Assembly (NCBI GenBank): GCA_947089585.1
Contig: CAMULB010000001.1
Coordinates: 440-64,439, forward strand
Direction: 5' to 3'
Source: an uncultured Lachnospiraceae bacterium
GTDB lineage: Bacteria; Bacillota; Clostridia; Lachnospirales; Lachnospiraceae
Length of the DNA: 64,000 nt
Shown here: positions 1 to 64,000 of the stretch, one piece after another
Layout: each line of letters starts with the position of its first letter
Position numbering within the stretch: position 1 is the first letter of the stretch
The notes under the pieces: model-generated
The model's input: only the letters and a program-made list of their open reading frames with translations
Told to the model about the DNA's origin: nothing
Database searches by the model: none
Translations under genes and position numbers: made by a program

Positions 1-976
1 ACTGTTGTGCACTATATTCTTCCGCCACTCGTTCGGCAATCGCTTTTGCCGTCAGACCATTTTTCTCCATCATAAATGAATAATTACCCGCAACCTGATT
101 ACTGTCTTTTGTCCCCAACCGGACTAAACGGGAATGGTTTGGCAGCTCTGATAATGCTTCTGCCAGCAGACTGCCAATTCCGCCAATGATATTGTGCTCC
201 TCCACGGTAAATATAAGCTTATATTTCATACACATCTGGGCTAGCTTAGAAGCATGTACCGGATGGATGGTCGAAAGATTCACTACCCCTGCACTGATCC
301 CCTGCTTTTGAAGCAATCGCGCCGCACGTATGCTTTCATTGACCAGCGTTCCCGTGGCAAAGATAATCATGTCTGTTCCATCCCGCAATACATCGTTGGA
401 AGCAACATCAAACGCATAATCCGTTTTGTAGACGCATGCACTTCCAGGTAATCCCGTCAGCCGCAAATATGCCGGCCCTTTATACTCAGCAAGAAAGGCC
501 AGCGCTTTGGCCATCTCTGTTGTATCGGCAGGTGACAGCAGCAAAAGATTCGGGATTGCCCGCATAATTGCAAGATCCTCCAATGCGTAATGTGTCGCCC
601 CTTGAACACCGAGAGAAAATCCGCTTGAGAGGGCTACCAGCTTCACATTTAGATCCATATAGCATACCAAAGTACGAATTGCTTCATAAACCCTAAGCGA
701 AACAAACGGAGCAAAGGATGTGACAAACACATTGCTGCCCTCCTTCGCGAGGCCGGCCGCCATTGCGATCATATTCTGCTCTGAAATTCCCGCATTATAA
801 TGCTGTTTCGGATGCCGCTGCTTCAATGCTATAAGATTCGCGGAATCGGCTACATCCGCGGCTATGCTGATGAGCTCTGGATGATCATTGGCCAGTTCAT
901 TTAAAATTACGCCATATGCTTTTCTCATTCCCATTCTTGACCACTGCATCAAATTTTGTGCTGAAAAGTCTAACAT
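1..976 (-). CDS. Transketolase C-terminal (pyrimidine-binding) subunit; 3' end lies beyond the window edge
   Basis: The minus-strand frame is open from the ATG at 976 to position 1. My translation starts MLDFSAQNLMQWSRMGMRKAYGVILNELANDHPELISIAADVADSANLIALKQRHPKQHYNAGISEQNMIAMAAGLAKEGSNVFVTSFAPF, typical of the second half of a split transketolase. It starts 2 nt after the stop of the N-subunit gene. Confidence 0.8.
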   Translation of the reverse strand, partial: MLDFSAQNLMQWSRMGMRKAYGVILNELANDHPELISIAADVADSANLIALKQRHPKQHYNAGISEQNMIAMAAGLAKEGSNVFVTSFAPFVSLRVYEAIRTLVCYMDLNVKLVALSSGFSLGVQGATHYALEDLAIMRAIPNLLLLSPADTTEMAKALAFLAEYKGPAYLRLTGLPGSACVYKTDYAFDVASNDVLRDGTDMIIFATGTLVNESIRAARLLQKQGISAGVVNLSTIHPVHASKLAQMCMKYKLIFTVEEHNIIGGIGSLLAEALSELPNHSRLVRLGTKDSNQVAGNYSFMMEKNGLTAKAIAERVAEEYSAQQ

Positions 977-978
977 GT

Positions 979-1812
979 TTATTCCTCCAAAGCCTGCTTG
1001 AATTCAGAGTATTGCTCTTCTGTAATCCGCGCGTGATGCCAGCCCACCTGTCCCTCAATCGAAGAAATTCCTCTTCCTTTGACAGTCTCGGCAATGATTA
1101 CAGAAGGCTTTCCCGCCCCCGCCGCACGTACCGCTTTTTGAATCGCCGTAATGCTATGTCCATCTATCACCGTCACATCCCATCCAAACCCCCGAAACAC
1201 TTGTTCTAACTGACAAATTGGCATTACATCATCGGTGAAACCGTCCAGCTGCTGCCCATTTTTATCAATAATTGCAATCAGGTGATTCAGCTTATATTTT
1301 GCAGCCGCCATCGCAGCCTCCCAAACACAGCCTTCGTTGCACTCTCCATCTCCAAGAAGTACGAATGTTCGATAATCCAAATTTCGATTTTTTGCTGCAA
1401 GCGCTATTCCCACGCCAATTGACAACCCATATCCCAAGCTTCCAGAGGTAATCTCTATCCCTTTCTGGCAGCTTGCTATCTCGTGTGTAGAAAATTGCGA
1501 CCCATTTTTTTCAAAGCTGTCTAAATCATCCTGCGATAAGAACCCGCACTCTTTTAATACTGCATAATGTACAAGAGATACATGTCCCTTACTGAGAATA
1601 AAACGATCCCGATCTGGATTTAGCGAATCCTTCGGATCAAGCTTCATCTCAGACCCATAGAGCGTCGCCAAGATTTCAGCACAGGAAAAGGCTCCGCCGA
1701 TGTGTCCCCCTTCCACGCCTGCATGCAGCGTCATATCAAGAACATGATTTCTAATTTTTAATGCAAGATCTTGAATCTTTTCGATTGATTTTTCCACCTT
1801 ACATGCCTCCAT
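979..1812 (-). CDS. Transketolase N-terminal (TPP-binding) subunit
   Basis: 277-aa ORF with GDGECNEG (TPP/Mg motif) and ILSKGH. It overlaps the upstream SDR gene by 14 nt. Confidence 0.85.
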   Translation of the reverse strand: MEACKVEKSIEKIQDLALKIRNHVLDMTLHAGVEGGHIGGAFSCAEILATLYGSEMKLDPKDSLNPDRDRFILSKGHVSLVHYAVLKECGFLSQDDLDSFEKNGSQFSTHEIASCQKGIEITSGSLGYGLSIGVGIALAAKNRNLDYRTFVLLGDGECNEGCVWEAAMAAAKYKLNHLIAIIDKNGQQLDGFTDDVMPICQLEQVFRGFGWDVTVIDGHSITAIQKAVRAAGAGKPSVIIAETVKGRGISSIEGQVGWHHARITEEQYSEFKQALEE

Positions 1813-2539
1813 CCACTCGAATCACTTGACCTGTCATATAGCTTGCATAATCGCTGGCTAAAAAGGCAATTACATTTGCAATTTCTTTTGGCTTTCCCAT
1901 TCGCTTCATAATCACTCGATTTAAAGTTCTCTCTTTGAGATCCTCTTCTATCTTTGCGCCCATTTCAGTCTCGGTTATACCAGGCGCAACCGCATTCACC
2001 CGTATGTGATATGGAGCAAGTTCATGTGCTAGATGTCTTGTCGCGCCAATGATTGCCGCTTTACTTGAAGCATATTCATATTGTGCCGGCTCACCGTCAA
2101 TCCCTGCTATAGATGCAACATTTACGATAGAGCCCCCATTCTGTCTTACCATCAAGCGTGAAATATATTGCGTCAAAAGTGTGGTTGCAAAGAAATTTGT
2201 TTCAAACAAATGCTTCATTTTATCAATTGCCGTCATCTGAAAAGACGTACTTTCCTCCACGATGCCCGCTAAATTGACCAAAATATCTATACGAATCTTT
2301 TGCTTTCGTATCAATTGCACCGATTGCTTCATCTGGCTCTCATCTGTCAAATCAAAATAGAGTGGCCAAATCGAAACGGAATATTTCTCTGACAATTCCT
2401 TTAGCTCCGCTTCAAAATCTTCATCTTGTTTTCTCGCGCAGGCCCACACATTTGCACCATGAGCAGCAAAAACCTCCACCGCCGCACGGCCAATTCCACG
2501 TCTTGCACCCGTAATGACTGCATTTCTGCTTTTTAGCAT
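1799..2539 (-). CDS. Short-chain dehydrogenase/reductase (FabG-like)
   Basis: TGARRGIGRA (TGxxxGxG) and the YASSK (YxxxK) catalytic motif; 246 aa. Confidence 0.85.
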   Translation of the reverse strand: MLKSRNAVITGARRGIGRAAVEVFAAHGANVWACARKQDEDFEAELKELSEKYSVSIWPLYFDLTDESQMKQSVQLIRKQKIRIDILVNLAGIVEESTSFQMTAIDKMKHLFETNFFATTLLTQYISRLMVRQNGGSIVNVASIAGIDGEPAQYEYASSKAAIIGATRHLAHELAPYHIRVNAVAPGITETEMGAKIEEDLKERTLNRVIMKRMGKPKEIANVIAFLASDYASYMTGQVIRVDGGM

Positions 2540-2555
2540 CCGTTTTCTCCCTCTA

Positions 2556-3800
2556 TCAAATCAGATGGATGGTTCTGGTCAGCAGCGAAGGAAGACAATA
2601 ACCATCCCAAATCAGATCAAAATCCATGGTTTTACCCACTGGTACCACACGGTCAATCCCCTTTACCCCTGCTTGAAGCAGCGGCTGTACAGCTTCACGC
2701 TGCCCAATATAGGCAATGGTCTGACAGCGTTTGTCATCGCATAGCGCCCTGATTTCCAAAATATGATCACAATTATATTCATAAAAATAACCGCTGTTGT
2801 CACGATAGTCCATCAGAAAATCAGTAATCCGGGGAATGCTGACCCGAATAATTCGATTATCCATATACCGTCTGATTTTCACGCCTGACTCTGCAGCTGC
2901 AATCCGATAACCGCTTGTAAGCTTATTCACTCCCTGGATCGCCTGGAAGTTATATTTCTTACGCACTACTCTGTATGCCTCTTCCCAGAACATTTCCTTG
3001 GCTTCTTCAATCGCATTTCCCATCCAGACAATCACACGCGGACTGGTACACGCATTCTGGTCTGTCAAGAATGTATCGTTGTAAAAATCTTCTGCCGTTC
3101 TCGCTTTATCTTCTATCCTCAGATATGAGTCTGCATCAATGACCGCCACAGAATAACGATCCGCAAAAGTAATTTCACCGGAACGGGGCGGAAGCGGTGA
3201 TTTCCGCAGCTCCTCAATAGTTCGATCCCCTCCCCAGACAATTCGTACATCCGCAATCGAAGAAAACAAATCATTCACCGCTTTCTCTCGGCCATAGCGA
3301 ACAAGAAGGACATATGATCGCAGCTCTTCATATTGTTCTAAAGCTTGATAGAATGCCTCCGCAAGAAGATGAACTTGTGCAAACTCCTTGCTGGGCACAC
3401 GAACGATGTTTGCATTCCCACAAAGGAGCCCTGCTGCCAGTGAATATGCAAAGTTCACCGGCACATTGGAAGGAGCAATATGAAACGCGACACCCTTTCC
3501 GAGAGTTACTGCTTCCTCATTATTTTCAAATCGCTCTTTTTGCTTCAAAACAGAGGACTTACGAATCCAAAATGCAAATGTTACAAGATCAGGATAAGCT
3601 CTGACTGCTCGATTTCCCATCAATACTCTGGATACCTGATTGAGAAATTCAATAATCGTATCATGAAACGGAACAATTGCCGGAACATTGGGAAGCTTTG
3701 CGATGAGGTCCTCACTTCCAATTAAATAAGTCACTCGACGCAACACCTCAAGATTGATATTTTTCTGCATATGTGTCACTGCACCCCCTGATCTCAGCAT
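2556..3800 (-). CDS. LuxC-family acyl-CoA/acyl-protein reductase (aldehyde-forming)
   Basis: 414-aa ORF resembling the LuxC family by eye, directly downstream of and overlapping a LuxE-like gene. The alternative start MQKNINL at 3770 is plausible. Confidence 0.65.
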   Translation of the reverse strand: MLRSGGAVTHMQKNINLEVLRRVTYLIGSEDLIAKLPNVPAIVPFHDTIIEFLNQVSRVLMGNRAVRAYPDLVTFAFWIRKSSVLKQKERFENNEEAVTLGKGVAFHIAPSNVPVNFAYSLAAGLLCGNANIVRVPSKEFAQVHLLAEAFYQALEQYEELRSYVLLVRYGREKAVNDLFSSIADVRIVWGGDRTIEELRKSPLPPRSGEITFADRYSVAVIDADSYLRIEDKARTAEDFYNDTFLTDQNACTSPRVIVWMGNAIEEAKEMFWEEAYRVVRKKYNFQAIQGVNKLTSGYRIAAAESGVKIRRYMDNRIIRVSIPRITDFLMDYRDNSGYFYEYNCDHILEIRALCDDKRCQTIAYIGQREAVQPLLQAGVKGIDRVVPVGKTMDFDLIWDGYCLPSLLTRTIHLI

Positions 3801-4842
3801 CCTTTAAGCGGCCATGAATCTTAAAATATTTGCCCTTGCGTCCGCACGGGCAATCATCCTCCCCAAGGATTACCCCCTCATCCTCTGTTAAAAGGCTATG
3901 ACCAGGATAGGATTCTGGAATTGCAGACACCACCTGAATGATCCCGCTTTCTCCAATTGTACATTCTGAAAAATCAATCGGACGGCGTGTTACTACATCA
4001 GAAAAAATACTGGCATGCAGATGTCCATAGGCACATTCCATATAAATACAGCCCGTCTGTTCCACCATTCCATAATAATCATGGATCTTTGTAAGCCCGC
4101 AGACCTCTTTCAGCCTTTGATGAAATACTTCTCGACTTACAGCTTCAGAAATAAGCTTTTTCCATCCACCACCATGAATCATAATCCCATCAGAAAGATC
4201 AAACGTGATTCCTTCTTCCTTTAACCGCATCAGCTCCTGATAAAAGTGCTGCCAAATCATAAACGTGAATCCAAAGAGCAAAATTCTTTGTCCCCGATAG
4301 TTGGCAAGAAATTCTTTTAGCCCTTCCACATCTAACCTCATAGTATCATCAAGCGCATACATTTTCTTAGAAGCAAATATGGAGAAGCCAAGCATTCCAG
4401 CGCCGCGAGCTGAGAACATAGCCCTGTTCTTGACTACGCCTGGACAATCTATGAGAATCATTGGCATACGGCCTGAGCCTGTAAACTCAGATACGATCTT
4501 TACCATTGTCTTTTGTTGATTCGAAGCAGTCGTCCGATCGAGATAAATTCTACTGACTGCCTGGCCGCTCGTTCCAGAAGATGTCATTGTCTTAACAACC
4601 GCTTCTTCTGCAACAGACCGAAGGTCTAGTTCCTTAAACAAACGCACCGGAAGAAATGGCAAGTCTGTATAGCGCTTCACATGCTTCTCATCAAAACCGA
4701 TGCTTTCTAGCATACGCGCATATGCAGGACATTGCCTTCGATGGTGTTCGGTTAGTTCCAATAATCTTTTTGTTAGTAACTCCTCCTTTTCCCTCTTATT
4801 GAGCGAATATGGAGCAATACGCACTATCTCATCAAACGACAT
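3748..4842 (-). CDS. LuxE-family acyl-protein synthetase
   Basis: MSFDEIVRIAPYSL N-terminus and a TSSGTSGQ adenylate-forming motif. The start at 4842 follows a GAGGAGAAG RBS; the track ORF extends to 4875. Confidence 0.7.
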   Translation of the reverse strand: MSFDEIVRIAPYSLNKREKEELLTKRLLELTEHHRRQCPAYARMLESIGFDEKHVKRYTDLPFLPVRLFKELDLRSVAEEAVVKTMTSSGTSGQAVSRIYLDRTTASNQQKTMVKIVSEFTGSGRMPMILIDCPGVVKNRAMFSARGAGMLGFSIFASKKMYALDDTMRLDVEGLKEFLANYRGQRILLFGFTFMIWQHFYQELMRLKEEGITFDLSDGIMIHGGGWKKLISEAVSREVFHQRLKEVCGLTKIHDYYGMVEQTGCIYMECAYGHLHASIFSDVVTRRPIDFSECTIGESGIIQVVSAIPESYPGHSLLTEDEGVILGEDDCPCGRKGKYFKIHGRLKDAEIRGCSDTYAEKYQS

Positions 4843-4853
4843 TCGACTTCTCC

Positions 4854-5552
4854 TCATGATTGCAGCTTTGCACACATAATTTGAGCTATTTCCTGATGAT
4901 GTTCCTGAATAAAGAAATGGTTTCCTTCAAACACATAGTAATCGCACTCGCCGACAAAAAATTTCTTCCACAGCTCCATCTCGCATCTAGGTGTATCTGT
5001 TTGCGAATAAAAAATTGTCGCCGGCACATCCGAAACTAAATTGAGCTCTTCAAATTTGTATTTGCCGATGAGCGAATAATCGGCTCGATACAGCGGTAAA
5101 TACATCCTCCAAAAGCTCTGATTCCCAATCAGCTTATCGGGAACCCCTCCAAATTGAATCGTCTTCTCTTTCACCCACTCATCCAGCTGTTCATCCGAAA
5201 ACTCTGCCAATTCTGCTTTTGAATGCGGCTCGTGGGCAGCCAAAAAAACCTGACAGGGATTTTGTATCTTAGGTTCACGAATGATTTTTTTTAATAACTC
5301 AACGAGGGTGATTGTCCCCATACTGTAGCCAAACAGCGCATATGCTCCACCCTGATACATATCTTTGAAATGCAAAAACAAATCTGTAGATAACGCTTCA
5401 AAATCGTGGTAAAAAGCCTCTCTATGCCTTGTTCCATGTCCGGCATATTCCAATTTTACAAACGCAAAATCCGGCATATCCTTCTCAATCACGTCAAAGA
5501 ACGATGCATTTCCACCGGCATAGCTAAAACAGAACAGCTGTGTCTTACTCAT
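4854..5552 (-). CDS. Type II thioesterase (alpha/beta hydrolase, GrsT-like)
   Basis: GYSMG (GxSxG) nucleophile elbow and a C-terminal GNHFF His; 232 aa. It overlaps the AMP-ligase gene by 8 nt. Confidence 0.8.
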   Translation of the reverse strand: MSKTQLFCFSYAGGNASFFDVIEKDMPDFAFVKLEYAGHGTRHREAFYHDFEALSTDLFLHFKDMYQGGAYALFGYSMGTITLVELLKKIIREPKIQNPCQVFLAAHEPHSKAELAEFSDEQLDEWVKEKTIQFGGVPDKLIGNQSFWRMYLPLYRADYSLIGKYKFEELNLVSDVPATIFYSQTDTPRCEMELWKKFFVGECDYYVFEGNHFFIQEHHQEIAQIMCAKLQS

Positions 5553-6960
5553 AATATTTTATCAAGTCCTTATATAACGTCTTTCCGGCATCATTCTTCG
5601 GAATGTCTTCGATCACAATAACTTTGAATGCAGCAGGATTCAGTCTGGTTTTATTGATCACAAACGTGCGAACAGGCTCTGCAGACTTTTCATCGGTCAC
5701 AAAAATATACATGTGATCATCCACACCTGCACTTGCCGCCTCAATATTGAATGTGCCTTGAATCAGGCGATCCACCTCATCGAGATTCACACGGTTGCCA
5801 TAGATCTTTAGAAAGCGCTTTTTCCGTCCAACAATATAGTAATATCCATCCTCATCAAACTGCGCCATATCGCCCGTTTCAAGAATTCCATGACGTTCAT
5901 CCCCTTTCGCCAGGTCCTCTTTACACTCTGCATAACCGAGCGTAACGTTTTTCCCCTCATAGACAAGCTCCCCCGTCGTATGCGCAACCGTAATCTCATC
6001 TCCGTTCATATCAACCAAATGAAACTTACCTCCGGGAATCACGATTCCCATCGAGCCCTTCTTCTCAACCGCTCTCTCTGGTGGAAGATAGCCCATACGC
6101 GCGGTTGCCTCGCATTGACCATACATCACTACAAATTTTTTTCCGTTTTTTTCGGCATATTTTGCAAATTGTTCATGCAGCTCCGGCAAAAGCTTTCCCC
6201 CTGCCTGCGTCATTGTCCGAAGTGTTGGAAGATTCATGCGGTAAAAACGCAGCCGATCAAGCATCTCATAGGTATAGGGCACTCCGCCGAAGGACGTTGC
6301 TTTTGCTTCCCGAAAAAATTCCCAAAATTCCTTCTCCATCAATGTTCTCTCTGTTACCAGTAATGTAGCGCCAACGAGAAAATGGCTGTTGATGATGGAA
6401 AGACCATAAGTATAATTCATTGGGAGCGTAGTGATCGGCCGCTCTGTGGCATCCAATTCCAGATATGTTACAATAGACTGTGCATTATTCAGCACATTGG
6501 CATAAGACTGACGGACAAATTTCGGCGAACCAGTCGAACCAGAGGTTGTGAGAAGAAGCCCCAGCTCACGATAAAGCGGACAACTCTTTGCATAACCCGT
6601 CTTTAACAAAATATAGTGATATGCTTCATACACTGCTTCCATCCCGGAAAATTGATTCATCTGATCCTTGGGGATCCAAAGATAAGATGGTTCATACGTT
6701 TCCAACAAATTTTCCATCAGGTTTTCTTCCAGATGGCTGTTCAGCAGTACCGGTACAATCGCATGATTGATAAAACTGACATATCCCAATACGGAACCAA
6801 TCTCATTTCGGCAAAGCGAAAATACAAGACACCTTTGTCCAATTTTTTCAGCCAAAATCTGCGCCTCTGAATCCAAAACATCGTAGGTCAGCTGATTGCC
6901 GTGTTCATCCATGAGTGCCGTTGCTTTTCCAAACTGGCCAAATTCCCATATCTTTCCCAT
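5545..6960 (-). CDS. AMP-dependent synthetase/ligase (stand-alone adenylation enzyme)
   Basis: Motifs TSGSTGSPK, YGQCEAT, GDMAQFDEDGYYYIVGRKKRFLKIYGNRV and a C-terminal GK. Its start shares 1 nt with the ACP stop (TAATG). Confidence 0.85.
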   Translation of the reverse strand: MGKIWEFGQFGKATALMDEHGNQLTYDVLDSEAQILAEKIGQRCLVFSLCRNEIGSVLGYVSFINHAIVPVLLNSHLEENLMENLLETYEPSYLWIPKDQMNQFSGMEAVYEAYHYILLKTGYAKSCPLYRELGLLLTTSGSTGSPKFVRQSYANVLNNAQSIVTYLELDATERPITTLPMNYTYGLSIINSHFLVGATLLVTERTLMEKEFWEFFREAKATSFGGVPYTYEMLDRLRFYRMNLPTLRTMTQAGGKLLPELHEQFAKYAEKNGKKFVVMYGQCEATARMGYLPPERAVEKKGSMGIVIPGGKFHLVDMNGDEITVAHTTGELVYEGKNVTLGYAECKEDLAKGDERHGILETGDMAQFDEDGYYYIVGRKKRFLKIYGNRVNLDEVDRLIQGTFNIEAASAGVDDHMYIFVTDEKSAEPVRTFVINKTRLNPAAFKVIVIEDIPKNDAGKTLYKDLIKYYE

Positions 6961-7220
6961 TAAAATTGCACCCCATATTCATCCTTGGACAGAATTTCTT
7001 TGCCGTTTTCGTAGGAACTAAGATCAATCATATCATCCGTATCCATCATAATATCAAACGCGTCCTCTAATTCAGCCACAAGCTGCATATGACCAACGGA
7101 ATCCCATGCTTCGATATCCTGATATTTCAATCCATGGAGCTGATCCGCTCCGATCTCAAAAGCATTCATAAATGCCTGATTATATTTTTCCAAATTGCTC
7201 ATATCACAGTTCTCCTTCAC
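6960..7220 (-). CDS. Acyl carrier protein
   Basis: Approximately 80-aa acidic protein with a WDSVGHMQLV phosphopantetheine Ser motif. The start may be MSNLEKY at 7202. Confidence 0.75.
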   Translation of the reverse strand: MKENCDMSNLEKYNQAFMNAFEIGADQLHGLKYQDIEAWDSVGHMQLVAELEDAFDIMMDTDDMIDLSSYENGKEILSKDEYGVQF

Positions 7221-7869
7221 TTTTCTTCATCTTCGGTAAGGCAATACGCTTGGCAGGATTACCAAATACATGCACTCCGGATTTCAGATGATTCACCACA
7301 ACACTCCCTACGCCAATATGGCATTCATCACCAATTTGAATTCCTGGTATCGTAGATGCATTGCAGCCAAAGAATACATAGTTACCGATCGTGACATGTC
7401 CGTTAATTCCGCAGCTTGCACTAAATGTCGTAAAATCTCCAACCGATGCATCATGGCCAATGGAGGTATTATCAAGAACCGTCACAAAATTACCAATACG
7501 CACATTCACGGTTATTCTTGCATTGGGATATAAGACCAAGCCCTTACCGAACGAATGAAACGCCCCAATCCGGGCATCTGGATGGATGATCGACGTAAAT
7601 TGTGCTCCGCGATTTTCCAGCCTCCTGACCACATACTCCTTTGTTTTAGGTTCTGCAATGGCAAGTGCAAAAACCTGATCTTCCTGCGGAACCCATTCCT
7701 CAATTGTTCCAATAATTTGATAATCACATGTAAATCCATCAAGCGCAGCCCGATTATCATCAATAAATCCAGCGATTTCCCATTCCTGTTTTACTTTTTG
7801 TATATCCTTACACCATTGAAGCAGTTCTCTGCCAAATCCACCGGCGCCAACAATGATCAATTTTTTCAT
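7204..7869 (-). CDS. NeuD/PglD-family sugar N-/O-acyltransferase (left-handed beta-helix)
   Basis: N-terminus MKKLIIVGAGGFGREL followed by hexapeptide repeats (IGxxxxIG...). I chose the start at 7869; the track ORF extends to 7929. Confidence 0.8.
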   Translation of the reverse strand: MKKLIIVGAGGFGRELLQWCKDIQKVKQEWEIAGFIDDNRAALDGFTCDYQIIGTIEEWVPQEDQVFALAIAEPKTKEYVVRRLENRGAQFTSIIHPDARIGAFHSFGKGLVLYPNARITVNVRIGNFVTVLDNTSIGHDASVGDFTTFSASCGINGHVTIGNYVFFGCNASTIPGIQIGDECHIGVGSVVVNHLKSGVHVFGNPAKRIALPKMKKSEGEL

Positions 7870-7931
7870 AATGGCTCTCCTCTCAGCAAATACTTTAACC
7901 GTTTTTCTTTTATAAAACCATTGAAACAAAT

Positions 7932-8570
7932 CTATTGTATCGTTTCATCACTACCCATGAATTCTTCCATTGTTACACTTGAATCAGAACTAATTCCTTC
8001 TCGCTTGAGCACAGTTCTTACTGTATCAAGCAGTATTTTCCAGTCTCCAAGAAATGTGATCTGATCTATATATTTGACATCCCAGTTAAATTTCTCTTCC
8101 CATGAAATCGCATTACGGCCATGAATTTGCGCCAGACCTGTAAATCCTGGCCGCACCTCATGACGCCTTGCCTGATGCTTGTTATATCTCGGCAAATATT
8201 GAACCATCAATGGTCTTGGCCCAACCATACTCATATCGCCGCGAAGAACATTAAACAGTTCCGGTAATTCGTCCAACGAGGTGGCTCGTAATTTTTTTCC
8301 AAATGCAGTTAATCGAATTTCATCTGGAAGTAAATTCCCATTTGCATCTACTTCACTTGTCATAGACCGAAATTTGTAAACTTTAAATATTTTTCCATTC
8401 TTTCCTGGTCTGTCTTGTTTAAAAAGAACGGGCGAGCCAAGCTTCATCCTCACAAGTATTGCTGTAATTAACAGAACCGGACTTAAAAGAACAGATGCCA
8501 GTAACGCACATAAAAAATCCTGTGGACGTTTTATGTATTTTTCATATGGACCGTGAGGTTTGTGGTGCAT
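7932..8570 (-). CDS. Undecaprenyl-phosphate sugar-phosphate transferase (PglC/WbaP C-terminal type)
   Basis: One N-terminal TM helix, then KFRSM...DELPELFNVLRGDMSMVGPRP, the bacterial sugar transferase signature. The start MHHKPHG at 8570 has a GAGAGGA RBS; the track ORF extends to 8612. Confidence 0.85.
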   Translation of the reverse strand: MHHKPHGPYEKYIKRPQDFLCALLASVLLSPVLLITAILVRMKLGSPVLFKQDRPGKNGKIFKVYKFRSMTSEVDANGNLLPDEIRLTAFGKKLRATSLDELPELFNVLRGDMSMVGPRPLMVQYLPRYNKHQARRHEVRPGFTGLAQIHGRNAISWEEKFNWDVKYIDQITFLGDWKILLDTVRTVLKREGISSDSSVTMEEFMGSDETIQ

Positions 8571-8583
8571 AAGCTTATCCTCT

Positions 8584-9876
8584 CTATTCAAAGCATCTAT
8601 GAATGATATCAATTACAACGTCTTGCTGTTCTTCTGTCATCTTATTATCTGAAGGCAGGCACACGCCTCGATGAAAAATATCAGCCCCGACGTCAATGCG
8701 ATTACTTGCAATATAGGCATTGCTCTGAGCCCTTCCATTGCCATTCTTTGTAACAAAAGCGTTCATCTGATAGATTGGCTGCATATGCATCGGTTTCCAA
8801 ATTGGTCGTCCTTCCACATGAAAAAATGTTAAAGCCGCAAGAATTTCTGTCGGACAGGATTTTCCGGATTCTGTTACATATAAGCTTTCTTTTTCCCCAC
8901 GTACCTGCTGACACATCGCATGCGAATCAATCATTAGGCAGCTCAACCAAAAGTTCGGCTCTGACTCTTCACGATATGGATTCATGCGCACAGGCAAATC
9001 CCGCAGCCCTTTTTTATACCGCTCATAAATCGCTTTTTTCTGGGCCTTATGTTCCTTTGCATAGGGCAGCTGGCCACGGACAATTCCTGCAATAATATTG
9101 CTCATCCGATAGTTATATCCAAGCTCTTCATGCTGATACCATGCGGCGTCTTCACGGCTCTGTGTAGACCATTTTCTTGCCTTATTTGCCCATTCAAGCT
9201 CATCGGTCAACAGCATTCCACCAGAACTGCCTGTAATCAATTTATTTCCATTCCAGCTAAAAATACTTACCTCGCCGAAGCATCCTGTCTGTATCCCTTT
9301 ATAAGTTCCGAGAAAGGATTCTGCGGCATCTTCTACAATTAGAGCTCCATGTCGGTCGGCAATTGCTTTTATCTCATCCATCTTTCCTGGTGTTCCATAA
9401 AGATGAGCTACGACAATCAGTCTCACTTCCGGATACAGCTCAAACGCTTTCTCCAGTGCGATCGGATCCATATTCCAGGTATCGTATTCCGTATCAATAA
9501 AAACAGCCTCTCCACCCTCGTAAGCAATTGGATTATCCGTCGCATCAAACGTCATATCACTGGCAAACACTTTTTTTCCTTCCAGTGTCCCATGACCAAC
9601 CTTAGGCTGACCGTACAGCTTCTCACCGACAAGCTTGATCGCAAGATGAAGTGCAGCTGTACCGGAGGACAACGCAACCGCATACTTACGACCAATTAAT
9701 TCCGCCGTCATGCGCTCTATTTCGTCTATATTCCTACCGACCGTAGACACCCAATTCGTCTCAATCGCTTCATTTACCCATTTTTGTTCCTCACCGTGCA
9801 TCGTCGGAGAAGATAACCAAATTTTGGATTCAAAGGGTTCGATCCCCTGAAACCGCGGATCATTTCTGCAATCCAT
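8584..9876 (-). CDS. DegT/DnrJ/EryC1/StrS-family PLP sugar aminotransferase
   Basis: 430 aa with SSGTAALHLA and a WNGNKLITGSSGGML (PLP Lys) region. Confidence 0.85.
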   Translation of the reverse strand: MDCRNDPRFQGIEPFESKIWLSSPTMHGEEQKWVNEAIETNWVSTVGRNIDEIERMTAELIGRKYAVALSSGTAALHLAIKLVGEKLYGQPKVGHGTLEGKKVFASDMTFDATDNPIAYEGGEAVFIDTEYDTWNMDPIALEKAFELYPEVRLIVVAHLYGTPGKMDEIKAIADRHGALIVEDAAESFLGTYKGIQTGCFGEVSIFSWNGNKLITGSSGGMLLTDELEWANKARKWSTQSREDAAWYQHEELGYNYRMSNIIAGIVRGQLPYAKEHKAQKKAIYERYKKGLRDLPVRMNPYREESEPNFWLSCLMIDSHAMCQQVRGEKESLYVTESGKSCPTEILAALTFFHVEGRPIWKPMHMQPIYQMNAFVTKNGNGRAQSNAYIASNRIDVGADIFHRGVCLPSDNKMTEEQQDVVIDIIHRCFE

Positions 9877-9929
9877 TCTATTATTGCTCCCTAATAAAAA
9901 TTTTTGTCTGTCTCAAATACAACCCTGAT

Positions 9930-12299
9930 TCATTTCAGACGCAGACTAGAATTTGCAGTCTGCTTTTTCTCCACGCTCCATACATACCGCGCTCTGTCCG
10001 GCTGCCAGATCATGCCGATCTGATCCAGCTTCTTTTTACGTTCCGTCTGCAGGGCGCCGTTTTTATACGCTTCTCTCTGACGACGAATCCATTTTCCCAG
10101 ATAAGCACCATTGTCTGTGATATAGGACACTGGCACATTCAAATTGCCATGCCGCTGATAATACGCGCAGGCCAGGGCATAGACGCCATCCCAGGCCGCA
10201 CTGCGTTTTGGCTGCCAGATCATGCCGATTTGGTTTAGCCTTTCCGTCTGTTCTGCCGTCAAAGCCGTACCTCGATAGCTTTTTGACGACGGTTTTAACT
10301 CAAGCTTCTCCTGTTTTGGCTGCGCTGCCAAACCTTGTCGCGTCTCAGGCTTCTCCTGTTTTGGCTGCGCTGCCAAACCTTGTCGCGTCTCAGGCTTCTG
10401 CTTGGTTGTGCAGGGGCCAAGCATCCGCATTTTGTGAATCCAGCTTCCCAGACGAACGCCGTCCGCGTTCACATAGCCGCTTGGCACGTTGAGATTTCCA
10501 AACGCTCGGTAATACGCTTCTGCCGCCTTAAAATTCTGTTCCCACAGATAAGCTGGAACATCCCACACCATACCGATGCCGTCAAGCGCATCGATTTTCT
10601 CTTGTGTCAACGTGAGACCGGTCGCCGGCAGAATCATGCAGTCAGACTCTGGCAAACAGTATACTGCATTTTCATCGCTGTCATTTCTGCCATCTTCTTT
10701 CACATCTCTCAGACCACTCTTTCTCGCCGTTCGCAGCTGCGTGATCCAACGCCCCAGAGCCATCCCGTTTACTTCCTCGCGCGCCGGCACAAGAAGATTT
10801 CCATGCTGTTGGTAATAACGCTTTGCTTCCGTATAATATTTCTCCCAGGCTGCTTCTCGTGCGTCCCGCCAACGCATGCCGATCGCTTCCAGCCGTTCTA
10901 CCTGTGTCTGGGTCAGTATTCCACTTGTTTTGCAGTGGTACACCTTTCGCTGGGTATTCAGCCACTGGCCCAGCGACAACCCCTCCGGCGTTACGTAGCG
11001 TTTTGGAATCTCAAGGCTTCCCTTTTCCCGGTAATAGCGTTCTGCCGCCGCGTACATCAAATCCCAGGACGCGGACAAGGTTCCTTCTAACTGCTGAAAG
11101 AGACGGATACAGTCGCACGTTTCATCCATCACATAAAACTGATCGTTGACAATCTCCGCTTCTCTTCCCTGACGGCGATACGCTTCGACCGCTGCACGCA
11201 TTTCTTCCTCCACTGTACCGATACTGCAGAGGTTCTCAACGTTTTGCACCACATCAAAAATGACGGCATTCTTTTTCTTTCCGGCAGACAATGCCCGGCC
11301 AATCTGCTGCTTGTAGATGATCGGGGAAACGGTCGGGCGCAGCAGAATTACCCCGCTGATGTTCTCTACATGGATTCCCTCATTGAGCATATCAATACAG
11401 AACAACAGCTTTAAATGCCTGCTTGCATCTGCTTTAAAATCGGCGAATTCTTTACTTGTGTCTGGTTCCTCGGAGTAGACAGAGTACACATGCGGCTCCT
11501 TATCGACCTTGGCGAACCATTCCCCTGATTTGGCAATCATCTCCTGCATATGGTCATAATCCGCGCAGAATACCAGATACTTTCCTGTCCGTTCTGTCAT
11601 ATACCTGTCAAAAATCTGATCTAATCCTTCGGCCTGTGCCAGCGCCCGCCGCAGCGCCTCCAGCTCCTGCTGGGCCGCGGCCCGCACTGCCTGACTCCTG
11701 GCGTTACGAACCCTGGCTTCATACTGCTTTAAATTCTTCTGATACGAAAAAACAGAAAGCACATACTTTGGCGGGCTTAAAATGCCGCGCACAATTGCTT
11801 CTCCTAAGGTCATCTGGGAAGCAATTTTTCCGTCAAATAGTTCATCTGCCATATCGCGCTGATTGTCGAGGTAGCGAATGTTGGTCGCAGACAACCCCAA
11901 AAGTGGATTTTTCGGGAAAAACGCTAACAGTCGCGTCACACCCCGCCCCCACATCGCGGCCCCGCAACGATGAAACTCGTCTAAAACAATGTAATCCGGC
12001 TCAATTTTTCTTAACTCGTCTTCTTCCATCAGCATCAATTTTGCATACGTAAGAAAACGAATATTGCTGCACCTGCTGCCGCCAGACCGCAGCCAATTCT
12101 CCTGCTGTGTGTGAAAAATATATTCCGAGGGGGAGAGCCAGCAAATCGTCTGCTGTGGATGTTCCGCGCAAAGCTGAAAGGCAATGAAGGACTTTCCGGT
12201 GCCGGTAGGATGAATCACAGCGGCTTTCCCATCGCGCTGCATCAAACGGCAGGCAGCCTCGTATGCCGCGCGGTTGTGTTCGTACAGCAGCATCCCCAT
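9930..12299 (-). CDS. SF2 (DEAH-like) helicase fused to multiple helicase-associated (HA) domains
   Basis: HPTGTGKS (Walker A) and VLDEFHRCG (DEFH box). The C-terminal half holds about 6 repeats of the W..Y..A..Y....G.L.VP......G..LG.W pattern. The start MGMLLYE at 12299 has a GGGAGGG RBS; the track ORF extends to 12344. Confidence 0.8.
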   Translation of the reverse strand: MGMLLYEHNRAAYEAACRLMQRDGKAAVIHPTGTGKSFIAFQLCAEHPQQTICWLSPSEYIFHTQQENWLRSGGSRCSNIRFLTYAKLMLMEEDELRKIEPDYIVLDEFHRCGAAMWGRGVTRLLAFFPKNPLLGLSATNIRYLDNQRDMADELFDGKIASQMTLGEAIVRGILSPPKYVLSVFSYQKNLKQYEARVRNARSQAVRAAAQQELEALRRALAQAEGLDQIFDRYMTERTGKYLVFCADYDHMQEMIAKSGEWFAKVDKEPHVYSVYSEEPDTSKEFADFKADASRHLKLLFCIDMLNEGIHVENISGVILLRPTVSPIIYKQQIGRALSAGKKKNAVIFDVVQNVENLCSIGTVEEEMRAAVEAYRRQGREAEIVNDQFYVMDETCDCIRLFQQLEGTLSASWDLMYAAAERYYREKGSLEIPKRYVTPEGLSLGQWLNTQRKVYHCKTSGILTQTQVERLEAIGMRWRDAREAAWEKYYTEAKRYYQQHGNLLVPAREEVNGMALGRWITQLRTARKSGLRDVKEDGRNDSDENAVYCLPESDCMILPATGLTLTQEKIDALDGIGMVWDVPAYLWEQNFKAAEAYYRAFGNLNVPSGYVNADGVRLGSWIHKMRMLGPCTTKQKPETRQGLAAQPKQEKPETRQGLAAQPKQEKLELKPSSKSYRGTALTAEQTERLNQIGMIWQPKRSAAWDGVYALACAYYQRHGNLNVPVSYITDNGAYLGKWIRRQREAYKNGALQTERKKKLDQIGMIWQPDRARYVWSVEKKQTANSSLRLK
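10304..10393. repeat. Perfect 45-bp tandem duplication inside the helicase CDS
   Basis: The unit gcttctcctgttttggctgcgctgccaaaccttgtcgcgtctcag occurs twice back to back, followed by a partial third start. It encodes PETRQGLAAQPKQEK twice, in frame. Confidence 0.95.
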
Positions 12300-12322
12300 G
12301 AAATGTCCCTCCCTTCGGAAAT

Positions 12323-12344
12323 GTAATGAAGGATAACACTTCAT
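12323..12344. repeat. Left arm of a perfect 22-bp inverted repeat
   Basis: gtaatgaaggataacacttcat, the exact reverse complement of 12678-12699. It lies in the helicase 5' leader, 24 nt upstream of the ATG. Confidence 0.95.
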
Positions 12345-12599
12345 GATAAAGAATACAAAATCCCATGTTTTATCAGGAGTTCTGCGCCTCTAGGACTATA
12401 AAATTGACTGCGAATGGATCCCGAAAAAAATCAAAGACGTGTGTCCCATCCGTAATTTGGCTTTATTTCAGGTGAGTAATTGACGACGATTTGACGATGA
12501 AAAAAGAGTTTTCATTTAGATTTGTAACAAAATAGCCAGTTCAAGGTCATCTTTTGCCCCAGATACCAGGGACTGCCATTCAAAATGGCCGATGCACCC

Positions 12600-12628
12600 T
12601 TGACAAACCACAAGTAAAATGATATAAA
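12600..12628 (+). promoter_or_regulatory. Near-consensus sigma-A promoter facing the + strand (no + strand gene downstream)
   Basis: TTGACA (12600-12605), a 17-nt spacer ending in TGa, then TATAAA (12623-12628). Confidence 0.6.
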
Positions 12629-12674
12629 TAAAAGCGTTAAGAGAGAATTTTAAGAATATTTTTCATTTTTTCAG

Positions 12675-12706
12675 GTAATGAAGTGTTATCCTTCATTACT
12701 TTTTTT
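12675..12706 (+). terminator. Right arm of the 22-bp inverted repeat; forms a hairpin plus T7 on the + strand
   Basis: Stem gtaatgaag / cttcattac (9 bp) with a 7-nt loop, followed by ttttttt (12700-12706). The inverted-repeat arm itself is 12678-12699. Confidence 0.65.
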
Positions 12707-12720
12707 CATGCTCTTTTCCA

Positions 12721-12764
12721 TAAAAACAGCACTCGCAACGCCTGAATCTGCGTAACAAGTGCTG
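12721..12764 (-). terminator. Rho-independent terminator of murF
   Basis: On the minus strand, cagcact...agtgctg forms the outer stem with an inner acgc/gcgt pairing, followed by TTTTT. It begins about 27 nt after the murF stop. Confidence 0.6.
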
Positions 12765-12790
12765 TATGATTCTCGTTAGACGGTTCTTTT

Positions 12791-14188
12791 TTAAGCACCT
12801 TCCAACAGCTGTACTACCTGCGAAAACTCCATAAAATGAGACGCCTTGACCAGAACGGTATCTCCTTCTTTGACCATCCCCTGCAGCTGCAGCAGCATCT
12901 CTTCTCTCGTCAAATACGAATAAATCTGAGTTTTCGCTTCCATCGGCGCCTGCTGCAAATACTCCCTCGCACCACGCGCTATCTCCTGTGACAGCGTTCC
13001 GACGCAGAAGAGCACATCTACACCTGCTTTCGCCGCATAAGTCCCGACCTCATAATGCAGCTGCTTCTCCTGTTCACCGAGCTCTCCCATATCGCCCAAT
13101 ACGGCAATCTTCCGTCCCTTGGCGCTCTTTAGCACATCCAGGGATGCTTTCATCGACATCGGATTGGCATTGTAGCAATCGTCGATGATCAGCAGACCGT
13201 TTGCTTCGATCAAATTGGTGCGGCCCTGAATCGTCCTTGCATTGGCCAGACCCTGACGAATCTCTTCCAGGGACAGGCCCAGCGCAAGGCCCACACCAGC
13301 CGCCGCCATGGCATTATAGAGGCTATGATGACCGGGAATCGGAATGGTTGTTTCAATTGAGCCCTTCGGCGTGTGCAGCATGGCACGGCTGCCCAAAAGC
13401 CCCCTATTTTCTGCCTGGTCAACAGAAATATCGTATGGCCCGATGCCGTAAAAAATGGGCTTTGTCTCTCCTGTCTGTTGGATGCCAGCCAGCTTATCAT
13501 CATCTCCGTTTAAAAATACGGACGCGCCCGCGGCAAGATGGTCGAACACCTCCGTCTTGGCCCGCAAAACACCGTCCCGATCGCCCAGATTCTCCAAGTG
13601 ACAGGTGCCGATATTGGTAATTACACAAAGGTCAGGCTTAGCGATTGCTCCTAAACGATGCATTTCTCCAAATTCGGAAATCCCCATCTCTACCACCGCC
13701 ACCTGATGCTCCTTCTGAATCTGCAGAATCGTCAGCGGCAGCCCGATTTCATTGTTGAAATTGCCGGCGGTCTTTAAGACACGATATTTGACGGAAAGCA
13801 CGGAAGCGATCATTTCCTTGGTGCTGGTCTTGCCGACGCTCCCCGTAATGCCGACGATTGGAATCGCAAGCCGGCTGCGGTAATAGGCCGCAATCTCTTT
13901 TAATGCCGTCAGACAGGACGATACGAGAATGTAGGGGTCCTTGCAGTCCGGCAGAGGATGCTCCGTCAAGGTCGCCAATGCCCCCCGCGCAAACACAGTC
14001 GGAATAAAGGTGTGTCCGTCCACTCGTTCCCCTTTAATCGGAATAAAAAGATCGTCTTTTTCTATTTTGCGGCTGTCAGATTGCGCTCCCGCAATCGAAA
14101 GTAATTTTTTCTCTTCCGCTCCTACATAAGTACCGCCGCAAGCTTCTGCAATTTGACCTAATGTCATATGTTCCATCATTTTGTTCAC
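12791..14188 (-). CDS. murF: UDP-N-acetylmuramoyl-tripeptide--D-alanyl-D-alanine ligase
   Basis: GITGSVGKTSTKEM P-loop and Mur ligase architecture; 465 aa. It lies downstream of ddl. Confidence 0.9.
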   Translation of the reverse strand: MNKMMEHMTLGQIAEACGGTYVGAEEKKLLSIAGAQSDSRKIEKDDLFIPIKGERVDGHTFIPTVFARGALATLTEHPLPDCKDPYILVSSCLTALKEIAAYYRSRLAIPIVGITGSVGKTSTKEMIASVLSVKYRVLKTAGNFNNEIGLPLTILQIQKEHQVAVVEMGISEFGEMHRLGAIAKPDLCVITNIGTCHLENLGDRDGVLRAKTEVFDHLAAGASVFLNGDDDKLAGIQQTGETKPIFYGIGPYDISVDQAENRGLLGSRAMLHTPKGSIETTIPIPGHHSLYNAMAAAGVGLALGLSLEEIRQGLANARTIQGRTNLIEANGLLIIDDCYNANPMSMKASLDVLKSAKGRKIAVLGDMGELGEQEKQLHYEVGTYAAKAGVDVLFCVGTLSQEIARGAREYLQQAPMEAKTQIYSYLTREEMLLQLQGMVKEGDTVLVKASHFMEFSQVVQLLEGA

Positions 14189-14261
14189 CCGTCCTTTCCG
14201 CCGGAAAATACTGTCCTTTTTTCATCAAAACGGCTTCTCCGACGCGCGCGCCCGCCGCCTG

Positions 14262-15317
14262 CTATTGTTGATATTTTGCCAGAGAAATCTCAATCAATTT
14301 TTCACACAACGACTCAAAGGTCAGTCCCACCGCCAAGGCTTCCTGGGGAAGCAAGCTGGTCGGTGTCATACCCGGCAGCGTATTGGCTTCCAGACAGAAC
14401 ATTTCTCCTCGATCGTTCAGCAAAAAGTCCATGCGGGAATAGGTGATTAATCCCAAAGCTCTCGCCACCTGCTCGGCATACGACTGCATTTGTTCGGCCA
14501 CATTCTCCGGCAGATCAGCCGGACAGGTCTCTACCGCCGCTCCGGCCTTGTATTTATTCTTGTAGTCATAAAATCCTTCTACCGGGGCAATCTCAATCAC
14601 TGGAAGCGCTCTTCCATCTAAGACACCGACTGAAAACTCGCGCCCGTCAATGTACTCCTCCACCAGAATCTCCGCTTCATAGCGAAATGCTTCTTCCAAA
14701 GCCGCTTGATATGCTTCCTGTGTGCGGACAATCGACACACCGATGCTGGAACCGCCGCTGCAGGGCTTTACCACACAGGGAAGCTTCAATCCTGTGTCCG
14801 CAAATGCGGCTAAAGCCTCTCCCCGCCGCAGAGAAATCCCGTTCGGCGTTGGAATCTGGTGGATGGCAAACAGCTTCTTAGCCAATGTCTTATTCATAGC
14901 CAGGGCGCTGCTCAAATAGTCGGTTCCAGTATATTTGATGCCAAACAGATCGAACGCGGCCTGAAGCTTGCCATTCTCACCATGCTCACCATGCAGTGCG
15001 AGAAATACCAGATCGGCCATACGGCACAGCTCAATGACATTGGGCCCGAACAGGCAATCCGACTGATCCTTACGGCTCCTTTTAATTGCATCCAAATCCG
15101 GAGCGGTCGTGGGAATCTCCGCTACCTCCACGCTGGCCTCCAGAGAACGTGCAAAGATTCCGTCCAAATCGACCGGCCCCTCCTCATATCCCATAAACAA
15201 ATCGAGCAAAATCACACGGTGCCCATTGCTCCGCAAAGCCTTACTTACCATATTTCCCGTTGAAAAAGAAACATCCCGTTCACTGCTTAAGCCCCCGGCT
15301 AATACTACGATATCCAT
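14262..15317 (-). CDS. ddl: D-alanine--D-alanine ligase
   Basis: ATP-grasp protein with VLAGGLSSERDVS, HGEHGENGKLQ and EANTLPGMT motifs. Confidence 0.9.
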   Translation of the reverse strand: MDIVVLAGGLSSERDVSFSTGNMVSKALRSNGHRVILLDLFMGYEEGPVDLDGIFARSLEASVEVAEIPTTAPDLDAIKRSRKDQSDCLFGPNVIELCRMADLVFLALHGEHGENGKLQAAFDLFGIKYTGTDYLSSALAMNKTLAKKLFAIHQIPTPNGISLRRGEALAAFADTGLKLPCVVKPCSGGSSIGVSIVRTQEAYQAALEEAFRYEAEILVEEYIDGREFSVGVLDGRALPVIEIAPVEGFYDYKNKYKAGAAVETCPADLPENVAEQMQSYAEQVARALGLITYSRMDFLLNDRGEMFCLEANTLPGMTPTSLLPQEALAVGLTFESLCEKLIEISLAKYQQ

Positions 15318-15481
15318 ACGATTACTCCTCTTTTTTTCTTCTCACACAATCGCAATTTTGTTATCCCTCCTATTTTCTTATATTTATAGAAAAAAGTCAA
15401 TGATTCATGATATAATATCTCATTAGACATGCTCTGGTTCACAAACAGCCAACCTGTATATCTTATGCTTTGAGGTGACTT

Positions 15482-16048
15482 ATGAGACAAGATTTTTATG
15501 AAGCTCTGGAAAATTCTCCGATTATCGCCGCTGCCAAGGATGCAGACGGCCTCAACCGCTGCCTGACCTGCGACAGTCCGGTCATATTTCTTTTGTTCGG
15601 CGACATCTGCAGTATTGGGGATCTGGTTCTTACCGCAAAAGAAGCCGGCAAAATGGTATTCGTGCACATCGACCTGGTACAGGGCCTAAGCGCTAAAGAA
15701 ATCGCGGTCGATTTTATCAAAAAATATACCCAGGCCGACGGGATCATCAGTACCAAACCGGCGCTGATCAAACGTGCCGGACAGTTGGGTCTTTGCAGCG
15801 TGCTGCGCTGCTTTGTCATCGACTCTCTTGCGCTGTCCTCCATTGAAAAACAACTGAAACAGGCCTCTCCCGATCTGATTGAGGTCCTCCCCGCGCCGAT
15901 GCCAAAAATTATCGCCCGCATCTGCAAGATGGTCTCCGTCCCCGTCATTGCGGGGGGCCTGATTTCGGACAAGGAGGATATCATGGCCATGCTCTCGGCC
16001 GGCGTTGTTTCCATCTCCTCCACCAGCCCGGATATCTGGTTTTTATAA
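15482..16048 (+). CDS. glpP: Glycerol-3-phosphate responsive antiterminator
   Basis: 188 aa with PIIAAAKD, VFVHIDLVQGL, DGIISTK, PDLIEVLPAPMPKII and IAGGLI, as in the GlpP family. An extended -10 (TGaTATAAT) lies about 70 nt upstream. Confidence 0.8.
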   Translation: MRQDFYEALENSPIIAAAKDADGLNRCLTCDSPVIFLLFGDICSIGDLVLTAKEAGKMVFVHIDLVQGLSAKEIAVDFIKKYTQADGIISTKPALIKRAGQLGLCSVLRCFVIDSLALSSIEKQLKQASPDLIEVLPAPMPKIIARICKMVSVPVIAGGLISDKEDIMAMLSAGVVSISSTSPDIWFL

Positions 16049-16113
16049 GCGTCACGCCTCTTTCCGCATATAGATGAACCATACTTCGTCTACGGGCCCC
16101 TTCTTTAAAATAC

Positions 16114-16190
16114 AAAAAGGCAGTAAGCAATGATAAGCCCCTTGTCTACTTAAGGGGAAGCATATCACAGCGACTGCCTTCTTTTTTCTT
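16114..16190. terminator. Bidirectional terminator-like structure between the convergent glpP and MATE genes
   Basis: Outer stem aaggcagt (16117-24) / actgcctt (16173-80) and inner hairpin cccctt/aagggg, with an A-run before and cttttttctt after. Confidence 0.5.
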
Positions 16191-16212
16191 ACAAAATTCA
16201 GCTTTTTGCTTT

Positions 16213-17568
16213 TTAAAAATCCAGCTTCTTCAGCACCTTTTTCAAGAGCACAGCGGATACAATGATCGCAGCCACCTCAGCGATTGGGAAGGAAAGCCAC
16301 ACCGCGTCCAGCTCTTTCGTCAAGGACAGCAAATAAGCCGCCGGCAGCAGTACAATCAGCTGACGGATTCCCGACATGATCAGGCTGTATACACTGTCGC
16401 CCACCGCCTGAAACAGCGAGCTGGCAATGATATTAAAGCCCGCGAGAACAAAGCAGCTGCACAAAATGCGCACCGCCGGAATTCCGATCGCCATCATACT
16501 TTCTGAGGCATCGAACATTTGAAGCAGAAAACCAGGCGCAACCTCCGCAAACAGCATGCCCAGCGTCATAATCACAGTCGCATAAACCATACTGTATTTC
16601 ATCGTCTGAATCATTCGCTCCCGCTTCCGAGCGCCGTAATTGTAAGCCACAATCGGCACCATTCCATTGCTCAAGCCAAAAATCGGCATAAAAACAATGC
16701 TCTGCAGCTTGAAATAAATCCCAAACACCGCCGTAGCCGTTGAGGTAAAGCCCATGAGAATTTTGTTCATCAAAAATACCATCACCGAACCGATGGACTG
16801 CATCAGAATCGCCGGAACACCGATCTTATAAATTTCCTTGATGATCGCCCCGTCAAACGTCATTTTCCGCGGACTTAGATGAATCTCGTGATTGACCCTG
16901 TGATTAAAATACAAGCCGAGCATCATGGCAATGATCTGGCCCGTCACTGTCGCCACCGCCGCGCCGGCAATCCCCATACGCGGAAATCCAAAATAGCCAA
17001 AAATCAAAATGGGATCAAGAATGATATTGATAATCGCCCCGGTTCCCTGCATCAGCATCGTATAAATCGTGCGGCCGGTAGACTGCAATAAACGCTCAAA
17101 ACACACCTGTAAAAATAATCCAAAGCTTAAGCAGCATACAATCCGCATATAACTGGAGCCATAGGCTACAATCTGCTTGTCCGTCGTCTGGATGGAAAAG
17201 AACAGCTTTGAGCAGAATATTCCAATCAGCAGAAATACCACATACGATAAAATGGACAGTAGCACGGCGATATTAGCCGTCTTGTCCGCCTCCTCCATGC
17301 GTTTTTCTCCCAAACGCTTCGATAAAATGGCATTCACACCCACACACGTACCAGTGGAGACCGCAATCATCACAGACTGAACCGGAAACACCAGCGAAAC
17401 GGCTGTCAAGGCATTCTCGTCGATTCGAGCCACAAAGATACTGTCCACCACATTATACAGCGCCTGAATCAGCATCGAAATAATCATCGGAATCGACATT
17501 GTAAGCAGAAGCCGATTGACTGGCATCACACCCATCTTATTTTCTTGTATCATCTCTTCTTTTTGCAT
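16213..17568 (-). CDS. MATE-family efflux transporter
   Basis: 451 aa, about 12 hydrophobic segments, and the typical MATE N-terminus (NRLLLTMSIPMIISMLIQALYNVVDSIFVARI). Confidence 0.9.
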   Translation of the reverse strand: MQKEEMIQENKMGVMPVNRLLLTMSIPMIISMLIQALYNVVDSIFVARIDENALTAVSLVFPVQSVMIAVSTGTCVGVNAILSKRLGEKRMEEADKTANIAVLLSILSYVVFLLIGIFCSKLFFSIQTTDKQIVAYGSSYMRIVCCLSFGLFLQVCFERLLQSTGRTIYTMLMQGTGAIINIILDPILIFGYFGFPRMGIAGAAVATVTGQIIAMMLGLYFNHRVNHEIHLSPRKMTFDGAIIKEIYKIGVPAILMQSIGSVMVFLMNKILMGFTSTATAVFGIYFKLQSIVFMPIFGLSNGMVPIVAYNYGARKRERMIQTMKYSMVYATVIMTLGMLFAEVAPGFLLQMFDASESMMAIGIPAVRILCSCFVLAGFNIIASSLFQAVGDSVYSLIMSGIRQLIVLLPAAYLLSLTKELDAVWLSFPIAEVAAIIVSAVLLKKVLKKLDF

Positions 17569-17657
17569 CTCCGTTCCTGTCTCCTTTCTCTGTTTTGCAA
17601 TTTCTTACCGCTCCCTGCCGGCGGTGTACACAGCCGCCGACAAACGCAGTAACGCCT

Positions 17658-17686
17658 ATTTTACTTTATTTTCCAAAGAAAGTCAA
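17658..17686 (-). promoter_or_regulatory. Candidate sigma-A promoter of the MATE gene
   Basis: On the minus strand: TTGACT, a 17-nt spacer, then TAAAAT. It lies about 90 nt upstream of the start codon. Confidence 0.45.
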
Positions 17687-17741
17687 ATGTTATGGAAACG
17701 CAAATGCTGATTCTTAATCGTACCTTTCGTGTGCACCGCGC

Positions 17742-17891
17742 ACCGTTCTCTACCGCACATTCACATGGCTCTGTTTTGTTCTCTACCTCCTGTTTCTCAT
17801 CGCTACATACCGTTCTCTACCGCACGTTTCTCATCGCTACATATCGTTCTCTACCACATGTATCATTGCAGTGAACCGTTCTCTATCGCAC
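17742..17891. repeat. Five phased copies (32-34 bp period) of a 17-bp motif accgttctctaccgcac
   Basis: Copies at 17742, 17775, 17809, 17843 and 17875. The last is the cbiK C-terminal coding sequence; the others are degenerate copies downstream of the stop. Confidence 0.85.
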
Positions 17892-18687
17892 GTTTCGCGT
17901 GCGCTACAAACAGATTCTGTATCATTGGTATTTCTCCCAGCCCCTTCAGAATGCACACCACCTCGCAGCCGTCTGCTTCAAATGCGGATTTCCAGGAATC
18001 CTCCCCGTCTCCCGCCATATCATGATTGGCATGATCTCCGGCGACAATCATCAAGGGCTGCAAGATTACCCTGGCGTAGCCTGCATCCTTCACTTTTTTT
18101 CTAAGCTGTGTTAAATTCGGCTCGGCCTCCACCGTACCGATCAGATAATTCCGATACCCACAATCAAAAAGCATCTGCTGCAGCTTCTCATACACGCAAT
18201 TAGCTTTGACCGTCGTCCCGTGGCCCATAAAGCAGATTGCCGTTTTCCCATCCTCATACTGCCCAGTCTGCTCTGTCAGAATCTGCACAATCTGACGAAA
18301 ATCTGCTTCTTCATCCAACAGCGGGCGCCCAACGGTCAGACGCTCAAAAGCCTGCTGCTCTTTTTGCACCTGCGCCAAAAGCTCCTGATACTCAATCCCG
18401 TCCATCATCAGCGTCGGCTGCAGAACCAGCTGCTTCACACCGTTCTCTTTGGCCCGCTCCAGCGCTTCCGCCAGACTGTCAATCGACAGATTTTCCTTTT
18501 TTTTGATGTTGGCAATCACCTTTTTGCTGGTAAAAGCCCGTCGAACCGACCAGTCGGGAAACGCCTGCTCCAAAGCATCTTCAATCGCTCCGATTGTCTG
18601 TCTGCGGTTCTTGGGATAGCTGGTGCCAAAGCTTACTGCCAGAAGCTCCTTTTCGCCGATCTCACCGCTGTTTCTTATATTCTCCAT
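17863..18687 (-). CDS. cbiK: Sirohydrochlorin cobaltochelatase (anaerobic, CbiK type)
   Basis: 274 aa with FMGHGT and VAGDHANHDMAGD motifs. Confidence 0.8.
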   Translation of the reverse strand: MENIRNSGEIGEKELLAVSFGTSYPKNRRQTIGAIEDALEQAFPDWSVRRAFTSKKVIANIKKKENLSIDSLAEALERAKENGVKQLVLQPTLMMDGIEYQELLAQVQKEQQAFERLTVGRPLLDEEADFRQIVQILTEQTGQYEDGKTAICFMGHGTTVKANCVYEKLQQMLFDCGYRNYLIGTVEAEPNLTQLRKKVKDAGYARVILQPLMIVAGDHANHDMAGDGEDSWKSAFEADGCEVVCILKGLGEIPMIQNLFVAHAKRAIENGSLQ

Positions 18688-18760
18688 ATGCTCCAGCCCT
18701 CATCGCTTACCGCTACTCTTATATTCTCCATATGCTTCGCCCTCATCTCTTGCCGCTATT
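18673..18760. repeat. 44-bp tandem duplication spanning the cbiK start codon
   Basis: Unit tcttatattctccatatgct... occurs twice (18673-18716 and 18717-18760) with about 85 percent identity and one indel. The upstream copy carries a second ATGGAGAATATAAGA. Confidence 0.85.
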
Positions 18761-18986
18761 CCTCGAATTCCACTGTCACAAAAAATCCTTTTGGCGTCTC
18801 ATCCACACTGACTACCTTTCCCTGTGTCGATTTCAGCCGTTCGCCAAAGCTGTAATTGCCGGACATCGCATAAGCCTTGCCCAGCGTATAATAATAGGAA
18901 GTGGGAAGCTTGCCTTCTGTCACCGGAAGCACATCGCCCACTTGAAGCAACCCCGTCCGCTCCATCTTAAATTCCATCTGACGCAT
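18756..18986 (-). CDS. Hypothetical small protein (76 aa)
   Basis: The ORF sits 4 nt downstream of trkH. I recognise no family. Confidence 0.4.
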   Translation of the reverse strand: MRQMEFKMERTGLLQVGDVLPVTEGKLPTSYYYTLGKAYAMSGNYSFGERLKSTQGKVVSVDETPKGFFVTVEFEE

Positions 18987-18989
18987 CCG

Positions 18990-20429
18990 TTACCCCCTTG
19001 TCCAGGTAGACGGCGCAAGCAGAACCAGCATAGGGAAAATCTCCAGACGTCCTGCGAGCATATCAAAAATCAGTACCCATTTCGCCGGCGCGCTGAACAC
19101 ATCAAAATTGGCTGTCGGCCCAACCATGTTAAGGCCCGGCCCGATATTATTCAGCGTTGCCGCCACCGCTGTAAAATTTGTCGTCATATCCAGCTCACAT
19201 AAGGAAATCAGCAGCACGGAAAGCGAAAAAATCATCAAGTAAGCGACTAAAAACACTTGCACGCCTTTTCTGACCTCCTTCGACAATACATGATGCTCAA
19301 AATAGGTCTGCTTTACTCGTTTGGGATGTACCAAATGGGAAATTTCATTCTTGATGGATTTAAGCAAAATTACAATCCGCGACACCTTGATTCCGCCGCC
19401 GGTGCTGCCCGCGCAGGCACCGACGAACATCAGGAGCACAAGAATCGTTTTGGAAAAAGCCGGCCACAGATTAAAGTCTGTCGTCGCAAATCCGGTCGTC
19501 GTAATGATGGAACCAACCTGAAATGCCGCATGGTGCAGCGCTTCCCATACACTTGGAAACATCCCACGGACATTCCAGGTAATCAACAGCACTGCTGCCA
19601 CAATGATCAGCAGGTAATAACGCATTTCTTCATAGCGCAGCGCATCCTTGGGCTTGCGGATCAATAACAAATAGTAGACATTGAAATTGATGCCAAACAA
19701 AATCATAAATACCGTGATGATTGCCTGCGCCGACAGCGGATAGGAACCCAAGCTGCTGTTTAAAACTCCAAAACCGCCGGTTCCCGCCGTTCCAAAGGCG
19801 TGTGTGGACGCTTCAAACAGATCCATTCCGGTAAAAAGCAGCAAAATCATCAAAATAATGGTCATTACCATATAGATGCCGTACAAAATACGGGCCGTAT
19901 GGCGCACTCTGGGAACGAGCTTTCCCACCGACGGCCCCGGACTCTCTGCCCGCATCAAGTACATATTATAGCCGCCCGCCAGCGGAAGAACCGCCATCAC
20001 CAGCACCAGCACGCCCATACCTCCAATCCAGTGGGTGAAGCTGCGCCAAAACAGATTGCAGTGCGATAAAGCCTCCACATCGGAAAGGATACTCGATCCA
20101 GTCGTTGTCAGACCGGAGATCGTTTCAAACAGCGCATTGGTAAAGGAAGGAATCTCCCCGGACAGCACAAAGGGAACCGCTCCGGTGACACTTAACACAA
20201 TCCAGCACAATGATACCGTCACAAAGCCTTCCCTGGCATAAAATACATTGCTCTCCGGCTTCCTTCTCTTTCCCACAAAGCCAACGAAAAAACAAACTGC
20301 CGCTGTAATCAGATAAGATAAACATGCTTCTTCGCGATAAATCACGCCCACCAGAGTCGGCAGCAGCAAAAAAATTGCCTGAAACTCCAGAACACGGCAA
20401 ATGATATAGCGAATGATTGAATGATTCAT
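18990..20429 (-). CDS. trkH: Trk/Ktr potassium uptake membrane subunit
   Basis: Polytopic protein with repeated TTTGF/TGGFG selectivity-like motifs. The start MNHSII at 20429 follows an AAGGAG RBS. Confidence 0.88.
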   Translation of the reverse strand: MNHSIIRYIICRVLEFQAIFLLLPTLVGVIYREEACLSYLITAAVCFFVGFVGKRRKPESNVFYAREGFVTVSLCWIVLSVTGAVPFVLSGEIPSFTNALFETISGLTTTGSSILSDVEALSHCNLFWRSFTHWIGGMGVLVLVMAVLPLAGGYNMYLMRAESPGPSVGKLVPRVRHTARILYGIYMVMTIILMILLLFTGMDLFEASTHAFGTAGTGGFGVLNSSLGSYPLSAQAIITVFMILFGINFNVYYLLLIRKPKDALRYEEMRYYLLIIVAAVLLITWNVRGMFPSVWEALHHAAFQVGSIITTTGFATTDFNLWPAFSKTILVLLMFVGACAGSTGGGIKVSRIVILLKSIKNEISHLVHPKRVKQTYFEHHVLSKEVRKGVQVFLVAYLMIFSLSVLLISLCELDMTTNFTAVAATLNNIGPGLNMVGPTANFDVFSAPAKWVLIFDMLAGRLEIFPMLVLLAPSTWTRG

Positions 20430-20454
20430 AACCAGTTGCTCCTTTAAAACATCC

Positions 20455-21810
20455 TTATTTGAGAATATCCCCCAGGTCACGAAAACCCGGATTGGTCGTT
20501 ACCACAACCACGGTATCACCCTTCTGCATACTGTCTGCACCGCCCGGAATAATAATCTTTCCTCTGCGGTTGATACAGCAGATCAACAAATTCTCTTTCA
20601 GCTTCAGATCCTTTAAAGAAATCCCAATCACCGGTGACTGCGCGCCAACCACGAATTCCAACGCTTCCACCCGATTTTCAATCAACCGATAAAGCGTCTC
20701 CACATTGCTTCCGATGGAGTTCTGCATTGCGCGGACATACTGAATGATATAATCGGCCGTAATATATTTTGGGTAAAGAACACTTCCCAAATCCATGCCG
20801 CTGATAATCTCATCATAGGCAATCCGATGAATCTTAGTGACGGTTTTCGCCTTTGAGGCGTGCTTGGCAAACAGGCTTAACATCACATTCTCTTCATCCT
20901 TATTCGTCCAGGAGACAAACGCATGCATTTGCTTCATTCCCTCTTCCTGCAAAAGATTGCGTTCCGTACCGTCTCCTTGAATAATCATCGCCTTGGGGAG
21001 CAAAGCACTCAGCTCACTACAGCGCTCTTTTTTTCGCTCAATGACCTTGACCTCCATCCCCATCGACAACAGCATCTTGGTCAAATAATAGCTGGTCTCA
21101 CCGCCACCTACCACCATAACCTTCCAAATGCGGTTCGTATCCATGCCGATCTTCTTAAAAAATTCGATCGCATGGCGAGGCGCTGCCACCAGAGAAATAA
21201 AATCCTTTTCTTGCAGGCGGAATTTTCCATCTGGAATATATACGTCATCCCCCCGCTCGACAATACAGATCAGAACATCCCCACGAATACTGGAAGAAAT
21301 CTCCATCAGGGAACGTCCGCAGAGCGGAGAACCCGTCTCGACCTTACATTTTAAAAGCTCCACCCGTCCCTTGGCAAATGTATCTACCTTGATCGCCGAC
21401 GGGAATTTTAACAAACGGGAAATTTCCATTGCTGCCGCCAGCTCTGGATTGATTACCATTGACAGTCCAAGCTCTTCCTTAATATAGTTAATCTCTTTGT
21501 TGTAAATTGGATTGCGTACTCTGGCAATGGTATTGCAGTTCCCCGCTTTTTTTGCAATCAGACAGCACAGCAGATTCAATTCATCCGAGGTAGTAACCGC
21601 AATCAACAAGTCGGCATTGCTGATGCCAGCTTCATTCTGTACGTTGAAGCTGGCACCATTTCCAATAAATCCCATCACGTCGTATTGATTGGTGATTGAT
21701 TCTACCCGTTCTTCGTCACGATCAATGACCGTGATACTGTGTCCCTCTTTACTTAATTGTTCGGTCAGCGTACTTCCAACATTTCCGCAGCCTACAATAA
21801 TAATCCGCAT
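20455..21810 (-). CDS. trkA: Trk system NAD-binding subunit
   Basis: Two RCK/TrkA-N Rossmann folds (IIVGCGNVGS and VVGGGETSYYL); 451 aa. Confidence 0.9.
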   Translation of the reverse strand: MRIIIVGCGNVGSTLTEQLSKEGHSITVIDRDEERVESITNQYDVMGFIGNGASFNVQNEAGISNADLLIAVTTSDELNLLCCLIAKKAGNCNTIARVRNPIYNKEINYIKEELGLSMVINPELAAAMEISRLLKFPSAIKVDTFAKGRVELLKCKVETGSPLCGRSLMEISSSIRGDVLICIVERGDDVYIPDGKFRLQEKDFISLVAAPRHAIEFFKKIGMDTNRIWKVMVVGGGETSYYLTKMLLSMGMEVKVIERKKERCSELSALLPKAMIIQGDGTERNLLQEEGMKQMHAFVSWTNKDEENVMLSLFAKHASKAKTVTKIHRIAYDEIISGMDLGSVLYPKYITADYIIQYVRAMQNSIGSNVETLYRLIENRVEALEFVVGAQSPVIGISLKDLKLKENLLICCINRRGKIIIPGGADSMQKGDTVVVVTTNPGFRDLGDILK

Positions 21811-21833
21811 GTCTCCTCCTCAAGTCCTTACCC

Positions 21834-22901
21834 TTAACGTTTTCCTGTATATTCGCAGCCGACCCCTTTTACCAGCAGCTTGTCAATCAAGGTATAACGT
21901 CTGCCTTTTCGTTTGTACAGCCGAATTTCACCCTTACCGGTTCCGCCTCCGATTCTCAAATCGCGGTTCCAGACTCCGTCCGGCGTCTGGTACTCCAGCT
22001 TCTGCATCTCATTCTCATCACAGACAATCTTAAACTCCATGGCCGTGCGCAAATTGGTGGCCTTGACATGCCAAAGCACCTTTCCCCGCTTCATCCCGCA
22101 GGCGTACCGCATACGGGCAAAAGTCCAGGGTGCAGCATAATTGATTTCCCGGTTCTTTCCTTCATAATAAATGTCCGCAAAGGGCTTACTGCGCAGCGAA
22201 ATTCCCATCACAACAGGATTGCCACCGCCAATTGCGAAAGCTGATTTCTGAAGAATCCTTCCGCTTCTTAAGCTCTTGATCTGGTTCCCGTACAGCCAAA
22301 ACCAGGGACAAGTATAATCCCGGCCCCACTTCTTGTCCGCATATCCGCAGCATTCCTTCTCCGTCACGTCATAGCGCTCGCCGTCTAATGTCACGGTTCC
22401 TTCAAAATATGTACGCAGTCCTTCCGCATGCCAATACATATCAAAAGGATTCAGCTCCCGAACCGGCTTGCTGGCGCTGTAGCCAACATGGAACGAGGTT
22501 TTCTTATCCATGCGCAGAGACCACATCATAGAATGTGCCCCTTTAATCCTGCCCCAAATATTATTCTCGGATAAAAAGCATTCCCCGGCTGTAATTTTCA
22601 AAAAGGTAGGGGCTACCTCCATCTCCTCAATCCCATAATACTGCTTCAGCTGGAACCCTTTCTTTCCCCAGACACCGGCCCGTACCATAAAATAGGCCGG
22701 CTTCTGGTAGGGCTTATCGCCCATAATCGGCTCTTTCCCTCCCAGCTCAGGGTTTAAAATACAATATTCTACAAAAAAAGTACGCTTTTTGCCGGTTCTC
22801 GCATTGCTTCCCGTAAATGAATGGCACCAGCGGTCATAGCCGTCGCCAGCCAGCTTACCGGTGAGCATCGGCAGATTGCGTTTGATATCATGTTTGTTCA
22901 T
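21834..22901 (-). CDS. Tocopherol-cyclase-like family protein (function unknown in bacteria)
   Basis: YADKKWGRDYTCPWFWLYGN resembles the EKNWG...FP..WFW.QCN signature of VTE1-type cyclases. This call rests on memory of that motif only. Confidence 0.5.
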   Translation of the reverse strand: MNKHDIKRNLPMLTGKLAGDGYDRWCHSFTGSNARTGKKRTFFVEYCILNPELGGKEPIMGDKPYQKPAYFMVRAGVWGKKGFQLKQYYGIEEMEVAPTFLKITAGECFLSENNIWGRIKGAHSMMWSLRMDKKTSFHVGYSASKPVRELNPFDMYWHAEGLRTYFEGTVTLDGERYDVTEKECCGYADKKWGRDYTCPWFWLYGNQIKSLRSGRILQKSAFAIGGGNPVVMGISLRSKPFADIYYEGKNREINYAAPWTFARMRYACGMKRGKVLWHVKATNLRTAMEFKIVCDENEMQKLEYQTPDGVWNRDLRIGGGTGKGEIRLYKRKGRRYTLIDKLLVKGVGCEYTGKR

Positions 22902-22913
22902 TCTCTCACATCC

Positions 22914-23807
22914 TTATCGGTCATATTTTTTCAGAAGTCCCATGCCAAGCGGATATGGCCCTGTGTGAACGCCAATCGTCGCTCCGATCTGAAAAATCTC
23001 AATCTCTTCGATCTTGGAATACCCTTGCATAGAAGCCAACAGCTGATTGCGAAACAGTACCGCTTCCTCATAATCATAGCCATAGCCTACCACAATCCGA
23101 TAGTCATCCGGCGACTCCTTCTGCTTCTCAAAATACTCCTTCACCTGTTCGATCAGCTTCTTTCTCGCCTTCACACGGCTTCTGGTGATGCCAGTCGGGA
23201 AAATCTCTCCTTCCCGCAGCATAATCATCGGCTTGATCCCCAATACTGAGACTGCCGCTCCCATCACCTTGCCAATACGACCACCATGTATCAGATAATC
23301 AAAGCTTCCTACGGTAAAAATAATACGACCTGTAGACTTGATCCGCTCGATCCGAATCACCGCCTCATCCAGAGAAAGTCCCGCCTGCTGCATTCTTGCA
23401 GCCTCCAACACCAGCATCCCCTGTAACACAGTGTTGACCATCGTATCAATTACCACAATCTTCGCATCCGGGTAATCCTCCAGCACCATCCCCCTCGCAT
23501 TCATCGCCGCGTTGTAAGAGCCGCTGAATTTGGAGGTGATACACAGACAGAGAATATCGGTTCCTTTCCTCGCGTATTCTGTGAATACTTCCATATAATC
23601 CTGAATGGAAGGCAGCGATGATTTTGGATAAACATCGGGATAATCCACCATTTTCTGATAAAAATCCCGCACGCCAACCTCTTCTATCTCTTTCTGATAC
23701 GTTTCTCCATCAAAGGTCACGTAAAATGGAACAATTCGGATTCCATGCTGTTTTGGCAGCTCCACGCCCAAGTCGCACGAGCCGTCTGAAATAATCTGAT
23801 ATGACAT
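22914..23807 (-). CDS. DegV-family fatty-acid-binding protein
   Basis: MSYQIISDGSCDLG N-terminus and DegV length. The start at 23807 has an AGGGGA RBS 9 nt upstream. Confidence 0.85.
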   Translation of the reverse strand: MSYQIISDGSCDLGVELPKQHGIRIVPFYVTFDGETYQKEIEEVGVRDFYQKMVDYPDVYPKSSLPSIQDYMEVFTEYARKGTDILCLCITSKFSGSYNAAMNARGMVLEDYPDAKIVVIDTMVNTVLQGMLVLEAARMQQAGLSLDEAVIRIERIKSTGRIIFTVGSFDYLIHGGRIGKVMGAAVSVLGIKPMIMLREGEIFPTGITRSRVKARKKLIEQVKEYFEKQKESPDDYRIVVGYGYDYEEAVLFRNQLLASMQGYSKIEEIEIFQIGATIGVHTGPYPLGMGLLKKYDR

Positions 23808-24142
23808 AGTTTCCATTCCCCTATTATTTATTTTAGAAGTCCTATATACAAGCCACATCTACTCGTACAGTATAACACCTTCTTCCATAATAATAAAGAC
23901 GATCATGAAATTTTAAGAAATAAAAAGACACAGGCAAACTGCAAAACTTATTTAAACGCATTCTTGACATTTCTGACATATTTTTGATACGACGTATTTT
24001 ACCGATTAATCTACTACTATATTTTTTACACGATTATGGAAATAAGAAGACAAATCCTGAAATGATTGATCACCATTCATTGGCTCATAGACATTGCGAA
24101 CATATTAATTCTATTTTGCAAAATCTGTCTATAGATTGGATT

Positions 24143-24481
24143 CTACAAATGCTTTTGTTCAAAACGATATAAGGTCTTTGCCTGTTCGATCAAAAGCTCC
24201 CGTTTCTCTGGTTGTAAACGGCGATACAAACCGATCAATCTGCCTTCCTCTTCGCTCAGAGGCATTGGGCATGCTTCCTTTAAATCGGAAATTCCCAGCA
24301 GGTAATCCGTTGTAACATTAAAATATTTGGCCAATCGGGCTAAGGTTGCAAAATCCGGTTCCCGATAATTATTCACATAGCCATTCAATGTGGTTTTTGC
24401 CATATGCAGCTGTATAGACAACTCTTTTTGCGTAATATCCGATTCTTCGATCAGCTGATGCAAACGTCCCGCGAAATCCAT
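24143..24481 (-). CDS. XRE-family HTH transcriptional regulator
   Basis: N-terminal HTH (ITQKELSIQLHMAKTTLNGYVNNYREPDFATLARLAKYFNVTTDYLLG). Confidence 0.85.
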   Translation of the reverse strand: MDFAGRLHQLIEESDITQKELSIQLHMAKTTLNGYVNNYREPDFATLARLAKYFNVTTDYLLGISDLKEACPMPLSEEEGRLIGLYRRLQPEKRELLIEQAKTLYRFEQKHL

Positions 24482-24598
24482 AGAATCTCCCCCTTGCTGT
24501 CTGCGTACTTTTTATCACTATATAAAATACTAAAGTCCCACCACAGCCGGGATTTTATACGCGAAAAAGAGTACGTAGTACTCGAAACGCGTACTAAC

Positions 24599-24958
24599 TT
24601 AGGATTTTCTTCTATTGTTTTTTTGGTTTAATTCTAATACGCGCAAAGCTTCCGCCTGCTTCATTAAGATATTCTGATTATCCGACTGTAGATCTCGATA
24701 GATTCCCACCAAATTTCCCTCACGAACCGTGAGCGATCCTTCTGGATATTTTCTGATATTGGTATTGCCTGCCAGATAATCAGGGGATACATTAAAATAA
24801 TCTGCCATGCTCTTTAACATCTCCTGGCTTGGCTGTCTCTTTCCCCTGATATATCCGTTGATTGTGGATTTTGCGATATGCAAATCTTCTGCGGCCTGAC
24901 GCTGAGTCAATCCATATTCCTGTAATAAGCCCTCCAATCGTGTGCTAAAATTCATCAA
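24599..24958 (-). CDS. XRE-family HTH transcriptional regulator (paralog of 24143-24481)
   Basis: LTQRQAAEDLHIAKSTINGYIRGKRQPSQEMLKSMADYFNVSPDYLAG, with the same architecture as its neighbour. Confidence 0.85.
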   Translation of the reverse strand: MMNFSTRLEGLLQEYGLTQRQAAEDLHIAKSTINGYIRGKRQPSQEMLKSMADYFNVSPDYLAGNTNIRKYPEGSLTVREGNLVGIYRDLQSDNQNILMKQAEALRVLELNQKNNRRKS

Positions 24959-25098
24959 ACTCCCTCCTCAATCTACTATTTTTTTCATATTAAGGGAATT
25001 TTTGCGAATCGGCACAAATATACTCTATTCGCGGATATAATCCGCAAATTGAGTGCTTTTTACGCTATACGCATATAATAATACACATTCTGCGTTTT

Positions 25099-25830
25099 TT
25101 AAATCCAACCGCCATCCATTCGAAGCACTTGCCCAGTCAAATAGGACGGCGCATCCAGCAGCAGCTGTACCATCCGCCCAACCTCTTCGGGCTGTCCAAA
25201 TCTCTGACAGGGTACCTGCTCTGACAGAGCTACCCGCTCTTCCTTTGAAAAACAGCGGTTCATATCCGTATCAATGATTCCGCAGGAGATCGCATTCACC
25301 TGAATATTGCTTGGTGCCAGCTCCTTACCCAGCGCCTTAGTCAAACCATCGACGCCGCCCTTAGAAGCAGAATAAGCCGCTTCACAGGAAGATCCGACAC
25401 TTCCCCAAACAGAAGATATATTGATGATCCGGCCTCTTTTTTTGTGAAGCATCTGTTTTGCGGCGTATTTACAGCACAAAAAAACCCCGGTTAGATTCGT
25501 GCGTATCACACGATCCCACTCCCAGGGTTCCATTTCCGTCAAAAGTCCGATATAGGAGATCCCTGCATTATTCACCAGTACATCCACACATCCAAGCTTT
25601 TCTTTGGTATGATGGAATGCATAGGCCGTAAATTCAGCATCGCCGATATCACCTGCCACAGGCAAACAACACACCGAATATTGTTCTGTAATCTCCCTGG
25701 CCTTCTGTGCCAATCCACGCTCATTTTGCCCGTTGATCGCCAGGTGATACCCGCTGCGCGCCAGCTGCACGGCGATTGCCGCACCGATTCCTCTGGTTGC
25801 TCCTGTTACGAATGCAATTTTTGAAACCAA
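25099..25830 (-). CDS. Short-chain dehydrogenase/reductase (FabG-like)
   Basis: VTGATRGIGAAIA and YSASK motifs; 243 aa. Confidence 0.85.
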   Translation of the reverse strand: MVSKIAFVTGATRGIGAAIAVQLARSGYHLAINGQNERGLAQKAREITEQYSVCCLPVAGDIGDAEFTAYAFHHTKEKLGCVDVLVNNAGISYIGLLTEMEPWEWDRVIRTNLTGVFLCCKYAAKQMLHKKRGRIINISSVWGSVGSSCEAAYSASKGGVDGLTKALGKELAPSNIQVNAISCGIIDTDMNRCFSKEERVALSEQVPCQRFGQPEEVGRMVQLLLDAPSYLTGQVLRMDGGWI

Positions 25831-25933
25831 AATCCTGATCCCTCCTTCCTGCTTCCTAAATGCTTTACTTTTTTAGTATACGACAAGCTCCTCTTGTTTT
25901 CAAGGATTTCTCTTCCCCGATTCCAACTTTCTA

Positions 25934-25962
25934 TTGTGATACCGAATGAAATGCGTTATAAT
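25934..25962 (+). promoter_or_regulatory. Candidate promoter of hpf
   Basis: TTGTGA, a 17-nt spacer, then TATAAT. It lies 48 nt upstream of the ATG. Confidence 0.5.
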
Positions 25963-26009
25963 AGAGACAGGCAATTTTTGTCAAATTAAAATGTAAAGGG
26001 GTTGACATC

Positions 26010-26537
26010 ATGCGTATTACAATCACCGGAAGAAACATCGAAATCACTCCTGGGCTGCGACAGGCAGTAGAGAGCAAGCTCTCCAAGCTGGAACGCTATT
26101 TTACGCCCCAAACCGATGTGATCGTAACCTTAAGCGTAGAAAAGGAAAGACAAAAAATCGAAGTTACCATCCCCGTTAAGGGCAACATCATCCGCTCCGA
26201 ACAGGTCAGCAACGATATGTATGTCTCCATTGATCTGGTGGAAGAAGTAATTGAGCGGCAGCTGAAGAAGTACAAAAACAAGCTGGTTGATGCCAAGCAG
26301 GGCAGCACCCATTTTAAAGCAGATTTTATTGAAAAGGACGCGCCCGAAGAAGAAGAGATTCAGATTATCCGCACCAAGCGGTTTGGCATGAAGCCGATGT
26401 ATCCCGAAGACGCCTGTGTGCAGATGGAGCTGCTGGGCCATAATTTCTTTGTATTCCAGAATGCCGAGACCGAGGAGGTAAATGTGGTCTACAAACGTAA
26501 GGGCAATACCTATGGATTGATTGAGCCGGAATTCTGA
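26010..26537 (+). CDS. hpf: Ribosome hibernation promoting factor (long form)
   Basis: S30AE/YfiA N-domain (MRITITGRNIEITPGLR) plus a C-terminal dimerisation domain (KRFGMKPMYPEDA...VVYKRKGNTYGLIEP). Confidence 0.9.
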   Translation: MRITITGRNIEITPGLRQAVESKLSKLERYFTPQTDVIVTLSVEKERQKIEVTIPVKGNIIRSEQVSNDMYVSIDLVEEVIERQLKKYKNKLVDAKQGSTHFKADFIEKDAPEEEEIQIIRTKRFGMKPMYPEDACVQMELLGHNFFVFQNAETEEVNVVYKRKGNTYGLIEPEF

Positions 26538-26551
26538 TCCGTTTGTAAATG

Positions 26552-26582
26552 AAAGCTGTCGCGAATGAGCGGCAGCTTTTTC
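26552..26582 (+). terminator. Rho-independent terminator of hpf
   Basis: aaagctgtcgc / gcggcagcttt stem with a 6-nt loop, then tttt. Confidence 0.7.
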
Positions 26583-26844
26583 TGTTCCCTTCTTTCTATT
26601 TCATTTGCAATTCCTTCATAAATAATTTTAAATTATAAAGAGTTTTTTTAGAAATTATCCATATTTTGCACACATTTTTCGATTATACTTGATTTATCAA
26701 ATGAAGCTGATAGCACATAAGAAAGCGCGCATCGTTATCAGCTTCGACTAACAACAATTTCCTTTATATAGATTCGGCATTGCTGTTGCCATCATCAGCA
26801 GATGCCACAACGTTTTTTTCATAAATTTACTCCCCTCTTTTTTG

Positions 26845-26874
26845 AAAAAACAGCTGCACAGGCAGCTGTTTTTT
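26845..26874 (-). terminator. Bidirectional terminator downstream of the amidohydrolase gene
   Basis: aaaaaa cagctgc acag gcagctg tttttt. Confidence 0.75.
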
Positions 26875-26935
26875 CATTGTTTGGATGTGCGTTCTTAACT
26901 GCTGACGGCAATGCAAATCCGCAGATCCAAAAATC

Positions 26936-28129
26936 CTATTGCAATTTCATCTGATCTACTACCAGTACCCCGTCTACAATCACCTTTTCAACCATCGTAT
27001 CGGAAATCAGCGGATCTCCGTCGGCAATGAAAAGATCCGCATCTTTCCCTTCCTCCAGGCTCCCGACACGGTCGTCCACCCCAATATGCTTAGCCGCATG
27101 AATTGTAATCGCCTTTAAGGCCTCAAACGGCTCCATTCCGTGCTTTACCGCCAGCCCGGCGCATAAGGGCAGGTACTGCTGCTGAATGACCGGAGAATCG
27201 GTAATAATCGACACCTGACAGCCCGCCTTTGCCAGAATCCCAGGCGTCTCGAAGCTCTTATTTTTTAATTCCACTTTCCCGGCGTGGCCAAAGGTTGGCC
27301 CAACGGCTACCGGAAATCCTTCTGCTGCCAGCTCGTCGGCAATCAAAGAGCCGTCCGTACAGTGATCAATCGTCAATCCCAGGCCATATTCTTTTGCAAT
27401 CCGAATCGCGGTAAAAATGTCGTCCGCCCGGTGAGCATGTGCTTTTAAAGGCATCCTTCCCTCTATAACGGGAATCAGCGCTTCCAGCTTGGGATCATAG
27501 GCAGGATGTTTCGTAACATCGCTTCCGGCTGCTTCTCTTTTTGCCAAATATTCTTTGGTTCGCTCCAGCATAATCCGCAGCTTGGAAGCAGTCGTCATTC
27601 TCGAATAATTATCTTTTTCTTTATAGCAGCGCTTCGGATTCTCACCAAATGCGCATTTCATGGCAACTGCTTTCTTGATCACCATATCGTCTACACGCTT
27701 TCCAACGGTCTTAAGAGCAGTAAATGTGCCGCCTAAGACATTGGAGCTGCCGGGGCCGGTAGCCACACAGGTCACGCCAGCCATAAGCGCCATTTCAAAC
27801 GTCGGATCCTGGGGATTAATACCGTCGATGGCCGACAGCTGCGGCGTAAGTGAATCTGTCGCTTCGTTGTAATCCTGTCCTTCAAATCCAATCCCATAGC
27901 CGTCCAGCCCCAAATGGCAATGCGCCTCTACAAGGCCTGGATAGACATGCTTTTGGGACGCATCAATCACAATTGCATCGCCAAACGCGTCTCCTTCCAG
28001 CTGTGAAGCAATCTTCCTGATCTTTCCTTCGACAATCAACAGGTCTGCCTGATAAGGCTCCTCGTGAACGGCATCATGAATCATGCCCTGTTTGATGATC
28101 ATATTCTGGCTCATCCGTTTCTCCTCCAT
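26936..28129 (-). CDS. Metal-dependent amidohydrolase
   Basis: VEAHCHLG (HxH) motif and TIM-barrel amidohydrolase length (397 aa). Confidence 0.8.
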   Translation of the reverse strand: MEEKRMSQNMIIKQGMIHDAVHEEPYQADLLIVEGKIRKIASQLEGDAFGDAIVIDASQKHVYPGLVEAHCHLGLDGYGIGFEGQDYNEATDSLTPQLSAIDGINPQDPTFEMALMAGVTCVATGPGSSNVLGGTFTALKTVGKRVDDMVIKKAVAMKCAFGENPKRCYKEKDNYSRMTTASKLRIMLERTKEYLAKREAAGSDVTKHPAYDPKLEALIPVIEGRMPLKAHAHRADDIFTAIRIAKEYGLGLTIDHCTDGSLIADELAAEGFPVAVGPTFGHAGKVELKNKSFETPGILAKAGCQVSIITDSPVIQQQYLPLCAGLAVKHGMEPFEALKAITIHAAKHIGVDDRVGSLEEGKDADLFIADGDPLISDTMVEKVIVDGVLVVDQMKLQ

Positions 28130-28233
28130 TTCATACTGTGTTTAGCTTTCCCAAATGCTGATACTTCATTCTGATTTTAGTCCGAATGGAGTACATCTCA
28201 TTTCGATACACATTGCAAGCTCTATATTTTTCC

Positions 28234-28272
28234 TGAAACAACTGCCCTGATTCAAAATTGAACCAGGGCAGT
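28234..28272 (-). terminator. Possible terminator of the surface-protein operon
   Basis: 9-bp stem actgccctg / cagggcagt, followed on the minus strand by a weak tgttt tract. Confidence 0.4.
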
Positions 28273-28291
28273 CTCTTATTGCAGCCAAAAA

Positions 28292-29902
28292 TTATTTTAC
28301 TTTGATCTTCTTCTTGTAGATAACAAGATATACGCCTACCAACAGTACTCCGCCGCAAAGAAAATATTTTGCGTCTATTCCGTCTCCGGTCTTAGGCGTT
28401 AAATCCTTCACACGTCCATTACTTCCGGTCGTTGATACGGAATTCGTGCTCTTTGTAGCAGAGGAACCGCCGTTCCCAGTTGTTGTATTTCCGCCATTGG
28501 GATTGGACGGATTCGTCGGATTCTCACCCCCAGGATTGCTCGCACCTGGATTCTCGCCCCCAGGATTGTTGCTTCCGGAATTATCACCGCTCGGATTGTC
28601 ATTACCTGGATCCTCGTTTCCAGGGTTGTTATCATCGTCTCCGGGAGTCGGATCGACCGGGCCAACTGGGTTCTGGGCTGTGCCAATGCTTTCAAATATG
28701 TATTGATTCTCGTCCGCAAATAACTGTGCCTGAGAACCTGTATAACCATAGATTACATCCGGCGTCCATCCAGACTGGGAACCAATTGAGGACACGCTCT
28801 CCGGAATTGTAATGGTGCTGATTCCGCTGCCGGAAAATGCGCCGGACTCAATGGTTGTAACGCTGCTTGGAACCGTCAAATCACCAATCACTCCGTTACT
28901 GCTGAACGCCCCTGCGCCAATTGTCTTGGTACTGCTGGCAAGCGTAATCGAGCTCTTTCCGGGAGGACAATAAATTAAGGTACTTAAGGATGCGTCATAA
29001 ATACATCCGTCTGAACTGCCATAATTGCCGCTGCCACTGGCAATTGAAACAGAGGACAGACCTACACAGCCGGAAAATGCCCCTAAATCAATCGAGGACA
29101 CGCTTGCAGGAATCGAAATACTTCCCAGAGAGGCACAATTGCCAAACGCGTTGCTGGCGATGCTGCCGACTCCAGAAGGAAGGTCAATGCTGCCTAAGCT
29201 GACACAGCCATAAAATGCAGAGCTTGGTACGCTGGAAATACTGGCGTTGAATTCCACAGATCCAAGACCGCTGCAATCCGCAAACGCTCCTTCACCCATG
29301 CTGGTTACGCTGGAGGGAATTGAGATGCTTCCAAAGCTGGCGCAGCCGTTAAATGCACTGGCGCCAATACTGCTGCAGCTGGAGGGAATTGAAACACCGC
29401 CCAGGCTGGAGCAGCCGCTGAACGCTGCATCTCCAATTGAAGAAACACTGGAAGGAATGGCTACATCTACCAGATTGGAACATCCATTGAAGAGCTGTGA
29501 GGGAATTGCGCCCAAATTCCCCGGCAGAGCAACCGAAACCAGGCTGCTGCAGCCGCTGAATGCGCCGGAACCGATGTTGCCTGCGGAAGCGATGGATGCG
29601 CTGGTCATACTGGTACAGCCACTGAACGCACTGCTGCCGATGCTCTGCACCGAAGCCGGAACCGTCACATTCGTAATACTTGTATTGCCTGCAAATGCAC
29701 TGTCCGCAATTGCAGTTACAGATTCGGGAATCGTCACATCCCCGCCCGGTCCATTATAACCGGTCAACACACCGTCTGTAATCACGAATTCCTCTGGCGG
29801 CGGCGCTTCTGTCGCGTCCGCCCGGAATCCGGGGGTCAATGCCGCACATACAAAGACTGCGGCAAACAGCATCTGCATACGTCTCTTCACACTAACTCTC
29901 AT
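28292..29902 (-). CDS. Secreted leucine-rich-repeat (BspA/LRR_5-type) protein with C-terminal cell-wall sorting signal
   Basis: Signal peptide, then about 20-24-aa repeats (IP.SV.SIG..AF.GC.SL..V). A Pro/Gly/Asn-rich linker follows, then TPKTG, a hydrophobic helix and a KKKIKVK tail. Confidence 0.8.
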   Translation of the reverse strand: MRVSVKRRMQMLFAAVFVCAALTPGFRADATEAPPPEEFVITDGVLTGYNGPGGDVTIPESVTAIADSAFAGNTSITNVTVPASVQSIGSSAFSGCTSMTSASIASAGNIGSGAFSGCSSLVSVALPGNLGAIPSQLFNGCSNLVDVAIPSSVSSIGDAAFSGCSSLGGVSIPSSCSSIGASAFNGCASFGSISIPSSVTSMGEGAFADCSGLGSVEFNASISSVPSSAFYGCVSLGSIDLPSGVGSIASNAFGNCASLGSISIPASVSSIDLGAFSGCVGLSSVSIASGSGNYGSSDGCIYDASLSTLIYCPPGKSSITLASSTKTIGAGAFSSNGVIGDLTVPSSVTTIESGAFSGSGISTITIPESVSSIGSQSGWTPDVIYGYTGSQAQLFADENQYIFESIGTAQNPVGPVDPTPGDDDNNPGNEDPGNDNPSGDNSGSNNPGGENPGASNPGGENPTNPSNPNGGNTTTGNGGSSATKSTNSVSTTGSNGRVKDLTPKTGDGIDAKYFLCGGVLLVGVYLVIYKKKIKVK

Positions 29903-29916
29903 TAGATCTTCCCTCC

Positions 29917-31077
29917 CTATGGTTCGTCGGCTCCGTCTACCCGCTTTGCAACCAGGAACAGACGGCCATCCTCAATATAATAATTACAGGTCGAAAGAGT
30001 AATCAGTTTATCGCCATAATTCAAATCCACTTCGTCCTGATATACCTTCAGTTCCTCAATATTACGCTTATATTCTGCAAAAGCCGCTTCATCCTCCGCA
30101 TTGAGGAAATTATAATAACGGAACACGTCTTCGTCCTGATACTCAACCTTCGCCAAGCATACTGCTATAATATCATATTCTTCCCGATCATACAATGTAT
30201 GAAATTGAATTCTTTTATGATTTTTCCAATATGTTTCGTCTAAATACTCCTGCAGGCCGCCAAACATCATGCCGCTGCGCATGTTATGACCATATATCAT
30301 AAGGTTATCGTCCCGATTTACATAATTATTACGCATATCGAGGAAAATACAACCATTTTTGTCCTCTTCTTTATTAAAATTATGCTGCAAATAAAATTCG
30401 TTGGAATCCACGGACTGCATGACCGGATAATCAATCTCTGTCCCCGGAATCTTAATCCATCCCACCAGATCCGGGTTCTGCGTATGCAATCCGACATATT
30501 CCGGCAATATCTCACGCGGTTCTTCCACTGCCTCAGGCTCCTCACTCTGCCCTGGCTGTGCATTTCCTTCTGGAACGGCTGTGGAATCACTCGCCTCCTG
30601 TTCTTCTGACACCTCTTCTAAGCTTCGCTTGACATAATCGGAAATATAACGTGTCGCTCTTGATGTCTCCTTACTCTGCTGCAGCTCCTTCATCTCTCTT
30701 GTCTTGCGGTAACTCATATATTCGTTGCCAAAAAAATAGCCAAAACAAAGGATTGCCGCAATAATACACAGAATCCCGGCAATCTTGCGGGGAGCTCCTC
30801 CCCGCTCGACTGCCAGGTTCTCAAAACCTTCATCTGCCAATTCCTTGTAGTCATCCGCCAGTAAATCAGAAAGATACAACAGATAATCTTCTCCAATGAC
30901 ACTTTGAAATTTGATATCCTTCTGTCTGATCAGGGTGTAGAGCCGAAGCGCTACCCCCTGTTCATTGATGTCCACTTCATCTGATATGCATTTGATCTTT
31001 CGTACATCTGCCAAACCCTTCTTGTACTCCGAATAGGAGTCAAATTGAAAACGTCCGATCCGATATATTTTCTTCAT
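29917..31077 (-). CDS. srtB: Class B sortase with extended N-terminal cytoplasmic region
   Basis: C-terminal domain has IYGHNMRSGMMFGGL and LITLSTC (catalytic Cys). A TM helix (IAGILCIIAAILCFGYFF) lies near residue 100. Confidence 0.8.
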   Translation of the reverse strand: MKKIYRIGRFQFDSYSEYKKGLADVRKIKCISDEVDINEQGVALRLYTLIRQKDIKFQSVIGEDYLLYLSDLLADDYKELADEGFENLAVERGGAPRKIAGILCIIAAILCFGYFFGNEYMSYRKTREMKELQQSKETSRATRYISDYVKRSLEEVSEEQEASDSTAVPEGNAQPGQSEEPEAVEEPREILPEYVGLHTQNPDLVGWIKIPGTEIDYPVMQSVDSNEFYLQHNFNKEEDKNGCIFLDMRNNYVNRDDNLMIYGHNMRSGMMFGGLQEYLDETYWKNHKRIQFHTLYDREEYDIIAVCLAKVEYQDEDVFRYYNFLNAEDEAAFAEYKRNIEELKVYQDEVDLNYGDKLITLSTCNYYIEDGRLFLVAKRVDGADEP

Positions 31078-31087
31078 AGTTTCATCA

Positions 31088-34000
31088 CTATTTTATTTTA
31101 ACATATTTTGTAGTGGAATAGCTACTGTAAATTTTTGTACCATTCACAGTCCGATATGCTCGAACCTTGTAATAGTAGCGTTTCTTACTGGTCAGCTTCG
31201 TGTTGGTATAGCTTGTTTTCGTGATAGTCTTGATCTTCTTAAAACCACTCTTGGATTTCGTGCTGCGGTAAATCTCATACCCGCTGGCCCCGGAAATCTT
31301 CTTCCAGCTGATCGTCGCCTGCTTGGATTTCTTAGATTTTAAGGTGATCTTTGGCGTTGACGGCTTGGTACTGGTCTTTACCGTCTTGGTAAAGTTACTA
31401 TAACATTTACGCTTATTCGTTTCATTATAATATCTTACCTTGAAACTGTAGGTCTTTCCTGCCTTGAGGCCGCTGACCGTATAGCTGGTCTTTGTGCCGC
31501 CCTTCACCGTCTTAATCAGCTTATTCTTATTGTCAAAAATCTGATAGCCGCTTGCCAGATCCTGTTTTTTCCAGGAAATCTTAATCTTTGTCGTGCTGGA
31601 CGGCGTCGCCTTCGCGGTTCCTGAAATTGACGGCATCTTAATTGTAAAGTTCACAACCTTGGCGCCCGTCATATTTCCTTTTCCGGTAATCATTACAATT
31701 GCTTTGCCGGGGAACTTGTTATTGCTGTATTTTAAGGAATAATCGGTTCCTTCTTTTAACGTTATACCACCATATTTTACAGTCAGCGCAGGCTTCTGTG
31801 CCTTGGTGTTAAAATTCACCGTTGAAATCTTGGATACGGTCGCCTGTGCCACACTTCGCTTCACAATGTTGAATTGGAAGGTTTTTGAGCCTTTGTAATA
31901 ACCGATTCCTTCAATCTGAATGGATGCCGTTCCGGCATTGACATTGTTGCTGACCGTAACCTTGTAATCCTTCTCCGGCATCAAGGTCTTGCCATAAGCT
32001 GTCACCTTGCCAAGCGGCGGTACAACGGGTGTACCGGTATACAGATACGCATTCACAAGTCCGACTACCTGCAGCCCCGCGCTCACATCCCGGCAAATAT
32101 CAAAGTTTACTACCTTGCTGCCGCCGAATTCAGTTCCGGTTCCGGTAATCGTAATGGATGCCTTACCGGCTTCTACGTTATTGGCGTAAGTCAAGGTGTA
32201 GTCCTTGCCGGCTTCTAAGGTTCTGCCGCCATGACGGACAACCGGTGATGGTGTAATCGCTTTTCCGGTGTAATTTTGAGTTGGAATTGCAGCAACCTCT
32301 GCCTGTGCAAGACTGCCGATAATTGTAAACGTCTTCTGCAGCTCACCTGCATAATTGCCAATACCGGTGATGGTTACTTTCGCTGTATTAATCCCGACTT
32401 CCTGATTGCCTGTGTAGGTCAGGCGATAGTCTTTATTCTGTACAAGCTTAACGCTGGCACGTTGGTTCGGCGCCTGATAAGTTATTTCCAAAGCAGGTGT
32501 GATCGGCTTCCCGGAATATACTTGATTCGGAATGTTGCTTACACTGATCGCACTGTTGGTCAGAGGAAGACTGGCAATCGTAAAATCTACCGATTTTGTA
32601 CCACTGTAGTTTCCTAATAATTTTAAAATGACGGATGCCTTGCCGGCGTTGGTATGATCTGCAGAATAAGACAATTCATAAGTAGTCGGCGGAAGCATCT
32701 GACCCTTCCAGGTTACTTTTACATTTTGAATCTGCTCCAACGTATTGTATACCCGATCTTCGACACCTTCAATCATTACATCATTGATATCAATGTCCAA
32801 TGGCTGAATCCAAAACGCCGCTTTTACGGTCCCGGCATAATTATTGATACCAATCACTTCGATCGTAGCTTCTCCTACATTCGTATTATTCTCGCAGTTT
32901 CCGAGTATATAATCGGTATCCATCTCCAATGTTACTTCTTCATCACCAATTAGTCTGGTGACGATTACATCCTCTGCCTGTGGACGGATCGAATCTCCGG
33001 TATAAATCTGTGGCGGAATATATACGTTGAACTCATCTGGAAATGCTGTCATATCCCGCCCTACAATCATAAACGGAGCGGTTCTTGTGTCGCTGTAATT
33101 ATTGATTCCCTTGATGATTACCGTCGCGTCATTGCTGCCTACCGTCTTGAGATCGCCAGAGTATTCCAGCTTGTAGTCTTCTCCTTCTACCAAAGGCTGA
33201 GGCCGCCCCTCCTGACGCACGATCACTGTTGGATTGATATCGCTGCCGGTATAATAATACTGATCAACAGTTTGCGGCACCGTTCCCTCCATCTCAATGG
33301 TAAAGGTACTTGCGTCTTCGAGAGAAACTCCCTTAATCGTGAAATAAAATCTCATGCTGCCGACATAATTGCCGCTGCCCGGAATATCCGGGTTATAGGG
33401 TGCTCCTTTAATCTCAATATAGGGTGCATTTGTCCCGTTTTCTTCAAAATTACCGCCATTGATATTCTGTCCATAGCGAACAAATTGGAATTCGTTGGTG
33501 CCATTTTTTACAGCTTTTCCATTGTAGCAGAGCATGAGCTGTGCTACATCTGGTTCAACCGGACTACCCGTGTAATCATAATAATCTGCCAAACCTGACA
33601 ATGACATACCAACCTGATTCTCTGCGATACTTAAATCGCGCGGCACAATACTAAACTGCTTTGACTTTTCACCTTCAAAGCCACCATCTTCAATTCCCTG
33701 AATTTTCACAGCTGGACGATTCTTTGTATTTGCCCTTGTTACCTCTGTATTATTGCTATAGCCTGCGATATTGTAATCTTCTCCCAGGATCAATTCCTGG
33801 CCAAAATACGTTACCTTAATCTCCGGCTCTACACCGTCCTGATTATATGGCTGTGCGGGAATATCTGCAATCACAGCATCCTCCAGCTTTCCCCGGATTC
33901 TGAATTTGATCGACTTTGTATCCTTATAATTGCCCTTTCCATCAAGAATAAAGGTTGCCGTTCCTGGTTTTCTGTTGTTCTCATACGTAATCTTATAATC

Positions 34001-37000
34001 TTGTCTGACACTTCCTCCGGGATAAAGCTGTTTGTCACCGTAAAAGATGCCAAAGGAATCCAACTCATTTTCCAGACGAATCTCTCTGCCCTGATGTTTT
34101 GCCTCATAGTACATGCTGAATTTATTATCTTCCAACTCATCCCATTTTTCTACTCCGTTCGTATCCACCGTTCGATAACGGATATGCAAATCCCCTGCAT
34201 TAATCGACTGTGGATTGATGATAAAGGGAACCTTCCTTGTACCAGAGTAGTTTCCATCTTCCCGCGCCTGAATGTAGAAATGCGGCCTGTGATCCTCGTC
34301 TGCGTCTGCTTCCGGCACATTTATATTGGCAATGAGTTCCACTCTATAATCACCGGTCAAGACCACTTCCGGGGGCGTCTCCTCTCCTTCGCCTGTGTCA
34401 CCACCCTCAGGTGTATCTCCGCCTGCTGGAGGCGTCGTTTGCGTCTCTTCTACTTCTTTGAGCTCCTTTTCACCAAACATCAAACGGAATCCCTTCGTAT
34501 CTCCTGTCGGAATAATCTTTCTCGGATCAATCGGATCACCCGTATAGGTATATCCATCTTCCTCAATTCCTTTTATTTTCACTTCCTCATCATCAATCGG
34601 TCTCTGCAAAATAGCAAAGGTCTCTTCGATCGTATCTCCGCCTGTCTTACCGCCAAAGAACAGATTCTGCTTACCCTCTTCCAGCTCCGCATCATCAGCA
34701 GATATGGAAATATGAACTCTGTTATTCACATCGTCCTCTGCACCATGTGTTTTGGTCGCATTAATGTCATCGCCGCCAATCGCGTCTGCATTGTTTGTAA
34801 TCACATAATTCTCAAAAGGAATCGTCTGTGAAAAGTATTTTACAGTGATATCATCCGGGCCCAAAACCTGTTTCTTACCGTTGTATACCTTATTTGCATC
34901 TACGTCGATTTGAACATGCTCTGCATAGGAATTCAAGTCACCCCAAATATTGAAGTTTCTCTCAACTGTTCCGGTGAAGTTGCCTGTTCCTTTGATTACC
35001 AAGGTCGCTACGCCGACCTGGTCGTTGTTTTCGTAAATAATCTCGTAGTCACGGCCCTGTAGCATTTTATCCGTTCCCGCTTCTTCTTTATCTGTAGTAC
35101 TATCAAAATGAATCGTTTCGCCATTGATGGTAATTCCATCATATGTGAATGAAGGTTCTTCAATGGTAATATCACCCTGATCCGTCCAGATTCTTTTACC
35201 CTCTGGATCGTTCTTTTCCGGATACAACACTTCTTCTGGAACTGTAATAAACTGTGTTCCTTCTACATCAGAAATGTTCCGTGGCAGAATTGTAAACGAA
35301 ATTCTCCGCGTACCTGTAAAATTGTTGCCTGTCCCTTGAATTGTGATAAATGCTTCATTTTTTCCGGTTACATCTACATTATTTCTAGTCTCTTCCTCTT
35401 TCAGAATCTTGTAGTCACCTTGCTGCGTAGTTTCATCCCAAAGCTGCAACTCATGACCATTATAAGTGATCTTCATATTGGGATAAATTGGCTGAGCAGT
35501 ATAGACCTGATCTTTCTCATATTCTGGGATTATGTCTTCTTCCGCAATGTTTTTTGGAACAATCTGAAATTCTACTACATTCTTTTGCCCAGTTTCCGGC
35601 ATATAATAATATACATCTTCACCATCTTTTTCTAAAGTAGCTACATATGCTTTCGCTGTTCCTACGTTTATATTATTTTTATCCTCCTTATATTCTAGCC
35701 GAAAATCTGACCCCAGATGTAGTTCTTTAGTTACCTTTTTTTGATCTACCTCCGCCGTATAAATTGCTTCTAAATCACCATCAACTAATTCAATTTCATC
35801 GCCAGTATATACTTTAGGATTGGCAGTTACAGTCATATCCTGCAAGTTTCCCTTGATTATAAATTCCTGTGTAAATGCTCCTTTAAAATTACCTATTCCT
35901 TGTAATTGGATTACCCCTATCCCAGGCTCGGTATTGTTGACATAACCATCTTTTTCTTTTATAGTATAATTTACATTTTCCTCCATTTTATACTCTGAAC
36001 CATCTTCTCTCAGATATGTCAAAGAAAAAGCAGGTTTTACAGCAGTATTAAGCAGTGGGACAAATTCTTTTCCATTATGATCAGTCGAAGCATCTGTTAA
36101 TTTGATTTGAATATGATCCGAATTTATTTTCTGTGCCAGATCCATTTCCGTTATTTCAAAATACAAAACGGTATTATCTTTATAATTTTTATTACCAGTA
36201 ATTGTAACCTTTGCAAGATTTTCCTCTGTTTTACCAGTAGTCTTATCAACGTTCTGATACCAGTCCAAGTTGTAATTTACAACATCACCACTAGTTTCAT
36301 TCTGACTTTCTTTTGGAATTTTTACCCAACTGTTGTTTTGAAGGTGTTCTAATATAATAGCTGGTTGAATCTCCTGAGTTGTATATGTTGTTGTGTAATT
36401 CCCATCGGAATTTTTAGGCAAATCTAATCTTACTCGAATCTTAGCAGCAGTTGCAGTATCACTCACATCAATACTTTGAGGTTGAATCTCAAAAGTAGAT
36501 ATCACCTTTGTCTTATCATAATTTCCAAGACCTGTAATTTTAACAGTAACAGTATTTGACGCCGATATACGCTCTCCATCATACTCAATCTTATAATCTT
36601 TATTATTAACTAATGTTATCTTCTCTCCATTTTGCTTTTCATAACTAATTACCATGGCTTCTTGCCCAATAGGTAATCCAGTATAAGTTGGGCTGCTATC
36701 GAAATTAGTAAATGTAAAATTAATATTGTCGATATCCAGAGGTTTTATTACGAACTCTTTAGGAACTGTACCTGAATAATTACCTATACCCGTTATTGTT
36801 ACCTTACCGGTTCCCGCTTTATTATTATTCGAATAACTTAAAGTATAATCTCTACCCTCCTGTAAAACCGTATTCTTATCCTTGTCTTTTACTACTACTG
36901 TTGTTTTTATCCCCCCTTTGCTATCAAGTCCGGCTTCAAAAGTAGTTTCCTCTACGTCAATGTTTTCCTCCAACAATTCTTGTCTATTTACATTAAAAGG

Positions 37001-38434
37001 TACTTGCTTTGAGTTTTTGAAATTTCCGTTCGAAGAAGGCGTGATCATAAGATTTTTGCTACCTGCTCCATTTTTATCATCTTCTACTATCGCCAATTCA
37101 TAGTCATCTTGTGAAATTGGTTCTTGATTTAACATGACTTTTATCTGATTTTTCAACTCAGGATTATCTAATAAATTTGAACCATCATATTCAACAGTTG
37201 GCAAAATGACATTAACTTTTCCCAGATCTTCTGGCACAATTCTATATTTTTTTGTTATGCTTCCTTCATAATAACTGTTTGGTAAACTATCATCATTAAA
37301 CTTAATTACAAATTCTACATCACCATTCTTACTAACATTTTTACGATCCCCTACATACTCAGATATAAAATCCGTACCTCCTCGAAGAGTATAATCCCCA
37401 TCTACAATTGTTATATACTGTATAATATCTACACCAGTATAAGTTATCTCCTCTTTAAAACCAGAAATTTTTAGTTGTTCTTCATCCGTTATCTCTTTTT
37501 TAATAGAGTAAACAATATCTAACTCTCTTCCTTTATATTCACCTTTTCCTTCCACTTTATAGCTCATTTGACCCGGTCTGGTTGGGATACCAGAAGAAGA
37601 CATTGATCTGATTGTAAAATGATCCTTTTCGTTTAATTCCTCTCCTGTATAAGAATCAATAATAGACAAATCTCCTCTTTTTAGTAGGTCTTGTAAGGAG
37701 TGACTTTGGGCCGAATCATCCAACCAATATGTTAAACCTGGTTGTAGCCCCGCAACTTCCATTTCTCTTGCCAAAACATCAAAAGTAATAGTCATCGAAG
37801 AATTCGATATTGTACAATTTCCCGTACTCCCTGGCCTTACAATAATTTTTCCTTGCTTTTCTCCTACCGTTGTATAATTACCATATTCCCATGTATAATC
37901 ATATTCTTCACCCTCTGCTTCTTCACCTACTTTTACACTTTTTAAGAAATCCTTATTAGAATTGTCAGCTAACTCTAAATTTGGAAGATCATTGATATCG
38001 CCAACTGTCGCCTCTGTTTTGGATAATTTAAAATCTGTACTTTGCAATCTTATTGCTTTAATAGTTACAGTAACAGTTCTTTTCATCTTATTATTTGATT
38101 TTAACGTCATCACGTAACTATACGTACCTTGATTTTTAATTTTTCCCGATTCAATAACTGTAGTACCCTTTTTAACTTCTACATCTATTTGATCTTTAAC
38201 CGACTCTCCGTTCTCATTCTTAATATCATAATCATATTCTTTTCCATTATATTCAAACCCTTTAGCCGGATTCTCTATTTGTTCCCCGTTTGATACTAGA
38301 ATTAAGGAAACATTTGCCAAACTAGTCACTGGATCTGCCGCCCGCACCGACAACGCCGAGAAATCCGCGATTCCCAGCAGCATACATACGCTCATAAAAA
38401 CTGCCAATATCCTCTTCCCTACATCCTTATACAT
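31088..38434 (-). CDS. Giant secreted repeat protein (2448 aa): tandem Ig-like repeats plus two C-terminal FN3 domains
   Basis: Signal peptide (ILAVFMSVCMLLGIADFSALSVRAADP). Roughly 17 repeats end in a G-x-G-N-Y/F-x-G...F-x-I signature. Two FN3-like units (ISWKK..ASGY.I) lie at the C-terminus. There is no sorting motif or TM at the end. Confidence 0.8.
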   Translation of the reverse strand: MYKDVGKRILAVFMSVCMLLGIADFSALSVRAADPVTSLANVSLILVSNGEQIENPAKGFEYNGKEYDYDIKNENGESVKDQIDVEVKKGTTVIESGKIKNQGTYSYVMTLKSNNKMKRTVTVTIKAIRLQSTDFKLSKTEATVGDINDLPNLELADNSNKDFLKSVKVGEEAEGEEYDYTWEYGNYTTVGEKQGKIIVRPGSTGNCTISNSSMTITFDVLAREMEVAGLQPGLTYWLDDSAQSHSLQDLLKRGDLSIIDSYTGEELNEKDHFTIRSMSSSGIPTRPGQMSYKVEGKGEYKGRELDIVYSIKKEITDEEQLKISGFKEEITYTGVDIIQYITIVDGDYTLRGGTDFISEYVGDRKNVSKNGDVEFVIKFNDDSLPNSYYEGSITKKYRIVPEDLGKVNVILPTVEYDGSNLLDNPELKNQIKVMLNQEPISQDDYELAIVEDDKNGAGSKNLMITPSSNGNFKNSKQVPFNVNRQELLEENIDVEETTFEAGLDSKGGIKTTVVVKDKDKNTVLQEGRDYTLSYSNNNKAGTGKVTITGIGNYSGTVPKEFVIKPLDIDNINFTFTNFDSSPTYTGLPIGQEAMVISYEKQNGEKITLVNNKDYKIEYDGERISASNTVTVKITGLGNYDKTKVISTFEIQPQSIDVSDTATAAKIRVRLDLPKNSDGNYTTTYTTQEIQPAIILEHLQNNSWVKIPKESQNETSGDVVNYNLDWYQNVDKTTGKTEENLAKVTITGNKNYKDNTVLYFEITEMDLAQKINSDHIQIKLTDASTDHNGKEFVPLLNTAVKPAFSLTYLREDGSEYKMEENVNYTIKEKDGYVNNTEPGIGVIQLQGIGNFKGAFTQEFIIKGNLQDMTVTANPKVYTGDEIELVDGDLEAIYTAEVDQKKVTKELHLGSDFRLEYKEDKNNINVGTAKAYVATLEKDGEDVYYYMPETGQKNVVEFQIVPKNIAEEDIIPEYEKDQVYTAQPIYPNMKITYNGHELQLWDETTQQGDYKILKEEETRNNVDVTGKNEAFITIQGTGNNFTGTRRISFTILPRNISDVEGTQFITVPEEVLYPEKNDPEGKRIWTDQGDITIEEPSFTYDGITINGETIHFDSTTDKEEAGTDKMLQGRDYEIIYENNDQVGVATLVIKGTGNFTGTVERNFNIWGDLNSYAEHVQIDVDANKVYNGKKQVLGPDDITVKYFSQTIPFENYVITNNADAIGGDDINATKTHGAEDDVNNRVHISISADDAELEEGKQNLFFGGKTGGDTIEETFAILQRPIDDEEVKIKGIEEDGYTYTGDPIDPRKIIPTGDTKGFRLMFGEKELKEVEETQTTPPAGGDTPEGGDTGEGEETPPEVVLTGDYRVELIANINVPEADADEDHRPHFYIQAREDGNYSGTRKVPFIINPQSINAGDLHIRYRTVDTNGVEKWDELEDNKFSMYYEAKHQGREIRLENELDSFGIFYGDKQLYPGGSVRQDYKITYENNRKPGTATFILDGKGNYKDTKSIKFRIRGKLEDAVIADIPAQPYNQDGVEPEIKVTYFGQELILGEDYNIAGYSNNTEVTRANTKNRPAVKIQGIEDGGFEGEKSKQFSIVPRDLSIAENQVGMSLSGLADYYDYTGSPVEPDVAQLMLCYNGKAVKNGTNEFQFVRYGQNINGGNFEENGTNAPYIEIKGAPYNPDIPGSGNYVGSMRFYFTIKGVSLEDASTFTIEMEGTVPQTVDQYYYTGSDINPTVIVRQEGRPQPLVEGEDYKLEYSGDLKTVGSNDATVIIKGINNYSDTRTAPFMIVGRDMTAFPDEFNVYIPPQIYTGDSIRPQAEDVIVTRLIGDEEVTLEMDTDYILGNCENNTNVGEATIEVIGINNYAGTVKAAFWIQPLDIDINDVMIEGVEDRVYNTLEQIQNVKVTWKGQMLPPTTYELSYSADHTNAGKASVILKLLGNYSGTKSVDFTIASLPLTNSAISVSNIPNQVYSGKPITPALEITYQAPNQRASVKLVQNKDYRLTYTGNQEVGINTAKVTITGIGNYAGELQKTFTIIGSLAQAEVAAIPTQNYTGKAITPSPVVRHGGRTLEAGKDYTLTYANNVEAGKASITITGTGTEFGGSKVVNFDICRDVSAGLQVVGLVNAYLYTGTPVVPPLGKVTAYGKTLMPEKDYKVTVSNNVNAGTASIQIEGIGYYKGSKTFQFNIVKRSVAQATVSKISTVNFNTKAQKPALTVKYGGITLKEGTDYSLKYSNNKFPGKAIVMITGKGNMTGAKVVNFTIKMPSISGTAKATPSSTTKIKISWKKQDLASGYQIFDNKNKLIKTVKGGTKTSYTVSGLKAGKTYSFKVRYYNETNKRKCYSNFTKTVKTSTKPSTPKITLKSKKSKQATISWKKISGASGYEIYRSTKSKSGFKKIKTITKTSYTNTKLTSKKRYYYKVRAYRTVNGTKIYSSYSTTKYVKIK

Positions 38435-38643
38435 AGCAACAACCTCCTGTCGAACTCAACTATGCTATACCCTTTGCAAAAGTCAGCAAAAGTGCACACC
38501 CGTTCCATTTCTCATTCCCCGCCGAAGTGTACACATACTCTGATCTATATATCGGTTTTTTCGAGCGAAATATTAAGCCGTTTATTGCTAATATTTTTAT
38601 ATTTCTTCTATCACGAAATCATCTCCAATTGCAATATACCATG

Positions 38644-38770
38644 AAAAAGGTACAGGCCCTTGCACAGTTCGTGCTGTAACAAAGGGCCTTGAGACAATTG
38701 ATGCGTATAGAGTAATTATATCTTACCACAGTCATTTTGTCGAAAGCTGTCGAATTTCATGGTCTAAGAT
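38644..38770 (-). repeat. Two-hairpin repeat element, copy 1 (diverged)
   Basis: It shares the flanks aaaaaggtacagg and ccttgagacaatt with copies 2-4. The hairpin sequence differs but the pairing is kept (aggccctt/aagggcct). Confidence 0.7.
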
Positions 38771-38815
38771 ACTTTATAATCTCCATTCCGTCCTATGACA
38801 TTGAGATCTTCTCAT

Positions 38816-38940
38816 AAAAAGGTACAGGCCCCCGTGCAGTTTACGATACTGCACAGGAGCCTTGAGACAATTAGTACGTTTGGAGTGATTTCATCATACC
38901 ACCATTCGATTGTCGAATGCTGTTGAATCATGTCTCTTAT
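38816..38940 (-). repeat. Two-hairpin repeat element, copy 2 (about 125 nt; candidate sRNA or miniature mobile element)
   Basis: Minus-strand reading: agagacatgattcaacag, then hairpin cattcgacaatcgaatg, a single-stranded stretch, ttgtctcaagg, a 13-bp hairpin, and gtaccttttt. Confidence 0.75.
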
Positions 38941-39085
38941 GTCTAAAAATAATATTTATGATATAAAAATTTTTTTACATGATCCAGATGGGATCTTGAA
39001 GCTATCTAATTTGCGCCATTGCCTGAAAGAATCCGATCGCGTTGCGGAAGCATTTTCCATTTTACAGATCCCGTAATTTTCCAGA

Positions 39086-39210
39086 ATAAAGTACGAGCCC
39101 CCATGCGGTTTACAATCCTGCATGGGAGCCTTGAGACAATTAGTACGTTTTGGAGTGATTTCATCATACCACCATTCGATTGTCGAATGCTGTTGAATCA
39201 TGTCTCTTAC
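39086..39210 (-). repeat. Two-hairpin repeat element, copy 3
   Basis: The 85-nt part distal to the terminator-like hairpin matches copy 2 except for one extra T. The hairpin arms are changed in a compensatory way. Confidence 0.75.
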
Positions 39211-39263
39211 TATCGTAAATCATTGTCGATCTCTTTTTGTCGTATATTTGAATACATCATGAT

Positions 39264-39298
39264 AAAAAGCAAGAAAACAAGCAAATCATTTCTTGTTT
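39264..39298 (-). terminator. Terminator downstream of the Rpn-like remnant
   Basis: Minus strand: aaacaag (10-nt loop) cttgttt, followed by tcttgcttttt. Confidence 0.55.
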
Positions 39299-39310
39299 CC
39301 CTGCTTCTTT

Positions 39311-39934
39311 CTATTCATCGTCTTCGGCTGCACGAAGTTCTTCTTTTGTAAATCCCAGACCAATGATCTGCTCTTGACCAATTCCAGAGGATATCATTCG
39401 TCTGATTAATTTTATTCTTTCTTCGATTCTTCCTTGTTCGTGCCCTTGTTTCAACCCTTGCTCCAGTCCCCGCTCCAGCCATTTCTCAGCCAGCATCTCA
39501 CTTAAGTTGCACATACTTTCGATCCTCCTCTCCAGCGCTACGCTCATTTTGATCCCATAATCCCGTTCCAGCTTTCTCTTTTTTCCAAGCGGCTCTTCAT
39601 CCGACAGCAGCGTTTCCAGCATTGCAATCAGCTGATTCCTTGACTCGCAGACTGCCGCTTTTCCTCGCAGACGGATCACGTATGCTTTAATCAAATCCAG
39701 ATTCCGAAATTCCGGCGCTTCCCCATACAAGCTTCTTCCGGTCAGCGAAATCTCTGCGATCGAATCCTGCTTTTCTTCCTGATCCATCAGAATCCAAATG
39801 CTTCGCACTTTTTTTAGATCGTCATAATTGCTATGGTAAAACTCTACCTGCTTTTGCGCGGATACCATCCGGGACAGGTAATAGAGAATTCTGTTTTCCA
39901 GGTAATAGCCCAGCTCTCCGTGCGCTTCTGGCTT
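39311..39934 (-). pseudogene. 5'-truncated Rpn/YhgA-family (PD-(D/E)XK) recombination-promoting nuclease / putative transposase remnant
   Basis: The open frame back to a TGA at 39935-37 encodes KPEAHGELGYYLENRILYYLSRMVSAQ... and a C-terminal ERGLEQGLKQGHEQGRIEERIKLIRRM tail, typical of the family. The N-terminal nuclease domain is absent. Confidence 0.6.
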
Positions 39935-39985
39935 TCATTATATCATATGAAGTTCCTTCAATACAGGGTAATTTTAGACTTTTTT

Positions 39986-40058
39986 AAAAGATACAGGCTC
40001 CTATCGCGTTTACAATCCTGCATAGGAGCCTTGAGACAATTCGTATATGTGGGATGAT
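39986..40058 (-). repeat. Two-hairpin repeat element, copy 4 (partial; terminator hairpin plus conserved flank)
   Basis: aaaagatacaggctcctat...ataggagccttgagacaatt. It sits immediately downstream of the DEAD-box helicase stop and probably serves as its terminator. Confidence 0.7.
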
Positions 40059-40062
40059 CTCC

Positions 40063-41652
40063 CTACTTCTGATTCGCCGGCTCAATGTTGATAATCTGCC
40101 CCTTAATCTTGGCGTTCGCCATGGCGTGAAGCACTTCTCTTCCATATTCTCTGGGCACTTCGACAAAGGTATAGCGATCATACATATCAATCGCACCCAC
40201 CAGCTTACCCGGCATGCCGCTCTCTCCGGCAATTGCGCCGAGGACATCTCCCGGTTTTACCTTCTGCTTTTTGCCGATGTTGATGAAAAGGCGCACCATC
40301 CCCTCTTCTGCTCCGGTGTCCCCAAAATCAATCTCTCTGGCCGATACGCCTGCTGCCTCCTGCGTTCCCAGTGCAAGCTTTAAAAAAGCAGCGGCAATAT
40401 CCATCGCCGTATGATCGGAGTCATTGACAAACTGCTCGATCATGTCAATCGTCTTGTCAAGATCTTCTTCTTCAATCACGGAATCAATGTTCTGCATGAT
40501 TTTTTCCAGACGCATTTGCTCTACATCATCCATGCTGGGAATGGGACGGGCTAAAATCTTAGTCTTGCAATAACGTTGAATGTCTTTCAGCTTATAGACT
40601 TCCTTTCCCTTGACAAAGGTAAAGGCTTGGCCCAGGCGGCCGGCACGTCCGGTTCTGCCAATGCGGTGCACGTAATATTCATCGTCCTGAGGAAGATCAT
40701 AATTAAAAACAGCTTCTACATCATCTACATCAATGCCCCGTGCCGCTACGTCGGTAGCTACCAAAATCTCTGTTTTTCCATTGCGGAAACCGTTCATCAC
40801 ACGGTCACGCTGGGTCTGCTTCATGTCTCCATGGAGCCCTTCTGCAAAGTAGCCTCTGCCCTGGAGCGCCTGGGTGACTTCATCCACCATTCGTTTGGTG
40901 TTGCAGAATACAAGGGAAAGCTTTGGATCATACACATCCAAAAGGCGGCTTAAGATCTCTACCTTATCCTTGCGTTTTACATCATAATAATATTGTTCAA
41001 TATTGGGAACGGTCAGTTCTTTTTTTACAACCTTGATTGTAACAGCATTTTTCTGATATTTCTTGGTGATTTCCAGAATTGGTTTGGGCATCGTTGCGGA
41101 AAAGAGAATCGTCTGTCGCTCCTTGGGGAGATATTCCAGCACCGTCTCTATATCTTCACGAAATCCCATATTCAGCATCTCGTCTGCCTCGTCGAGCACA
41201 ATTGTAGTCACATGCTCGCAGCGAATCGTCTTGCGGCGCAGATGATCCATCACACGTCCGGGCGTTCCGATGATAATCTGTGCTCCGCCTTTTAAGGAGC
41301 GAATCTGCTTGCCGATATCCTGCCCGCCGTATACCGGCAGTATTTTGATTCCGTGCATATATTTTCCCAGACAGCGAATCTCTTCCGCCACCTGAATGGC
41401 CAATTCTCTGGTCGGGCAGAGCACCATCGCCTGCGTTTTTTTATTCTGACTGTCTACCTTTTGCAAAAGGGGAATGCCAAATGCCGCCGTCTTACCGGTT
41501 CCGGTCTGGGCCTGGCCGATCACGTCGCCGCCCTCCATCACCACGGGAATGGCCCGCGCCTGAATCGGGGTCGTCTCTTCAAAGCCCATCTCTTTGATGC
41601 CCCTCAAAATCTGCGGGTACAAATCCATTTCGTCAAATCTGATTGTTTCCAT
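40063..41652 (-). CDS. DEAD-box ATP-dependent RNA helicase with DbpA-type C-terminal RNA-binding domain
   Basis: AQTGTGKT, DEAD, SAT and HRIGRTGRAG motifs, plus a C-terminal GMVRLFINIGKKQKVKPGDVLGAI domain. Confidence 0.9.
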   Translation of the reverse strand: METIRFDEMDLYPQILRGIKEMGFEETTPIQARAIPVVMEGGDVIGQAQTGTGKTAAFGIPLLQKVDSQNKKTQAMVLCPTRELAIQVAEEIRCLGKYMHGIKILPVYGGQDIGKQIRSLKGGAQIIIGTPGRVMDHLRRKTIRCEHVTTIVLDEADEMLNMGFREDIETVLEYLPKERQTILFSATMPKPILEITKKYQKNAVTIKVVKKELTVPNIEQYYYDVKRKDKVEILSRLLDVYDPKLSLVFCNTKRMVDEVTQALQGRGYFAEGLHGDMKQTQRDRVMNGFRNGKTEILVATDVAARGIDVDDVEAVFNYDLPQDDEYYVHRIGRTGRAGRLGQAFTFVKGKEVYKLKDIQRYCKTKILARPIPSMDDVEQMRLEKIMQNIDSVIEEEDLDKTIDMIEQFVNDSDHTAMDIAAAFLKLALGTQEAAGVSAREIDFGDTGAEEGMVRLFINIGKKQKVKPGDVLGAIAGESGMPGKLVGAIDMYDRYTFVEVPREYGREVLHAMANAKIKGQIINIEPANQK

Positions 41653-41849
41653 ATATAATATAATTCCTTTCTCAGTCCTGGTGTATCATTCCGTTACATC
41701 CTTGTCAACCGTCCGATCACGCATTTTTTGTTCCATCTTTCAACAATAAGTAACAGTTCCGGCATTCTGCCCTGTTATAGCAACGATTCTGAAAAAATGA
41801 ACCGTTTTTCATCATAACAGACCACCCCTGCAAAGTCAACAATTATATC

Positions 41850-41878
41850 TTGACTTCTCATGCTTAATATGGTAGTAT
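41850..41878 (+). promoter_or_regulatory. Candidate promoter of the hemolysin III gene
   Basis: TTGACT, a 17-nt spacer ending in TGg, then TAGTAT. Confidence 0.45.
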
Positions 41879-41965
41879 GCAATTAAGTTATAAGTAGTTT
41901 TTAAAACTATGTGGTATCTTTTTTTCGTTTTTATCATATAATATCTATTGTTAGGAGATGATTTT

Positions 41966-42631
41966 ATGAAATTTCATTTGAAGGATCCCGGAAGCTCGAT
42001 TACCCATTTTATCGGTATGCTGATGGCTGTATTTTCCGCAACGCCGCTGCTGATCAAGGCTTCCACAAATCCAGATCGGATACACGTCGTATCTCTGGGA
42101 ATCTTTATTCTCAGCATGATTCTTCTCTATGGCGCAAGCGCAACGTATCACGCGCTGGATCTATCGGAACGAACCAATCAGATTTTACGAAAAATCGACC
42201 ACATGATGATTTTTGTATTGATTGCCGGGACTTATACGCCGGTCTGTCTGATTGTTCTCCCACCGAGAATCGGCTATGCGCTTTTGGCTCTGGTCTGGGG
42301 CATCGCTCTGGCCGGTATCCTGATCAAAGCTCTGTGGATTACCTGTCCCAAGTGGTTTTCTTCGATTCTGTATATCGCGATGGGCTGGGTATGCGTGCTG
42401 GCATTTACACAGCTGCTGAATTCCCTTCCGGCACAGGCGTTTCGCTGGCTGCTGGCAGGCGGTATTATTTATACGGTGGGCGGTGTGATCTATGCGTTAA
42501 AGCTGCCGATTTTCAATTCCAAACACAAAAATTTCGGTTCTCATGAGATTTTTCATCTGTTTGTTATGGCCGGAAGCGCCTGTCACTTTATTATGATGTA
42601 CTTTTTCGTCGCCAATATGCCTTTGCCGTAA
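41966..42631 (+). CDS. Hemolysin III / PAQR-family membrane protein
   Basis: Seven predicted TM segments, with HAL...DH and HEIFH motifs. ATG at 41966 lies 8 nt after AGGAG. Confidence 0.85.
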   Translation: MKFHLKDPGSSITHFIGMLMAVFSATPLLIKASTNPDRIHVVSLGIFILSMILLYGASATYHALDLSERTNQILRKIDHMMIFVLIAGTYTPVCLIVLPPRIGYALLALVWGIALAGILIKALWITCPKWFSSILYIAMGWVCVLAFTQLLNSLPAQAFRWLLAGGIIYTVGGVIYALKLPIFNSKHKNFGSHEIFHLFVMAGSACHFIMMYFFVANMPLP

Positions 42632-42633
42632 TT

Positions 42634-42888
42634 TTACGGCAGGGGCCTTTTTTGTAAAATCAATCGCAGCTTGTCCTCTTTTTTCATTCGCTTGATCGCT
42701 GCTTCCCGCTTCATCGCTTCCTGTCTTGTCTCAAACGTCTCAAAATAAACCAGCTTTACGGGCCTTCTGCTTTTGGTATATTTCGCTCCTTTTCCTTCAT
42801 TGTGCGCCTTCAATCTCTTTTCGATGTCGTTCGTCCAACCAGTATAAAGCGTACCGTCGCTGCATTTTAAAATATACGTCACATTCAT
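42634..42888 (-). CDS. GIY-YIG nuclease-family small protein
   Basis: MNVTYILKCSDGTLYTGWTNDIEKRLKAHNEG matches the GIY-YIG (URI) fold signature. Confidence 0.8.
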   Translation of the reverse strand: MNVTYILKCSDGTLYTGWTNDIEKRLKAHNEGKGAKYTKSRRPVKLVYFETFETRQEAMKREAAIKRMKKEDKLRLILQKRPLP

Positions 42889-43249
42889 TTGTTTCCCACC
42901 TATGTACGAGGCCAGCGGCCTCATTTATGTGAAGCAATCGGCAAAACGGTATCTTTCCATCAGAGACAGCACAGGTGCAGTAAAAAAAGACGATTGCGGA
43001 TTTTTTTCTTTCTATAGTATAAGCAAAAACGATCCTTTTGTGCCTGTCCGCAGCGCCGCGTCCTCCGAAAAATTTTGCCGGCCTTTGATTTCTTCATTAT
43101 ACAGGATTTGAGCTTCAAATTCAAAGTACTTTGTCGAATTTTATACTGGATTACACGATTACAGGTACAGCATCGCATCACCTGTGATACTGTACCTGCA
43201 TCATTGACTGAATCCGATTTTGTAAATCACGGATCAGAATCCATTGCTT

Positions 43250-44134
43250 TTACTGCAAAAATCCCATCGGGTCAATTGCCTCATTGTCCTTGATAATCTG
43301 GAAATAAAGATTTGGGCCTTCTACGGAATAGTATTTGGTCGGTTCGCTCACATAGCCGATCACATCCCCGGCTTCAACATAATCTCCGGCGTTGAGCGGA
43401 ACCTCCTTCAGTTGTCCGTAAACGGCGCTGTAACCGTCTCCCAAATCCACCGTCACCGTACATCCGGTTTCCGGCCGGTCGTATTCAATGTTGGTAACGA
43501 CTCCGTCCGCGACCGAGCTCACGCGATCGTTGACATTGCCCTGAATCACAAGGGCTTCATTTGTTTTATACTGATCCAACGTTGCAAAATAAATCGTTTG
43601 ATCCTTGCTGAAATTGAGAATCACGTTCCCGGAAAGCGGCCATCCCATCTCGGAAGCAGCGTCAAAATGAAGCTCAGGCTGGCTGGGAACCGCCGATGTC
43701 TCAGTTGTCTCTTCTTCCCCTGTCTCCTCGCTTTGAGCCGTTGTCTCTCCTTCTGTCTCTTCGTTCTCGTCCTCTTTTGCATTCTCGTCGTCTGCATCTT
43801 CCTTCTGAGACACAGCCTGATTGCTGGATGAAATCACATCGGGTTCATCCATAAAATCATCGTTTTCCGCCTCAATCATCTGGTCTACCGCCGCAGTTTT
43901 CGGCGTTTCCTTCTCTTCCTGTTTCCCTTGCTCCGCTTTTTCCTGTTTTGTCTTTTCTTGCTGCGCCAATTTTGCCTGCTGCTTTTCTGCCAGATCCTCC
44001 TGCTGCTTCTTTTCCTCATTTTGCTGGGCCACATAGACGCCGGTCATTCCCAGAACAGCCGCCAGCATCAAAGCTGCTGCCAGCAAATAAGATTTCTGCT
44101 TAAAAAACGTAACTGTTTTCTTATCCTTTTTCAT
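43250..44134 (-). CDS. M23/LytM-domain peptidase with E/K/Q-rich linker (membrane anchored)
   Basis: N-terminal TM, a long charged low-complexity region, and a C-terminal LytM-like domain (GDGYSAVYGQLKEV..AGDVIGYV). Confidence 0.75.
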   Translation of the reverse strand: MKKDKKTVTFFKQKSYLLAAALMLAAVLGMTGVYVAQQNEEKKQQEDLAEKQQAKLAQQEKTKQEKAEQGKQEEKETPKTAAVDQMIEAENDDFMDEPDVISSSNQAVSQKEDADDENAKEDENEETEGETTAQSEETGEEETTETSAVPSQPELHFDAASEMGWPLSGNVILNFSKDQTIYFATLDQYKTNEALVIQGNVNDRVSSVADGVVTNIEYDRPETGCTVTVDLGDGYSAVYGQLKEVPLNAGDYVEAGDVIGYVSEPTKYYSVEGPNLYFQIIKDNEAIDPMGFLQ

Positions 44135-44189
44135 GCTATCACCATCCATTTTCTATGATTTGATAATAGCATTTCCTCATTTTGCAATT

Positions 44190-45179
44190 TTAATCAGAAA
44201 TCTCAATATTTTTAAAATAAGTTTTCAAAATTTCCTGGTATCCGCTCCCCTGTTTCGCCATCACATTGGCTCCGTATTGGCTCATGCCTAATCCGTGGCC
44301 CAGTCCCTTGGTGACAATGCGGATTTTCCCTTCTACCTCTTTGAGATAGAGGCAGGCGGAAGGAAGCTCTAAGGCGCTGCGAAATGCTTCTCCTGTCACC
44401 TCCTGTCCCTGGCAAGTCACTTTTGTCACATATTCTGCATGATCACGCGCGGTCAGCTCTAAATCCTGCAAGGGATTTTCATCGGAAACGGAAATATCGC
44501 CAAATATGGTAATCAATCTTCTCGCAAAATCCTGTTTCTCGAAAAACGTTACCTTCAAATAATCCTCCGCCGGTATATCCTGCATGCTGTCCGTCCCTGC
44601 CAGCCAGGGCATTTGATCGCTGCCCAAAGCTTCTTTCGCACTGCGTGTCTGTCCGGCGCTGACCGCATGGAACGCAGCATAGGGGCAGGCTCCCTCGTAG
44701 GTAATGACAATCTCTCTGGTTGCCTCCACAGCTTCCATCGCTTTTTGGTAATTTTCCAGATAGCCATCTTCGCCCCACAGCTGCAGCAATTCCTCCTTGC
44801 TCGACGACACCGGCAGTTCTGTCCCCTCTTCCTTTGCTGCCCGCAGCATCGTTCTGGCAATCACGGCCTGAGCTTTAAGCGCCTCCATTTCATAATTGAG
44901 CGGCATCTGTGATGCAACTACGCCCGCTAAATATTCCTGCATTTCTGCATCCTCTTCTTCCTGCGCATCTGGTTCTTTCTCCTCTTCCTGCCCATCCGGC
45001 TCTTTCTCTTCTTCCTTTTCCTCCTTTCCTTTACTCGACGCATCGGCTGACGAACCGGATTCATCCATCGGTAAAAATGCTTCTTTTCCCTCCTTTCCCT
45101 GAAAGCATAATGTGATAATATATGGAAGGGCACAGGCCAAAAAAAGGATGCAAAAAAAGGTCTTAATCTTTTCTCTCAT
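44190..45179 (-). CDS. spoIID: SpoIID/LytB-domain lytic transglycosylase (stage II sporulation protein D-like)
   Basis: YLAGVVASQMP and GHGLGMSQYGA motifs. I chose the start MREKIKTFF (TM) at 45179; the track ORF extends to 45362. Confidence 0.8.
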   Translation of the reverse strand: MREKIKTFFCILFLACALPYIITLCFQGKEGKEAFLPMDESGSSADASSKGKEEKEEEKEPDGQEEEKEPDAQEEEDAEMQEYLAGVVASQMPLNYEMEALKAQAVIARTMLRAAKEEGTELPVSSSKEELLQLWGEDGYLENYQKAMEAVEATREIVITYEGACPYAAFHAVSAGQTRSAKEALGSDQMPWLAGTDSMQDIPAEDYLKVTFFEKQDFARRLITIFGDISVSDENPLQDLELTARDHAEYVTKVTCQGQEVTGEAFRSALELPSACLYLKEVEGKIRIVTKGLGHGLGMSQYGANVMAKQGSGYQEILKTYFKNIEISD

Positions 45180-45403
45180 ATGCTGCTCCTGATCCCGATG
45201 ATCTGACGTCCTGTTTCGGACGGTACAGTCCGAACCTGCAAATCTGTCAAACGATTGCGTTCGGACAATCATTTTTCTTGTCCTTGCAGTATATGATTTT
45301 GAAAAAAGAGATAGACCTTTTTCTAAATGTTCTTCTTTCTCAGACAACGATTCCCGCAGCACATACGATGCTCACGGGAATCAGCGGTTTGTTCTGTAAA
45401 AAA

Positions 45404-46429
45404 TTAGCCGGCGTAATATTCCTTCACTGCTTCAAAGAATGCGTCAATATTTTCCCATTTGGACATCGGCGGAATATCGCAGCCGGAAGAGATGACAAAA
45501 TTGGGATACTTGCAGCATTTTTCCATCAGATCCTTTGTTTCTTTCTTGATCGAATCTACCGTACCGTTGCGGAACTGGGAAGCGGGATCTACATTTCCTG
45601 CTGCCAAAACATCGGCCGGAATCAGCGGCATCATATCTGCCATGTCAATTGCATTGCCAAAATGAAGCACCGGCGCGCCGATTTTGAGGATGGAATCAAT
45701 CTGCTGAACCACCGAATTGCCGCAGTTATGGTATACCACAATAAATTCATCATCCTGCACGGCATCGACAATCTTCTTCATATAATCAGAGGAAAATTCT
45801 TCTGCCAGGCTGGGGGAGAGCAGGCCGGCTAACGGTTCGGCAATGACTACGCCGTTCGCTCCTACCCGCTTATATTCAAGACAATATTTGATGATGAATT
45901 GCGTCACCTTTTCCAGCACCGTATGTACCATATCTGGTTCATCATAGCAGTAAACCATCGCTTCGGACACGTCCATCAGTCTTCCGGCAAGAGAAAACGG
46001 GCCGATCACACCGGCAAATACCGGTCTGTCCTCAATCATCTTGACCGCCTTTTCAATTGCTTCGATGTAGATTGCTGTCCGTCCCGCACCGATTTCGGGA
46101 ATCTCAAGCGCATCCGCTTCTTCTTCGGTAGAAACTACGCTGCCGATTACTGTGGGAACCTCATCGTCAGAAAAACGAATCGTAGAGCCGAAGCATTCTG
46201 CTTCCAGCGACAAATCCATCAGGCTGACGGAGGCGGCGGCGTCTACGCGGTCTGCTACCAGCTTCATGCCTTTTGCCTGCAGATCACTGCTGGAAATCAG
46301 CTCTTTTACCGTAATGTCCATCATCTGAATGGCCGGGAAGGACAATACCGGCATTGGCTTTTTGCTGGATGCTGCCAGCGTATCTGCAACCCACTGCTTC
46401 ATATTTCTCTTCATATTCTTCTCCTCCAT
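45404..46429 (-). CDS. Uroporphyrinogen decarboxylase (URO-D) family protein, MtaA/CmuA-like methyltransferase type
   Basis: 341 aa with overall resemblance to URO-D-fold methylcobamide methyltransferases. This is a family-level call only. Confidence 0.65.
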   Translation of the reverse strand: MEEKNMKRNMKQWVADTLAASSKKPMPVLSFPAIQMMDITVKELISSSDLQAKGMKLVADRVDAAASVSLMDLSLEAECFGSTIRFSDDEVPTVIGSVVSTEEEADALEIPEIGAGRTAIYIEAIEKAVKMIEDRPVFAGVIGPFSLAGRLMDVSEAMVYCYDEPDMVHTVLEKVTQFIIKYCLEYKRVGANGVVIAEPLAGLLSPSLAEEFSSDYMKKIVDAVQDDEFIVVYHNCGNSVVQQIDSILKIGAPVLHFGNAIDMADMMPLIPADVLAAGNVDPASQFRNGTVDSIKKETKDLMEKCCKYPNFVISSGCDIPPMSKWENIDAFFEAVKEYYAG

Positions 46430-46529
46430 AAATTGAACATGCGTATTTGAACTGTTTTTAGTATAGAGGAATTATTTTAGATCTTCTGGCAAAAAAAGCT
46501 ATATTTTTTGTAAAAGATTTGGATATTTT

Positions 46530-47153
46530 TCATATAATCTGCAAATACTTTTGCAAGCTGTTTTGAAAAAAAGTTAAAAATCCGTCGTCTAATGCCACAT
46601 CGTCCTGGCATGTACCTCCAAGATCGTAATAGTAAGCTCCATTTGCAATATTTTTTGACAAACAATCCAAAGGAAATCCTTTTTGTCGTCTGGGATGGGG
46701 CACTGAGGTCAGCAGAAACGGTTCTCCGCTTAACGCGTCGTCCATACTCTCATAGCTGTGCGTCTGGTCAAGCACGAGACAGACAGCATTTTTGTATCTG
46801 GCGGTGAGATCGCCGTATGTCCGTGCCAGACCGGCATAATAATCCGTCATCTCTTCGTCACTCAGCTCCTTTCCCCCCACCCGGCGGACATGAACGCCGG
46901 GCTGCAAAGATTCTTTCAGCCCTTCAAAATATAAGCCGCTGTCGCAGGAAAAAACCGGCATCTGAAAAAACTGATAATAGGCCCATGCTTTGATCCGGGC
47001 ATTTTCCAACGGGGTCTGCCCGCACTCCTCCAAAACCGGCGGAGATTTTTCTAAATCCTGTAAGCCGATCAGCTCAACCTCCGGCAGCCGTGACAGATAA
47101 CGGCGCATCAGCTGCAATTTTCCTTCGTTGGTAGTTCCATATAACAGCTTCAT
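46530..47153 (-). CDS. Ham1/RdgB-family non-canonical purine NTP pyrophosphatase
   Basis: GTTNEGKLQ (xTxNxGK) and CDSGL motifs; 207 aa. Confidence 0.75.
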   Translation of the reverse strand: MKLLYGTTNEGKLQLMRRYLSRLPEVELIGLQDLEKSPPVLEECGQTPLENARIKAWAYYQFFQMPVFSCDSGLYFEGLKESLQPGVHVRRVGGKELSDEEMTDYYAGLARTYGDLTARYKNAVCLVLDQTHSYESMDDALSGEPFLLTSVPHPRRQKGFPLDCLSKNIANGAYYYDLGGTCQDDVALDDGFLTFFQNSLQKYLQII

Positions 47154-47171
47154 CCAATTGACCTTTCTTTA

Positions 47172-47198
47172 CGAAAATATTTTCGGAACATATTTTCG
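47172..47198. promoter_or_regulatory. Two overlapping degenerate LexA (Cheo-type) boxes
   Basis: CGAAAATATTTTCG (47172-85) and GAACATATTTTC (47186-97), compared with the Gram-positive consensus CGAAC-N4-GTTCG. Confidence 0.5.
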
Positions 47199-47207
47199 TT
47201 TTTTCGC

Positions 47208-47236
47208 TTGCATTTTACAAATATTTGTGTTATAGT
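47208..47236 (+). promoter_or_regulatory. Promoter of the radical-SAM operon
   Basis: TTGCAT, a 17-nt spacer ending in TGt, then TATAGT. Confidence 0.55.
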
Positions 47237-47243
47237 AAATTTT

Positions 47244-47257
47244 AGAACAGATGTTCA
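47244..47257. promoter_or_regulatory. LexA (Cheo) box with perfect GAAC-N4-GTTC core
   Basis: aGAACAGATGTTCa, 8 nt downstream of the -10 hexamer, around the expected transcription start. Confidence 0.65.
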
Positions 47258-47280
47258 TTTTATTGTAAGGCGGTGAGATC

Positions 47281-48636
47281 ATGCAGATTACTCAGGAGAT
47301 GAGCCTGATTGAGAAACTTCACATCCTAACCGACGCTGCCAAGTACGATGTAGCCTGCACCTCCAGCGGGGTAGACCGGGGCGGCAACGGCAAGAGTATG
47401 GGCAATTGTCTGGCCCCCGGCGTCTGCCACTCCTTTTCCTCCGACGGACGCTGTATCTCCCTGTTGAAGATCCTTTTTACGAACGAATGTATCTTTAATT
47501 GTTCTTATTGTCTTAACAATTGCAACAATGATGTCAAGCGAGCCTCCTTTACCCCTGAGGAGATCTGCACATTGACGATGGAATTCTATCGCCGCAATTA
47601 CATTGAAGGGCTGTTTCTCAGCTCAGGCATTCTGATCAGCCCGAATTATACGATGGATTTGATCTATCAGACCTTGTACCGGTTACGGCATGTGCATCAT
47701 TTCAACGGCTACATTCATGTGAAAGCAATTCCCGGCGCAGATCCGGTTTTAGTGGAACAGACCGGTTTTCTGGCAGACCGCATGAGCATCAATCTGGAGC
47801 TCCCAACCTCTGAGAGCCTTCATCGGCTTGCGCCTTACAAGTCCCGCAAGACCATTTTGAAGCCAATGCGTCAGATTCAGAACCGGATTCAACAGAACAA
47901 ATATGCACTTTTAGAACAGAATCGGGGAACACTTTGCCGCACTGTGGGACATGAGACGGGAGAGGTAAGCTCTGCAAGGAATCCGCAAGCTCCCCGTTTT
48001 GTTCCGGCTGGACAGAGTACGCAGATGATCATAGGCGCAACGCCGGAGAACGATTTTCAGGTCATGAGCGTGGCGGAGGGGCTGTATCAGAATTTCGGAC
48101 TGAAACGCGTCTTTTACTCCGCTTTTGTCAATGTCACCAACAATACCAATCTACCAATGCTGCCGCAAGGCCCGCCGCTTTTAAGAGAGCATCGGCTCTA
48201 TCAGGCAGACTGGCTGCTGCGCTATTATCATTTCCAGGTTTCTGAGCTTTTGTCCGAGGAACGGCCGGATTTCAACATCTATCTGGATCCCAAATGCGAC
48301 TGGGCGCTCCGTCATCTGGAATGCTTTCCGGTCGAGATCAATCAAGCCGAATATCGAACCCTGCTTCGCGTTCCTGGGATTGGCTACAAGTCGGCGCAGC
48401 GCATTTTGCAGGCCAGGAAGCATACTGCCTTAACCTTTGCGGATTTGAAGAAGATTGGCGTTGTACTGAAGCGTGCCTTGTATTTTATTACCTGCGGCGG
48501 GAAGATGATGTACCGCACCAAGCTGGAGGAGGACTACATCTGCCGCAACTTAATTGGCGATCGGTCACAGATTCCCCGTGAGATCCGACAGAGCAGTTAT
48601 CAGCAGCTCAGCCTGTTTGATCTTGGGCATGTTTAA
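47281..48636 (+). CDS. Putative DNA modification/repair radical SAM protein (TIGR03916-like)
   Basis: CIFNCSYC (Cx3Cx2C) cluster motif in the N-half and a helix-hairpin-helix (RVPGIGYKSAQRILQAR) in the C-half; 451 aa. Confidence 0.8.
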   Translation: MQITQEMSLIEKLHILTDAAKYDVACTSSGVDRGGNGKSMGNCLAPGVCHSFSSDGRCISLLKILFTNECIFNCSYCLNNCNNDVKRASFTPEEICTLTMEFYRRNYIEGLFLSSGILISPNYTMDLIYQTLYRLRHVHHFNGYIHVKAIPGADPVLVEQTGFLADRMSINLELPTSESLHRLAPYKSRKTILKPMRQIQNRIQQNKYALLEQNRGTLCRTVGHETGEVSSARNPQAPRFVPAGQSTQMIIGATPENDFQVMSVAEGLYQNFGLKRVFYSAFVNVTNNTNLPMLPQGPPLLREHRLYQADWLLRYYHFQVSELLSEERPDFNIYLDPKCDWALRHLECFPVEINQAEYRTLLRVPGIGYKSAQRILQARKHTALTFADLKKIGVVLKRALYFITCGGKMMYRTKLEEDYICRNLIGDRSQIPREIRQSSYQQLSLFDLGHV

Positions 48637-48686
48637 AAAATGCCCCCACTGTACCGCAGAATATCACCCATACAGGAGCAACGAGT

Positions 48687-49511
48687 ATGCATATCCTAAT
48701 TTGTGAACACAGCATTGACGGGATCTTTTCCGGCATTTATGAGGCCTATGCCAGGCGTTACGGCCATCGCAACACGGAGCTTGCCCTTTCCTGCAACTTG
48801 AACAGCTATCAGCTGTTCTGCGAATATGAAGAGATACCGGTCGCGGAAGCAAAGAGCCGCAAGGTTTCCAACACGCTGCGGGCCCGTTTCGGCAGCGAAG
48901 TATATTCACACCTCTGCGAAGCCATCAGCGCCTACGAGTCCCCCAGCGCACGCCGCAGAAGCATTGATAAGGCGGAAGCAGTCTATAAGACGGTGGTCTT
49001 AGGACTTTCGCTTGCTGACGGCAGCAAGATTCTTGACCAATTGGGCAATCCCTATGTAAATCGTGTTTTTCAGTTAAGCCGCAGTACGTTTAACGAAGCG
49101 CACCATTTACTCGGATTTCTCCGTTTCAGCGAATTAGAAAACGGCATTCTCTTTGCCAGAATTCACCCTAAGAATGATGTTCTTGCACTTTTGGCAGATC
49201 ATTTTACCGACCGCCTGCCGCTGGAGAATTTCATCATCTACGATCAAGTTCGGAAAATCGCCGCCGTTCATAAGAGCGGCAGCAATTATATGCTCGCGGA
49301 GGTTCCCAACGGAGCAGACGATTATGCAAAGCACTATTCCGATCAGGAATTGGAATACCGCCGGCTCTGGCTTGCATTTTTCCACAGCATCGCAGTGGAA
49401 GCACGCAAGAATCTACACCTTCAAGGCCAGAATCTGCCCAAGCGCTTTCGGCCGGATATGGTGGAATTTCATAGCGACAGTTCCGATCATCCGGCCAGCC
49501 TTAAATTGTAA
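48687..49511 (+). CDS. TIGR03915-like putative DNA metabolism protein (partner of the radical SAM protein)
   Basis: 274 aa, N-terminus MHILICEHSIDGIFSGIYEAY. The conserved pairing directly downstream of the radical SAM gene is the family hallmark. Confidence 0.7.
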   Translation: MHILICEHSIDGIFSGIYEAYARRYGHRNTELALSCNLNSYQLFCEYEEIPVAEAKSRKVSNTLRARFGSEVYSHLCEAISAYESPSARRRSIDKAEAVYKTVVLGLSLADGSKILDQLGNPYVNRVFQLSRSTFNEAHHLLGFLRFSELENGILFARIHPKNDVLALLADHFTDRLPLENFIIYDQVRKIAAVHKSGSNYMLAEVPNGADDYAKHYSDQELEYRRLWLAFFHSIAVEARKNLHLQGQNLPKRFRPDMVEFHSDSSDHPASLKL

Positions 49512-49554
49512 TTGTAATCGCGAAGGCCAGAATGATTCCAACCCCCAACTTCCT

Positions 49555-50421
49555 TTATTTGAATTGACTCAAACGATTACTGAGTGACGCAAATTGTTCC
49601 AGCGTCAATACCTCTCCGCGGACATTGGACGTAAGACCCAGATCCTCAATCGCCTGTTCGATTTCCTCCTTGGAGCACGGGATTGTACCGGAATTCGACA
49701 ATCCGTTGGCCAACGTCTTTCGCCGCTGATTGAAGGAAGCGCGAATAATTTGAAACAGCAGCTTCTCATCCGCGACCTCTACCGGCGGCTTCGGATGACG
49801 CGTGAGACGAATGACGGCGCTCCCTACCTTCGGCCGGGGCATAAAGCAGTTCGGCGGCACATGCGCCACAATCTGCGGACTGGCATAATACTGTACAGCC
49901 AGAGACAATGCGCCGTAATCCTTCGTCCCTGGGCCTACCTGCATCCGCTGCGCGACTTCCTTTTGTACCATCACCGTGATACTCTCAACCGGCGCATGGC
50001 TTTCCAGCAGCCCCATAATGATCGGCGTAGTAATATAATATGGAAGATTGGCGACAACCTGAATCGGTCTGCCATGATTCTTTACACGAATCAATTCCAA
50101 AATATCCAGTTTTAAGATATCTTTATGAATCACTTCAATGTTCTGATATTCCTTTAACGTATCATGCAGGATCGGAATCAGCGCAGAATCAATCTCTACG
50201 GCAATCACCTGACGGGCATGTTCACACAGCATCTGCGTCATCGTACCAATGCCCGGCCCGATTTCCAGAACGAGATCGTCTTTGCCTATCTGAGCAGACT
50301 GAATGATCTTCTCCAATACACGCGGATCAATTAAAAAATTTTGTCCATACTTTTTTTGAAAGTTGAACTGATATTTTTGCAGCACAGCAATCGTCTGCTG
50401 TGGATTTCCCAAATCTGCCAT
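49555..50421 (-). CDS. rsmA: 16S rRNA (adenine1518/1519-N6)-dimethyltransferase
   Basis: KKYGQNFL and EIGPGIGTMT SAM motifs; 288 aa. Confidence 0.9.
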   Translation of the reverse strand: MADLGNPQQTIAVLQKYQFNFQKKYGQNFLIDPRVLEKIIQSAQIGKDDLVLEIGPGIGTMTQMLCEHARQVIAVEIDSALIPILHDTLKEYQNIEVIHKDILKLDILELIRVKNHGRPIQVVANLPYYITTPIIMGLLESHAPVESITVMVQKEVAQRMQVGPGTKDYGALSLAVQYYASPQIVAHVPPNCFMPRPKVGSAVIRLTRHPKPPVEVADEKLLFQIIRASFNQRRKTLANGLSNSGTIPCSKEEIEQAIEDLGLTSNVRGEVLTLEQFASLSNRLSQFK

Positions 50422-50435
50422 TTGTTTCCTTCCTG

Positions 50436-51200
50436 TCAGAAACCGTACAATTCTTCTGCATTACGGAATGTGACCGCTTCTACCTCCTGAAGCGTACAAT
50501 CCTTGATCTGTGCAATCGCTTCAATTACATACGGAAGATAGAGCGATTGATTGCGCTTTCCCCGATACGGCTCAGGAGCCAAATAGGGGCAGTCTGTTTC
50601 AATCACAATCCGTTCCAAAGGAATTGCTTTCACCGTCTCTTTTAATTTTTTGGCATTTTTAAAGGTGACAACGCCGCCGACCCCAATATAATACCCCATT
50701 TTTACATATTCCTGAGCCAATTCTTTCGAGTAAGAGAAGCAATGAATCACGCCGTGGATCCCATGCTCTTGTTTTAGAAGCTCCATCGTATCCTCAGCTG
50801 CATCCCGTGAATGAATAATGACCGGAAGCTTCGTCTCCCTGGCCAGCGAAAGCTGGCGCAGGAACCAATACTTCTGCTGCTCCTGCCGGGCCGGATCTTT
50901 CTCCCAGTAATAGTCAAGTCCGATCTCTCCCACTGCCACAGCTTTTGGATGGCCAGTTTGTACCTTGAGCCATCCAAAGCTCTCTTCGTTCAGACAGTCC
51001 ACCTCACTGGGATGAACCCCTACGGCGGCATAGATAAAATCATAAGCGTCCGCCAACGAAAGCGTCTTTCTCGTCGTGTCAATACTTGCCCCAATATTGA
51101 CAATTTTGGTAATTTGGTTGCTCTTCATGGAAGAAAGCAGCTGATCTCGATCTTGATCAAATTGCTTGTCATCATAATGCGCATGGCTATCAAAAATCAT
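50436..51200 (-). CDS. tatD: TatD-family metal-dependent DNase/hydrolase
   Basis: MIFDSHAHY, a VAVGEIGLDY-like motif and IHSRDA motifs. Confidence 0.88.
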   Translation of the reverse strand: MIFDSHAHYDDKQFDQDRDQLLSSMKSNQITKIVNIGASIDTTRKTLSLADAYDFIYAAVGVHPSEVDCLNEESFGWLKVQTGHPKAVAVGEIGLDYYWEKDPARQEQQKYWFLRQLSLARETKLPVIIHSRDAAEDTMELLKQEHGIHGVIHCFSYSKELAQEYVKMGYYIGVGGVVTFKNAKKLKETVKAIPLERIVIETDCPYLAPEPYRGKRNQSLYLPYVIEAIAQIKDCTLQEVEAVTFRNAEELYGF

Positions 51201-51202
51201 AA

Positions 51203-53179
51203 TTAAGAAATCTCCGCACCGGAGGGCATCGTTTTCTCCGGAGTAAGCAAAGCCAGGTTACCTTCTGCATCCTCGGCACACAACAGCATTCCTTCTGACA
51301 AAACACCCGCCAGCTTGGCCGGTTTTAAGTTCACCAGCACCATAACCTTCTTTCCCACCATCTCCTTTGCACTGTAATGTGCCTTGATGCCGGAGACAAT
51401 CTGTTTGATCTGGCTGCCAATCCGCACCTGCGAACAGAGAAGCTTCTTTGACTTTGGAACCTCTTCACAGGCAATGATCTCTCCCACCTGAAATTGCATC
51501 CTACTGAAATCATCGAATGTAATTTCCGCCTTCGGTTCAACGTCAATTCCCTGCTCTTCCATCGTCTCAGGCTGCTTTGCTTCCTCCTCCTGCACAGGCG
51601 GATGAAGCTCCTCAACCTTTTTTAATACTTCCTCCACATCGAGACGGGCAAAGAGAATCTGTGGCTTGTCGGTTACTTTTGTCCCATTCTCATAGAGTCC
51701 AAAGGTCGTAAGCTGGTCATAAGTACGTCTTGTCGTATTGAGCTGAGCAAAAATCTTGTCCGCAGTTTCCGGCATAAAGCTTTCCAACAAAGTTGTACCG
51801 ATGCAGATACTTTCTACCAGATTATAAAGCACCGTAGCCAGACGCTCTTGCTTTGCTTCATCCTTTGCCAGCGCCCAGGGCATTGTTTCGTCAATATATT
51901 TGTTGCACCGCTTGAACAGTGTAAAGATCTCAGTAATCCCATCTGCGACTCGAAGCTGAGCCATTTTATCGCTGACTTTTTGCGCCGTACCGATCGCTAA
52001 TTGCTTCAATTCGTCATCGACTGCTTCCGCGACACCCGCATTGCTTACCACACCGCCAAAATATTTGTTGCTCATGGAGATCGTGCGGTTGACCAGATTT
52101 CCCAAAGTATTGGCCAGATCGGAATTCAAACGCTCCACCAAAAGCTCCCAGGAAATCACCCCGTCATTATCAAACGGCATCTCATGCAGCACAAAGTAAC
52201 GCACGGCATCCACGCCAAAGAATTCCACCAGCTCGTCCGCGTAGAGCACATTGCCTTTCGATTTGCTCATCTTGCCGTCTCCCTGCAGCAGCCAGGGATG
52301 TCCAAAGATCTGCTTCGGCAGCGGCAAATCCAGCGCCATTAAAAAGATCGGCCAATAGATTGTATGAAAGCGGATGATATCCTTGCCGATCAGATGCAGA
52401 TCCGCCGGCCAGTTTTTCTCAAACTGCGCTGAGGATGTGCCGCCGCAATCGTATCCGATGCCGGTGATATAGTTTGTCAGTGCATCTAGCCAGACATATA
52501 CCACATGCTTCGGATCAAAGTCTACCGGAATGCCCCAGGAAAAAGAAGTGCGGGACACGCACAGATCCTGAAGCCCCGGCAGCAAAAAGTTATTCATCAT
52601 CTCATTTTTGCGGGAAACCGGCTGGATAAATTCTGGATGCGTCTGTATATGCTCAATCAGCCGATCCGCATATTTGCTCATTTTAAAGAAATATGCCTCC
52701 TCCTTGGCCGGAACTACCTCACGCCCGCAGTCTGGACATTTTCCATTCACTAACTGAGATTCCGTAAAAAAGGACTCGCAAGGGGTACAATACATTCCTT
52801 CATAATGTCCTTTATAGATATCTCCTTGATCATAGAGCTTGCGAAAGATCTTCTGTACCTGCGCCTCATGATCTGTATCGGTCGTGCGGATAAATTTGTC
52901 ATACGTTGTATTCATCATATCCCAGATCTTCTGCACCTGACCTGCAACCCGATCGACATACTCCTTGGGACTGACGCCGACATCTGAGGCTTTTAATTCA
53001 ATCTTCTGACCGTGCTCATCCGTCCCGGTCTGAAAAAATACATCATAGCCTTCCAGCCGTTTGTAACGGGCAATGCTGTCAGCCAAAACGATCTCATACG
53101 TATTGCCGATATGCGGCTTTCCCGATGTATAAGCAATTGCCGTCGTCATGTAGAATTTCTTCCTGCATTTATCACACAT
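51203..53179 (-). CDS. metG: Methionine--tRNA ligase with C-terminal tRNA-binding domain
   Basis: KPHIGNTYE (HIGH), KMSKSKGN (KMSKS) and a Zn knuckle (CPDCG). A C-terminal EMAP/Trbp111-like domain is present. Confidence 0.92.
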   Translation of the reverse strand: MCDKCRKKFYMTTAIAYTSGKPHIGNTYEIVLADSIARYKRLEGYDVFFQTGTDEHGQKIELKASDVGVSPKEYVDRVAGQVQKIWDMMNTTYDKFIRTTDTDHEAQVQKIFRKLYDQGDIYKGHYEGMYCTPCESFFTESQLVNGKCPDCGREVVPAKEEAYFFKMSKYADRLIEHIQTHPEFIQPVSRKNEMMNNFLLPGLQDLCVSRTSFSWGIPVDFDPKHVVYVWLDALTNYITGIGYDCGGTSSAQFEKNWPADLHLIGKDIIRFHTIYWPIFLMALDLPLPKQIFGHPWLLQGDGKMSKSKGNVLYADELVEFFGVDAVRYFVLHEMPFDNDGVISWELLVERLNSDLANTLGNLVNRTISMSNKYFGGVVSNAGVAEAVDDELKQLAIGTAQKVSDKMAQLRVADGITEIFTLFKRCNKYIDETMPWALAKDEAKQERLATVLYNLVESICIGTTLLESFMPETADKIFAQLNTTRRTYDQLTTFGLYENGTKVTDKPQILFARLDVEEVLKKVEELHPPVQEEEAKQPETMEEQGIDVEPKAEITFDDFSRMQFQVGEIIACEEVPKSKKLLCSQVRIGSQIKQIVSGIKAHYSAKEMVGKKVMVLVNLKPAKLAGVLSEGMLLCAEDAEGNLALLTPEKTMPSGAEIS

Positions 53180-53250
53180 GAATGTTCCACCTTCCTGTTT
53201 TTAAATTCGTATTTCTCTATTATAGGTGTTTCCATGCGTCTTTTCAACTA

Positions 53251-54180
53251 TTATCGCAAACAAATGTAGAAGATATAAGCCGCATACATCAAAAGCATGA
53301 CAATTCCCTCTCCGCGGCTGATATTGCTGCGAATCCAGGCGAAGAGAAATGTGACCAGACTCATTGCCATCAGCAGCACACCGTCGATGATATTTTCTGT
53401 CAGAACCGCCATCGGGCTCACCAGCCCTGCCACTCCCAGAATGAGCAGTACATTAAAAATATTAGAACCAATTACATTTCCCAATGCCATATCCGCATCA
53501 CCTTTTTTCGCAGCCACCAGCGACGTCACCAGCTCCGGCAGCGATGTTCCAAAAGCGACAATCGTCAGCCCAATTAAGGTCTGGCTTAAGCCAAAGGATG
53601 TGGCAATCGCCGAAGCTGAGTCTACAACCAGATCGCCGCCAAGCACGATCGCGGCAATTCCAATCGGAATATAGAGCACACATTTGAAGATTGGCATGGA
53701 TTTTTCCACTTCTTCCTCCTCTGTCTCCTCCCTTGATTTTTTTGCTGAACGCACCATCCAGAGAAGAAAGCAAAGAAAAAGAAGCATCAAGATCGCACCC
53801 TCGACCCGATTGAGCGACATCCCCATCCAGCACAGAACCAGAAAAATTCCTGCTGCCAAAATAGAGACTGGAAATTCTATCTTTAACGTAGAGGTTTTAA
53901 TTGACAGCGGCTGAAATAAGGCACAGGCCCCACAGACCACCATCAGATTAAAAATATTCGATCCAATCACATTACTGATGGCAATCGAATTATTTCCTTT
54001 AAAGGACGCCGCCGTACTCACCGCCAGCTCCGGCGCACTGGTGCCCATGGCTACTATCGTCATCCCGATAATCAAAGTTGGTACTCTAAGCCGCCTGGCC
54101 ACGCCGGCGCTTCCGTCTACAAACCAGTCCGCCCCTTTAATCAGTAACAAAAATCCTGCAATTAAGAATAAATAATCCAT
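53251..54180 (-). CDS. CaCA-family sodium/calcium antiporter (YrbG-like)
   Basis: Two alpha-repeats (GTSAPELAVS and GTSLPELVTS). I chose the start MDYLFLIAG at 54180; the track ORF extends to 54357. Confidence 0.85.
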   Translation of the reverse strand: MDYLFLIAGFLLLIKGADWFVDGSAGVARRLRVPTLIIGMTIVAMGTSAPELAVSTAASFKGNNSIAISNVIGSNIFNLMVVCGACALFQPLSIKTSTLKIEFPVSILAAGIFLVLCWMGMSLNRVEGAILMLLFLCFLLWMVRSAKKSREETEEEEVEKSMPIFKCVLYIPIGIAAIVLGGDLVVDSASAIATSFGLSQTLIGLTIVAFGTSLPELVTSLVAAKKGDADMALGNVIGSNIFNVLLILGVAGLVSPMAVLTENIIDGVLLMAMSLVTFLFAWIRSNISRGEGIVMLLMYAAYIFYICLR

Positions 54181-54210
54181 TTTCTGCTCCTTCCTGAATA
54201 TATTTTTATT

Positions 54211-54239
54211 TTGCAAAAACAGACAGCCTATGCTATAAT
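54211..54239 (+). promoter_or_regulatory. Promoter of the aminotransferase gene
   Basis: TTGCAA, a 17-nt spacer ending in TGc, then TATAAT. It leaves a leader of roughly 125 nt. Confidence 0.6.
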
Positions 54240-54372
54240 AATTCACGGCTTTAACGTTATAAAGTAACCAAATCTCAAGCAGAAACGGTTCCAGTACGCA
54301 AATTTCTGCCTGAATGGAGTATGAATTCCAAGTATTAAACCAATACGAAACTGCCAAGGAGGATAAATAATT

Positions 54373-55566
54373 ATGGTATCAAAACGTATGCAGGCTTCTT
54401 TGGAAGGTTCCATTTGCATCCGGGATATTTTTGAAGAAGGAAAAAAATTAGCTGCCATCTATGGAAAAGAAAATATTTTTAACTTTAGTATTGGCAATCC
54501 CAGCGTAGAACCCCCTGCCATTGTCAATGCGGCCATGAAAGAAGTGCTCGATTCGGAAGATGCTCTGACGCTGCACGGATATCCGGCAAATGTCGGTCAT
54601 CCGGATGTGCGCCAAGCTGTAGCAAAGCATTTAAACAAGAATTTTGAGACCAGCTACACGCTGGACAACATCATTATGACCAGCGGAGCCGCTTCTGCCA
54701 TTGCTATTTTGTGTAATACATTCCTCGATCCAGAAGACGAAGTAATCACCTTTGCCCCCTATTTCTGGGAGTACAAAAGCTACGTCGAGTCCTTCTACGG
54801 AAAACTCGTTCCAGCGCTCTGTGATCAAAAGACCCTGCAGCCGGACGAAAAAACGTTTGAAAAAGCTTTTTCCCCCCGTACCAAATTCGTCCTGATCAAC
54901 ACACCGAACAATCCGACCGGCGCTGTCTATACAGAAGCCTCCATCCGCATGGTGGCAAAAGTGATGCAGCAAAAAGAGCTGGAATACGGCCATCCAATTT
55001 ATCTTATTTCCGATGAACCATACCGAAATCTGGCCTACAATAACATTCCGGTGCCCTATTTAACACACTATTATAGAAATACGATTGTTGTATATTCCTA
55101 CAGCAAGGCCTTGTCCATTCCCGGCGAGCGTATCGGTTATATCGCCATCGAAAGCTGTGTAGACGATTTTGCAGAGATCATTGCTACTGCTACCGCCTCT
55201 ATCCGCTATCTCGGCTATGTAAACGCTCCTTCTCTCCAACAGAAAATGTTGAAAAAATGTGTTGATGCATCGGTCGATATCAGCATTTATGAAAAGACAA
55301 GAGATATCCTTTACGACGGATTGACGGCAATGGGCTACGAATGCATTCATCCGGACGGCGCATTCTATCTGTTTGTCAAGGCTTTGGAAGAGGATGATAC
55401 CAGCTTCTGCAATGAAGCAAAGAAGGAAAGAATCATCATGGCTCCCGGTTCTGCCTTTTATGGGCCAGGATGGGTACGAATCTCCTATTGTGTGCCTTCT
55501 GAACTGGCCAAAGCCAGCCTCCCGGCCTTCCAACGACTCAAAGAACGCTACGACCGCGGCGCATGA
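54373..55566 (+). CDS. Class I/II PLP-dependent aminotransferase (AspC-like)
   Basis: NPTG, SYSKALSIPGERIGY (PLP Lys) and RISY motifs; 397 aa. Confidence 0.85.
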   Translation: MVSKRMQASLEGSICIRDIFEEGKKLAAIYGKENIFNFSIGNPSVEPPAIVNAAMKEVLDSEDALTLHGYPANVGHPDVRQAVAKHLNKNFETSYTLDNIIMTSGAASAIAILCNTFLDPEDEVITFAPYFWEYKSYVESFYGKLVPALCDQKTLQPDEKTFEKAFSPRTKFVLINTPNNPTGAVYTEASIRMVAKVMQQKELEYGHPIYLISDEPYRNLAYNNIPVPYLTHYYRNTIVVYSYSKALSIPGERIGYIAIESCVDDFAEIIATATASIRYLGYVNAPSLQQKMLKKCVDASVDISIYEKTRDILYDGLTAMGYECIHPDGAFYLFVKALEEDDTSFCNEAKKERIIMAPGSAFYGPGWVRISYCVPSELAKASLPAFQRLKERYDRGA

Positions 55567-55575
55567 GTATGCGCT

Positions 55576-56979
55576 TTACACCTTTAGAGGTGAAAACCAG
55601 ATTTTTATTTCCGTACCTTTTCCTTCCTCGCTGATCAGCTCCATCTCGGCATCGTGCTGGGTCACAATATGCTTTACAATCGCAAGCCCCAGCCCGGTGC
55701 CGCCGCTCAGCTTGGAACGGCTCTTATCCACACGATAAAATCGTTCAAAGATCCTTTTTTGATGCTCTTTTGGAATTCCGATTCCAGTATCCTTGACTGA
55801 CAGCAGCACCTTCTCTGCTTCCCGACAGACAGAAAGTGTCACACTCCCGCCCCGATTATTGTAACGTACCGCATTGCTGCAAAGATTATATAATAACTCG
55901 TCGATCAGACTTTTATTGGCTGCAATCACACAAGCTTCTCCCTTTAAAATCAGCGATATCTCCTGTTTTCTTGCCTGCAGCTCCATCATATCCAAGCAGC
56001 CCTGCGCGGCCTGATACAGATCCATCGCTTCCTTCTCATATCCATGCTCCTTTTGCATATTGCCTCTTGAAGCATAATCCTGTTCCAGCTCATCCAGCTC
56101 TGAAAGCTTGATAATGTCGTTGATTAAAGTCAAAAGGCGCCCTGAGCTCTGACAAATCTCCTTGGCAAAATGGGCCGCATCCTCTTCCCCCGCCATCCCG
56201 CTGCCAATTAATTCTGCATAACCAGAAATCGCCGTCAAGGGCGTTTTTAGCTCGTGTGACACATTAGCCGTAAATTCCTGACGCATCCTGGCGTGATCAA
56301 GCAAATTCCTGTGCTGTTCCTTGATTGTCTGAATAAAGGGCCGAATCTCCTGATAAATCTCTTCTTCCTGAGCACCGTCTAAATGATCCGCCATACGCTC
56401 AATGGGAAAAAGAAGCCGTTTGGTCAGAAAATGGGACAGCAACGCGCAGGCTCCCAGCGTAATCACGGACAAAAAGGCTATCAAAAGTACGGTATTTTTT
56501 AAGATATAATAAATACTGGCAGAATCCTTCCCCACCCTCAGAATTCTTCCGTCCGTCAGACGAAACGCATAATACAAGGTGTGCATGGACACCGTATGGG
56601 AGGTTCGCACTGCCATTCCCTCGCCCGCTTCCATAGCCTGCAAAATCTCAGGCCGCATCTTATGATTTTCCATGTTGTTTTGATCGGCAATGCTGTCAAA
56701 AATGACCTTGCCGGAAGGCGCAACCAGAGTGATACGCAAACCATCCTTCTTTGGATCATATTCATCCTCTATCATCTGCACGCCATTCGCTTTTGCATGA
56801 GAGCTCTCATCCGTCATTCGCAAATCCTGTAGCTCACAAATCATATGAGCGTAAGATTTGAGATCGTCGTAAACCTGATTTTTAAAGATCGAAAAAAATA
56901 AAAGCGTCAGACCTGCAGCCGTCACCAAGATTGCAATTGCCGCAACCAGCAAAAATTGAAAATTAATCCGCGTTTTCAT
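55576..56979 (-). CDS. Sensor histidine kinase (PhoR-like architecture)
   Basis: Two TM segments, H-box SHELKTPLT and G2 box GGTGLGLAIVKH. I prefer the start MKTRINF at 56979; the in-frame alternative at 57093 runs through the palindromic element. Confidence 0.85.
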   Translation of the reverse strand: MKTRINFQFLLVAAIAILVTAAGLTLLFFSIFKNQVYDDLKSYAHMICELQDLRMTDESSHAKANGVQMIEDEYDPKKDGLRITLVAPSGKVIFDSIADQNNMENHKMRPEILQAMEAGEGMAVRTSHTVSMHTLYYAFRLTDGRILRVGKDSASIYYILKNTVLLIAFLSVITLGACALLSHFLTKRLLFPIERMADHLDGAQEEEIYQEIRPFIQTIKEQHRNLLDHARMRQEFTANVSHELKTPLTAISGYAELIGSGMAGEEDAAHFAKEICQSSGRLLTLINDIIKLSELDELEQDYASRGNMQKEHGYEKEAMDLYQAAQGCLDMMELQARKQEISLILKGEACVIAANKSLIDELLYNLCSNAVRYNNRGGSVTLSVCREAEKVLLSVKDTGIGIPKEHQKRIFERFYRVDKSRSKLSGGTGLGLAIVKHIVTQHDAEMELISEEGKGTEIKIWFSPLKV

Positions 56980-56986
56980 ACCTCGT

Positions 56987-57078
56987 CGAACGTAGTTCGC
57001 CCGCCCCTTGGGGGCTTGCTTTTCGGTATACCCTTTGGGTATACCTTTCCGAACGTAGTTCGCCCGCCCCTTGGGGGC
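56987..57078. repeat. 92-bp multi-hairpin palindromic element between the RR and HK genes
   Basis: A 29-bp direct repeat cgaacgtagttcgcccgccccttgggggc occurs at 56987-57015 and 57050-57078. Each copy contains 2 short palindromes. They flank the central palindrome ggtataccctttgggtatacc (57025-57045). Confidence 0.9.
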
Positions 57079-57097
57079 CTGATTTACTTTCATCCAT

Positions 57098-57772
57098 TTA
57101 CTCCTTCATGGAATAACCTACGTTGCGCACGGTTTTGATCGCGCCGCCGGCCTCCCCCAGCTTCTGCCGGAGTGTTTTGATATGCATATCGACCGTTCGG
57201 CTTTCTCCTTGATATTCAAAACCCCATACCTGATCCATTATCTGATCGCGTGTCAGCACGATTCCCCGGTTCAAAAGCAGCATTTTCAATAGTTCAAATT
57301 CCTTGTAGGTCAATTCGCATACCGCCTGATCTACCGAAACAATGCGCTTTTTACTGTCCAATGCAATACGTCCATTGGTCAATATCGTCTCCTCTTCAAC
57401 CTCTTTGGTGCGGCGCAGCAAAGCTTTTACCCTGGAGATAAGTTCCATTATACCAAAGGGCTTGGTCATATAATCGTCCGCTCCCAAATCCAGCCCTTTT
57501 ACCTTATCCATCTCCAAGGCTTTAGCCGTAACCATAATCACCGGAATGGAACGGGTGGCAGGATCGTGCCGAAGCATTTTCAAAACAGACAGCCCGTCCT
57601 CTCCGGGAAGCATGATATCCAACAAAATCAGATTCGGAATCTGCTGCTCCAATGCCTGACACAGCTGTTCTTTACAGCTGAATTCTTCTGTTTCAAATCC
57701 GCTGTTTTTGAGTGCATAACGCTGTATTTCCCGGATATTCACATCATCTTCTACAATATAGATCAAAGGCAT
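57098..57772 (-). CDS. OmpR/PhoB-family response regulator
   Basis: Receiver domain (IYIVEDD...LLDIMLPGEDG...TAK) plus a winged-helix domain (RTVDMHIKTLRQKL). Confidence 0.9.
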   Translation of the reverse strand: MPLIYIVEDDVNIREIQRYALKNSGFETEEFSCKEQLCQALEQQIPNLILLDIMLPGEDGLSVLKMLRHDPATRSIPVIMVTAKALEMDKVKGLDLGADDYMTKPFGIMELISRVKALLRRTKEVEEETILTNGRIALDSKKRIVSVDQAVCELTYKEFELLKMLLLNRGIVLTRDQIMDQVWGFEYQGESRTVDMHIKTLRQKLGEAGGAIKTVRNVGYSMKE

Positions 57773-57798
57773 CTTTTTCTCCTATTCTCCATGAAGCA

Positions 57799-59568
57799 TC
57801 AGGGCAAGATATATTGGTGCCGATACTGCTCTAACATACGGTCAAACCGCTTCTTGGATTCGTTCTTCAATTGATTCATATATTCATGTGCCTCAAAGCT
57901 GCTGTCCTCAATCTGAATGAGATAAACCGCCAGATTCGAGCAATGATCGGATACTCTCTCATAGTTGGTTGCAAGATCCGAAAGCAAAAGTCCCAGCTCA
58001 ATCGTACACTTTCCATTTTTCAGACGCTTAATATGGCGCTTTTTCACATCTTTATTTAACTCATCCACCACTTCTTCCAACGGCTCCACGCTCAATGCCA
58101 GCTGATGGTCCTGGTTGATAAACGATTCAATAGAACGATTTAAAATTTCTTCCACCGCGCCGCCGTATATGCGAAGCTCCTTTTTCGCCTTGTCGGAAAA
58201 TTGAAGATTCTTCCTGTGCAATTCCTGGGCGAGTTCCATCGTATTGACCGCATGATCGGCAATTCGCTCCAGATCTCCAATTCCATGCAGCAGCGTGGAA
58301 ACATGCTGGCTCTCTGCATAATTCAAATCCCGGCTGTTGAGCTGCACCAGATATGCGCTCAATTTGTCGTCATATTTATCCACCAGATTTTCCATTTTCT
58401 CGACCTGCGCCGCCGCCTGGTCAGAGTAATTTTCAAATAATTGCATGGATGCAACCATTGCTTCGCGCGAAATCCTTGCCATTTTATAGGTCAAGCTGCG
58501 GCATTGTTCAATTGCAAATCCCGGTGTTGCCAAAAAACGACTGTCCAGCAGAACGAATTCATCCTGTTCTGACTGTGCTTCCCGTTCTTCTTCTGTAACC
58601 GGCAGAGTGAGATAAGCCAGCTTTTCCAACAATTTTGTAAATGGAAGCAGTACGATTGTGGCAAAAATATTAAAAATGCTGTGCACCAAGGCAATACCTG
58701 CCACTCCGACCTGCTGATCTACAAATGAAAAATCAAACAATGCGTTTAAAATATAATATAGAATCAAAAACACAAATGCACCGATGATGTTAAAATACAG
58801 ATGCACAAATGCCGTCCGCTTTGCGCCCTGGTTTGCACCCACAGAAGAGACCATAGCCGTTACACAAGTACCGATATTTTGGCCCATAATAATCGGAATC
58901 ACAGAGCCAAAGGTAAAAGCGCCTGTCACGGACAACGCCTGCAAAATACCGACAGAGGCTGAAGAACTCTGAATCACCGCCGTCAGCAGCGCGCCGACAA
59001 GAACGCCGAGAATTGGATTGGAAAATTTCGTCAGAATTCCGGTAAACTCAGGTACATCGGCCAAGGGCTTTACGGCTGCACTCATGGCGTCCATTCCAAA
59101 CATCAGCACTGCAAAGCCAAGAAAAATACTGCCAATATCTTTTTTCCGGTCTTCCTTCCCACTCATCAGAAAAATAATACCGATCAAAGCCAAAATTGGG
59201 GAGAAGGAAGTTGGCTTCAACATACGAATGAAAAAATTATCTCCTTCCAATCCAGAAAGACTCAGAATCCAGGATGTAATTGTGGTTCCGACATTGGCGC
59301 CCATAATAATGCCAATTGCCTGCGACAGCTTCATAATGCCGGAATTGACAAAGCCCACCAGCATCACAGTTGTTGCTGAAGAAGATTGAATTACAGCTGT
59401 TACCCCTGCGCCCAGCAGCACCGCTTTCAACGGATTGGAAGTTAGCTTTTCCAAAATTCGCTCCAGCTTTCCTCCGCTCAAACGCTCCAATCCCCCGCCC
59501 ATCACATTCATACCATATAAAAAAAGTGACAGTCCTCCGATCAGGGACAGCAAACCAAAAAGATCCAT
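57799..59568 (-). CDS. Na/Pi cotransporter family protein with C-terminal PhoU-like domain
   Basis: Duplicated QSSSAT/QSSSAS motifs and a PhoU-like helical C-terminus. The start MDLFGLL at 59568 lies 8 nt after AGGAGG. Confidence 0.85.
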   Translation of the reverse strand: MDLFGLLSLIGGLSLFLYGMNVMGGGLERLSGGKLERILEKLTSNPLKAVLLGAGVTAVIQSSSATTVMLVGFVNSGIMKLSQAIGIIMGANVGTTITSWILSLSGLEGDNFFIRMLKPTSFSPILALIGIIFLMSGKEDRKKDIGSIFLGFAVLMFGMDAMSAAVKPLADVPEFTGILTKFSNPILGVLVGALLTAVIQSSSASVGILQALSVTGAFTFGSVIPIIMGQNIGTCVTAMVSSVGANQGAKRTAFVHLYFNIIGAFVFLILYYILNALFDFSFVDQQVGVAGIALVHSIFNIFATIVLLPFTKLLEKLAYLTLPVTEEEREAQSEQDEFVLLDSRFLATPGFAIEQCRSLTYKMARISREAMVASMQLFENYSDQAAAQVEKMENLVDKYDDKLSAYLVQLNSRDLNYAESQHVSTLLHGIGDLERIADHAVNTMELAQELHRKNLQFSDKAKKELRIYGGAVEEILNRSIESFINQDHQLALSVEPLEEVVDELNKDVKKRHIKRLKNGKCTIELGLLLSDLATNYERVSDHCSNLAVYLIQIEDSSFEAHEYMNQLKNESKKRFDRMLEQYRHQYILP

Positions 59569-59680
59569 GCTCATTACCTCCTTGCATTTCAATAGTGTTA
59601 TAGTATACCCAATAAGTAAAGTCAATAGCTATTTTGAGTAAAATCTGTGTAAAATAATAAAAAAGCGAACGATCTTAAGA

Positions 59681-59709
59681 TTGTCACACTTTTTTTCAAA
59701 TGATATACT
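59681..59709 (+). promoter_or_regulatory. Promoter of the molybdoenzyme gene
   Basis: TTGTCA, a 17-nt spacer ending in TGa, then TATACT. Confidence 0.55.
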
Positions 59710-59771
59710 GGTCTTATGTGCTTTTCAAAACCACAGACCATTATCCTTCAACACGATCAGGAGAAAAAAGA

Positions 59772-62291
59772 ATGAATCATATTTCCTATCAACTATTAGA
59801 CGAAGCCAATCTCAAAGAAATATTTGGCTGCGACGAATATGGAATGATTACCGTACCCACGGCTTCCCACAACAATTGCGGAAGCCGCTGCGTGATCAAG
59901 CTGCATATTCAGAATGGAAAAATCAGCGGTTTATCCACAGACTGCGGTACAGACAGCCAGGAAAATCCACAAATCCGCTCCTGTGTCAAGGGGCACTCCT
60001 ATCTGGATACTTTTTTAAGCCCGGAACGGATTTTATATCCGATGAAGCGCGTTGGAAAACGGGGAGAGGGCAGATTTACGCGCATTTCCTGGGTCGAAGC
60101 CATTCAGACGATTGCCAGGGAAATGACACGAATCAAAGAGACATACGGGCCGCAGGCACGCTACTGCAATTACGCAACCGGATATGAAATGTGTGCTGCT
60201 TCTCCTTCCGTGATGATTCGCCGGCTGTTAGCGTTGGACGGCGGATATTTGGGCTATTACAATAATTATAGCTGTTCTCCTTCCATGACATCTGCCAATC
60301 TTATGTATGGTACGATTTTTACTGGAAACAGCCGGAACGATTATGTGAATTCCAAGTTAATCCTTTTATGGGGCTTTAATCCGGCGGAAACCTGCGGCGG
60401 AGGAAATACCATGTACTGTCTCTTACAGGCCAAACGAGCAGGCGCAAAAATCATTGTCATTGATTCCCGCTTTTCCGATACGGCCGCCGCTCTGGCTGAC
60501 CAGTGGATTGCGCCAAAACCGACAACGGACAATGCTTTGTCCGATGCCATGGCTTATGTGATCTACCACAAGCGGCTGCACAATGCTGATTTCTTGCATA
60601 CCTATTGTCTTGGCTTTGATTCCTCCACGATGCCAAACGATATACCCGCCGGAGAATCCTATCTCGATTATCTACTGGGAACCAAAGACCAGATTGCAAA
60701 GACACCTGACTGGGCATACCAGATTACAGGCATCCGTGCAGAAGTAATCGAAGCTCTGGCCATTGAATATGCATCCGCCAAGCCGGCTGCCATCTTAGAG
60801 GGATATGGGCCGGGCCGTCATGCTTACGGCGAGCAATTTTCCCGCGGTCTGATTACTCTTGCATGTATGACCGGCAACGTCGGAATTCCAGGCGGCTCGG
60901 CAGCCGGACTGGGAATGGTTGCAAACGGCGTGAATTTTCTCCCGGAAAAGCCCGCGCTCATTCCAAACCCTTATCCTGGAAAAATCCCCTGTTTTTTGTG
61001 GACCGATGTCATCGACCGGGCCGAATATTTTACCCCCGAACAGGGTCTGCGCCAAGTCAATCGTCTCACCAGCGATATCAAAATGATTTTCAATCTGGCC
61101 GGAAACTGCCTGATCAATCAGCATGGCAATTGCGGACATACCGCCGACTTGCTGTCGGATACCTCCAAGGTGGAAATGATTGTCTGCAGCGATCTGTTTC
61201 TCACGCCCAGTGCACGCTACGCCGATCTCCTGCTGCCTGGAACCTCCATGCTGGAGACAGAAAATATAACTGCTTCCCCCGCTCGTTTTGACGAATTTTT
61301 CAAAATCAATCCGGTCATTCAACCAGTCGGAGAAGCGCGCTTTGATTATGATTGGATTTGTGACGTCGCCGAAGAAATCGGCCTGAAAGAAGTTTTTTCA
61401 GAGCATAAAACGCTGCACGACTGGCTCGCAGAGTGTGCGGCAGATCTCAAAAATCAACTGCCGGATTTTCCAGATTTTGATACTTTTACGAAAACAGGCG
61501 TGTACAAACGGAATCCGACCTCACATTCTGTCGCATTTTATGAACAAATCAAAGATCCGCAGCATGTACCGTTCCCCACGCCTTCAGGAAAAATCGAACT
61601 ATTTGTTCGTTCTCTTTATGAACAAAACAACCGGAAGCTAAATCCCCTGCCCGGCTATATGCCCGCCTGGGAAGGGCCTTCTGACCCTCTCATCCATACC
61701 TACCCCCTGCAATGCATCGGCTTCCACACAAAAGTCCGCACGCATTCCGTCCACGACAACAACAAAACCTTGCAGTCCCTTGAACCGCAGAGAATCTGGA
61801 TCAACCCTCTGGACGCAGACGCGCGCGGCATTACGCATGGCGACCTGGTGCAGGTGTTTAACAGCCGCGGTACGATCTGCCTTGCGGCAAAAGTAACCGA
61901 ACGAATCCGTCCCGGCGTCACCGCTATCCCACAAGGCGCATGGTATACACCAGATCAAAACAACATCGACCGCCGCGGCTGTATCAATACATTGACGTCC
62001 TTAAGGCCCACTCCGATTGCCAAGGCAAATGCACAGCATACGAATCTGGTAGAAGTAAAAAAAGCAGACAGCAGCTGCATTTTTTCTCACAAAAGATCGT
62101 CCTTTTACGACTACACCGACAGTTCATGCAGTGGGTGCTTAGCCTGCGTCGCCGCCTGCCCGCATGGCAGAATGAAAGTACTGGAAAAGCAGACCAACGA
62201 CGCACAGCATCCCGTCTTTTATCAGCCGGTTTCCTGCGGCCAGTGTCAGTCTTTGGCCTGCAAAGCAGCCTGTCCGCTGCGAATTTTATAA
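59772..62291 (+). CDS. Molybdopterin (DMSO reductase family) oxidoreductase fused to a C-terminal 2x[4Fe-4S] ferredoxin-like domain; no Tat signal
   Basis: N-terminal HNNCGSRC...C cluster motif, MopB body and a C-terminal beta-barrel (GDLVQVFNSRG). Then CSGCLACVAACP and CGQCQSLACKAACP. The start MNHISYQ has an AGGAGA RBS. Confidence 0.8.
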   Translation: MNHISYQLLDEANLKEIFGCDEYGMITVPTASHNNCGSRCVIKLHIQNGKISGLSTDCGTDSQENPQIRSCVKGHSYLDTFLSPERILYPMKRVGKRGEGRFTRISWVEAIQTIAREMTRIKETYGPQARYCNYATGYEMCAASPSVMIRRLLALDGGYLGYYNNYSCSPSMTSANLMYGTIFTGNSRNDYVNSKLILLWGFNPAETCGGGNTMYCLLQAKRAGAKIIVIDSRFSDTAAALADQWIAPKPTTDNALSDAMAYVIYHKRLHNADFLHTYCLGFDSSTMPNDIPAGESYLDYLLGTKDQIAKTPDWAYQITGIRAEVIEALAIEYASAKPAAILEGYGPGRHAYGEQFSRGLITLACMTGNVGIPGGSAAGLGMVANGVNFLPEKPALIPNPYPGKIPCFLWTDVIDRAEYFTPEQGLRQVNRLTSDIKMIFNLAGNCLINQHGNCGHTADLLSDTSKVEMIVCSDLFLTPSARYADLLLPGTSMLETENITASPARFDEFFKINPVIQPVGEARFDYDWICDVAEEIGLKEVFSEHKTLHDWLAECAADLKNQLPDFPDFDTFTKTGVYKRNPTSHSVAFYEQIKDPQHVPFPTPSGKIELFVRSLYEQNNRKLNPLPGYMPAWEGPSDPLIHTYPLQCIGFHTKVRTHSVHDNNKTLQSLEPQRIWINPLDADARGITHGDLVQVFNSRGTICLAAKVTERIRPGVTAIPQGAWYTPDQNNIDRRGCINTLTSLRPTPIAKANAQHTNLVEVKKADSSCIFSHKRSSFYDYTDSSCSGCLACVAACPHGRMKVLEKQTNDAQHPVFYQPVSCGQCQSLACKAACPLRIL

Positions 62292-62387
62292 TTGTTCCAT
62301 TGCCGGACATAGCTTAAGCATTTTGCAAACAGACCATACTCCGGCAATACCTGAACCTTTTGCAAATGGTCCATGAGCTGATAACAC

Positions 62388-63560
62388 TTACGTATTTTGT
62401 GAGTGACCTGATTTTTCTTCTGCCAGACGATGATTTACCCATTCGCGCAATAAGCTGTAGAACACCGATACCAACGGAATAAAAATAATCATTCCCGCAA
62501 TTCCCATCAGGCTCCCACCCACCATAGATGCAAGCAATACCCAAATAGACGGAAGTCCTACGGAATTTCCTACTACATGCGGATAAATCAGATTTCCCTC
62601 GATCTGTTGCAAAATCAAAAACAAAACAATAAATGCCAGCGCCTGCATGGGATTGACAATCAAAATTAAAAATCCCCCGATCAAGCAGCCAATGAAAGCG
62701 CCTACAATCGGAATCAAAGCCGTAACCGAAATCACGATTCCCACCAACAATGCATATGGAAAGCGGAAAATACTCATACTGACAAAAAACATCGTTCCGA
62801 GGATCAGCGCTTCCACGCACTGACCCGTAATAAATTTGGAAAACGTCGTGTGCGACAAGCTGCATACATGAAGGATTTTCTCAAACATAGTTTTCTTGAA
62901 CATGGCTTTTGCCAGCTTTGTAAAGGAGCGAGACAGTTTTTCCTTTTGTGTCAATACATAGATCGAAAAAACAAACGCAATAAAGAAATTGACCGCCGAA
63001 TTGACCACCGTCACAGTTGTGTTCAGCGTATAAGAAAGCACGCTCCCCGCCCCGCTGACAGCAAAATCCTTGATCATGCCCAGCCATTTTTCCAAATCCA
63101 ACGTGTCAAGACGAATAGAGCCGATTAGATCGACAATTTCCTTTCTGCCGGAAAATACATTTTCCAGCCAAAGCTGCGCTTCTGGCAGAAATGTTTTCAT
63201 CGCTTCGGCGATGCTGGCAAAGGTAGTAACCAATTGCGGAACCACGACGCCCACCACCAGCGCAAGCACTCCGACCAGACACAATAGTGTCAGCACCAAG
63301 CTGACCGGTCTGGCAGCTTTTTGCAGCTTCTGTCCGTTTTGTTGATTTTTTCGCTCTAAAAACAGCTTGCGTTCAAAGAAACGCATGGGAATATTGAGAC
63401 AGAACGCGATCGCTCCGCCCAAAATGAATGGATAAAAGACCCCAAAAATAAAACCCAGCCATTTCAAAAATGCAGAAAAATTAATCAGCAGCGCACAGAG
63501 AACGACTGTAAAAGTAATCAGTGCAAGAATTTTTTTCATATTGTGTTTATTTAATTCCAT
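62388..63560 (-). CDS. AI-2E (PerM/YhhT) family transporter
   Basis: 390 aa, about 8 TM segments, with the typical LIPIVGAFIG and QQIEGNLIYPHVVG motifs. Confidence 0.85.
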   Translation of the reverse strand: MELNKHNMKKILALITFTVVLCALLINFSAFLKWLGFIFGVFYPFILGGAIAFCLNIPMRFFERKLFLERKNQQNGQKLQKAARPVSLVLTLLCLVGVLALVVGVVVPQLVTTFASIAEAMKTFLPEAQLWLENVFSGRKEIVDLIGSIRLDTLDLEKWLGMIKDFAVSGAGSVLSYTLNTTVTVVNSAVNFFIAFVFSIYVLTQKEKLSRSFTKLAKAMFKKTMFEKILHVCSLSHTTFSKFITGQCVEALILGTMFFVSMSIFRFPYALLVGIVISVTALIPIVGAFIGCLIGGFLILIVNPMQALAFIVLFLILQQIEGNLIYPHVVGNSVGLPSIWVLLASMVGGSLMGIAGMIIFIPLVSVFYSLLREWVNHRLAEEKSGHSQNT

Positions 63561-63694
63561 TAGCAGCTTCTCCTTGACCTATTTTTGCTCCATTATACCG
63601 TTTTTCTTTGATTATTGCAAAGAAAATATTACATGAAAAAATGATTACTCTCAACGCAGGAAATGTGCCTGAAAACATATTTTTGAAAAATCTC

Positions 63695-63723
63695 TTGACA
63701 AGAATGAAATGGGTGCATATAAT
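63695..63723 (+). promoter_or_regulatory. Consensus sigma-A promoter
   Basis: TTGACA, a 17-nt spacer, then TATAAT. Confidence 0.7.
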
Positions 63724-63744
63724 GTGGATAATTTCATAAACCAA

Positions 63745-64000
63745 AAGCAACGAAGGGAACAAGTAGCTGCAGGTGAATGGTACAGAAAGCAACCGGTTGA
63801 TGAGAGGTGCACCTAAGACACCTGCATATGATCTTAAGACAATTCCCATCGTGATCACAGTGACAAGCTGTGTTCGCATGAAGTGCTATTTACTTGATGA
63901 TTCATGCCTTGTAAGATTAGCAAATAAGAATCCGAGTATCAAAGCGTGTCTTATCGTTCATTTTGTGAATACATCCCGGAGCTTCACACCGAAACTGACA
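63745..64000 (+). promoter_or_regulatory. T-box riboswitch leader, 5' part (Stem I); 3' part beyond window
   Basis: Basal helix ACGAaGGGAA / TTCCCaTCGT, AGTA on the 5' side of an internal loop, and helix TGCAGGTG / CACCTGCA. An AGAAAGC bulge and a GGTTGATGAGAGG distal region follow. The T-box/antiterminator sequence is not within the window. Confidence 0.5.

Follow-up and report, generated by a model that had tools for sequence, protein, structure and literature searches.

Phase-variable capsules are central to gut persistence, phage evasion and immune shaping in Bacteroides, where several glycan loci (PSA-PSH in B. fragilis), with UpxY/UpxZ as first genes, each have their own invertible promoter flanked by inverted repeats (IRs), and where Mpi is a serine recombinase. 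The fimS element of E. coli is a segment of ~300 bp with a single outward promoter that is inverted by the tyrosine recombinases FimB and FimE, has 9-bp IRs, and depends on IHF and Lrp sites. In C. difficile, one trans-acting tyrosine recombinase, RecV, acts on several IR-flanked switches (cwpV, flgB, cmrRST) that underlie surface phase variation; in cwpV, an orientation-dependent terminator belongs to the switch logic. To our knowledge, almost nothing comparable has been worked out in the equally abundant Lachnospiraceae and Oscillospiraceae.

We analyzed a 64-kb stretch of DNA from an uncultured Lachnospiraceae bacterium (hereafter, the window), in which a cassette of 377 bp (12323-12699) lies between murF and a helicase-led operon. 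This cassette is very likely a promoter inversion switch (inverton) in the OFF orientation, so labelled because its promoter points away from the helicase. Exactly as described in the original prediction, 333 nt are enclosed by a perfect inverted repeat of 22 nt, the left arm of which, GTAATGAAGGATAACACTTCAT, occupies 12323-12344 and the right arm, its reverse complement, 12678-12699; the repeat can be lengthened to 26 nt at 96% (12319-12344 / 12678-12703). By its match to the consensus of a family of related sites, GTAATGAAG-N7-CTTCATTAC, each arm is a full 25-bp site consisting of two inverted 9-nt half-sites around an asymmetric 7-nt spacer (9-7-9). The distal site matches this consensus in 18/18 positions and the proximal site in 16/18, the degenerate inner half-site of the latter being ATCATGAAG; the two spacers, TGTTATC and GATAACA, are exact reverse complements. 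The 25-bp site structure and the murF terminator are additions to the first description of the locus. The features of the cassette and its murF side are as follows:

12323-12347, + strand reading: helicase-proximal recombination site (predicted), 25 bp, with the outer half-site GTAATGAAG at 12323-12331, the asymmetric spacer GATAACA at 12332-12338 and the degenerate inner half-site CTTCATGAT at 12339-12347
12348-12674: non-coding invertible interior, 327 bp, flanked by the 25-bp sites
12392-12415, + strand: candidate accessory or arm-type protein-binding site, from TTTGAC repeat statistics
12480-12502, + strand: tandem direct repeat module 2, TTGACGACGAT TTGACGATGAAA, its position kept in the sister species
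12600-12628, + strand: predicted sigma-A promoter with an extended -10 TG, 46 nt from the distal site and in the OFF direction, with its back to the helicase
12636-12706, + strand: predicted OFF-state transcript, with a ~40-nt leader, the distal-site hairpin at 12675-12699 and U7 at 12700-12706
12675-12699: helicase-distal recombination site (predicted), 25 bp, with the inner half-site GTAATGAAG at 12675-12683, the spacer TGTTATC at 12684-12690 and the outer half-site CTTCATTAC at 12691-12699
12721-12765, - strand: murF intrinsic terminator, with the stem at 12726-12765 and a U run at 12721-12725

Open reading frames (ORFs) fully within the interior are short (at most 36 aa). The near-consensus + strand promoter of the original prediction is present, with TTGACA at 12600-12605, a 17-nt spacer ending in TGA, and TATAAA at 12623-12628 (score 12.5); a general promoter scan that required T at the last -10 position did not list it. 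The best minus-strand promoter match inside the segment reached 9/12, in agreement with the claim that no convincing promoter there faces the helicase. The right arm, which had been placed about 45 nt past the promoter as a 9-bp hairpin followed by seven Ts, begins 46 nt away and on the + strand forms a stem of 9 bp (up to 11 bp) at 12675-12699, followed by T7 at 12700-12706; this hairpin with its U7 is a predicted intrinsic terminator, and the OFF transcript is predicted to fold at -15.3 kcal/mol. The exit of the left arm toward the helicase, described as free of a T tract, indeed continues into ATTTCCG. The murF terminator is predicted to fold at -28.1 kcal/mol (z = -4.7, equally stable in 0/200 shuffles) and is kept in the sister species; with this strong terminator behind murF, the helicase operon cannot be supplied by read-through. 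The activities assigned here to promoter and terminators are consensus-based predictions.

On the other side of the cassette lie the features that the switch would control:

12300-12322, - strand: helicase 5' UTR, 23 nt, with the ribosome-binding site GGGAGGG at 12307-12313
9930-12299, - strand: SF2 helicase, 789 aa, the first gene under the switch, with ResIII/DEAD, Helicase_C and four HA (helicase-associated) domains
979-9876, - strand: co-oriented operon downstream, from a DegT aminotransferase to a transketolase N-terminal subunit

The GGGAGGG motif and the ATG at 12299 named in the original prediction both hold: the ATG is the gene-caller start for the identical protein P0001, and it is also backed by loci L001-L005. 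The UTR upstream of it is too short for a fixed promoter. The HA domains of the helicase match PF03457 (E = 2e-71). The gap between helicase and DegT (9877-9929) showed no terminator-like site on the minus strand, as had been noted, and the ORFs downstream of the switch are intact. The description of the downstream genes as a glycan operon is correct in part. The opening genes encode a DegT (PglE/LegC-like) aminotransferase, a Bac_transf phosphoglycosyl transferase and a PglD/NeuD-like acetyltransferase, and the later ones an acyl-CoA ligase, a thioesterase, LuxE, LuxC, an SDR enzyme and the transketolase N-terminal subunit. The operon probably extends past the window start.

Under the proposed mechanism, the two arms would be tyrosine-recombinase-type core sites in inverted orientation, and strand exchange would occur within their spacers. 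Because the sites are inverted and exchange would take place within the spacers, the 327-bp interior would flip and leave both sites unchanged. In the OFF orientation, the promoter would fire toward the 3' end of murF, and the transcript would terminate after ~70 nt at the distal hairpin and U7; given the murF terminator and a 23-nt UTR that is unable to hold a promoter, the helicase and the glycan/lipid operon should then be silent. In the ON orientation, the same promoter and leader would exit via the proximal site, where the next bases are AUUUCCG instead of a U tract, and transcription would reach the GGGAGGG ribosome-binding site, the helicase and then the downstream operon. The locus-private spacer would keep recombination intramolecular.

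Comparison of the window to the loci of helicase homologues (7022 at E <= 1e-30 among the candidates scored) shows that the arrangement recurs. Of the 66 helicase-homologue loci with enough upstream DNA, about 40 have a pair of IRs upstream of the helicase, with the proximal arm 20-130 nt from the start of the gene, and 28 of these IR-bearing loci, from other Clostridia, have the site consensus of the window (family A). In all 28 family-A loci, one of the sites has an outward TTGACA-17-TGnTAnnAT promoter at a distance of 42-58 nt, and nearly all of the ~40 helicase loci with IRs that were scored have this promoter type at this distance. The promoter points OFF in 23 and ON in 5 of the family-A loci, and such counts, like the Wilcoxon p, overstate independence because the loci are phylogenetically related. 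A T run of at least 5 follows the distal exit in 20/28 loci vs. 5/28 for the proximal exit. Partner spacers are exact reverse complements in 32/32 loci, among which there are 23 distinct spacers. Eight genomes of relatives have two or more switches (the source genome has one locus within 64 kb); the spacers differ in 8/8 genomes with two switches, and no two loci of one genome were found to have the same spacer. In 20 related loci, the helicase gene is followed by that of a NusG-family paralogue, and elsewhere NusG paralogues come directly after the switch; the position of the switch relative to the start of the helicase or NusG paralogue is fixed across genera.

A test independent of the helicase consisted of scanning metagenomes for perfect sites, blind to the presence of that gene. 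Among the 72 metagenomic stretches with a perfect site, 38 have a partner with the complementary spacer 331-474 nt away, and nearly all of these 38 pairs have an outward promoter 43-49 nt from a site. The window cassette belongs to a large family of such switches in gut Clostridia, for which we found no earlier description. Literature searches on the site motif, on phase variation of HA-domain helicases and on Lachnospiraceae invertons returned nothing specific, and the site consensus is absent from the inverton literature searched; the catalogue of Jiang et al. (2019) was outside this comparison.

Flipped orthologues, with collinear flanks and inverted interiors, were observed for L064/L065, for L016 vs. 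L010 and L012, for L072/L087, and for L054/L060, and the breakpoints fall within the 25-bp sites. Comparison of L130 and L136 (both OFF) to L151 (ON), which are 98.3-99.3% identical, shows what amounts to a flip within a species. In the species of the window, all five spanning assemblies (the window, L006, L088, L089 and L090; 99.2-99.8% identical) are OFF, as are L092 and L093, contigs of the sister species. L001-L006 and L088-L094 were examined for a same-species copy in the flipped orientation, in which the left junction on the + strand would read CCGAAATGTAATGAAGGATAACACTTCATTACCTGAAAAAATG, and none was seen; this absence does not exclude switching because consensus assemblies give the majority orientation only. 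The same-species contigs were found via cluster representatives, exact-protein look-ups (helicase, MurF as first delimited; P0123) having returned no match. Ends of same-species contigs cluster at 12316-12396, at a coverage of 3-6x; we rejected this cluster as proof of mixed orientation, given the low coverage and the location of the ends away from the expected graph-branch positions. The support for the invertible-promoter reading comes from the family, in the form of the recurrence of the IR-promoter-IR arrangement, the flipped orthologues and the linked recombinases, and not from direct observation in the species; that the window's own copy switches is what we infer from this comparison.

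The uniform OFF state could also mean that the cassette is a frozen relic, that is, a former invertible promoter that has ceased to switch in this lineage, perhaps through loss of the recombinase, with the helicase operon either permanently silent or driven by an unrecognized promoter. The OFF orientation of all five spanning assemblies and of the sister species, the degenerate inner half-site of the proximal site, and the lack of a recombinase gene in the window could be expected under this explanation. However, OFF is the majority state also in family members that demonstrably flip, degenerate inner half-sites are frequent across the family, and the downstream ORFs are intact. Comparison to the sister species further shows that both 25-bp sites are kept in 24/25 positions, compared to 86% identity in the promoter, 70% in the leader and 62% in the rest of the interior. 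The preservation of the sites next to interiors that diverged to this extent, with spacers that are still exact complements, argues for continuing selection on the sites, and we consider a relic unlikely.

With respect to the recombinase, the original prediction that the window encodes none is borne out by Pfam scans of window ORFs of at least 150 aa, in which none of the ORFs scanned had a recombinase domain, and by a tblastn search of the 64-kb window with seven recombinases, which gave no match. Candidate enzymes are linked to other members of the family. In family-B and family-C loci, the end of a PF00589 tyrosine recombinase gene and the distal arm are separated by 1-39 nt. In four loci with family-A sites (L015, L053, L066 and L076), a recombinase gene lies inside an IR-bounded cassette of 1.4-1.6 kb; in L015, L066 and L076, this gene and the outward promoter diverge, and the strand that encodes the gene changes with the direction of the promoter. 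The linked recombinases are weakly similar to the NCBIfam 'tyrosine-type DNA invertase' models. From homology to the longer members of the family, we predict that the window's element is inverted by an Int/Xer-like tyrosine recombinase of ~375 aa whose gene lies in another part of the genome; this gene probably resides in an invertible cassette of its own, before a paralogous locus, with the enzyme acting in trans.

A promoter followed on the same strand by a terminator-like hairpin ~70 nt away is also what a small-RNA gene would look like, in which case 12600-12628 and the hairpin with T7 at 12675-12706 would yield a functional RNA of ~70 nt and the arm at 12323-12344 would be incidental. The leader-plus-site fold is indeed more stable than most shuffles (z = -2.6). 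Nevertheless, a search of 11800-13300 against Rfam at a permissive threshold gave chance-level matches alone and no family, and the leader is 70% conserved in the sister species vs. 96% for both sites. Moreover, the second arm is not incidental, given the pairs with complementary spacers in all loci compared and the interiors that flip, so that we view a dedicated small-RNA gene as highly improbable. The promoter-switch reading itself allows for an RNA that arises as a by-product of the OFF state.

The inverted repeat itself had a match in 0/100 shuffles. When the 22-mer was searched, as the original prediction proposed, neither the 185,579 species genomes nor the JGI metagenome collection had an exact match; hence, the 22-mer is not a dispersed hairpin, and the JGI collection yields no flipped copy. 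That the cassette is a MITE or insertion-sequence remnant between murF and the helicase, with terminal repeats unrelated to gene control, is suggested by inverted termini of 22-26 bp around a short non-coding segment but is exceedingly improbable, given that, with as many as 3 mismatches allowed, the arm has no further copy in the window, and that it has no exact copy in the collections searched, that no target-site duplication is evident at the arms, that the spacers are locus-specific rather than copy-identical, and that, across genera, the cassette keeps a fixed position with respect to the start of the helicase or NusG paralogue, with an outward promoter at a fixed distance.

Returning to the promoter inversion switch, the interiors of the family-A cassettes contain TTTGAC repeats, 66 in promoter sense vs. 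2 antisense, at a spacing of 11-12 nt. We rejected TTGAC repeats as a general trait of all helicase switches because the family-B and family-C cassettes lack them.

The window could hold one copy of a Clostridia-wide, multi-locus system of surface-glycan phase variation, for which we found no description; we put this forward tentatively, as a proposal that, with its five parts taken jointly, falls slightly short of an even chance. First, a tyrosine recombinase of ~375 aa would ride in its own invertible cassette of 1.4-1.6 kb at one locus and would invert, in trans, the short cassettes of other loci that contain a promoter alone. Second, a private 7-nt spacer per locus within the 9-7-9 sites would forbid rearrangement between loci. 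Third, the distal recombination site would also serve as the OFF-state terminator hairpin. Fourth, promoter-oriented 12-nt TTGAC tandem repeats, found in this site family only, may determine directionality or rate as arm-type or accessory sites. Fifth, an HA-domain helicase would be the conserved first gene, often followed by a NusG paralogue, and may act in locus-specific transcription or cross-regulation, like UpxY/UpxZ in Bacteroides.

The family offers a defined 25-bp site, a candidate recombinase, and an ON/OFF readout, the direction of the promoter, that can be scored in any metagenome. The private-spacer rule would explain how a single enzyme could operate numerous switches while the chromosome keeps its order, and the HA-domain helicase, itself unexplained, is highlighted as the conserved first gene of such loci. 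For annotation, the switch would account for the frequent breaks of contigs in metagenome-assembled genomes just upstream of these helicase genes, a clue that in the species of the window is itself ambiguous, the ends lying off the expected positions at 3-6x coverage.

Like the Bacteroides capsule invertons, the family comprises, in genomes of relatives, several glycan loci, each with its own IR-flanked invertible promoter, a site consensus that is common across loci, a majority of loci in the OFF state, and a recombinase that would act in trans from elsewhere in the genome; the NusG paralogues in the related Clostridia loci recall UpxY. Unlike the Bacteroides capsule invertons, the switches described here belong to Clostridia and have a sigma-A promoter (TTGACA/TATAAT) and 9-7-9 sites with locus-private spacers. 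The Mpi-type IR motif differs from the present site consensus, and the enzymes linked to the family are PF00589 tyrosine recombinases; the HA-domain SF2 helicase as first gene has no known Bacteroides counterpart, and the predicted terminator at the OFF-side exit is built in here.

The family resembles fimS in the size of the segment, the single outward promoter, the short inverted sites and the association with tyrosine recombinases, the gene for which adjoins or lies inside the element in the adjacent and long forms of the family and is not adjacent in the window copy. It differs from fimS in its full 25-bp sites, in the oriented 12-nt TTGAC tandem repeats of the interior, and in the apparent use of a single enzyme for many loci whose spacers differ. 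With the RecV switches, the family shares surface phase variation in Firmicutes and several IR-flanked switches that would be served by one trans-acting tyrosine recombinase. However, the promoters of cwpV and flgB lie outside the invertible DNA, with orientation governing termination in the leader, whereas here the promoter lies within the segment, and the RecV switches also differ in the site consensus, the helicase-first operons and the form with the recombinase inside the cassette.

Finally, the anatomy of the sites is that of Cre/loxP and FLP/FRT, in which inverted half-sites surround an asymmetric spacer that sets directionality, such that inverted sites lead to inversion, and the incompatibility of lox or FRT sites with unlike spacers fits the rule of one spacer per locus. 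This likeness is anatomical only (9-7-9 here vs. 13-8-13), and the function of the 25-bp sites of the family as recombination core sites is predicted.

The segment between murF and the helicase gene is very probably an invertible promoter switch that is set to OFF (promoter directed away from the helicase), as the original prediction proposed; comparison across the family supports this reading, the chief reservation being that the ON form of this copy was not seen in same-species contigs. We identified the following features in and around the segment:

14262-15317, minus strand: ddl
12791-14188, minus strand: murF
12678-12699: right arm, the perfect reverse complement of the left arm
12684-12690: spacer TGTTATC of the site farther from the helicase (distal)
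12600-12628, plus strand: promoter, TTGACA-17-TATAAA with extended -10 TG (sequence match)
12392-12415 and 12480-12502, plus strand: TTGAC tandem repeats
12332-12338: spacer GATAACA of the site nearer to the helicase (proximal)
12323-12344: left arm, GTAATGAAGGATAACACTTCAT, 333 nt from the right arm
9930-12299, minus strand: SF2 helicase, 789 aa, four HA domains
after the helicase gene, minus strand: DegT aminotransferase, Bac_transf phosphoglycosyl transferase, PglD/NeuD-like acetyltransferase
979-6960, minus strand, further operon genes: acyl-CoA ligase, thioesterase, LuxE (acyl-protein synthetase), LuxC (acyl-CoA reductase), SDR enzyme, transketolase N-terminal subunit

The predicted 22-bp inverted repeat around a 333-nt segment is exact, with pairing that stretches to 26 nt at 96%, and the 64-kb window holds no further arm copy at ≤3 mismatches and shuffles produced none. 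Each arm corresponds to a 25-bp site in which 9-nt half-sites (GTAATGAAG and CTTCATTAC) flank an asymmetric 7-nt spacer. The near-consensus plus-strand promoter was likewise recovered inside the segment, and 46 nt past it the right arm forms a hairpin of 9-11 bp (9 bp had been predicted) followed by seven Ts. The adjacent genes (ddl, murF, the helicase gene and the downstream operon) are all on the minus strand, as originally described. The gap between murF and the helicase gene is 490 nt. Because murF is followed by a strong terminator (12726-12765, minus strand, -28.1 kcal/mol, z = -4.7, predicted fold) and the helicase start codon lies only 23 nt from the proximal site, the promoter of the segment is the only one visible for the helicase operon. 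The sole plus-strand gene of the ddl/murF/helicase neighbourhood (15482-16048) encodes a GlpP-type glycerol-3-phosphate-responsive antiterminator (PF04309) and is flanked by ddl and a MatE transporter gene.

Using a helicase-homologue profile, we collected 80 loci from genomes of Lachnospiraceae, Oscillospiraceae, Ruminococcus and other Clostridia. Of these, 66 have sufficient upstream DNA, and an inverted-repeat pair is present in about 40 of the 66, its proximal arm lying 20-130 nt upstream of the helicase start and its arms usually 230-460 nt apart. The sites form three families: A, that of the window ((A)ATGTAATGAAG-N7-CTTCATTACA, 28 loci), B (ACATAAT-N4-ATTATGT) and C (CGCCTATTAT-N-ATAATAGGCG). 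Almost every segment carries one near-consensus TTGACA-17-TGnTAnnAT promoter, pointing outward 42-58 nt from one site; in the 28 family-A loci it is OFF in 23 and ON (directed toward the helicase) in 5. Partner spacers are exact reverse complements in 32 of 32 family-A loci, among which there are 23 distinct spacers, and in all 8 of the 8 two-switch genomes the two spacers are unlike each other. Such private, complementary spacers are expected if strand exchange depends on homology between the spacers, as is the case with tyrosine recombinases, and the differing spacers would keep one enzyme from recombining separate loci. Two helicase loci of the same MAG (L021 and L027, Lapin-003-2 bin22) apparently share the spacer TATTTTA and would depart from this one-spacer-per-locus pattern; L027 breaks at the site, and the two may have a promoter segment in common, may exchange one, or may reflect a mixture of strains.

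Ortholog pairs with collinear flanks, an inverted interior and a strand change within the sites were found repeatedly (L064/L065, L016 vs. L010 and L012, L072/L087, and L054/L060); for L064/L065, the flanks are 93% identical and the interior matches in minus-strand orientation at 94.5%. Blind to the helicase, a scan with GTAATGAAG-N7-CTTCATTAC across the metagenome collection returned 72 stretches, 38 of which have a complementary-spacer partner site at 331-474 nt, nearly all with an outward promoter 43-49 nt from a site. A helicase homologue adjoins 24 of these 38 (20 OFF and 4 ON); others precede NusG paralogues and DegT, or membrane proteins. Within this set, two OFF contigs (L130 and L136) and one ON contig (L151) from separate samples share 98.3-99.1% identity in each flank, and their interiors, inverted between the two states, match at 99.1-99.3%; judged by these identities, this is a within-species flip.

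Many contigs from MAGs and isolates end 60-330 nt upstream of helicase homologues (L008, L028, L034, L056, L069 and L070, as well as L013, L027, L058, L062, L082 and L083, whose ends coincide exactly with a recombination site or fall within one), a pattern consistent with assemblies breaking where DNA is invertible or repeated. Long perfect inverted duplications surround the switch in two isolate contigs, L048 (1-1708, with three sites and 365-nt arms) and L073 (1-870, which starts with the initial 98 nt of its own helicase gene in reverse complement); they probably arose as assembly artefacts from mixed-orientation cultures, or else represent a more complex three-site switch.

Proteins identical to the helicase and MurF of the window occur on a handful of metagenomic contigs. 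The four that span the whole intergenic region (L006, L088, L089 and L090; 99.2-99.8% identical) all have the window orientation, which the partial contigs L004, L005 and L091 match. Contigs L001, L003, L004, L005 and L091 end at 12316-12396, which hints at mixed orientations, but these ends fall off the branch points expected of a two-orientation assembly graph, at a coverage of 3-6x. A sister species (MurF 86% identical; L092-L094) has a homologous cassette, likewise OFF; each of its two 25-bp sites matches that of the window at 24 of 25 positions and has the same spacer, and identity is 86% in the promoter, 70% in the leader and 62% in the remaining interior; this conservation therefore points to selection that maintains the sites and promoter and not the intervening filler. 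Past its proximal site, the sister-species contig L092 (4230-4258) departs from L093 directly after ...ATTTCCGAAGG, which may reflect a chimera at the contig end or a junction with another paralogous locus.

Tyrosine recombinase genes (PF00589) terminate 1-39 nt from the distal arm in the 9 loci of family B and in L031 and L078 of family C. A second recombinase of ~375 aa was first found in L057, 161 nt from the family-A switch, and is seen again beside helicase genes in loci without an inverted repeat in the first screen; these have a pair 1.36-1.58 kb apart that encloses the recombinase gene, with family-A sites (L015, L053, L066 and L076) or other sites (L039, L061 and L084). Wherever a strong outward promoter was detected, the enclosed gene is divergent from it: the gene has minus-strand orientation in L015, L039 and L061, where the promoter is directed toward the helicase, and plus-strand orientation in L066, L076 and L084, where the promoter is directed away. 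The window cassette is of the short form, and no recombinase gene was found in the 64-kb window, in agreement with the original prediction. In Dorea sp. 5-2, long (L076) and short (L060) forms coexist in a single genome, which is consistent with a master recombinase that acts in trans on cassettes holding only a promoter.

Family-A interiors contain 66 promoter-sense and 2 antisense copies of TTTGAC (27 of 28 loci, among L009-L075), mostly in tandem 11-12 nt apart with the unit TTGAC[T/C/G]NNNAAT(T). Because these repeats are absent from family-B and family-C cassettes, they follow the site and recombinase family and not the helicase; our best guess is that they are candidate arm-type or accessory sites for the recombinase.

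In the outward direction, a run of at least 5 Ts comes after the distal site in 20 of the 28 family-A loci, vs. 5 of 28 for the proximal site (paired Wilcoxon p = 2 × 10−4, the loci not being independent). The predicted OFF transcript of the window (~12636-12706) has the site hairpin followed by U7 (-15.3 kcal/mol), whereas in the predicted ON leader the same hairpin is followed by AUUUCCG and then the ribosome-binding site, consistent with the claim that the left arm lacks a T-tract toward the helicase. Given this asymmetry, the distal recombination site appears to double as a terminator stem, which in the OFF state would stop antisense transcription into murF.

The acyl-CoA ligase to transketolase gene set suggests a lipid- or aldehyde-modified sugar as the product and not a plain polysaccharide. 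Elsewhere in the window, the minus-strand genes at 28292-38434 (a 2448-aa protein carrying a fibronectin type III domain at its C terminus, then a sortase and a BspA-type leucine-rich-repeat protein; low G+C, 33-37% at 35-39 kb) look like a cell-surface adhesin cluster. Among 66 loci with >800 nt downstream of the helicase homologue, 43 contain Bac_transf, 37 DegT and 20 a NusG paralogue (PF02357), in 15 cases immediately after the helicase. This LoaP/UpxY-like paralogue, seen just after the helicase or switch in L027, L113, L116, L121 and L144 as well as in the 20 helicase loci, precedes DegT and Bac_transf genes; the operon of the window has none.

Promoter inversion by a site-specific recombinase is a well-known mechanism; the features that deserve pursuit are those at the family level. 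Full-text literature searches did not turn up descriptions of the family-A site motif, phase-variable HA-helicase loci or Lachnospiraceae invertons of such type. A survey of hCom2 describes unnamed new inverted-repeat motifs in 'Firmicutes_A' (PMC11892184), and elements of this kind may already be present, unnamed, in large PhaseFinder catalogues. The helicase loci work like the Bacteroides capsule system, with which they share an invertible promoter, a conserved first gene of regulatory appearance, glycan genes and several copies per genome, but their design is made of different parts.

Follow-up and report, generated by a model that had tools for sequence, protein, structure and literature searches.

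In the genome of a mouse-gut Lachnospiraceae bacterium, four related short units occupy the stretch that separates a helicase gene from a giant and highly variable adhesin gene, where they form a repeat family with promoter-like motifs, islands of strong conservation and a terminal hairpin whose sequence has changed while its pairing has been kept. The cluster is tentatively read as a local family of short transcription units, candidate tandem ‘sibling’ sRNA genes, a reading that we rate as close to, if short of, an even chance. It is favoured because of the promoter motifs, the uneven conservation, the hairpin pairing, the pattern of strain SNPs, the predicted unpaired state of the first 20 nt of the RNAs and the non-coding spacers, and also because the identity and 3-bp spacing of putative Spo0A (0A) boxes match published sites and a SpoIID gene lies in the window (the whole 64-kb stretch of DNA analysed).

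A repeat family between a helicase gene and an adhesin gene

All four copies lie on the minus strand (40062..39986, 39209..39085, 38939..38816 and 38766..38644), in the single orientation given by the first-pass annotation, and are confined to 1.4 kb of the window. They share an exact 14-mer, AATTGTCTCAAGGC, which occurs four times in 64 kb and never outside the cluster, against a chance expectation of ~0.0005 exact occurrences. A scan of the window with a covariance model (R1) recovered only these copies, at 88-102 bits (E 1e-16 to 1e-18), the next match having an E of 1.6. In keeping with the initial impression that the units belong to no recognised RNA family, an Rfam scan of the window gave nothing at the gathering score and, at a permissive threshold, only miRNA/snoRNA noise with E>4. 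The features, all on the minus strand, are listed below.

40063..41652, minus: DEAD-box/DbpA RNA helicase gene
39986..40062, minus: copy 4, without promoter, R1 90 bits; begins with the leader
40041..40028, minus: copy 4 core
40031..39995, minus: copy 4 hairpin, followed by the tail GTATCTTTT
39311..39868, minus: fragment of an Rpn-family (PDDEXK_2) gene, truncated at its 5' end and located between copies 4 and 3
39085..39209, minus: copy 3, full unit, R1 88 bits
39197..39181, minus: copy 3 boxes
39163..39158, minus: copy 3 -10
39141..39128, minus: copy 3 core
39130..39096, minus: copy 3 hairpin, with two G-U pairs, followed by the tail CGTACTTTATT
38816..38939, minus: copy 2, full unit, R1 102 bits, terminator-like
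38927..38911, minus: copy 2 boxes, TTCAACA-GCA-TTCGACA
38893..38888, minus: copy 2 -10, TGAAAT; alternative TGG-TATGAT 4 nt upstream
38872..38859, minus: copy 2 core
38862..38826, minus: copy 2 hairpin, 15 bp, followed by the tail GTACCTTTTT
38644..38766, minus: copy 1, full unit, R1 89.9 bits, promoter 11/12
38754..38738, minus: copy 1 tandem boxes, TTCGACA-GCT-TTCGACA
38743..38738, minus: copy 1 -35, TCGACA
38720..38715, minus: copy 1 -10, TATAAT
38699..38686, minus: copy 1 14-mer core, the leader lying between the -10 and the core
38689..38654, minus: copy 1 hairpin
38653..38644, minus: copy 1 tail, GTACCTTTTT
38448..38454, minus: one more perfect TTCGACA (reverse complement of the 0A box), just 5' of the Shine-Dalgarno sequence of the adhesin gene
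31088..38434, minus: giant fn3 surface-protein (adhesin) gene, lying 210 nt downstream of copy 1 and followed by a sortase gene

Copy 4 does start directly after the stop codon of the DEAD/DbpA helicase gene, as had been noted, and would form the 3' UTR and terminator of that gene, whose transcript would end there. The gene flanked by copies 3 and 4 is a truncated Rpn gene, also as described (TIGR01784, E 1e-5, C-terminal half only; full-length homologs have 313-323 aa); the fragment has its own extended -10 and its own terminator, and the element is absent from the locus of the closest full-length homolog (L079-L082). Open reading frames in the units and spacers were rejected as coding, being not conserved, and the one from 39060 gains a stop codon in other strains. 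The adhesin alleles are 42-77% identical between strains, and the repeat cluster upstream of them is ~99% identical.

Pattern scans with AATTGTCTCAAGGC-N24-46-GTAYYTT returned 16 matches in GTDB species genomes (185,579 species genomes), one in IMG/VR and 22 in JGI metagenomes, all of them coding or unstructured chance matches, and copies 1-3 matched nothing among plasmids and phages in a ‘distant’ blastn search. The element is missing from related species; nothing like it follows the helicase stop in species whose helicase is 85-92% identical. The repeat family is real and, by these searches, confined to one small clade. A weak covariance-model match in L022 (20 bits, E 0.15), with TATAAT, a hairpin and GTATCT but no core, was treated as chance.

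Like MITEs, PATEs and REP-like repeats, the units are short (~125 nt), non-coding and hairpin-containing, and it was considered that they represent a MITE/PATE-like element, or att repeats left by tandem integration at the helicase 3' end (CIME-like accretion), which is very improbable. In favour of such an origin, the copies share one orientation with unrelated spacers between them, copies 4 and 1 bracket the species-specific segment as direct repeats, and two left-side flavours (helicase end or promoter module) surround an identical core. Unlike such repeats, however, the units are not dispersed, lack terminal inverted repeats, IS200/IS605-like end hairpins and target or other flanking duplications, the one approach to inverted repeats being a 6-bp GAGACA/TGTCTC match in copies 2 and 3, and have no cognate transposase or integrase among the ORFs examined (~16 to 47 kb); no further copies were found in the 64-kb window or any scanned collection, and any ‘element’ spanning core to core would measure just 173-270 bp and carry no cargo. 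On their hairpin side the copies differ through compensated changes, where fresh att duplicates would be identical. Unit presence is invariant and the layout alike in all strains sampled, with no insertion differences; the sole difference in layout is in strain L017, where 270 bp between copies 3 and 2 are deleted through recombination between these two copies. Of the two origins first put forward, the MITE/PATE one was thus not borne out (no inverted termini, dispersed copies or insertion polymorphism between strains), whereas the small-RNA one gains support from the promoter modules, the hairpin strand bias and the conserved 14-nt foot. Three related ideas were also rejected: site-specific att repeats or an integron attC (no recombinase among annotated neighbours; 5' and 3' flanks not mutually inverted), 5' modules as displaced helicase 3' ends of the kind that integrative elements often leave (local alignment no better than shuffles), and a dif/Xer site, which the loop ATTGTAAAC and arm TCCTA seem to us, by eye, to resemble but whose 28-bp spacing they do not fit.

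Hairpin evolution and islands of conservation

The terminal hairpin differs in sequence between copies and keeps its pairing, as originally reported: 93.5% of cells are paired, compared with 31-62% in slid controls, and 4 of the 12 pairs are altered on both sides through compensatory and G-U changes, statistics that have few independent events behind them because they derive from ~six distinct copies in two lineages. The stems are 10-15 bp long (-18 to -29 kcal/mol). The minus-strand hairpin is at least as stable as its antisense in all eight variants (to within 0.1 kcal/mol where it is not more stable) and at least 4 kcal/mol more stable in half of them (4/8). Strain SNPs in the stems keep the pairing (40023, A-U to G-U, in copy 4; 38679, U-G to C-G, in copy 1), and other copy 1 SNPs fall in the loop (38668) or between the boxes (38747/38745). 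Two further structures proposed at the outset did not hold up: the small hairpin CATTCGA-CAA-TCGAATG, from which the unit had been called two-hairpin, is found only in copies 2 and 3, is missing from copy 1 and from copies A and B of the second lineage having the units (L083), and is broken in other strains by uncompensated SNPs (39177 G>A, 39179 T>A, 38907 G>A), and the long-range GAGACA/TGTCTC helix is likewise limited to copies 2 and 3 and is not kept in copy 1, A or B.

The comparison with an intrinsic terminator is sound for the GC-rich stem-loop and less so for the U-tract, which has only 4-5 U and begins 5 nt past the stem, with a conserved GUAYY in between; in Rho-independent terminators a U-tract of ~7-9 nt normally follows the stem directly. 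Copy 2 alone passes a simple terminator scan. The units resemble ordinary Rho-independent terminators in having, on the coding strand, a GC-rich stem-loop and a U-run, in the position of copy 4 exactly at a gene end and in stem evolution through compensatory and G-U changes. They are unlike them in that the U-run is offset by 5 nt, conservation of the 14 nt 5' of the stem and of the GUAYY 3' of it far exceeds that of the stem, and three copies have a promoter, not a gene, within ~25 nt upstream.

Among copies 1, 2 and A, conservation is 1.00 for the proximal box, 0.95 for the 14-mer core and 0.90 for the 3' foot and tail, falling to 0.73 for the leader, 0.57 for the stem and loop (pairing kept), 0.47 for the promoter spacer and 0.25-0.41 for the flanks. 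Outside the conserved blocks the paralogs are ~64% identical. The 14-nt stretch at the hairpin 5' foot, predicted to be single-stranded, is conserved far above background, and strain SNPs avoid the hexamers and the core. Copy A of L083 is the ortholog of copy 2 (90% identical from -10 to core), and copy B has degenerated (16 bits), so maintenance does not extend to all copies. The 5' half of copy 3 equals that of copy 2, one extra A aside; their reported likeness outside the hairpin is therefore accurate 5' of it, while the 3' tails differ (GTACCTTTTT vs GTACTTTATT). As the same SNP (39177, 38907) occurs in both copies in the same strains, gene conversion has taken place between them.

Such conversion is also visible evidence for an explanation that we regard as unlikely, namely that the copies are non-functional, duplicated terminator/promoter fragments from a rearrangement hotspot that conversion keeps alike, with hairpins persisting only because compensatory change, or template-switch mutation at quasi-palindromes, is tolerated by any terminator hairpin. 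Synteny with related species breaks at the helicase 3' flank (PepSY; rubrerythrin/FUR; Eco47II R-M system), the segment contains a nuclease pseudogene, the L017 deletion is recombinational and the family is limited to one small clade. The sharply uneven conservation (box, core and tail 0.90-1.00 vs adjoining 0.25-0.57), however, is seen both between paralogs and between orthologs of the two lineages, and conversion tracts would not spare precisely box, core and tail time after time; the strand-specific G-U pattern and the avoidance of hexamers and core by SNPs also argue against it.

Promoter-like modules, Spo0A-type boxes and a possible role

Copies 1-3 carry a promoter-like module, TTCRACA-N3-TTCGACA, followed after 17 nt by a -10. 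The copy 1 promoter, TCGACA-17-TATAAT, is an 11/12 match; the equivalent register is found in copies 2, 3 and L083-A, and L083-B has GTGACA-17-TATAGT. Copy 4 has no promoter, and the region upstream of the helicase stop shows no significant similarity to the promoter modules. Between strains, SNPs in these modules are found in the spacers only. The proximal box, a match to the Spo0A 0A box, shows no variation across five full copies from two lineages; the direct repeats are the reverse complement of TGTCGAA in a 7-3-7 arrangement. In a scan of the window, the tandem sites of copy 1 (TTCGACA-N3-TTCGACA) and copies 2 and 3 (TTCAACA-N3-TTCGACA) were the only such sites; the further single TTCGACA at 38448..38454 is conserved in L070, L073 and L083. 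TCGACA is also a 5/6 match to the -35 consensus; conservation of the box may reflect promoter function alone.

Published Spo0A sites show the TGTCGAA consensus, a 3-bp spacing and a TGTtGAA variant (PMC3485338; PMC2731898). The modules share perfect TGTCGAA core(s), on the opposite strand, with Spo0A promoters such as the phage phi29/Nf A2c site 0A-1 (PMC2731898) and the abrB and spo0A promoters (PMC3485338), and, like them, have two boxes 3 bp apart, a site overlapping the core promoter and, in copies 2 and 3, the TGTtGAA variant; unlike them, L083 A and B have a degenerate distal box, and the site here is putative, a sequence match. The promoters of copies 1-3 may accordingly be gated by Spo0A~P, a lead at most, and because the boxes overlap the -35 its effect would most likely be repression. 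The SpoIID gene in the window points to a sporulating lineage.

From these features we infer that copies 1-3, if sibling sRNA genes, would each be transcribed from a sigma-A-type promoter whose -35 is the second of two 7-nt direct repeats and whose -10 follows 17 nt later. Transcription would begin ~20-27 nt ahead of the GC-rich hairpin and end at that hairpin and its U-run, giving predicted RNAs of ~65-72 nt. Their 5' part, including the near-invariant AAUUGUCUCAAGG, would be single-stranded (71-90% unpaired in the predicted first 20 nt) and could act in trans as a seed, or as a protein-binding platform, and copy 4 would be a promoterless version of this RNA module, produced as the 3' terminus of the helicase mRNA. 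In a seed target search of the 44 translation-initiation regions of the window, shuffled seeds formed duplexes as good as the best ones obtained, and the adhesin start region ranked 11th to 17th. The short offset U-tract, the few copies, the lack of a target and the degenerate copy B of L083 were counted against the sibling-sRNA reading. Decidedly unlikely, in our estimate, is its fullest form, in which a Spo0A-gated sRNA battery, placed between a housekeeping RNA helicase and a hypervariable adhesin locus and with one sibling as the helicase 3' UTR, would couple the sporulation decision to adhesin expression in gut Lachnospiraceae via the 14-nt foot, either in trans on mRNAs or as a shared platform for a termination/antitermination factor on the four hairpins.

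No other sigma-70-like promoter is predicted from copy 1 to the adhesin ATG, in the window or in L083, and copy 1 may for this reason lie inside the adhesin 5' leader, which favours a role in cis. The units would then be leader attenuators of the adhesin-sortase operon, which would be transcribed from P1 and from P2 and P3 farther upstream; each hairpin would end transcription prematurely, in a leaky or factor-controlled manner, with the short RNAs as by-products and the single-stranded feet (14-mer and GUAYY) as the binding site of an antitermination/termination factor. Consistent with this unlikely alternative, the units lie upstream of the adhesin gene and co-oriented with it in both lineages having them, the feet are conserved on both sides of the terminator stem, and the weak, offset U-tracts point to incomplete termination. 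In relatives that lack the element, TATAATTAC lies 275 nt upstream of the adhesin ATG, compared with 281 nt for P1, a suggestive position; P1 does not align significantly with the promoter region of these relatives (p ~0.08), however, and orthology of the two was not accepted. Against attenuation in cis, the core and hairpin recur in copy 4, at the end of another, unrelated gene ~1.6 kb away from the adhesin, the 20-nt leader has no obvious antiterminator fold, and no RNA-binding antiterminator gene is found among annotated neighbours. The copy 1 hairpin (UUGUUAC...GCAA) appears to us to resemble a BglG/LicT-type RAT; in that system, the RAT hairpin overlaps the 5' arm of the terminator and a PRD/CAT antiterminator gene is present, but the hairpin here is the terminator itself, and no PRD protein occurs among the ORFs scanned. 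A CsrA decoy was rejected, GGA being present only in the loops of copies 3 and 4.

Significance and comparison with known sibling sRNAs

Lachnospiraceae are a dominant gut family that is hard to culture, and to our knowledge almost nothing is known of small-RNA regulation in it. If expressed, the cluster would provide a compact, testable example of sibling sRNAs in this family, a possible link from Spo0A, the sporulation master regulator, to the control of a giant strain-variable adhesin, and an indication that a gene terminator and free-standing sRNA genes can have one origin; if not expressed, it would be a tidy case of terminator/promoter duplication in a recombination hotspot.

Sibling sRNAs controlled by response regulators (see PMC4211561 for a review) include the multicopy, LisR-dependent LhrC1-5 of Listeria, which repress the adhesin LapB (PMC4132741), and the multicopy pneumococcal csRNAs under CiaR (PMC4507080). 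The units described here, as candidate sRNA genes, have no sequence or Rfam relationship to LhrC or the csRNAs. Their predicted RNAs, with a single hairpin and ~65-72 nt, would be far shorter, their conserved block is something other than a UCCC/anti-SD motif, the 44 start regions of the window yielded no target pairing, and one copy lies in a 3' UTR without a promoter. As in the LhrC and csRNA families, several paralogous short RNA genes, here candidates, stand side by side, each with a promoter, a direct-repeat site of the response-regulator type and a terminator of its own; siblings have a short conserved single-stranded block in common, and the cluster adjoins a cell-wall adhesin locus.

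Repeat units between the helicase and adhesin genes

Reading of the minus strand over 40400..38300 covered four repeat units, all between the helicase stop codon and the adhesin start:

41652..40063, minus: DEAD/DbpA RNA helicase gene
40062..39986, minus: copy 4
39209..39085, minus: copy 3
38939..38816, minus: copy 2
38766..38644, minus: copy 1
38434..31088, minus: fn3 surface-protein (adhesin) gene, 2448 aa, with a sortase gene next

All four copies contain the exact 14-mer AATTGTCTCAAGGC, which has no other occurrence in the window, followed in every copy by a GC-rich hairpin, a GUAYY tail and 4-5 U. A covariance model of the family (R1), spanning leader, hairpin and tail, scored the copies at 88-102 bits; run on the 64 kb with filters off, it recovered only these four, with no additional match below E = 1.6. 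The Rpn-family gene flanked by copies 3 and 4 is 5'-truncated, with only the C-terminal half of TIGR01784 (full-length homologs have 313-323 aa with PF12784). At its core the observation of the first-pass annotation was thus correct, and the family lies far beyond chance. The Rpn fragment (39311-39990, minus) comprises the C-terminal 185 aa. It has retained an extended -10 promoter (TGATATAAT, near 39935) as well as a terminator of its own at 39305..39265. In-frame indels of 12 nt within a GLEQGL-type repeat (39449-39461) distinguish the strains, and the fragment may still yield a small C-terminal protein instead of being a dead pseudogene.

The units had also been described as two-hairpin elements with a long-range pairing. 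Both the small hairpin near the 5' end, CATTCGA-CAA-TCGAATG, and the GAGACA/TGTCTC helix are confined to copies 2 and 3, being absent from copy 1 and from both diverged copies of L083, a more distant lineage, and SNPs in other strains break the small hairpin without compensation, so neither pairing is a family property. Over their 5' halves, about 85 nt, copies 2 and 3 differ by just one extra base; this identity stems from gene conversion, since the same G>A occurs at the equivalent sites 39177 and 38907 in the same strains.

Terminal hairpin and putative promoter module

Covariation in the terminal hairpin was borne out across eight distinct sequences (four paralogs, strain variants and L083-A) over a 12-pair helix: standard pairs fill 93.5% of cells, four pairs are altered on both sides, and slid-partner controls drop to 22-56%. 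Many intermediate pairs are G-U, and the sense-strand fold is as stable or more stable in 8/8 variants, by at least 4 kcal/mol in four. Pairing is kept at both stem SNPs seen between strains (40023, A-U to G-U; 38679, U-G to C-G). Judged by these substitutions, the hairpin is structurally constrained on the minus strand. A 4-bp closing helix of leader GUAC with tail GUAC, with one compensatory change (AUAC:GUAU in copy 4) and 3/4 positions pairing in copy 1, is tentatively suggested.

Mean pairwise identity among copy 1, copy 2 and L083-A
Proximal box: 1.00
14-mer core: 0.95
3' foot and tail: 0.90
Leader: 0.73
-10 region: 0.70
Stem and loop: 0.57
Promoter spacer: 0.47
Flanks: 0.25-0.41

Peaks this sharp, found between old paralogs and between orthologs alike, argue for selection acting on a promoter motif and on both single-stranded feet beside the structurally conserved hairpin; recency or conversion alone would not give such a profile, and a reading of the copies as debris is weakened by it.

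The 5' module of copies 1-3 is, by its motifs, a promoter: copy 1 shows TCGACA-17-TATAAT (11/12 match), and copies 2 and 3 carry TCGACA-17-TGAAAT, with TGG-TATGAT, four bases further up, as an alternative. A pair of 7-nt direct repeats, the latter of which supplies the -35, reads TTCGACA-GCT-TTCGACA for copy 1 and TTCAACA-GCA-TTCGACA for copies 2 and 3; this tandem arrangement is found nowhere else in the window. Within the modules, strain SNPs are confined to the stretch separating the boxes and to that separating -35 from -10. Read on the opposite strand, TTCGACA gives the Spo0A 0A box TGTCGAA, also recognised by Clostridioides difficile Spo0A (PMC3485338). In the phage phi29/Nf A2c promoter, the site that Spo0A represses comprises two boxes 3 bp apart over the core promoter and includes a TGTtGAA variant (PMC2731898); copies 1-3 likewise have paired boxes 3 bp apart overlapping the core promoter, and the units are possibly under Spo0A control. 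An OmpR-family response regulator and histidine kinase adjoining a Na/Pi cotransporter-PhoU fusion gene (55576-59625, minus), probably a phosphate-sensing system, were briefly considered as regulators of the direct-repeat promoters, and no link was found. Copy 4 has helicase coding sequence, without significant similarity to the promoter module, in the corresponding position; lacking a module, it would appear in RNA solely through the helicase mRNA, whose 3' end it would form.

Distribution and strain variation

Scanning for the exact pattern across 185,579 species genomes, the JGI metagenomes and IMG/VR turned up chance matches only, and blastn against plasmids and phages gave zero matches. 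The nearest named helicases (Lachnospiraceae bacterium 3-1 and JLR.KK009) are 85% identical. In species with 92%, 89% and 85% identical helicases, the stop codon is followed by unrelated DNA, different in every related species examined (a PepSY gene; rubrerythrin/FUR; an Eco47II restriction-modification system with methylase and endonuclease pair; L022:7590-10000, L025:7590-8400 and L028:7596-10000), and in the 92% relative the adhesin-sortase genes lie ~10 kb further downstream. These comparisons mark the DNA 3' of the helicase gene as a hotspot of recurrent integration or rearrangement, and the repeat-bearing segment of 1.4 kb as specific to this clade. The closely related strains L022 (8600-9300) and L024 (8600-8700) differ by a small toxin-antitoxin-like insertion (75-aa protein and DUF4258 protein) that begins inside a terminator; its border (TATAAT, hairpin, GTATCT) is the sole weak model match outside the family, at 20 bits.

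Strain contigs of the species, found via the helicase and Rpn fragment, represent four lineages sharing the four-copy layout (spacings 888-912, 269 and 173 nt); the sole exception, L017, lost 270 bp when copies 3 and 2 recombined through their identical 5' halves. Insertion polymorphism was not seen. L083, with an adhesin allele 69% identical, carries two copies upstream of the adhesin gene: A, orthologous to copy 2 (core AATTGTCTCtAGGC), has a new 13-bp stem with further compensatory changes, and B, orthologous to copy 1, is degenerate (16 bits). Several results weaken the mobile-element and att-site readings: the units have no inverted termini or target duplications, no recombinase appeared among the ORFs examined (about 16 to 47 kb), no dispersed copies turned up in the window or the scanned collections, the sampled strains show no presence/absence polymorphism, and the hairpins have diverged with compensation. 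The L021 contig (ERR5532482) ends at 2794, exactly at the copy 4 U-run, a hint that strains in that sample begin to differ immediately beyond copy 4; other assembly contigs break where the 5' halves of copies 2 and 3 are identical.

Over 31088-38337 (minus), the giant adhesin gene is hypervariable within the species (L017, L078, L083). Its alleles are only 42%, 69% and 77% identical (P0187, P0186 and P0185) although the strains have the same helicase sequence and ~99% identity in the region upstream; divergence begins about 100 nt into the ORF, the downstream sortase gene is kept, and the pattern looks like allelic replacement or antigenic variation. The adhesin 5' leader (38435-38625, minus) is conserved in lineages without repeats; the corresponding segments compared are L070:3868-4003, L073:298-430 and L083:705-843. 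In it, CAUAGU (38464..38459) can pair with GCUAUG (38437..38432), enclosing the Shine-Dalgarno sequence and start codon; this helix is invariant, with no covariation support. Inspection by eye suggested a hairpin with a long loop at 38534..38492, GUGUACAC...GUGUGCAC, with a U-rich run after it; in L073 the arms change to CGUAUAC...GUAUACG. RNAalifold did not return this hairpin.

Candidate functions

A family of units built from promoter, short leader and terminator is real and restricted to this clade. The most economical reading is of three tandem short transcription units, which would yield RNAs of about 65-72 nt, with a fourth, promoterless unit in a 3' UTR. The first 20 nt of the predicted RNAs are 71-90% unpaired in the modelled folds, leaving an accessible 5' region; no target emerged from the 44 translation-initiation regions in the window, where duplexes were no better than with shuffled seeds. 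The main rival is a cis role, in which the hairpins would terminate the adhesin leader prematurely, either leakily or under the control of a factor: the units always precede the adhesin gene, prediction gives no further sigma-70-like promoter from copy 1 to the adhesin ATG, and relatives have TATAATTAC 275 nt from their own adhesin ATG versus 281 nt here, although alignment with the relatives' TATAATTAC region is not significant. Of the two origins first proposed, sRNA genes stay plausible given the unit architecture, and a MITE/PATE-like element is not supported. As tandem short transcription units, the copies would have the same architecture as sibling sRNAs to which they bear no homology, namely the csRNAs (PMC4507080; reviewed in PMC4211561) and LhrC1-5, a set that depends on a response regulator and represses the adhesin LapB (PMC4132741).
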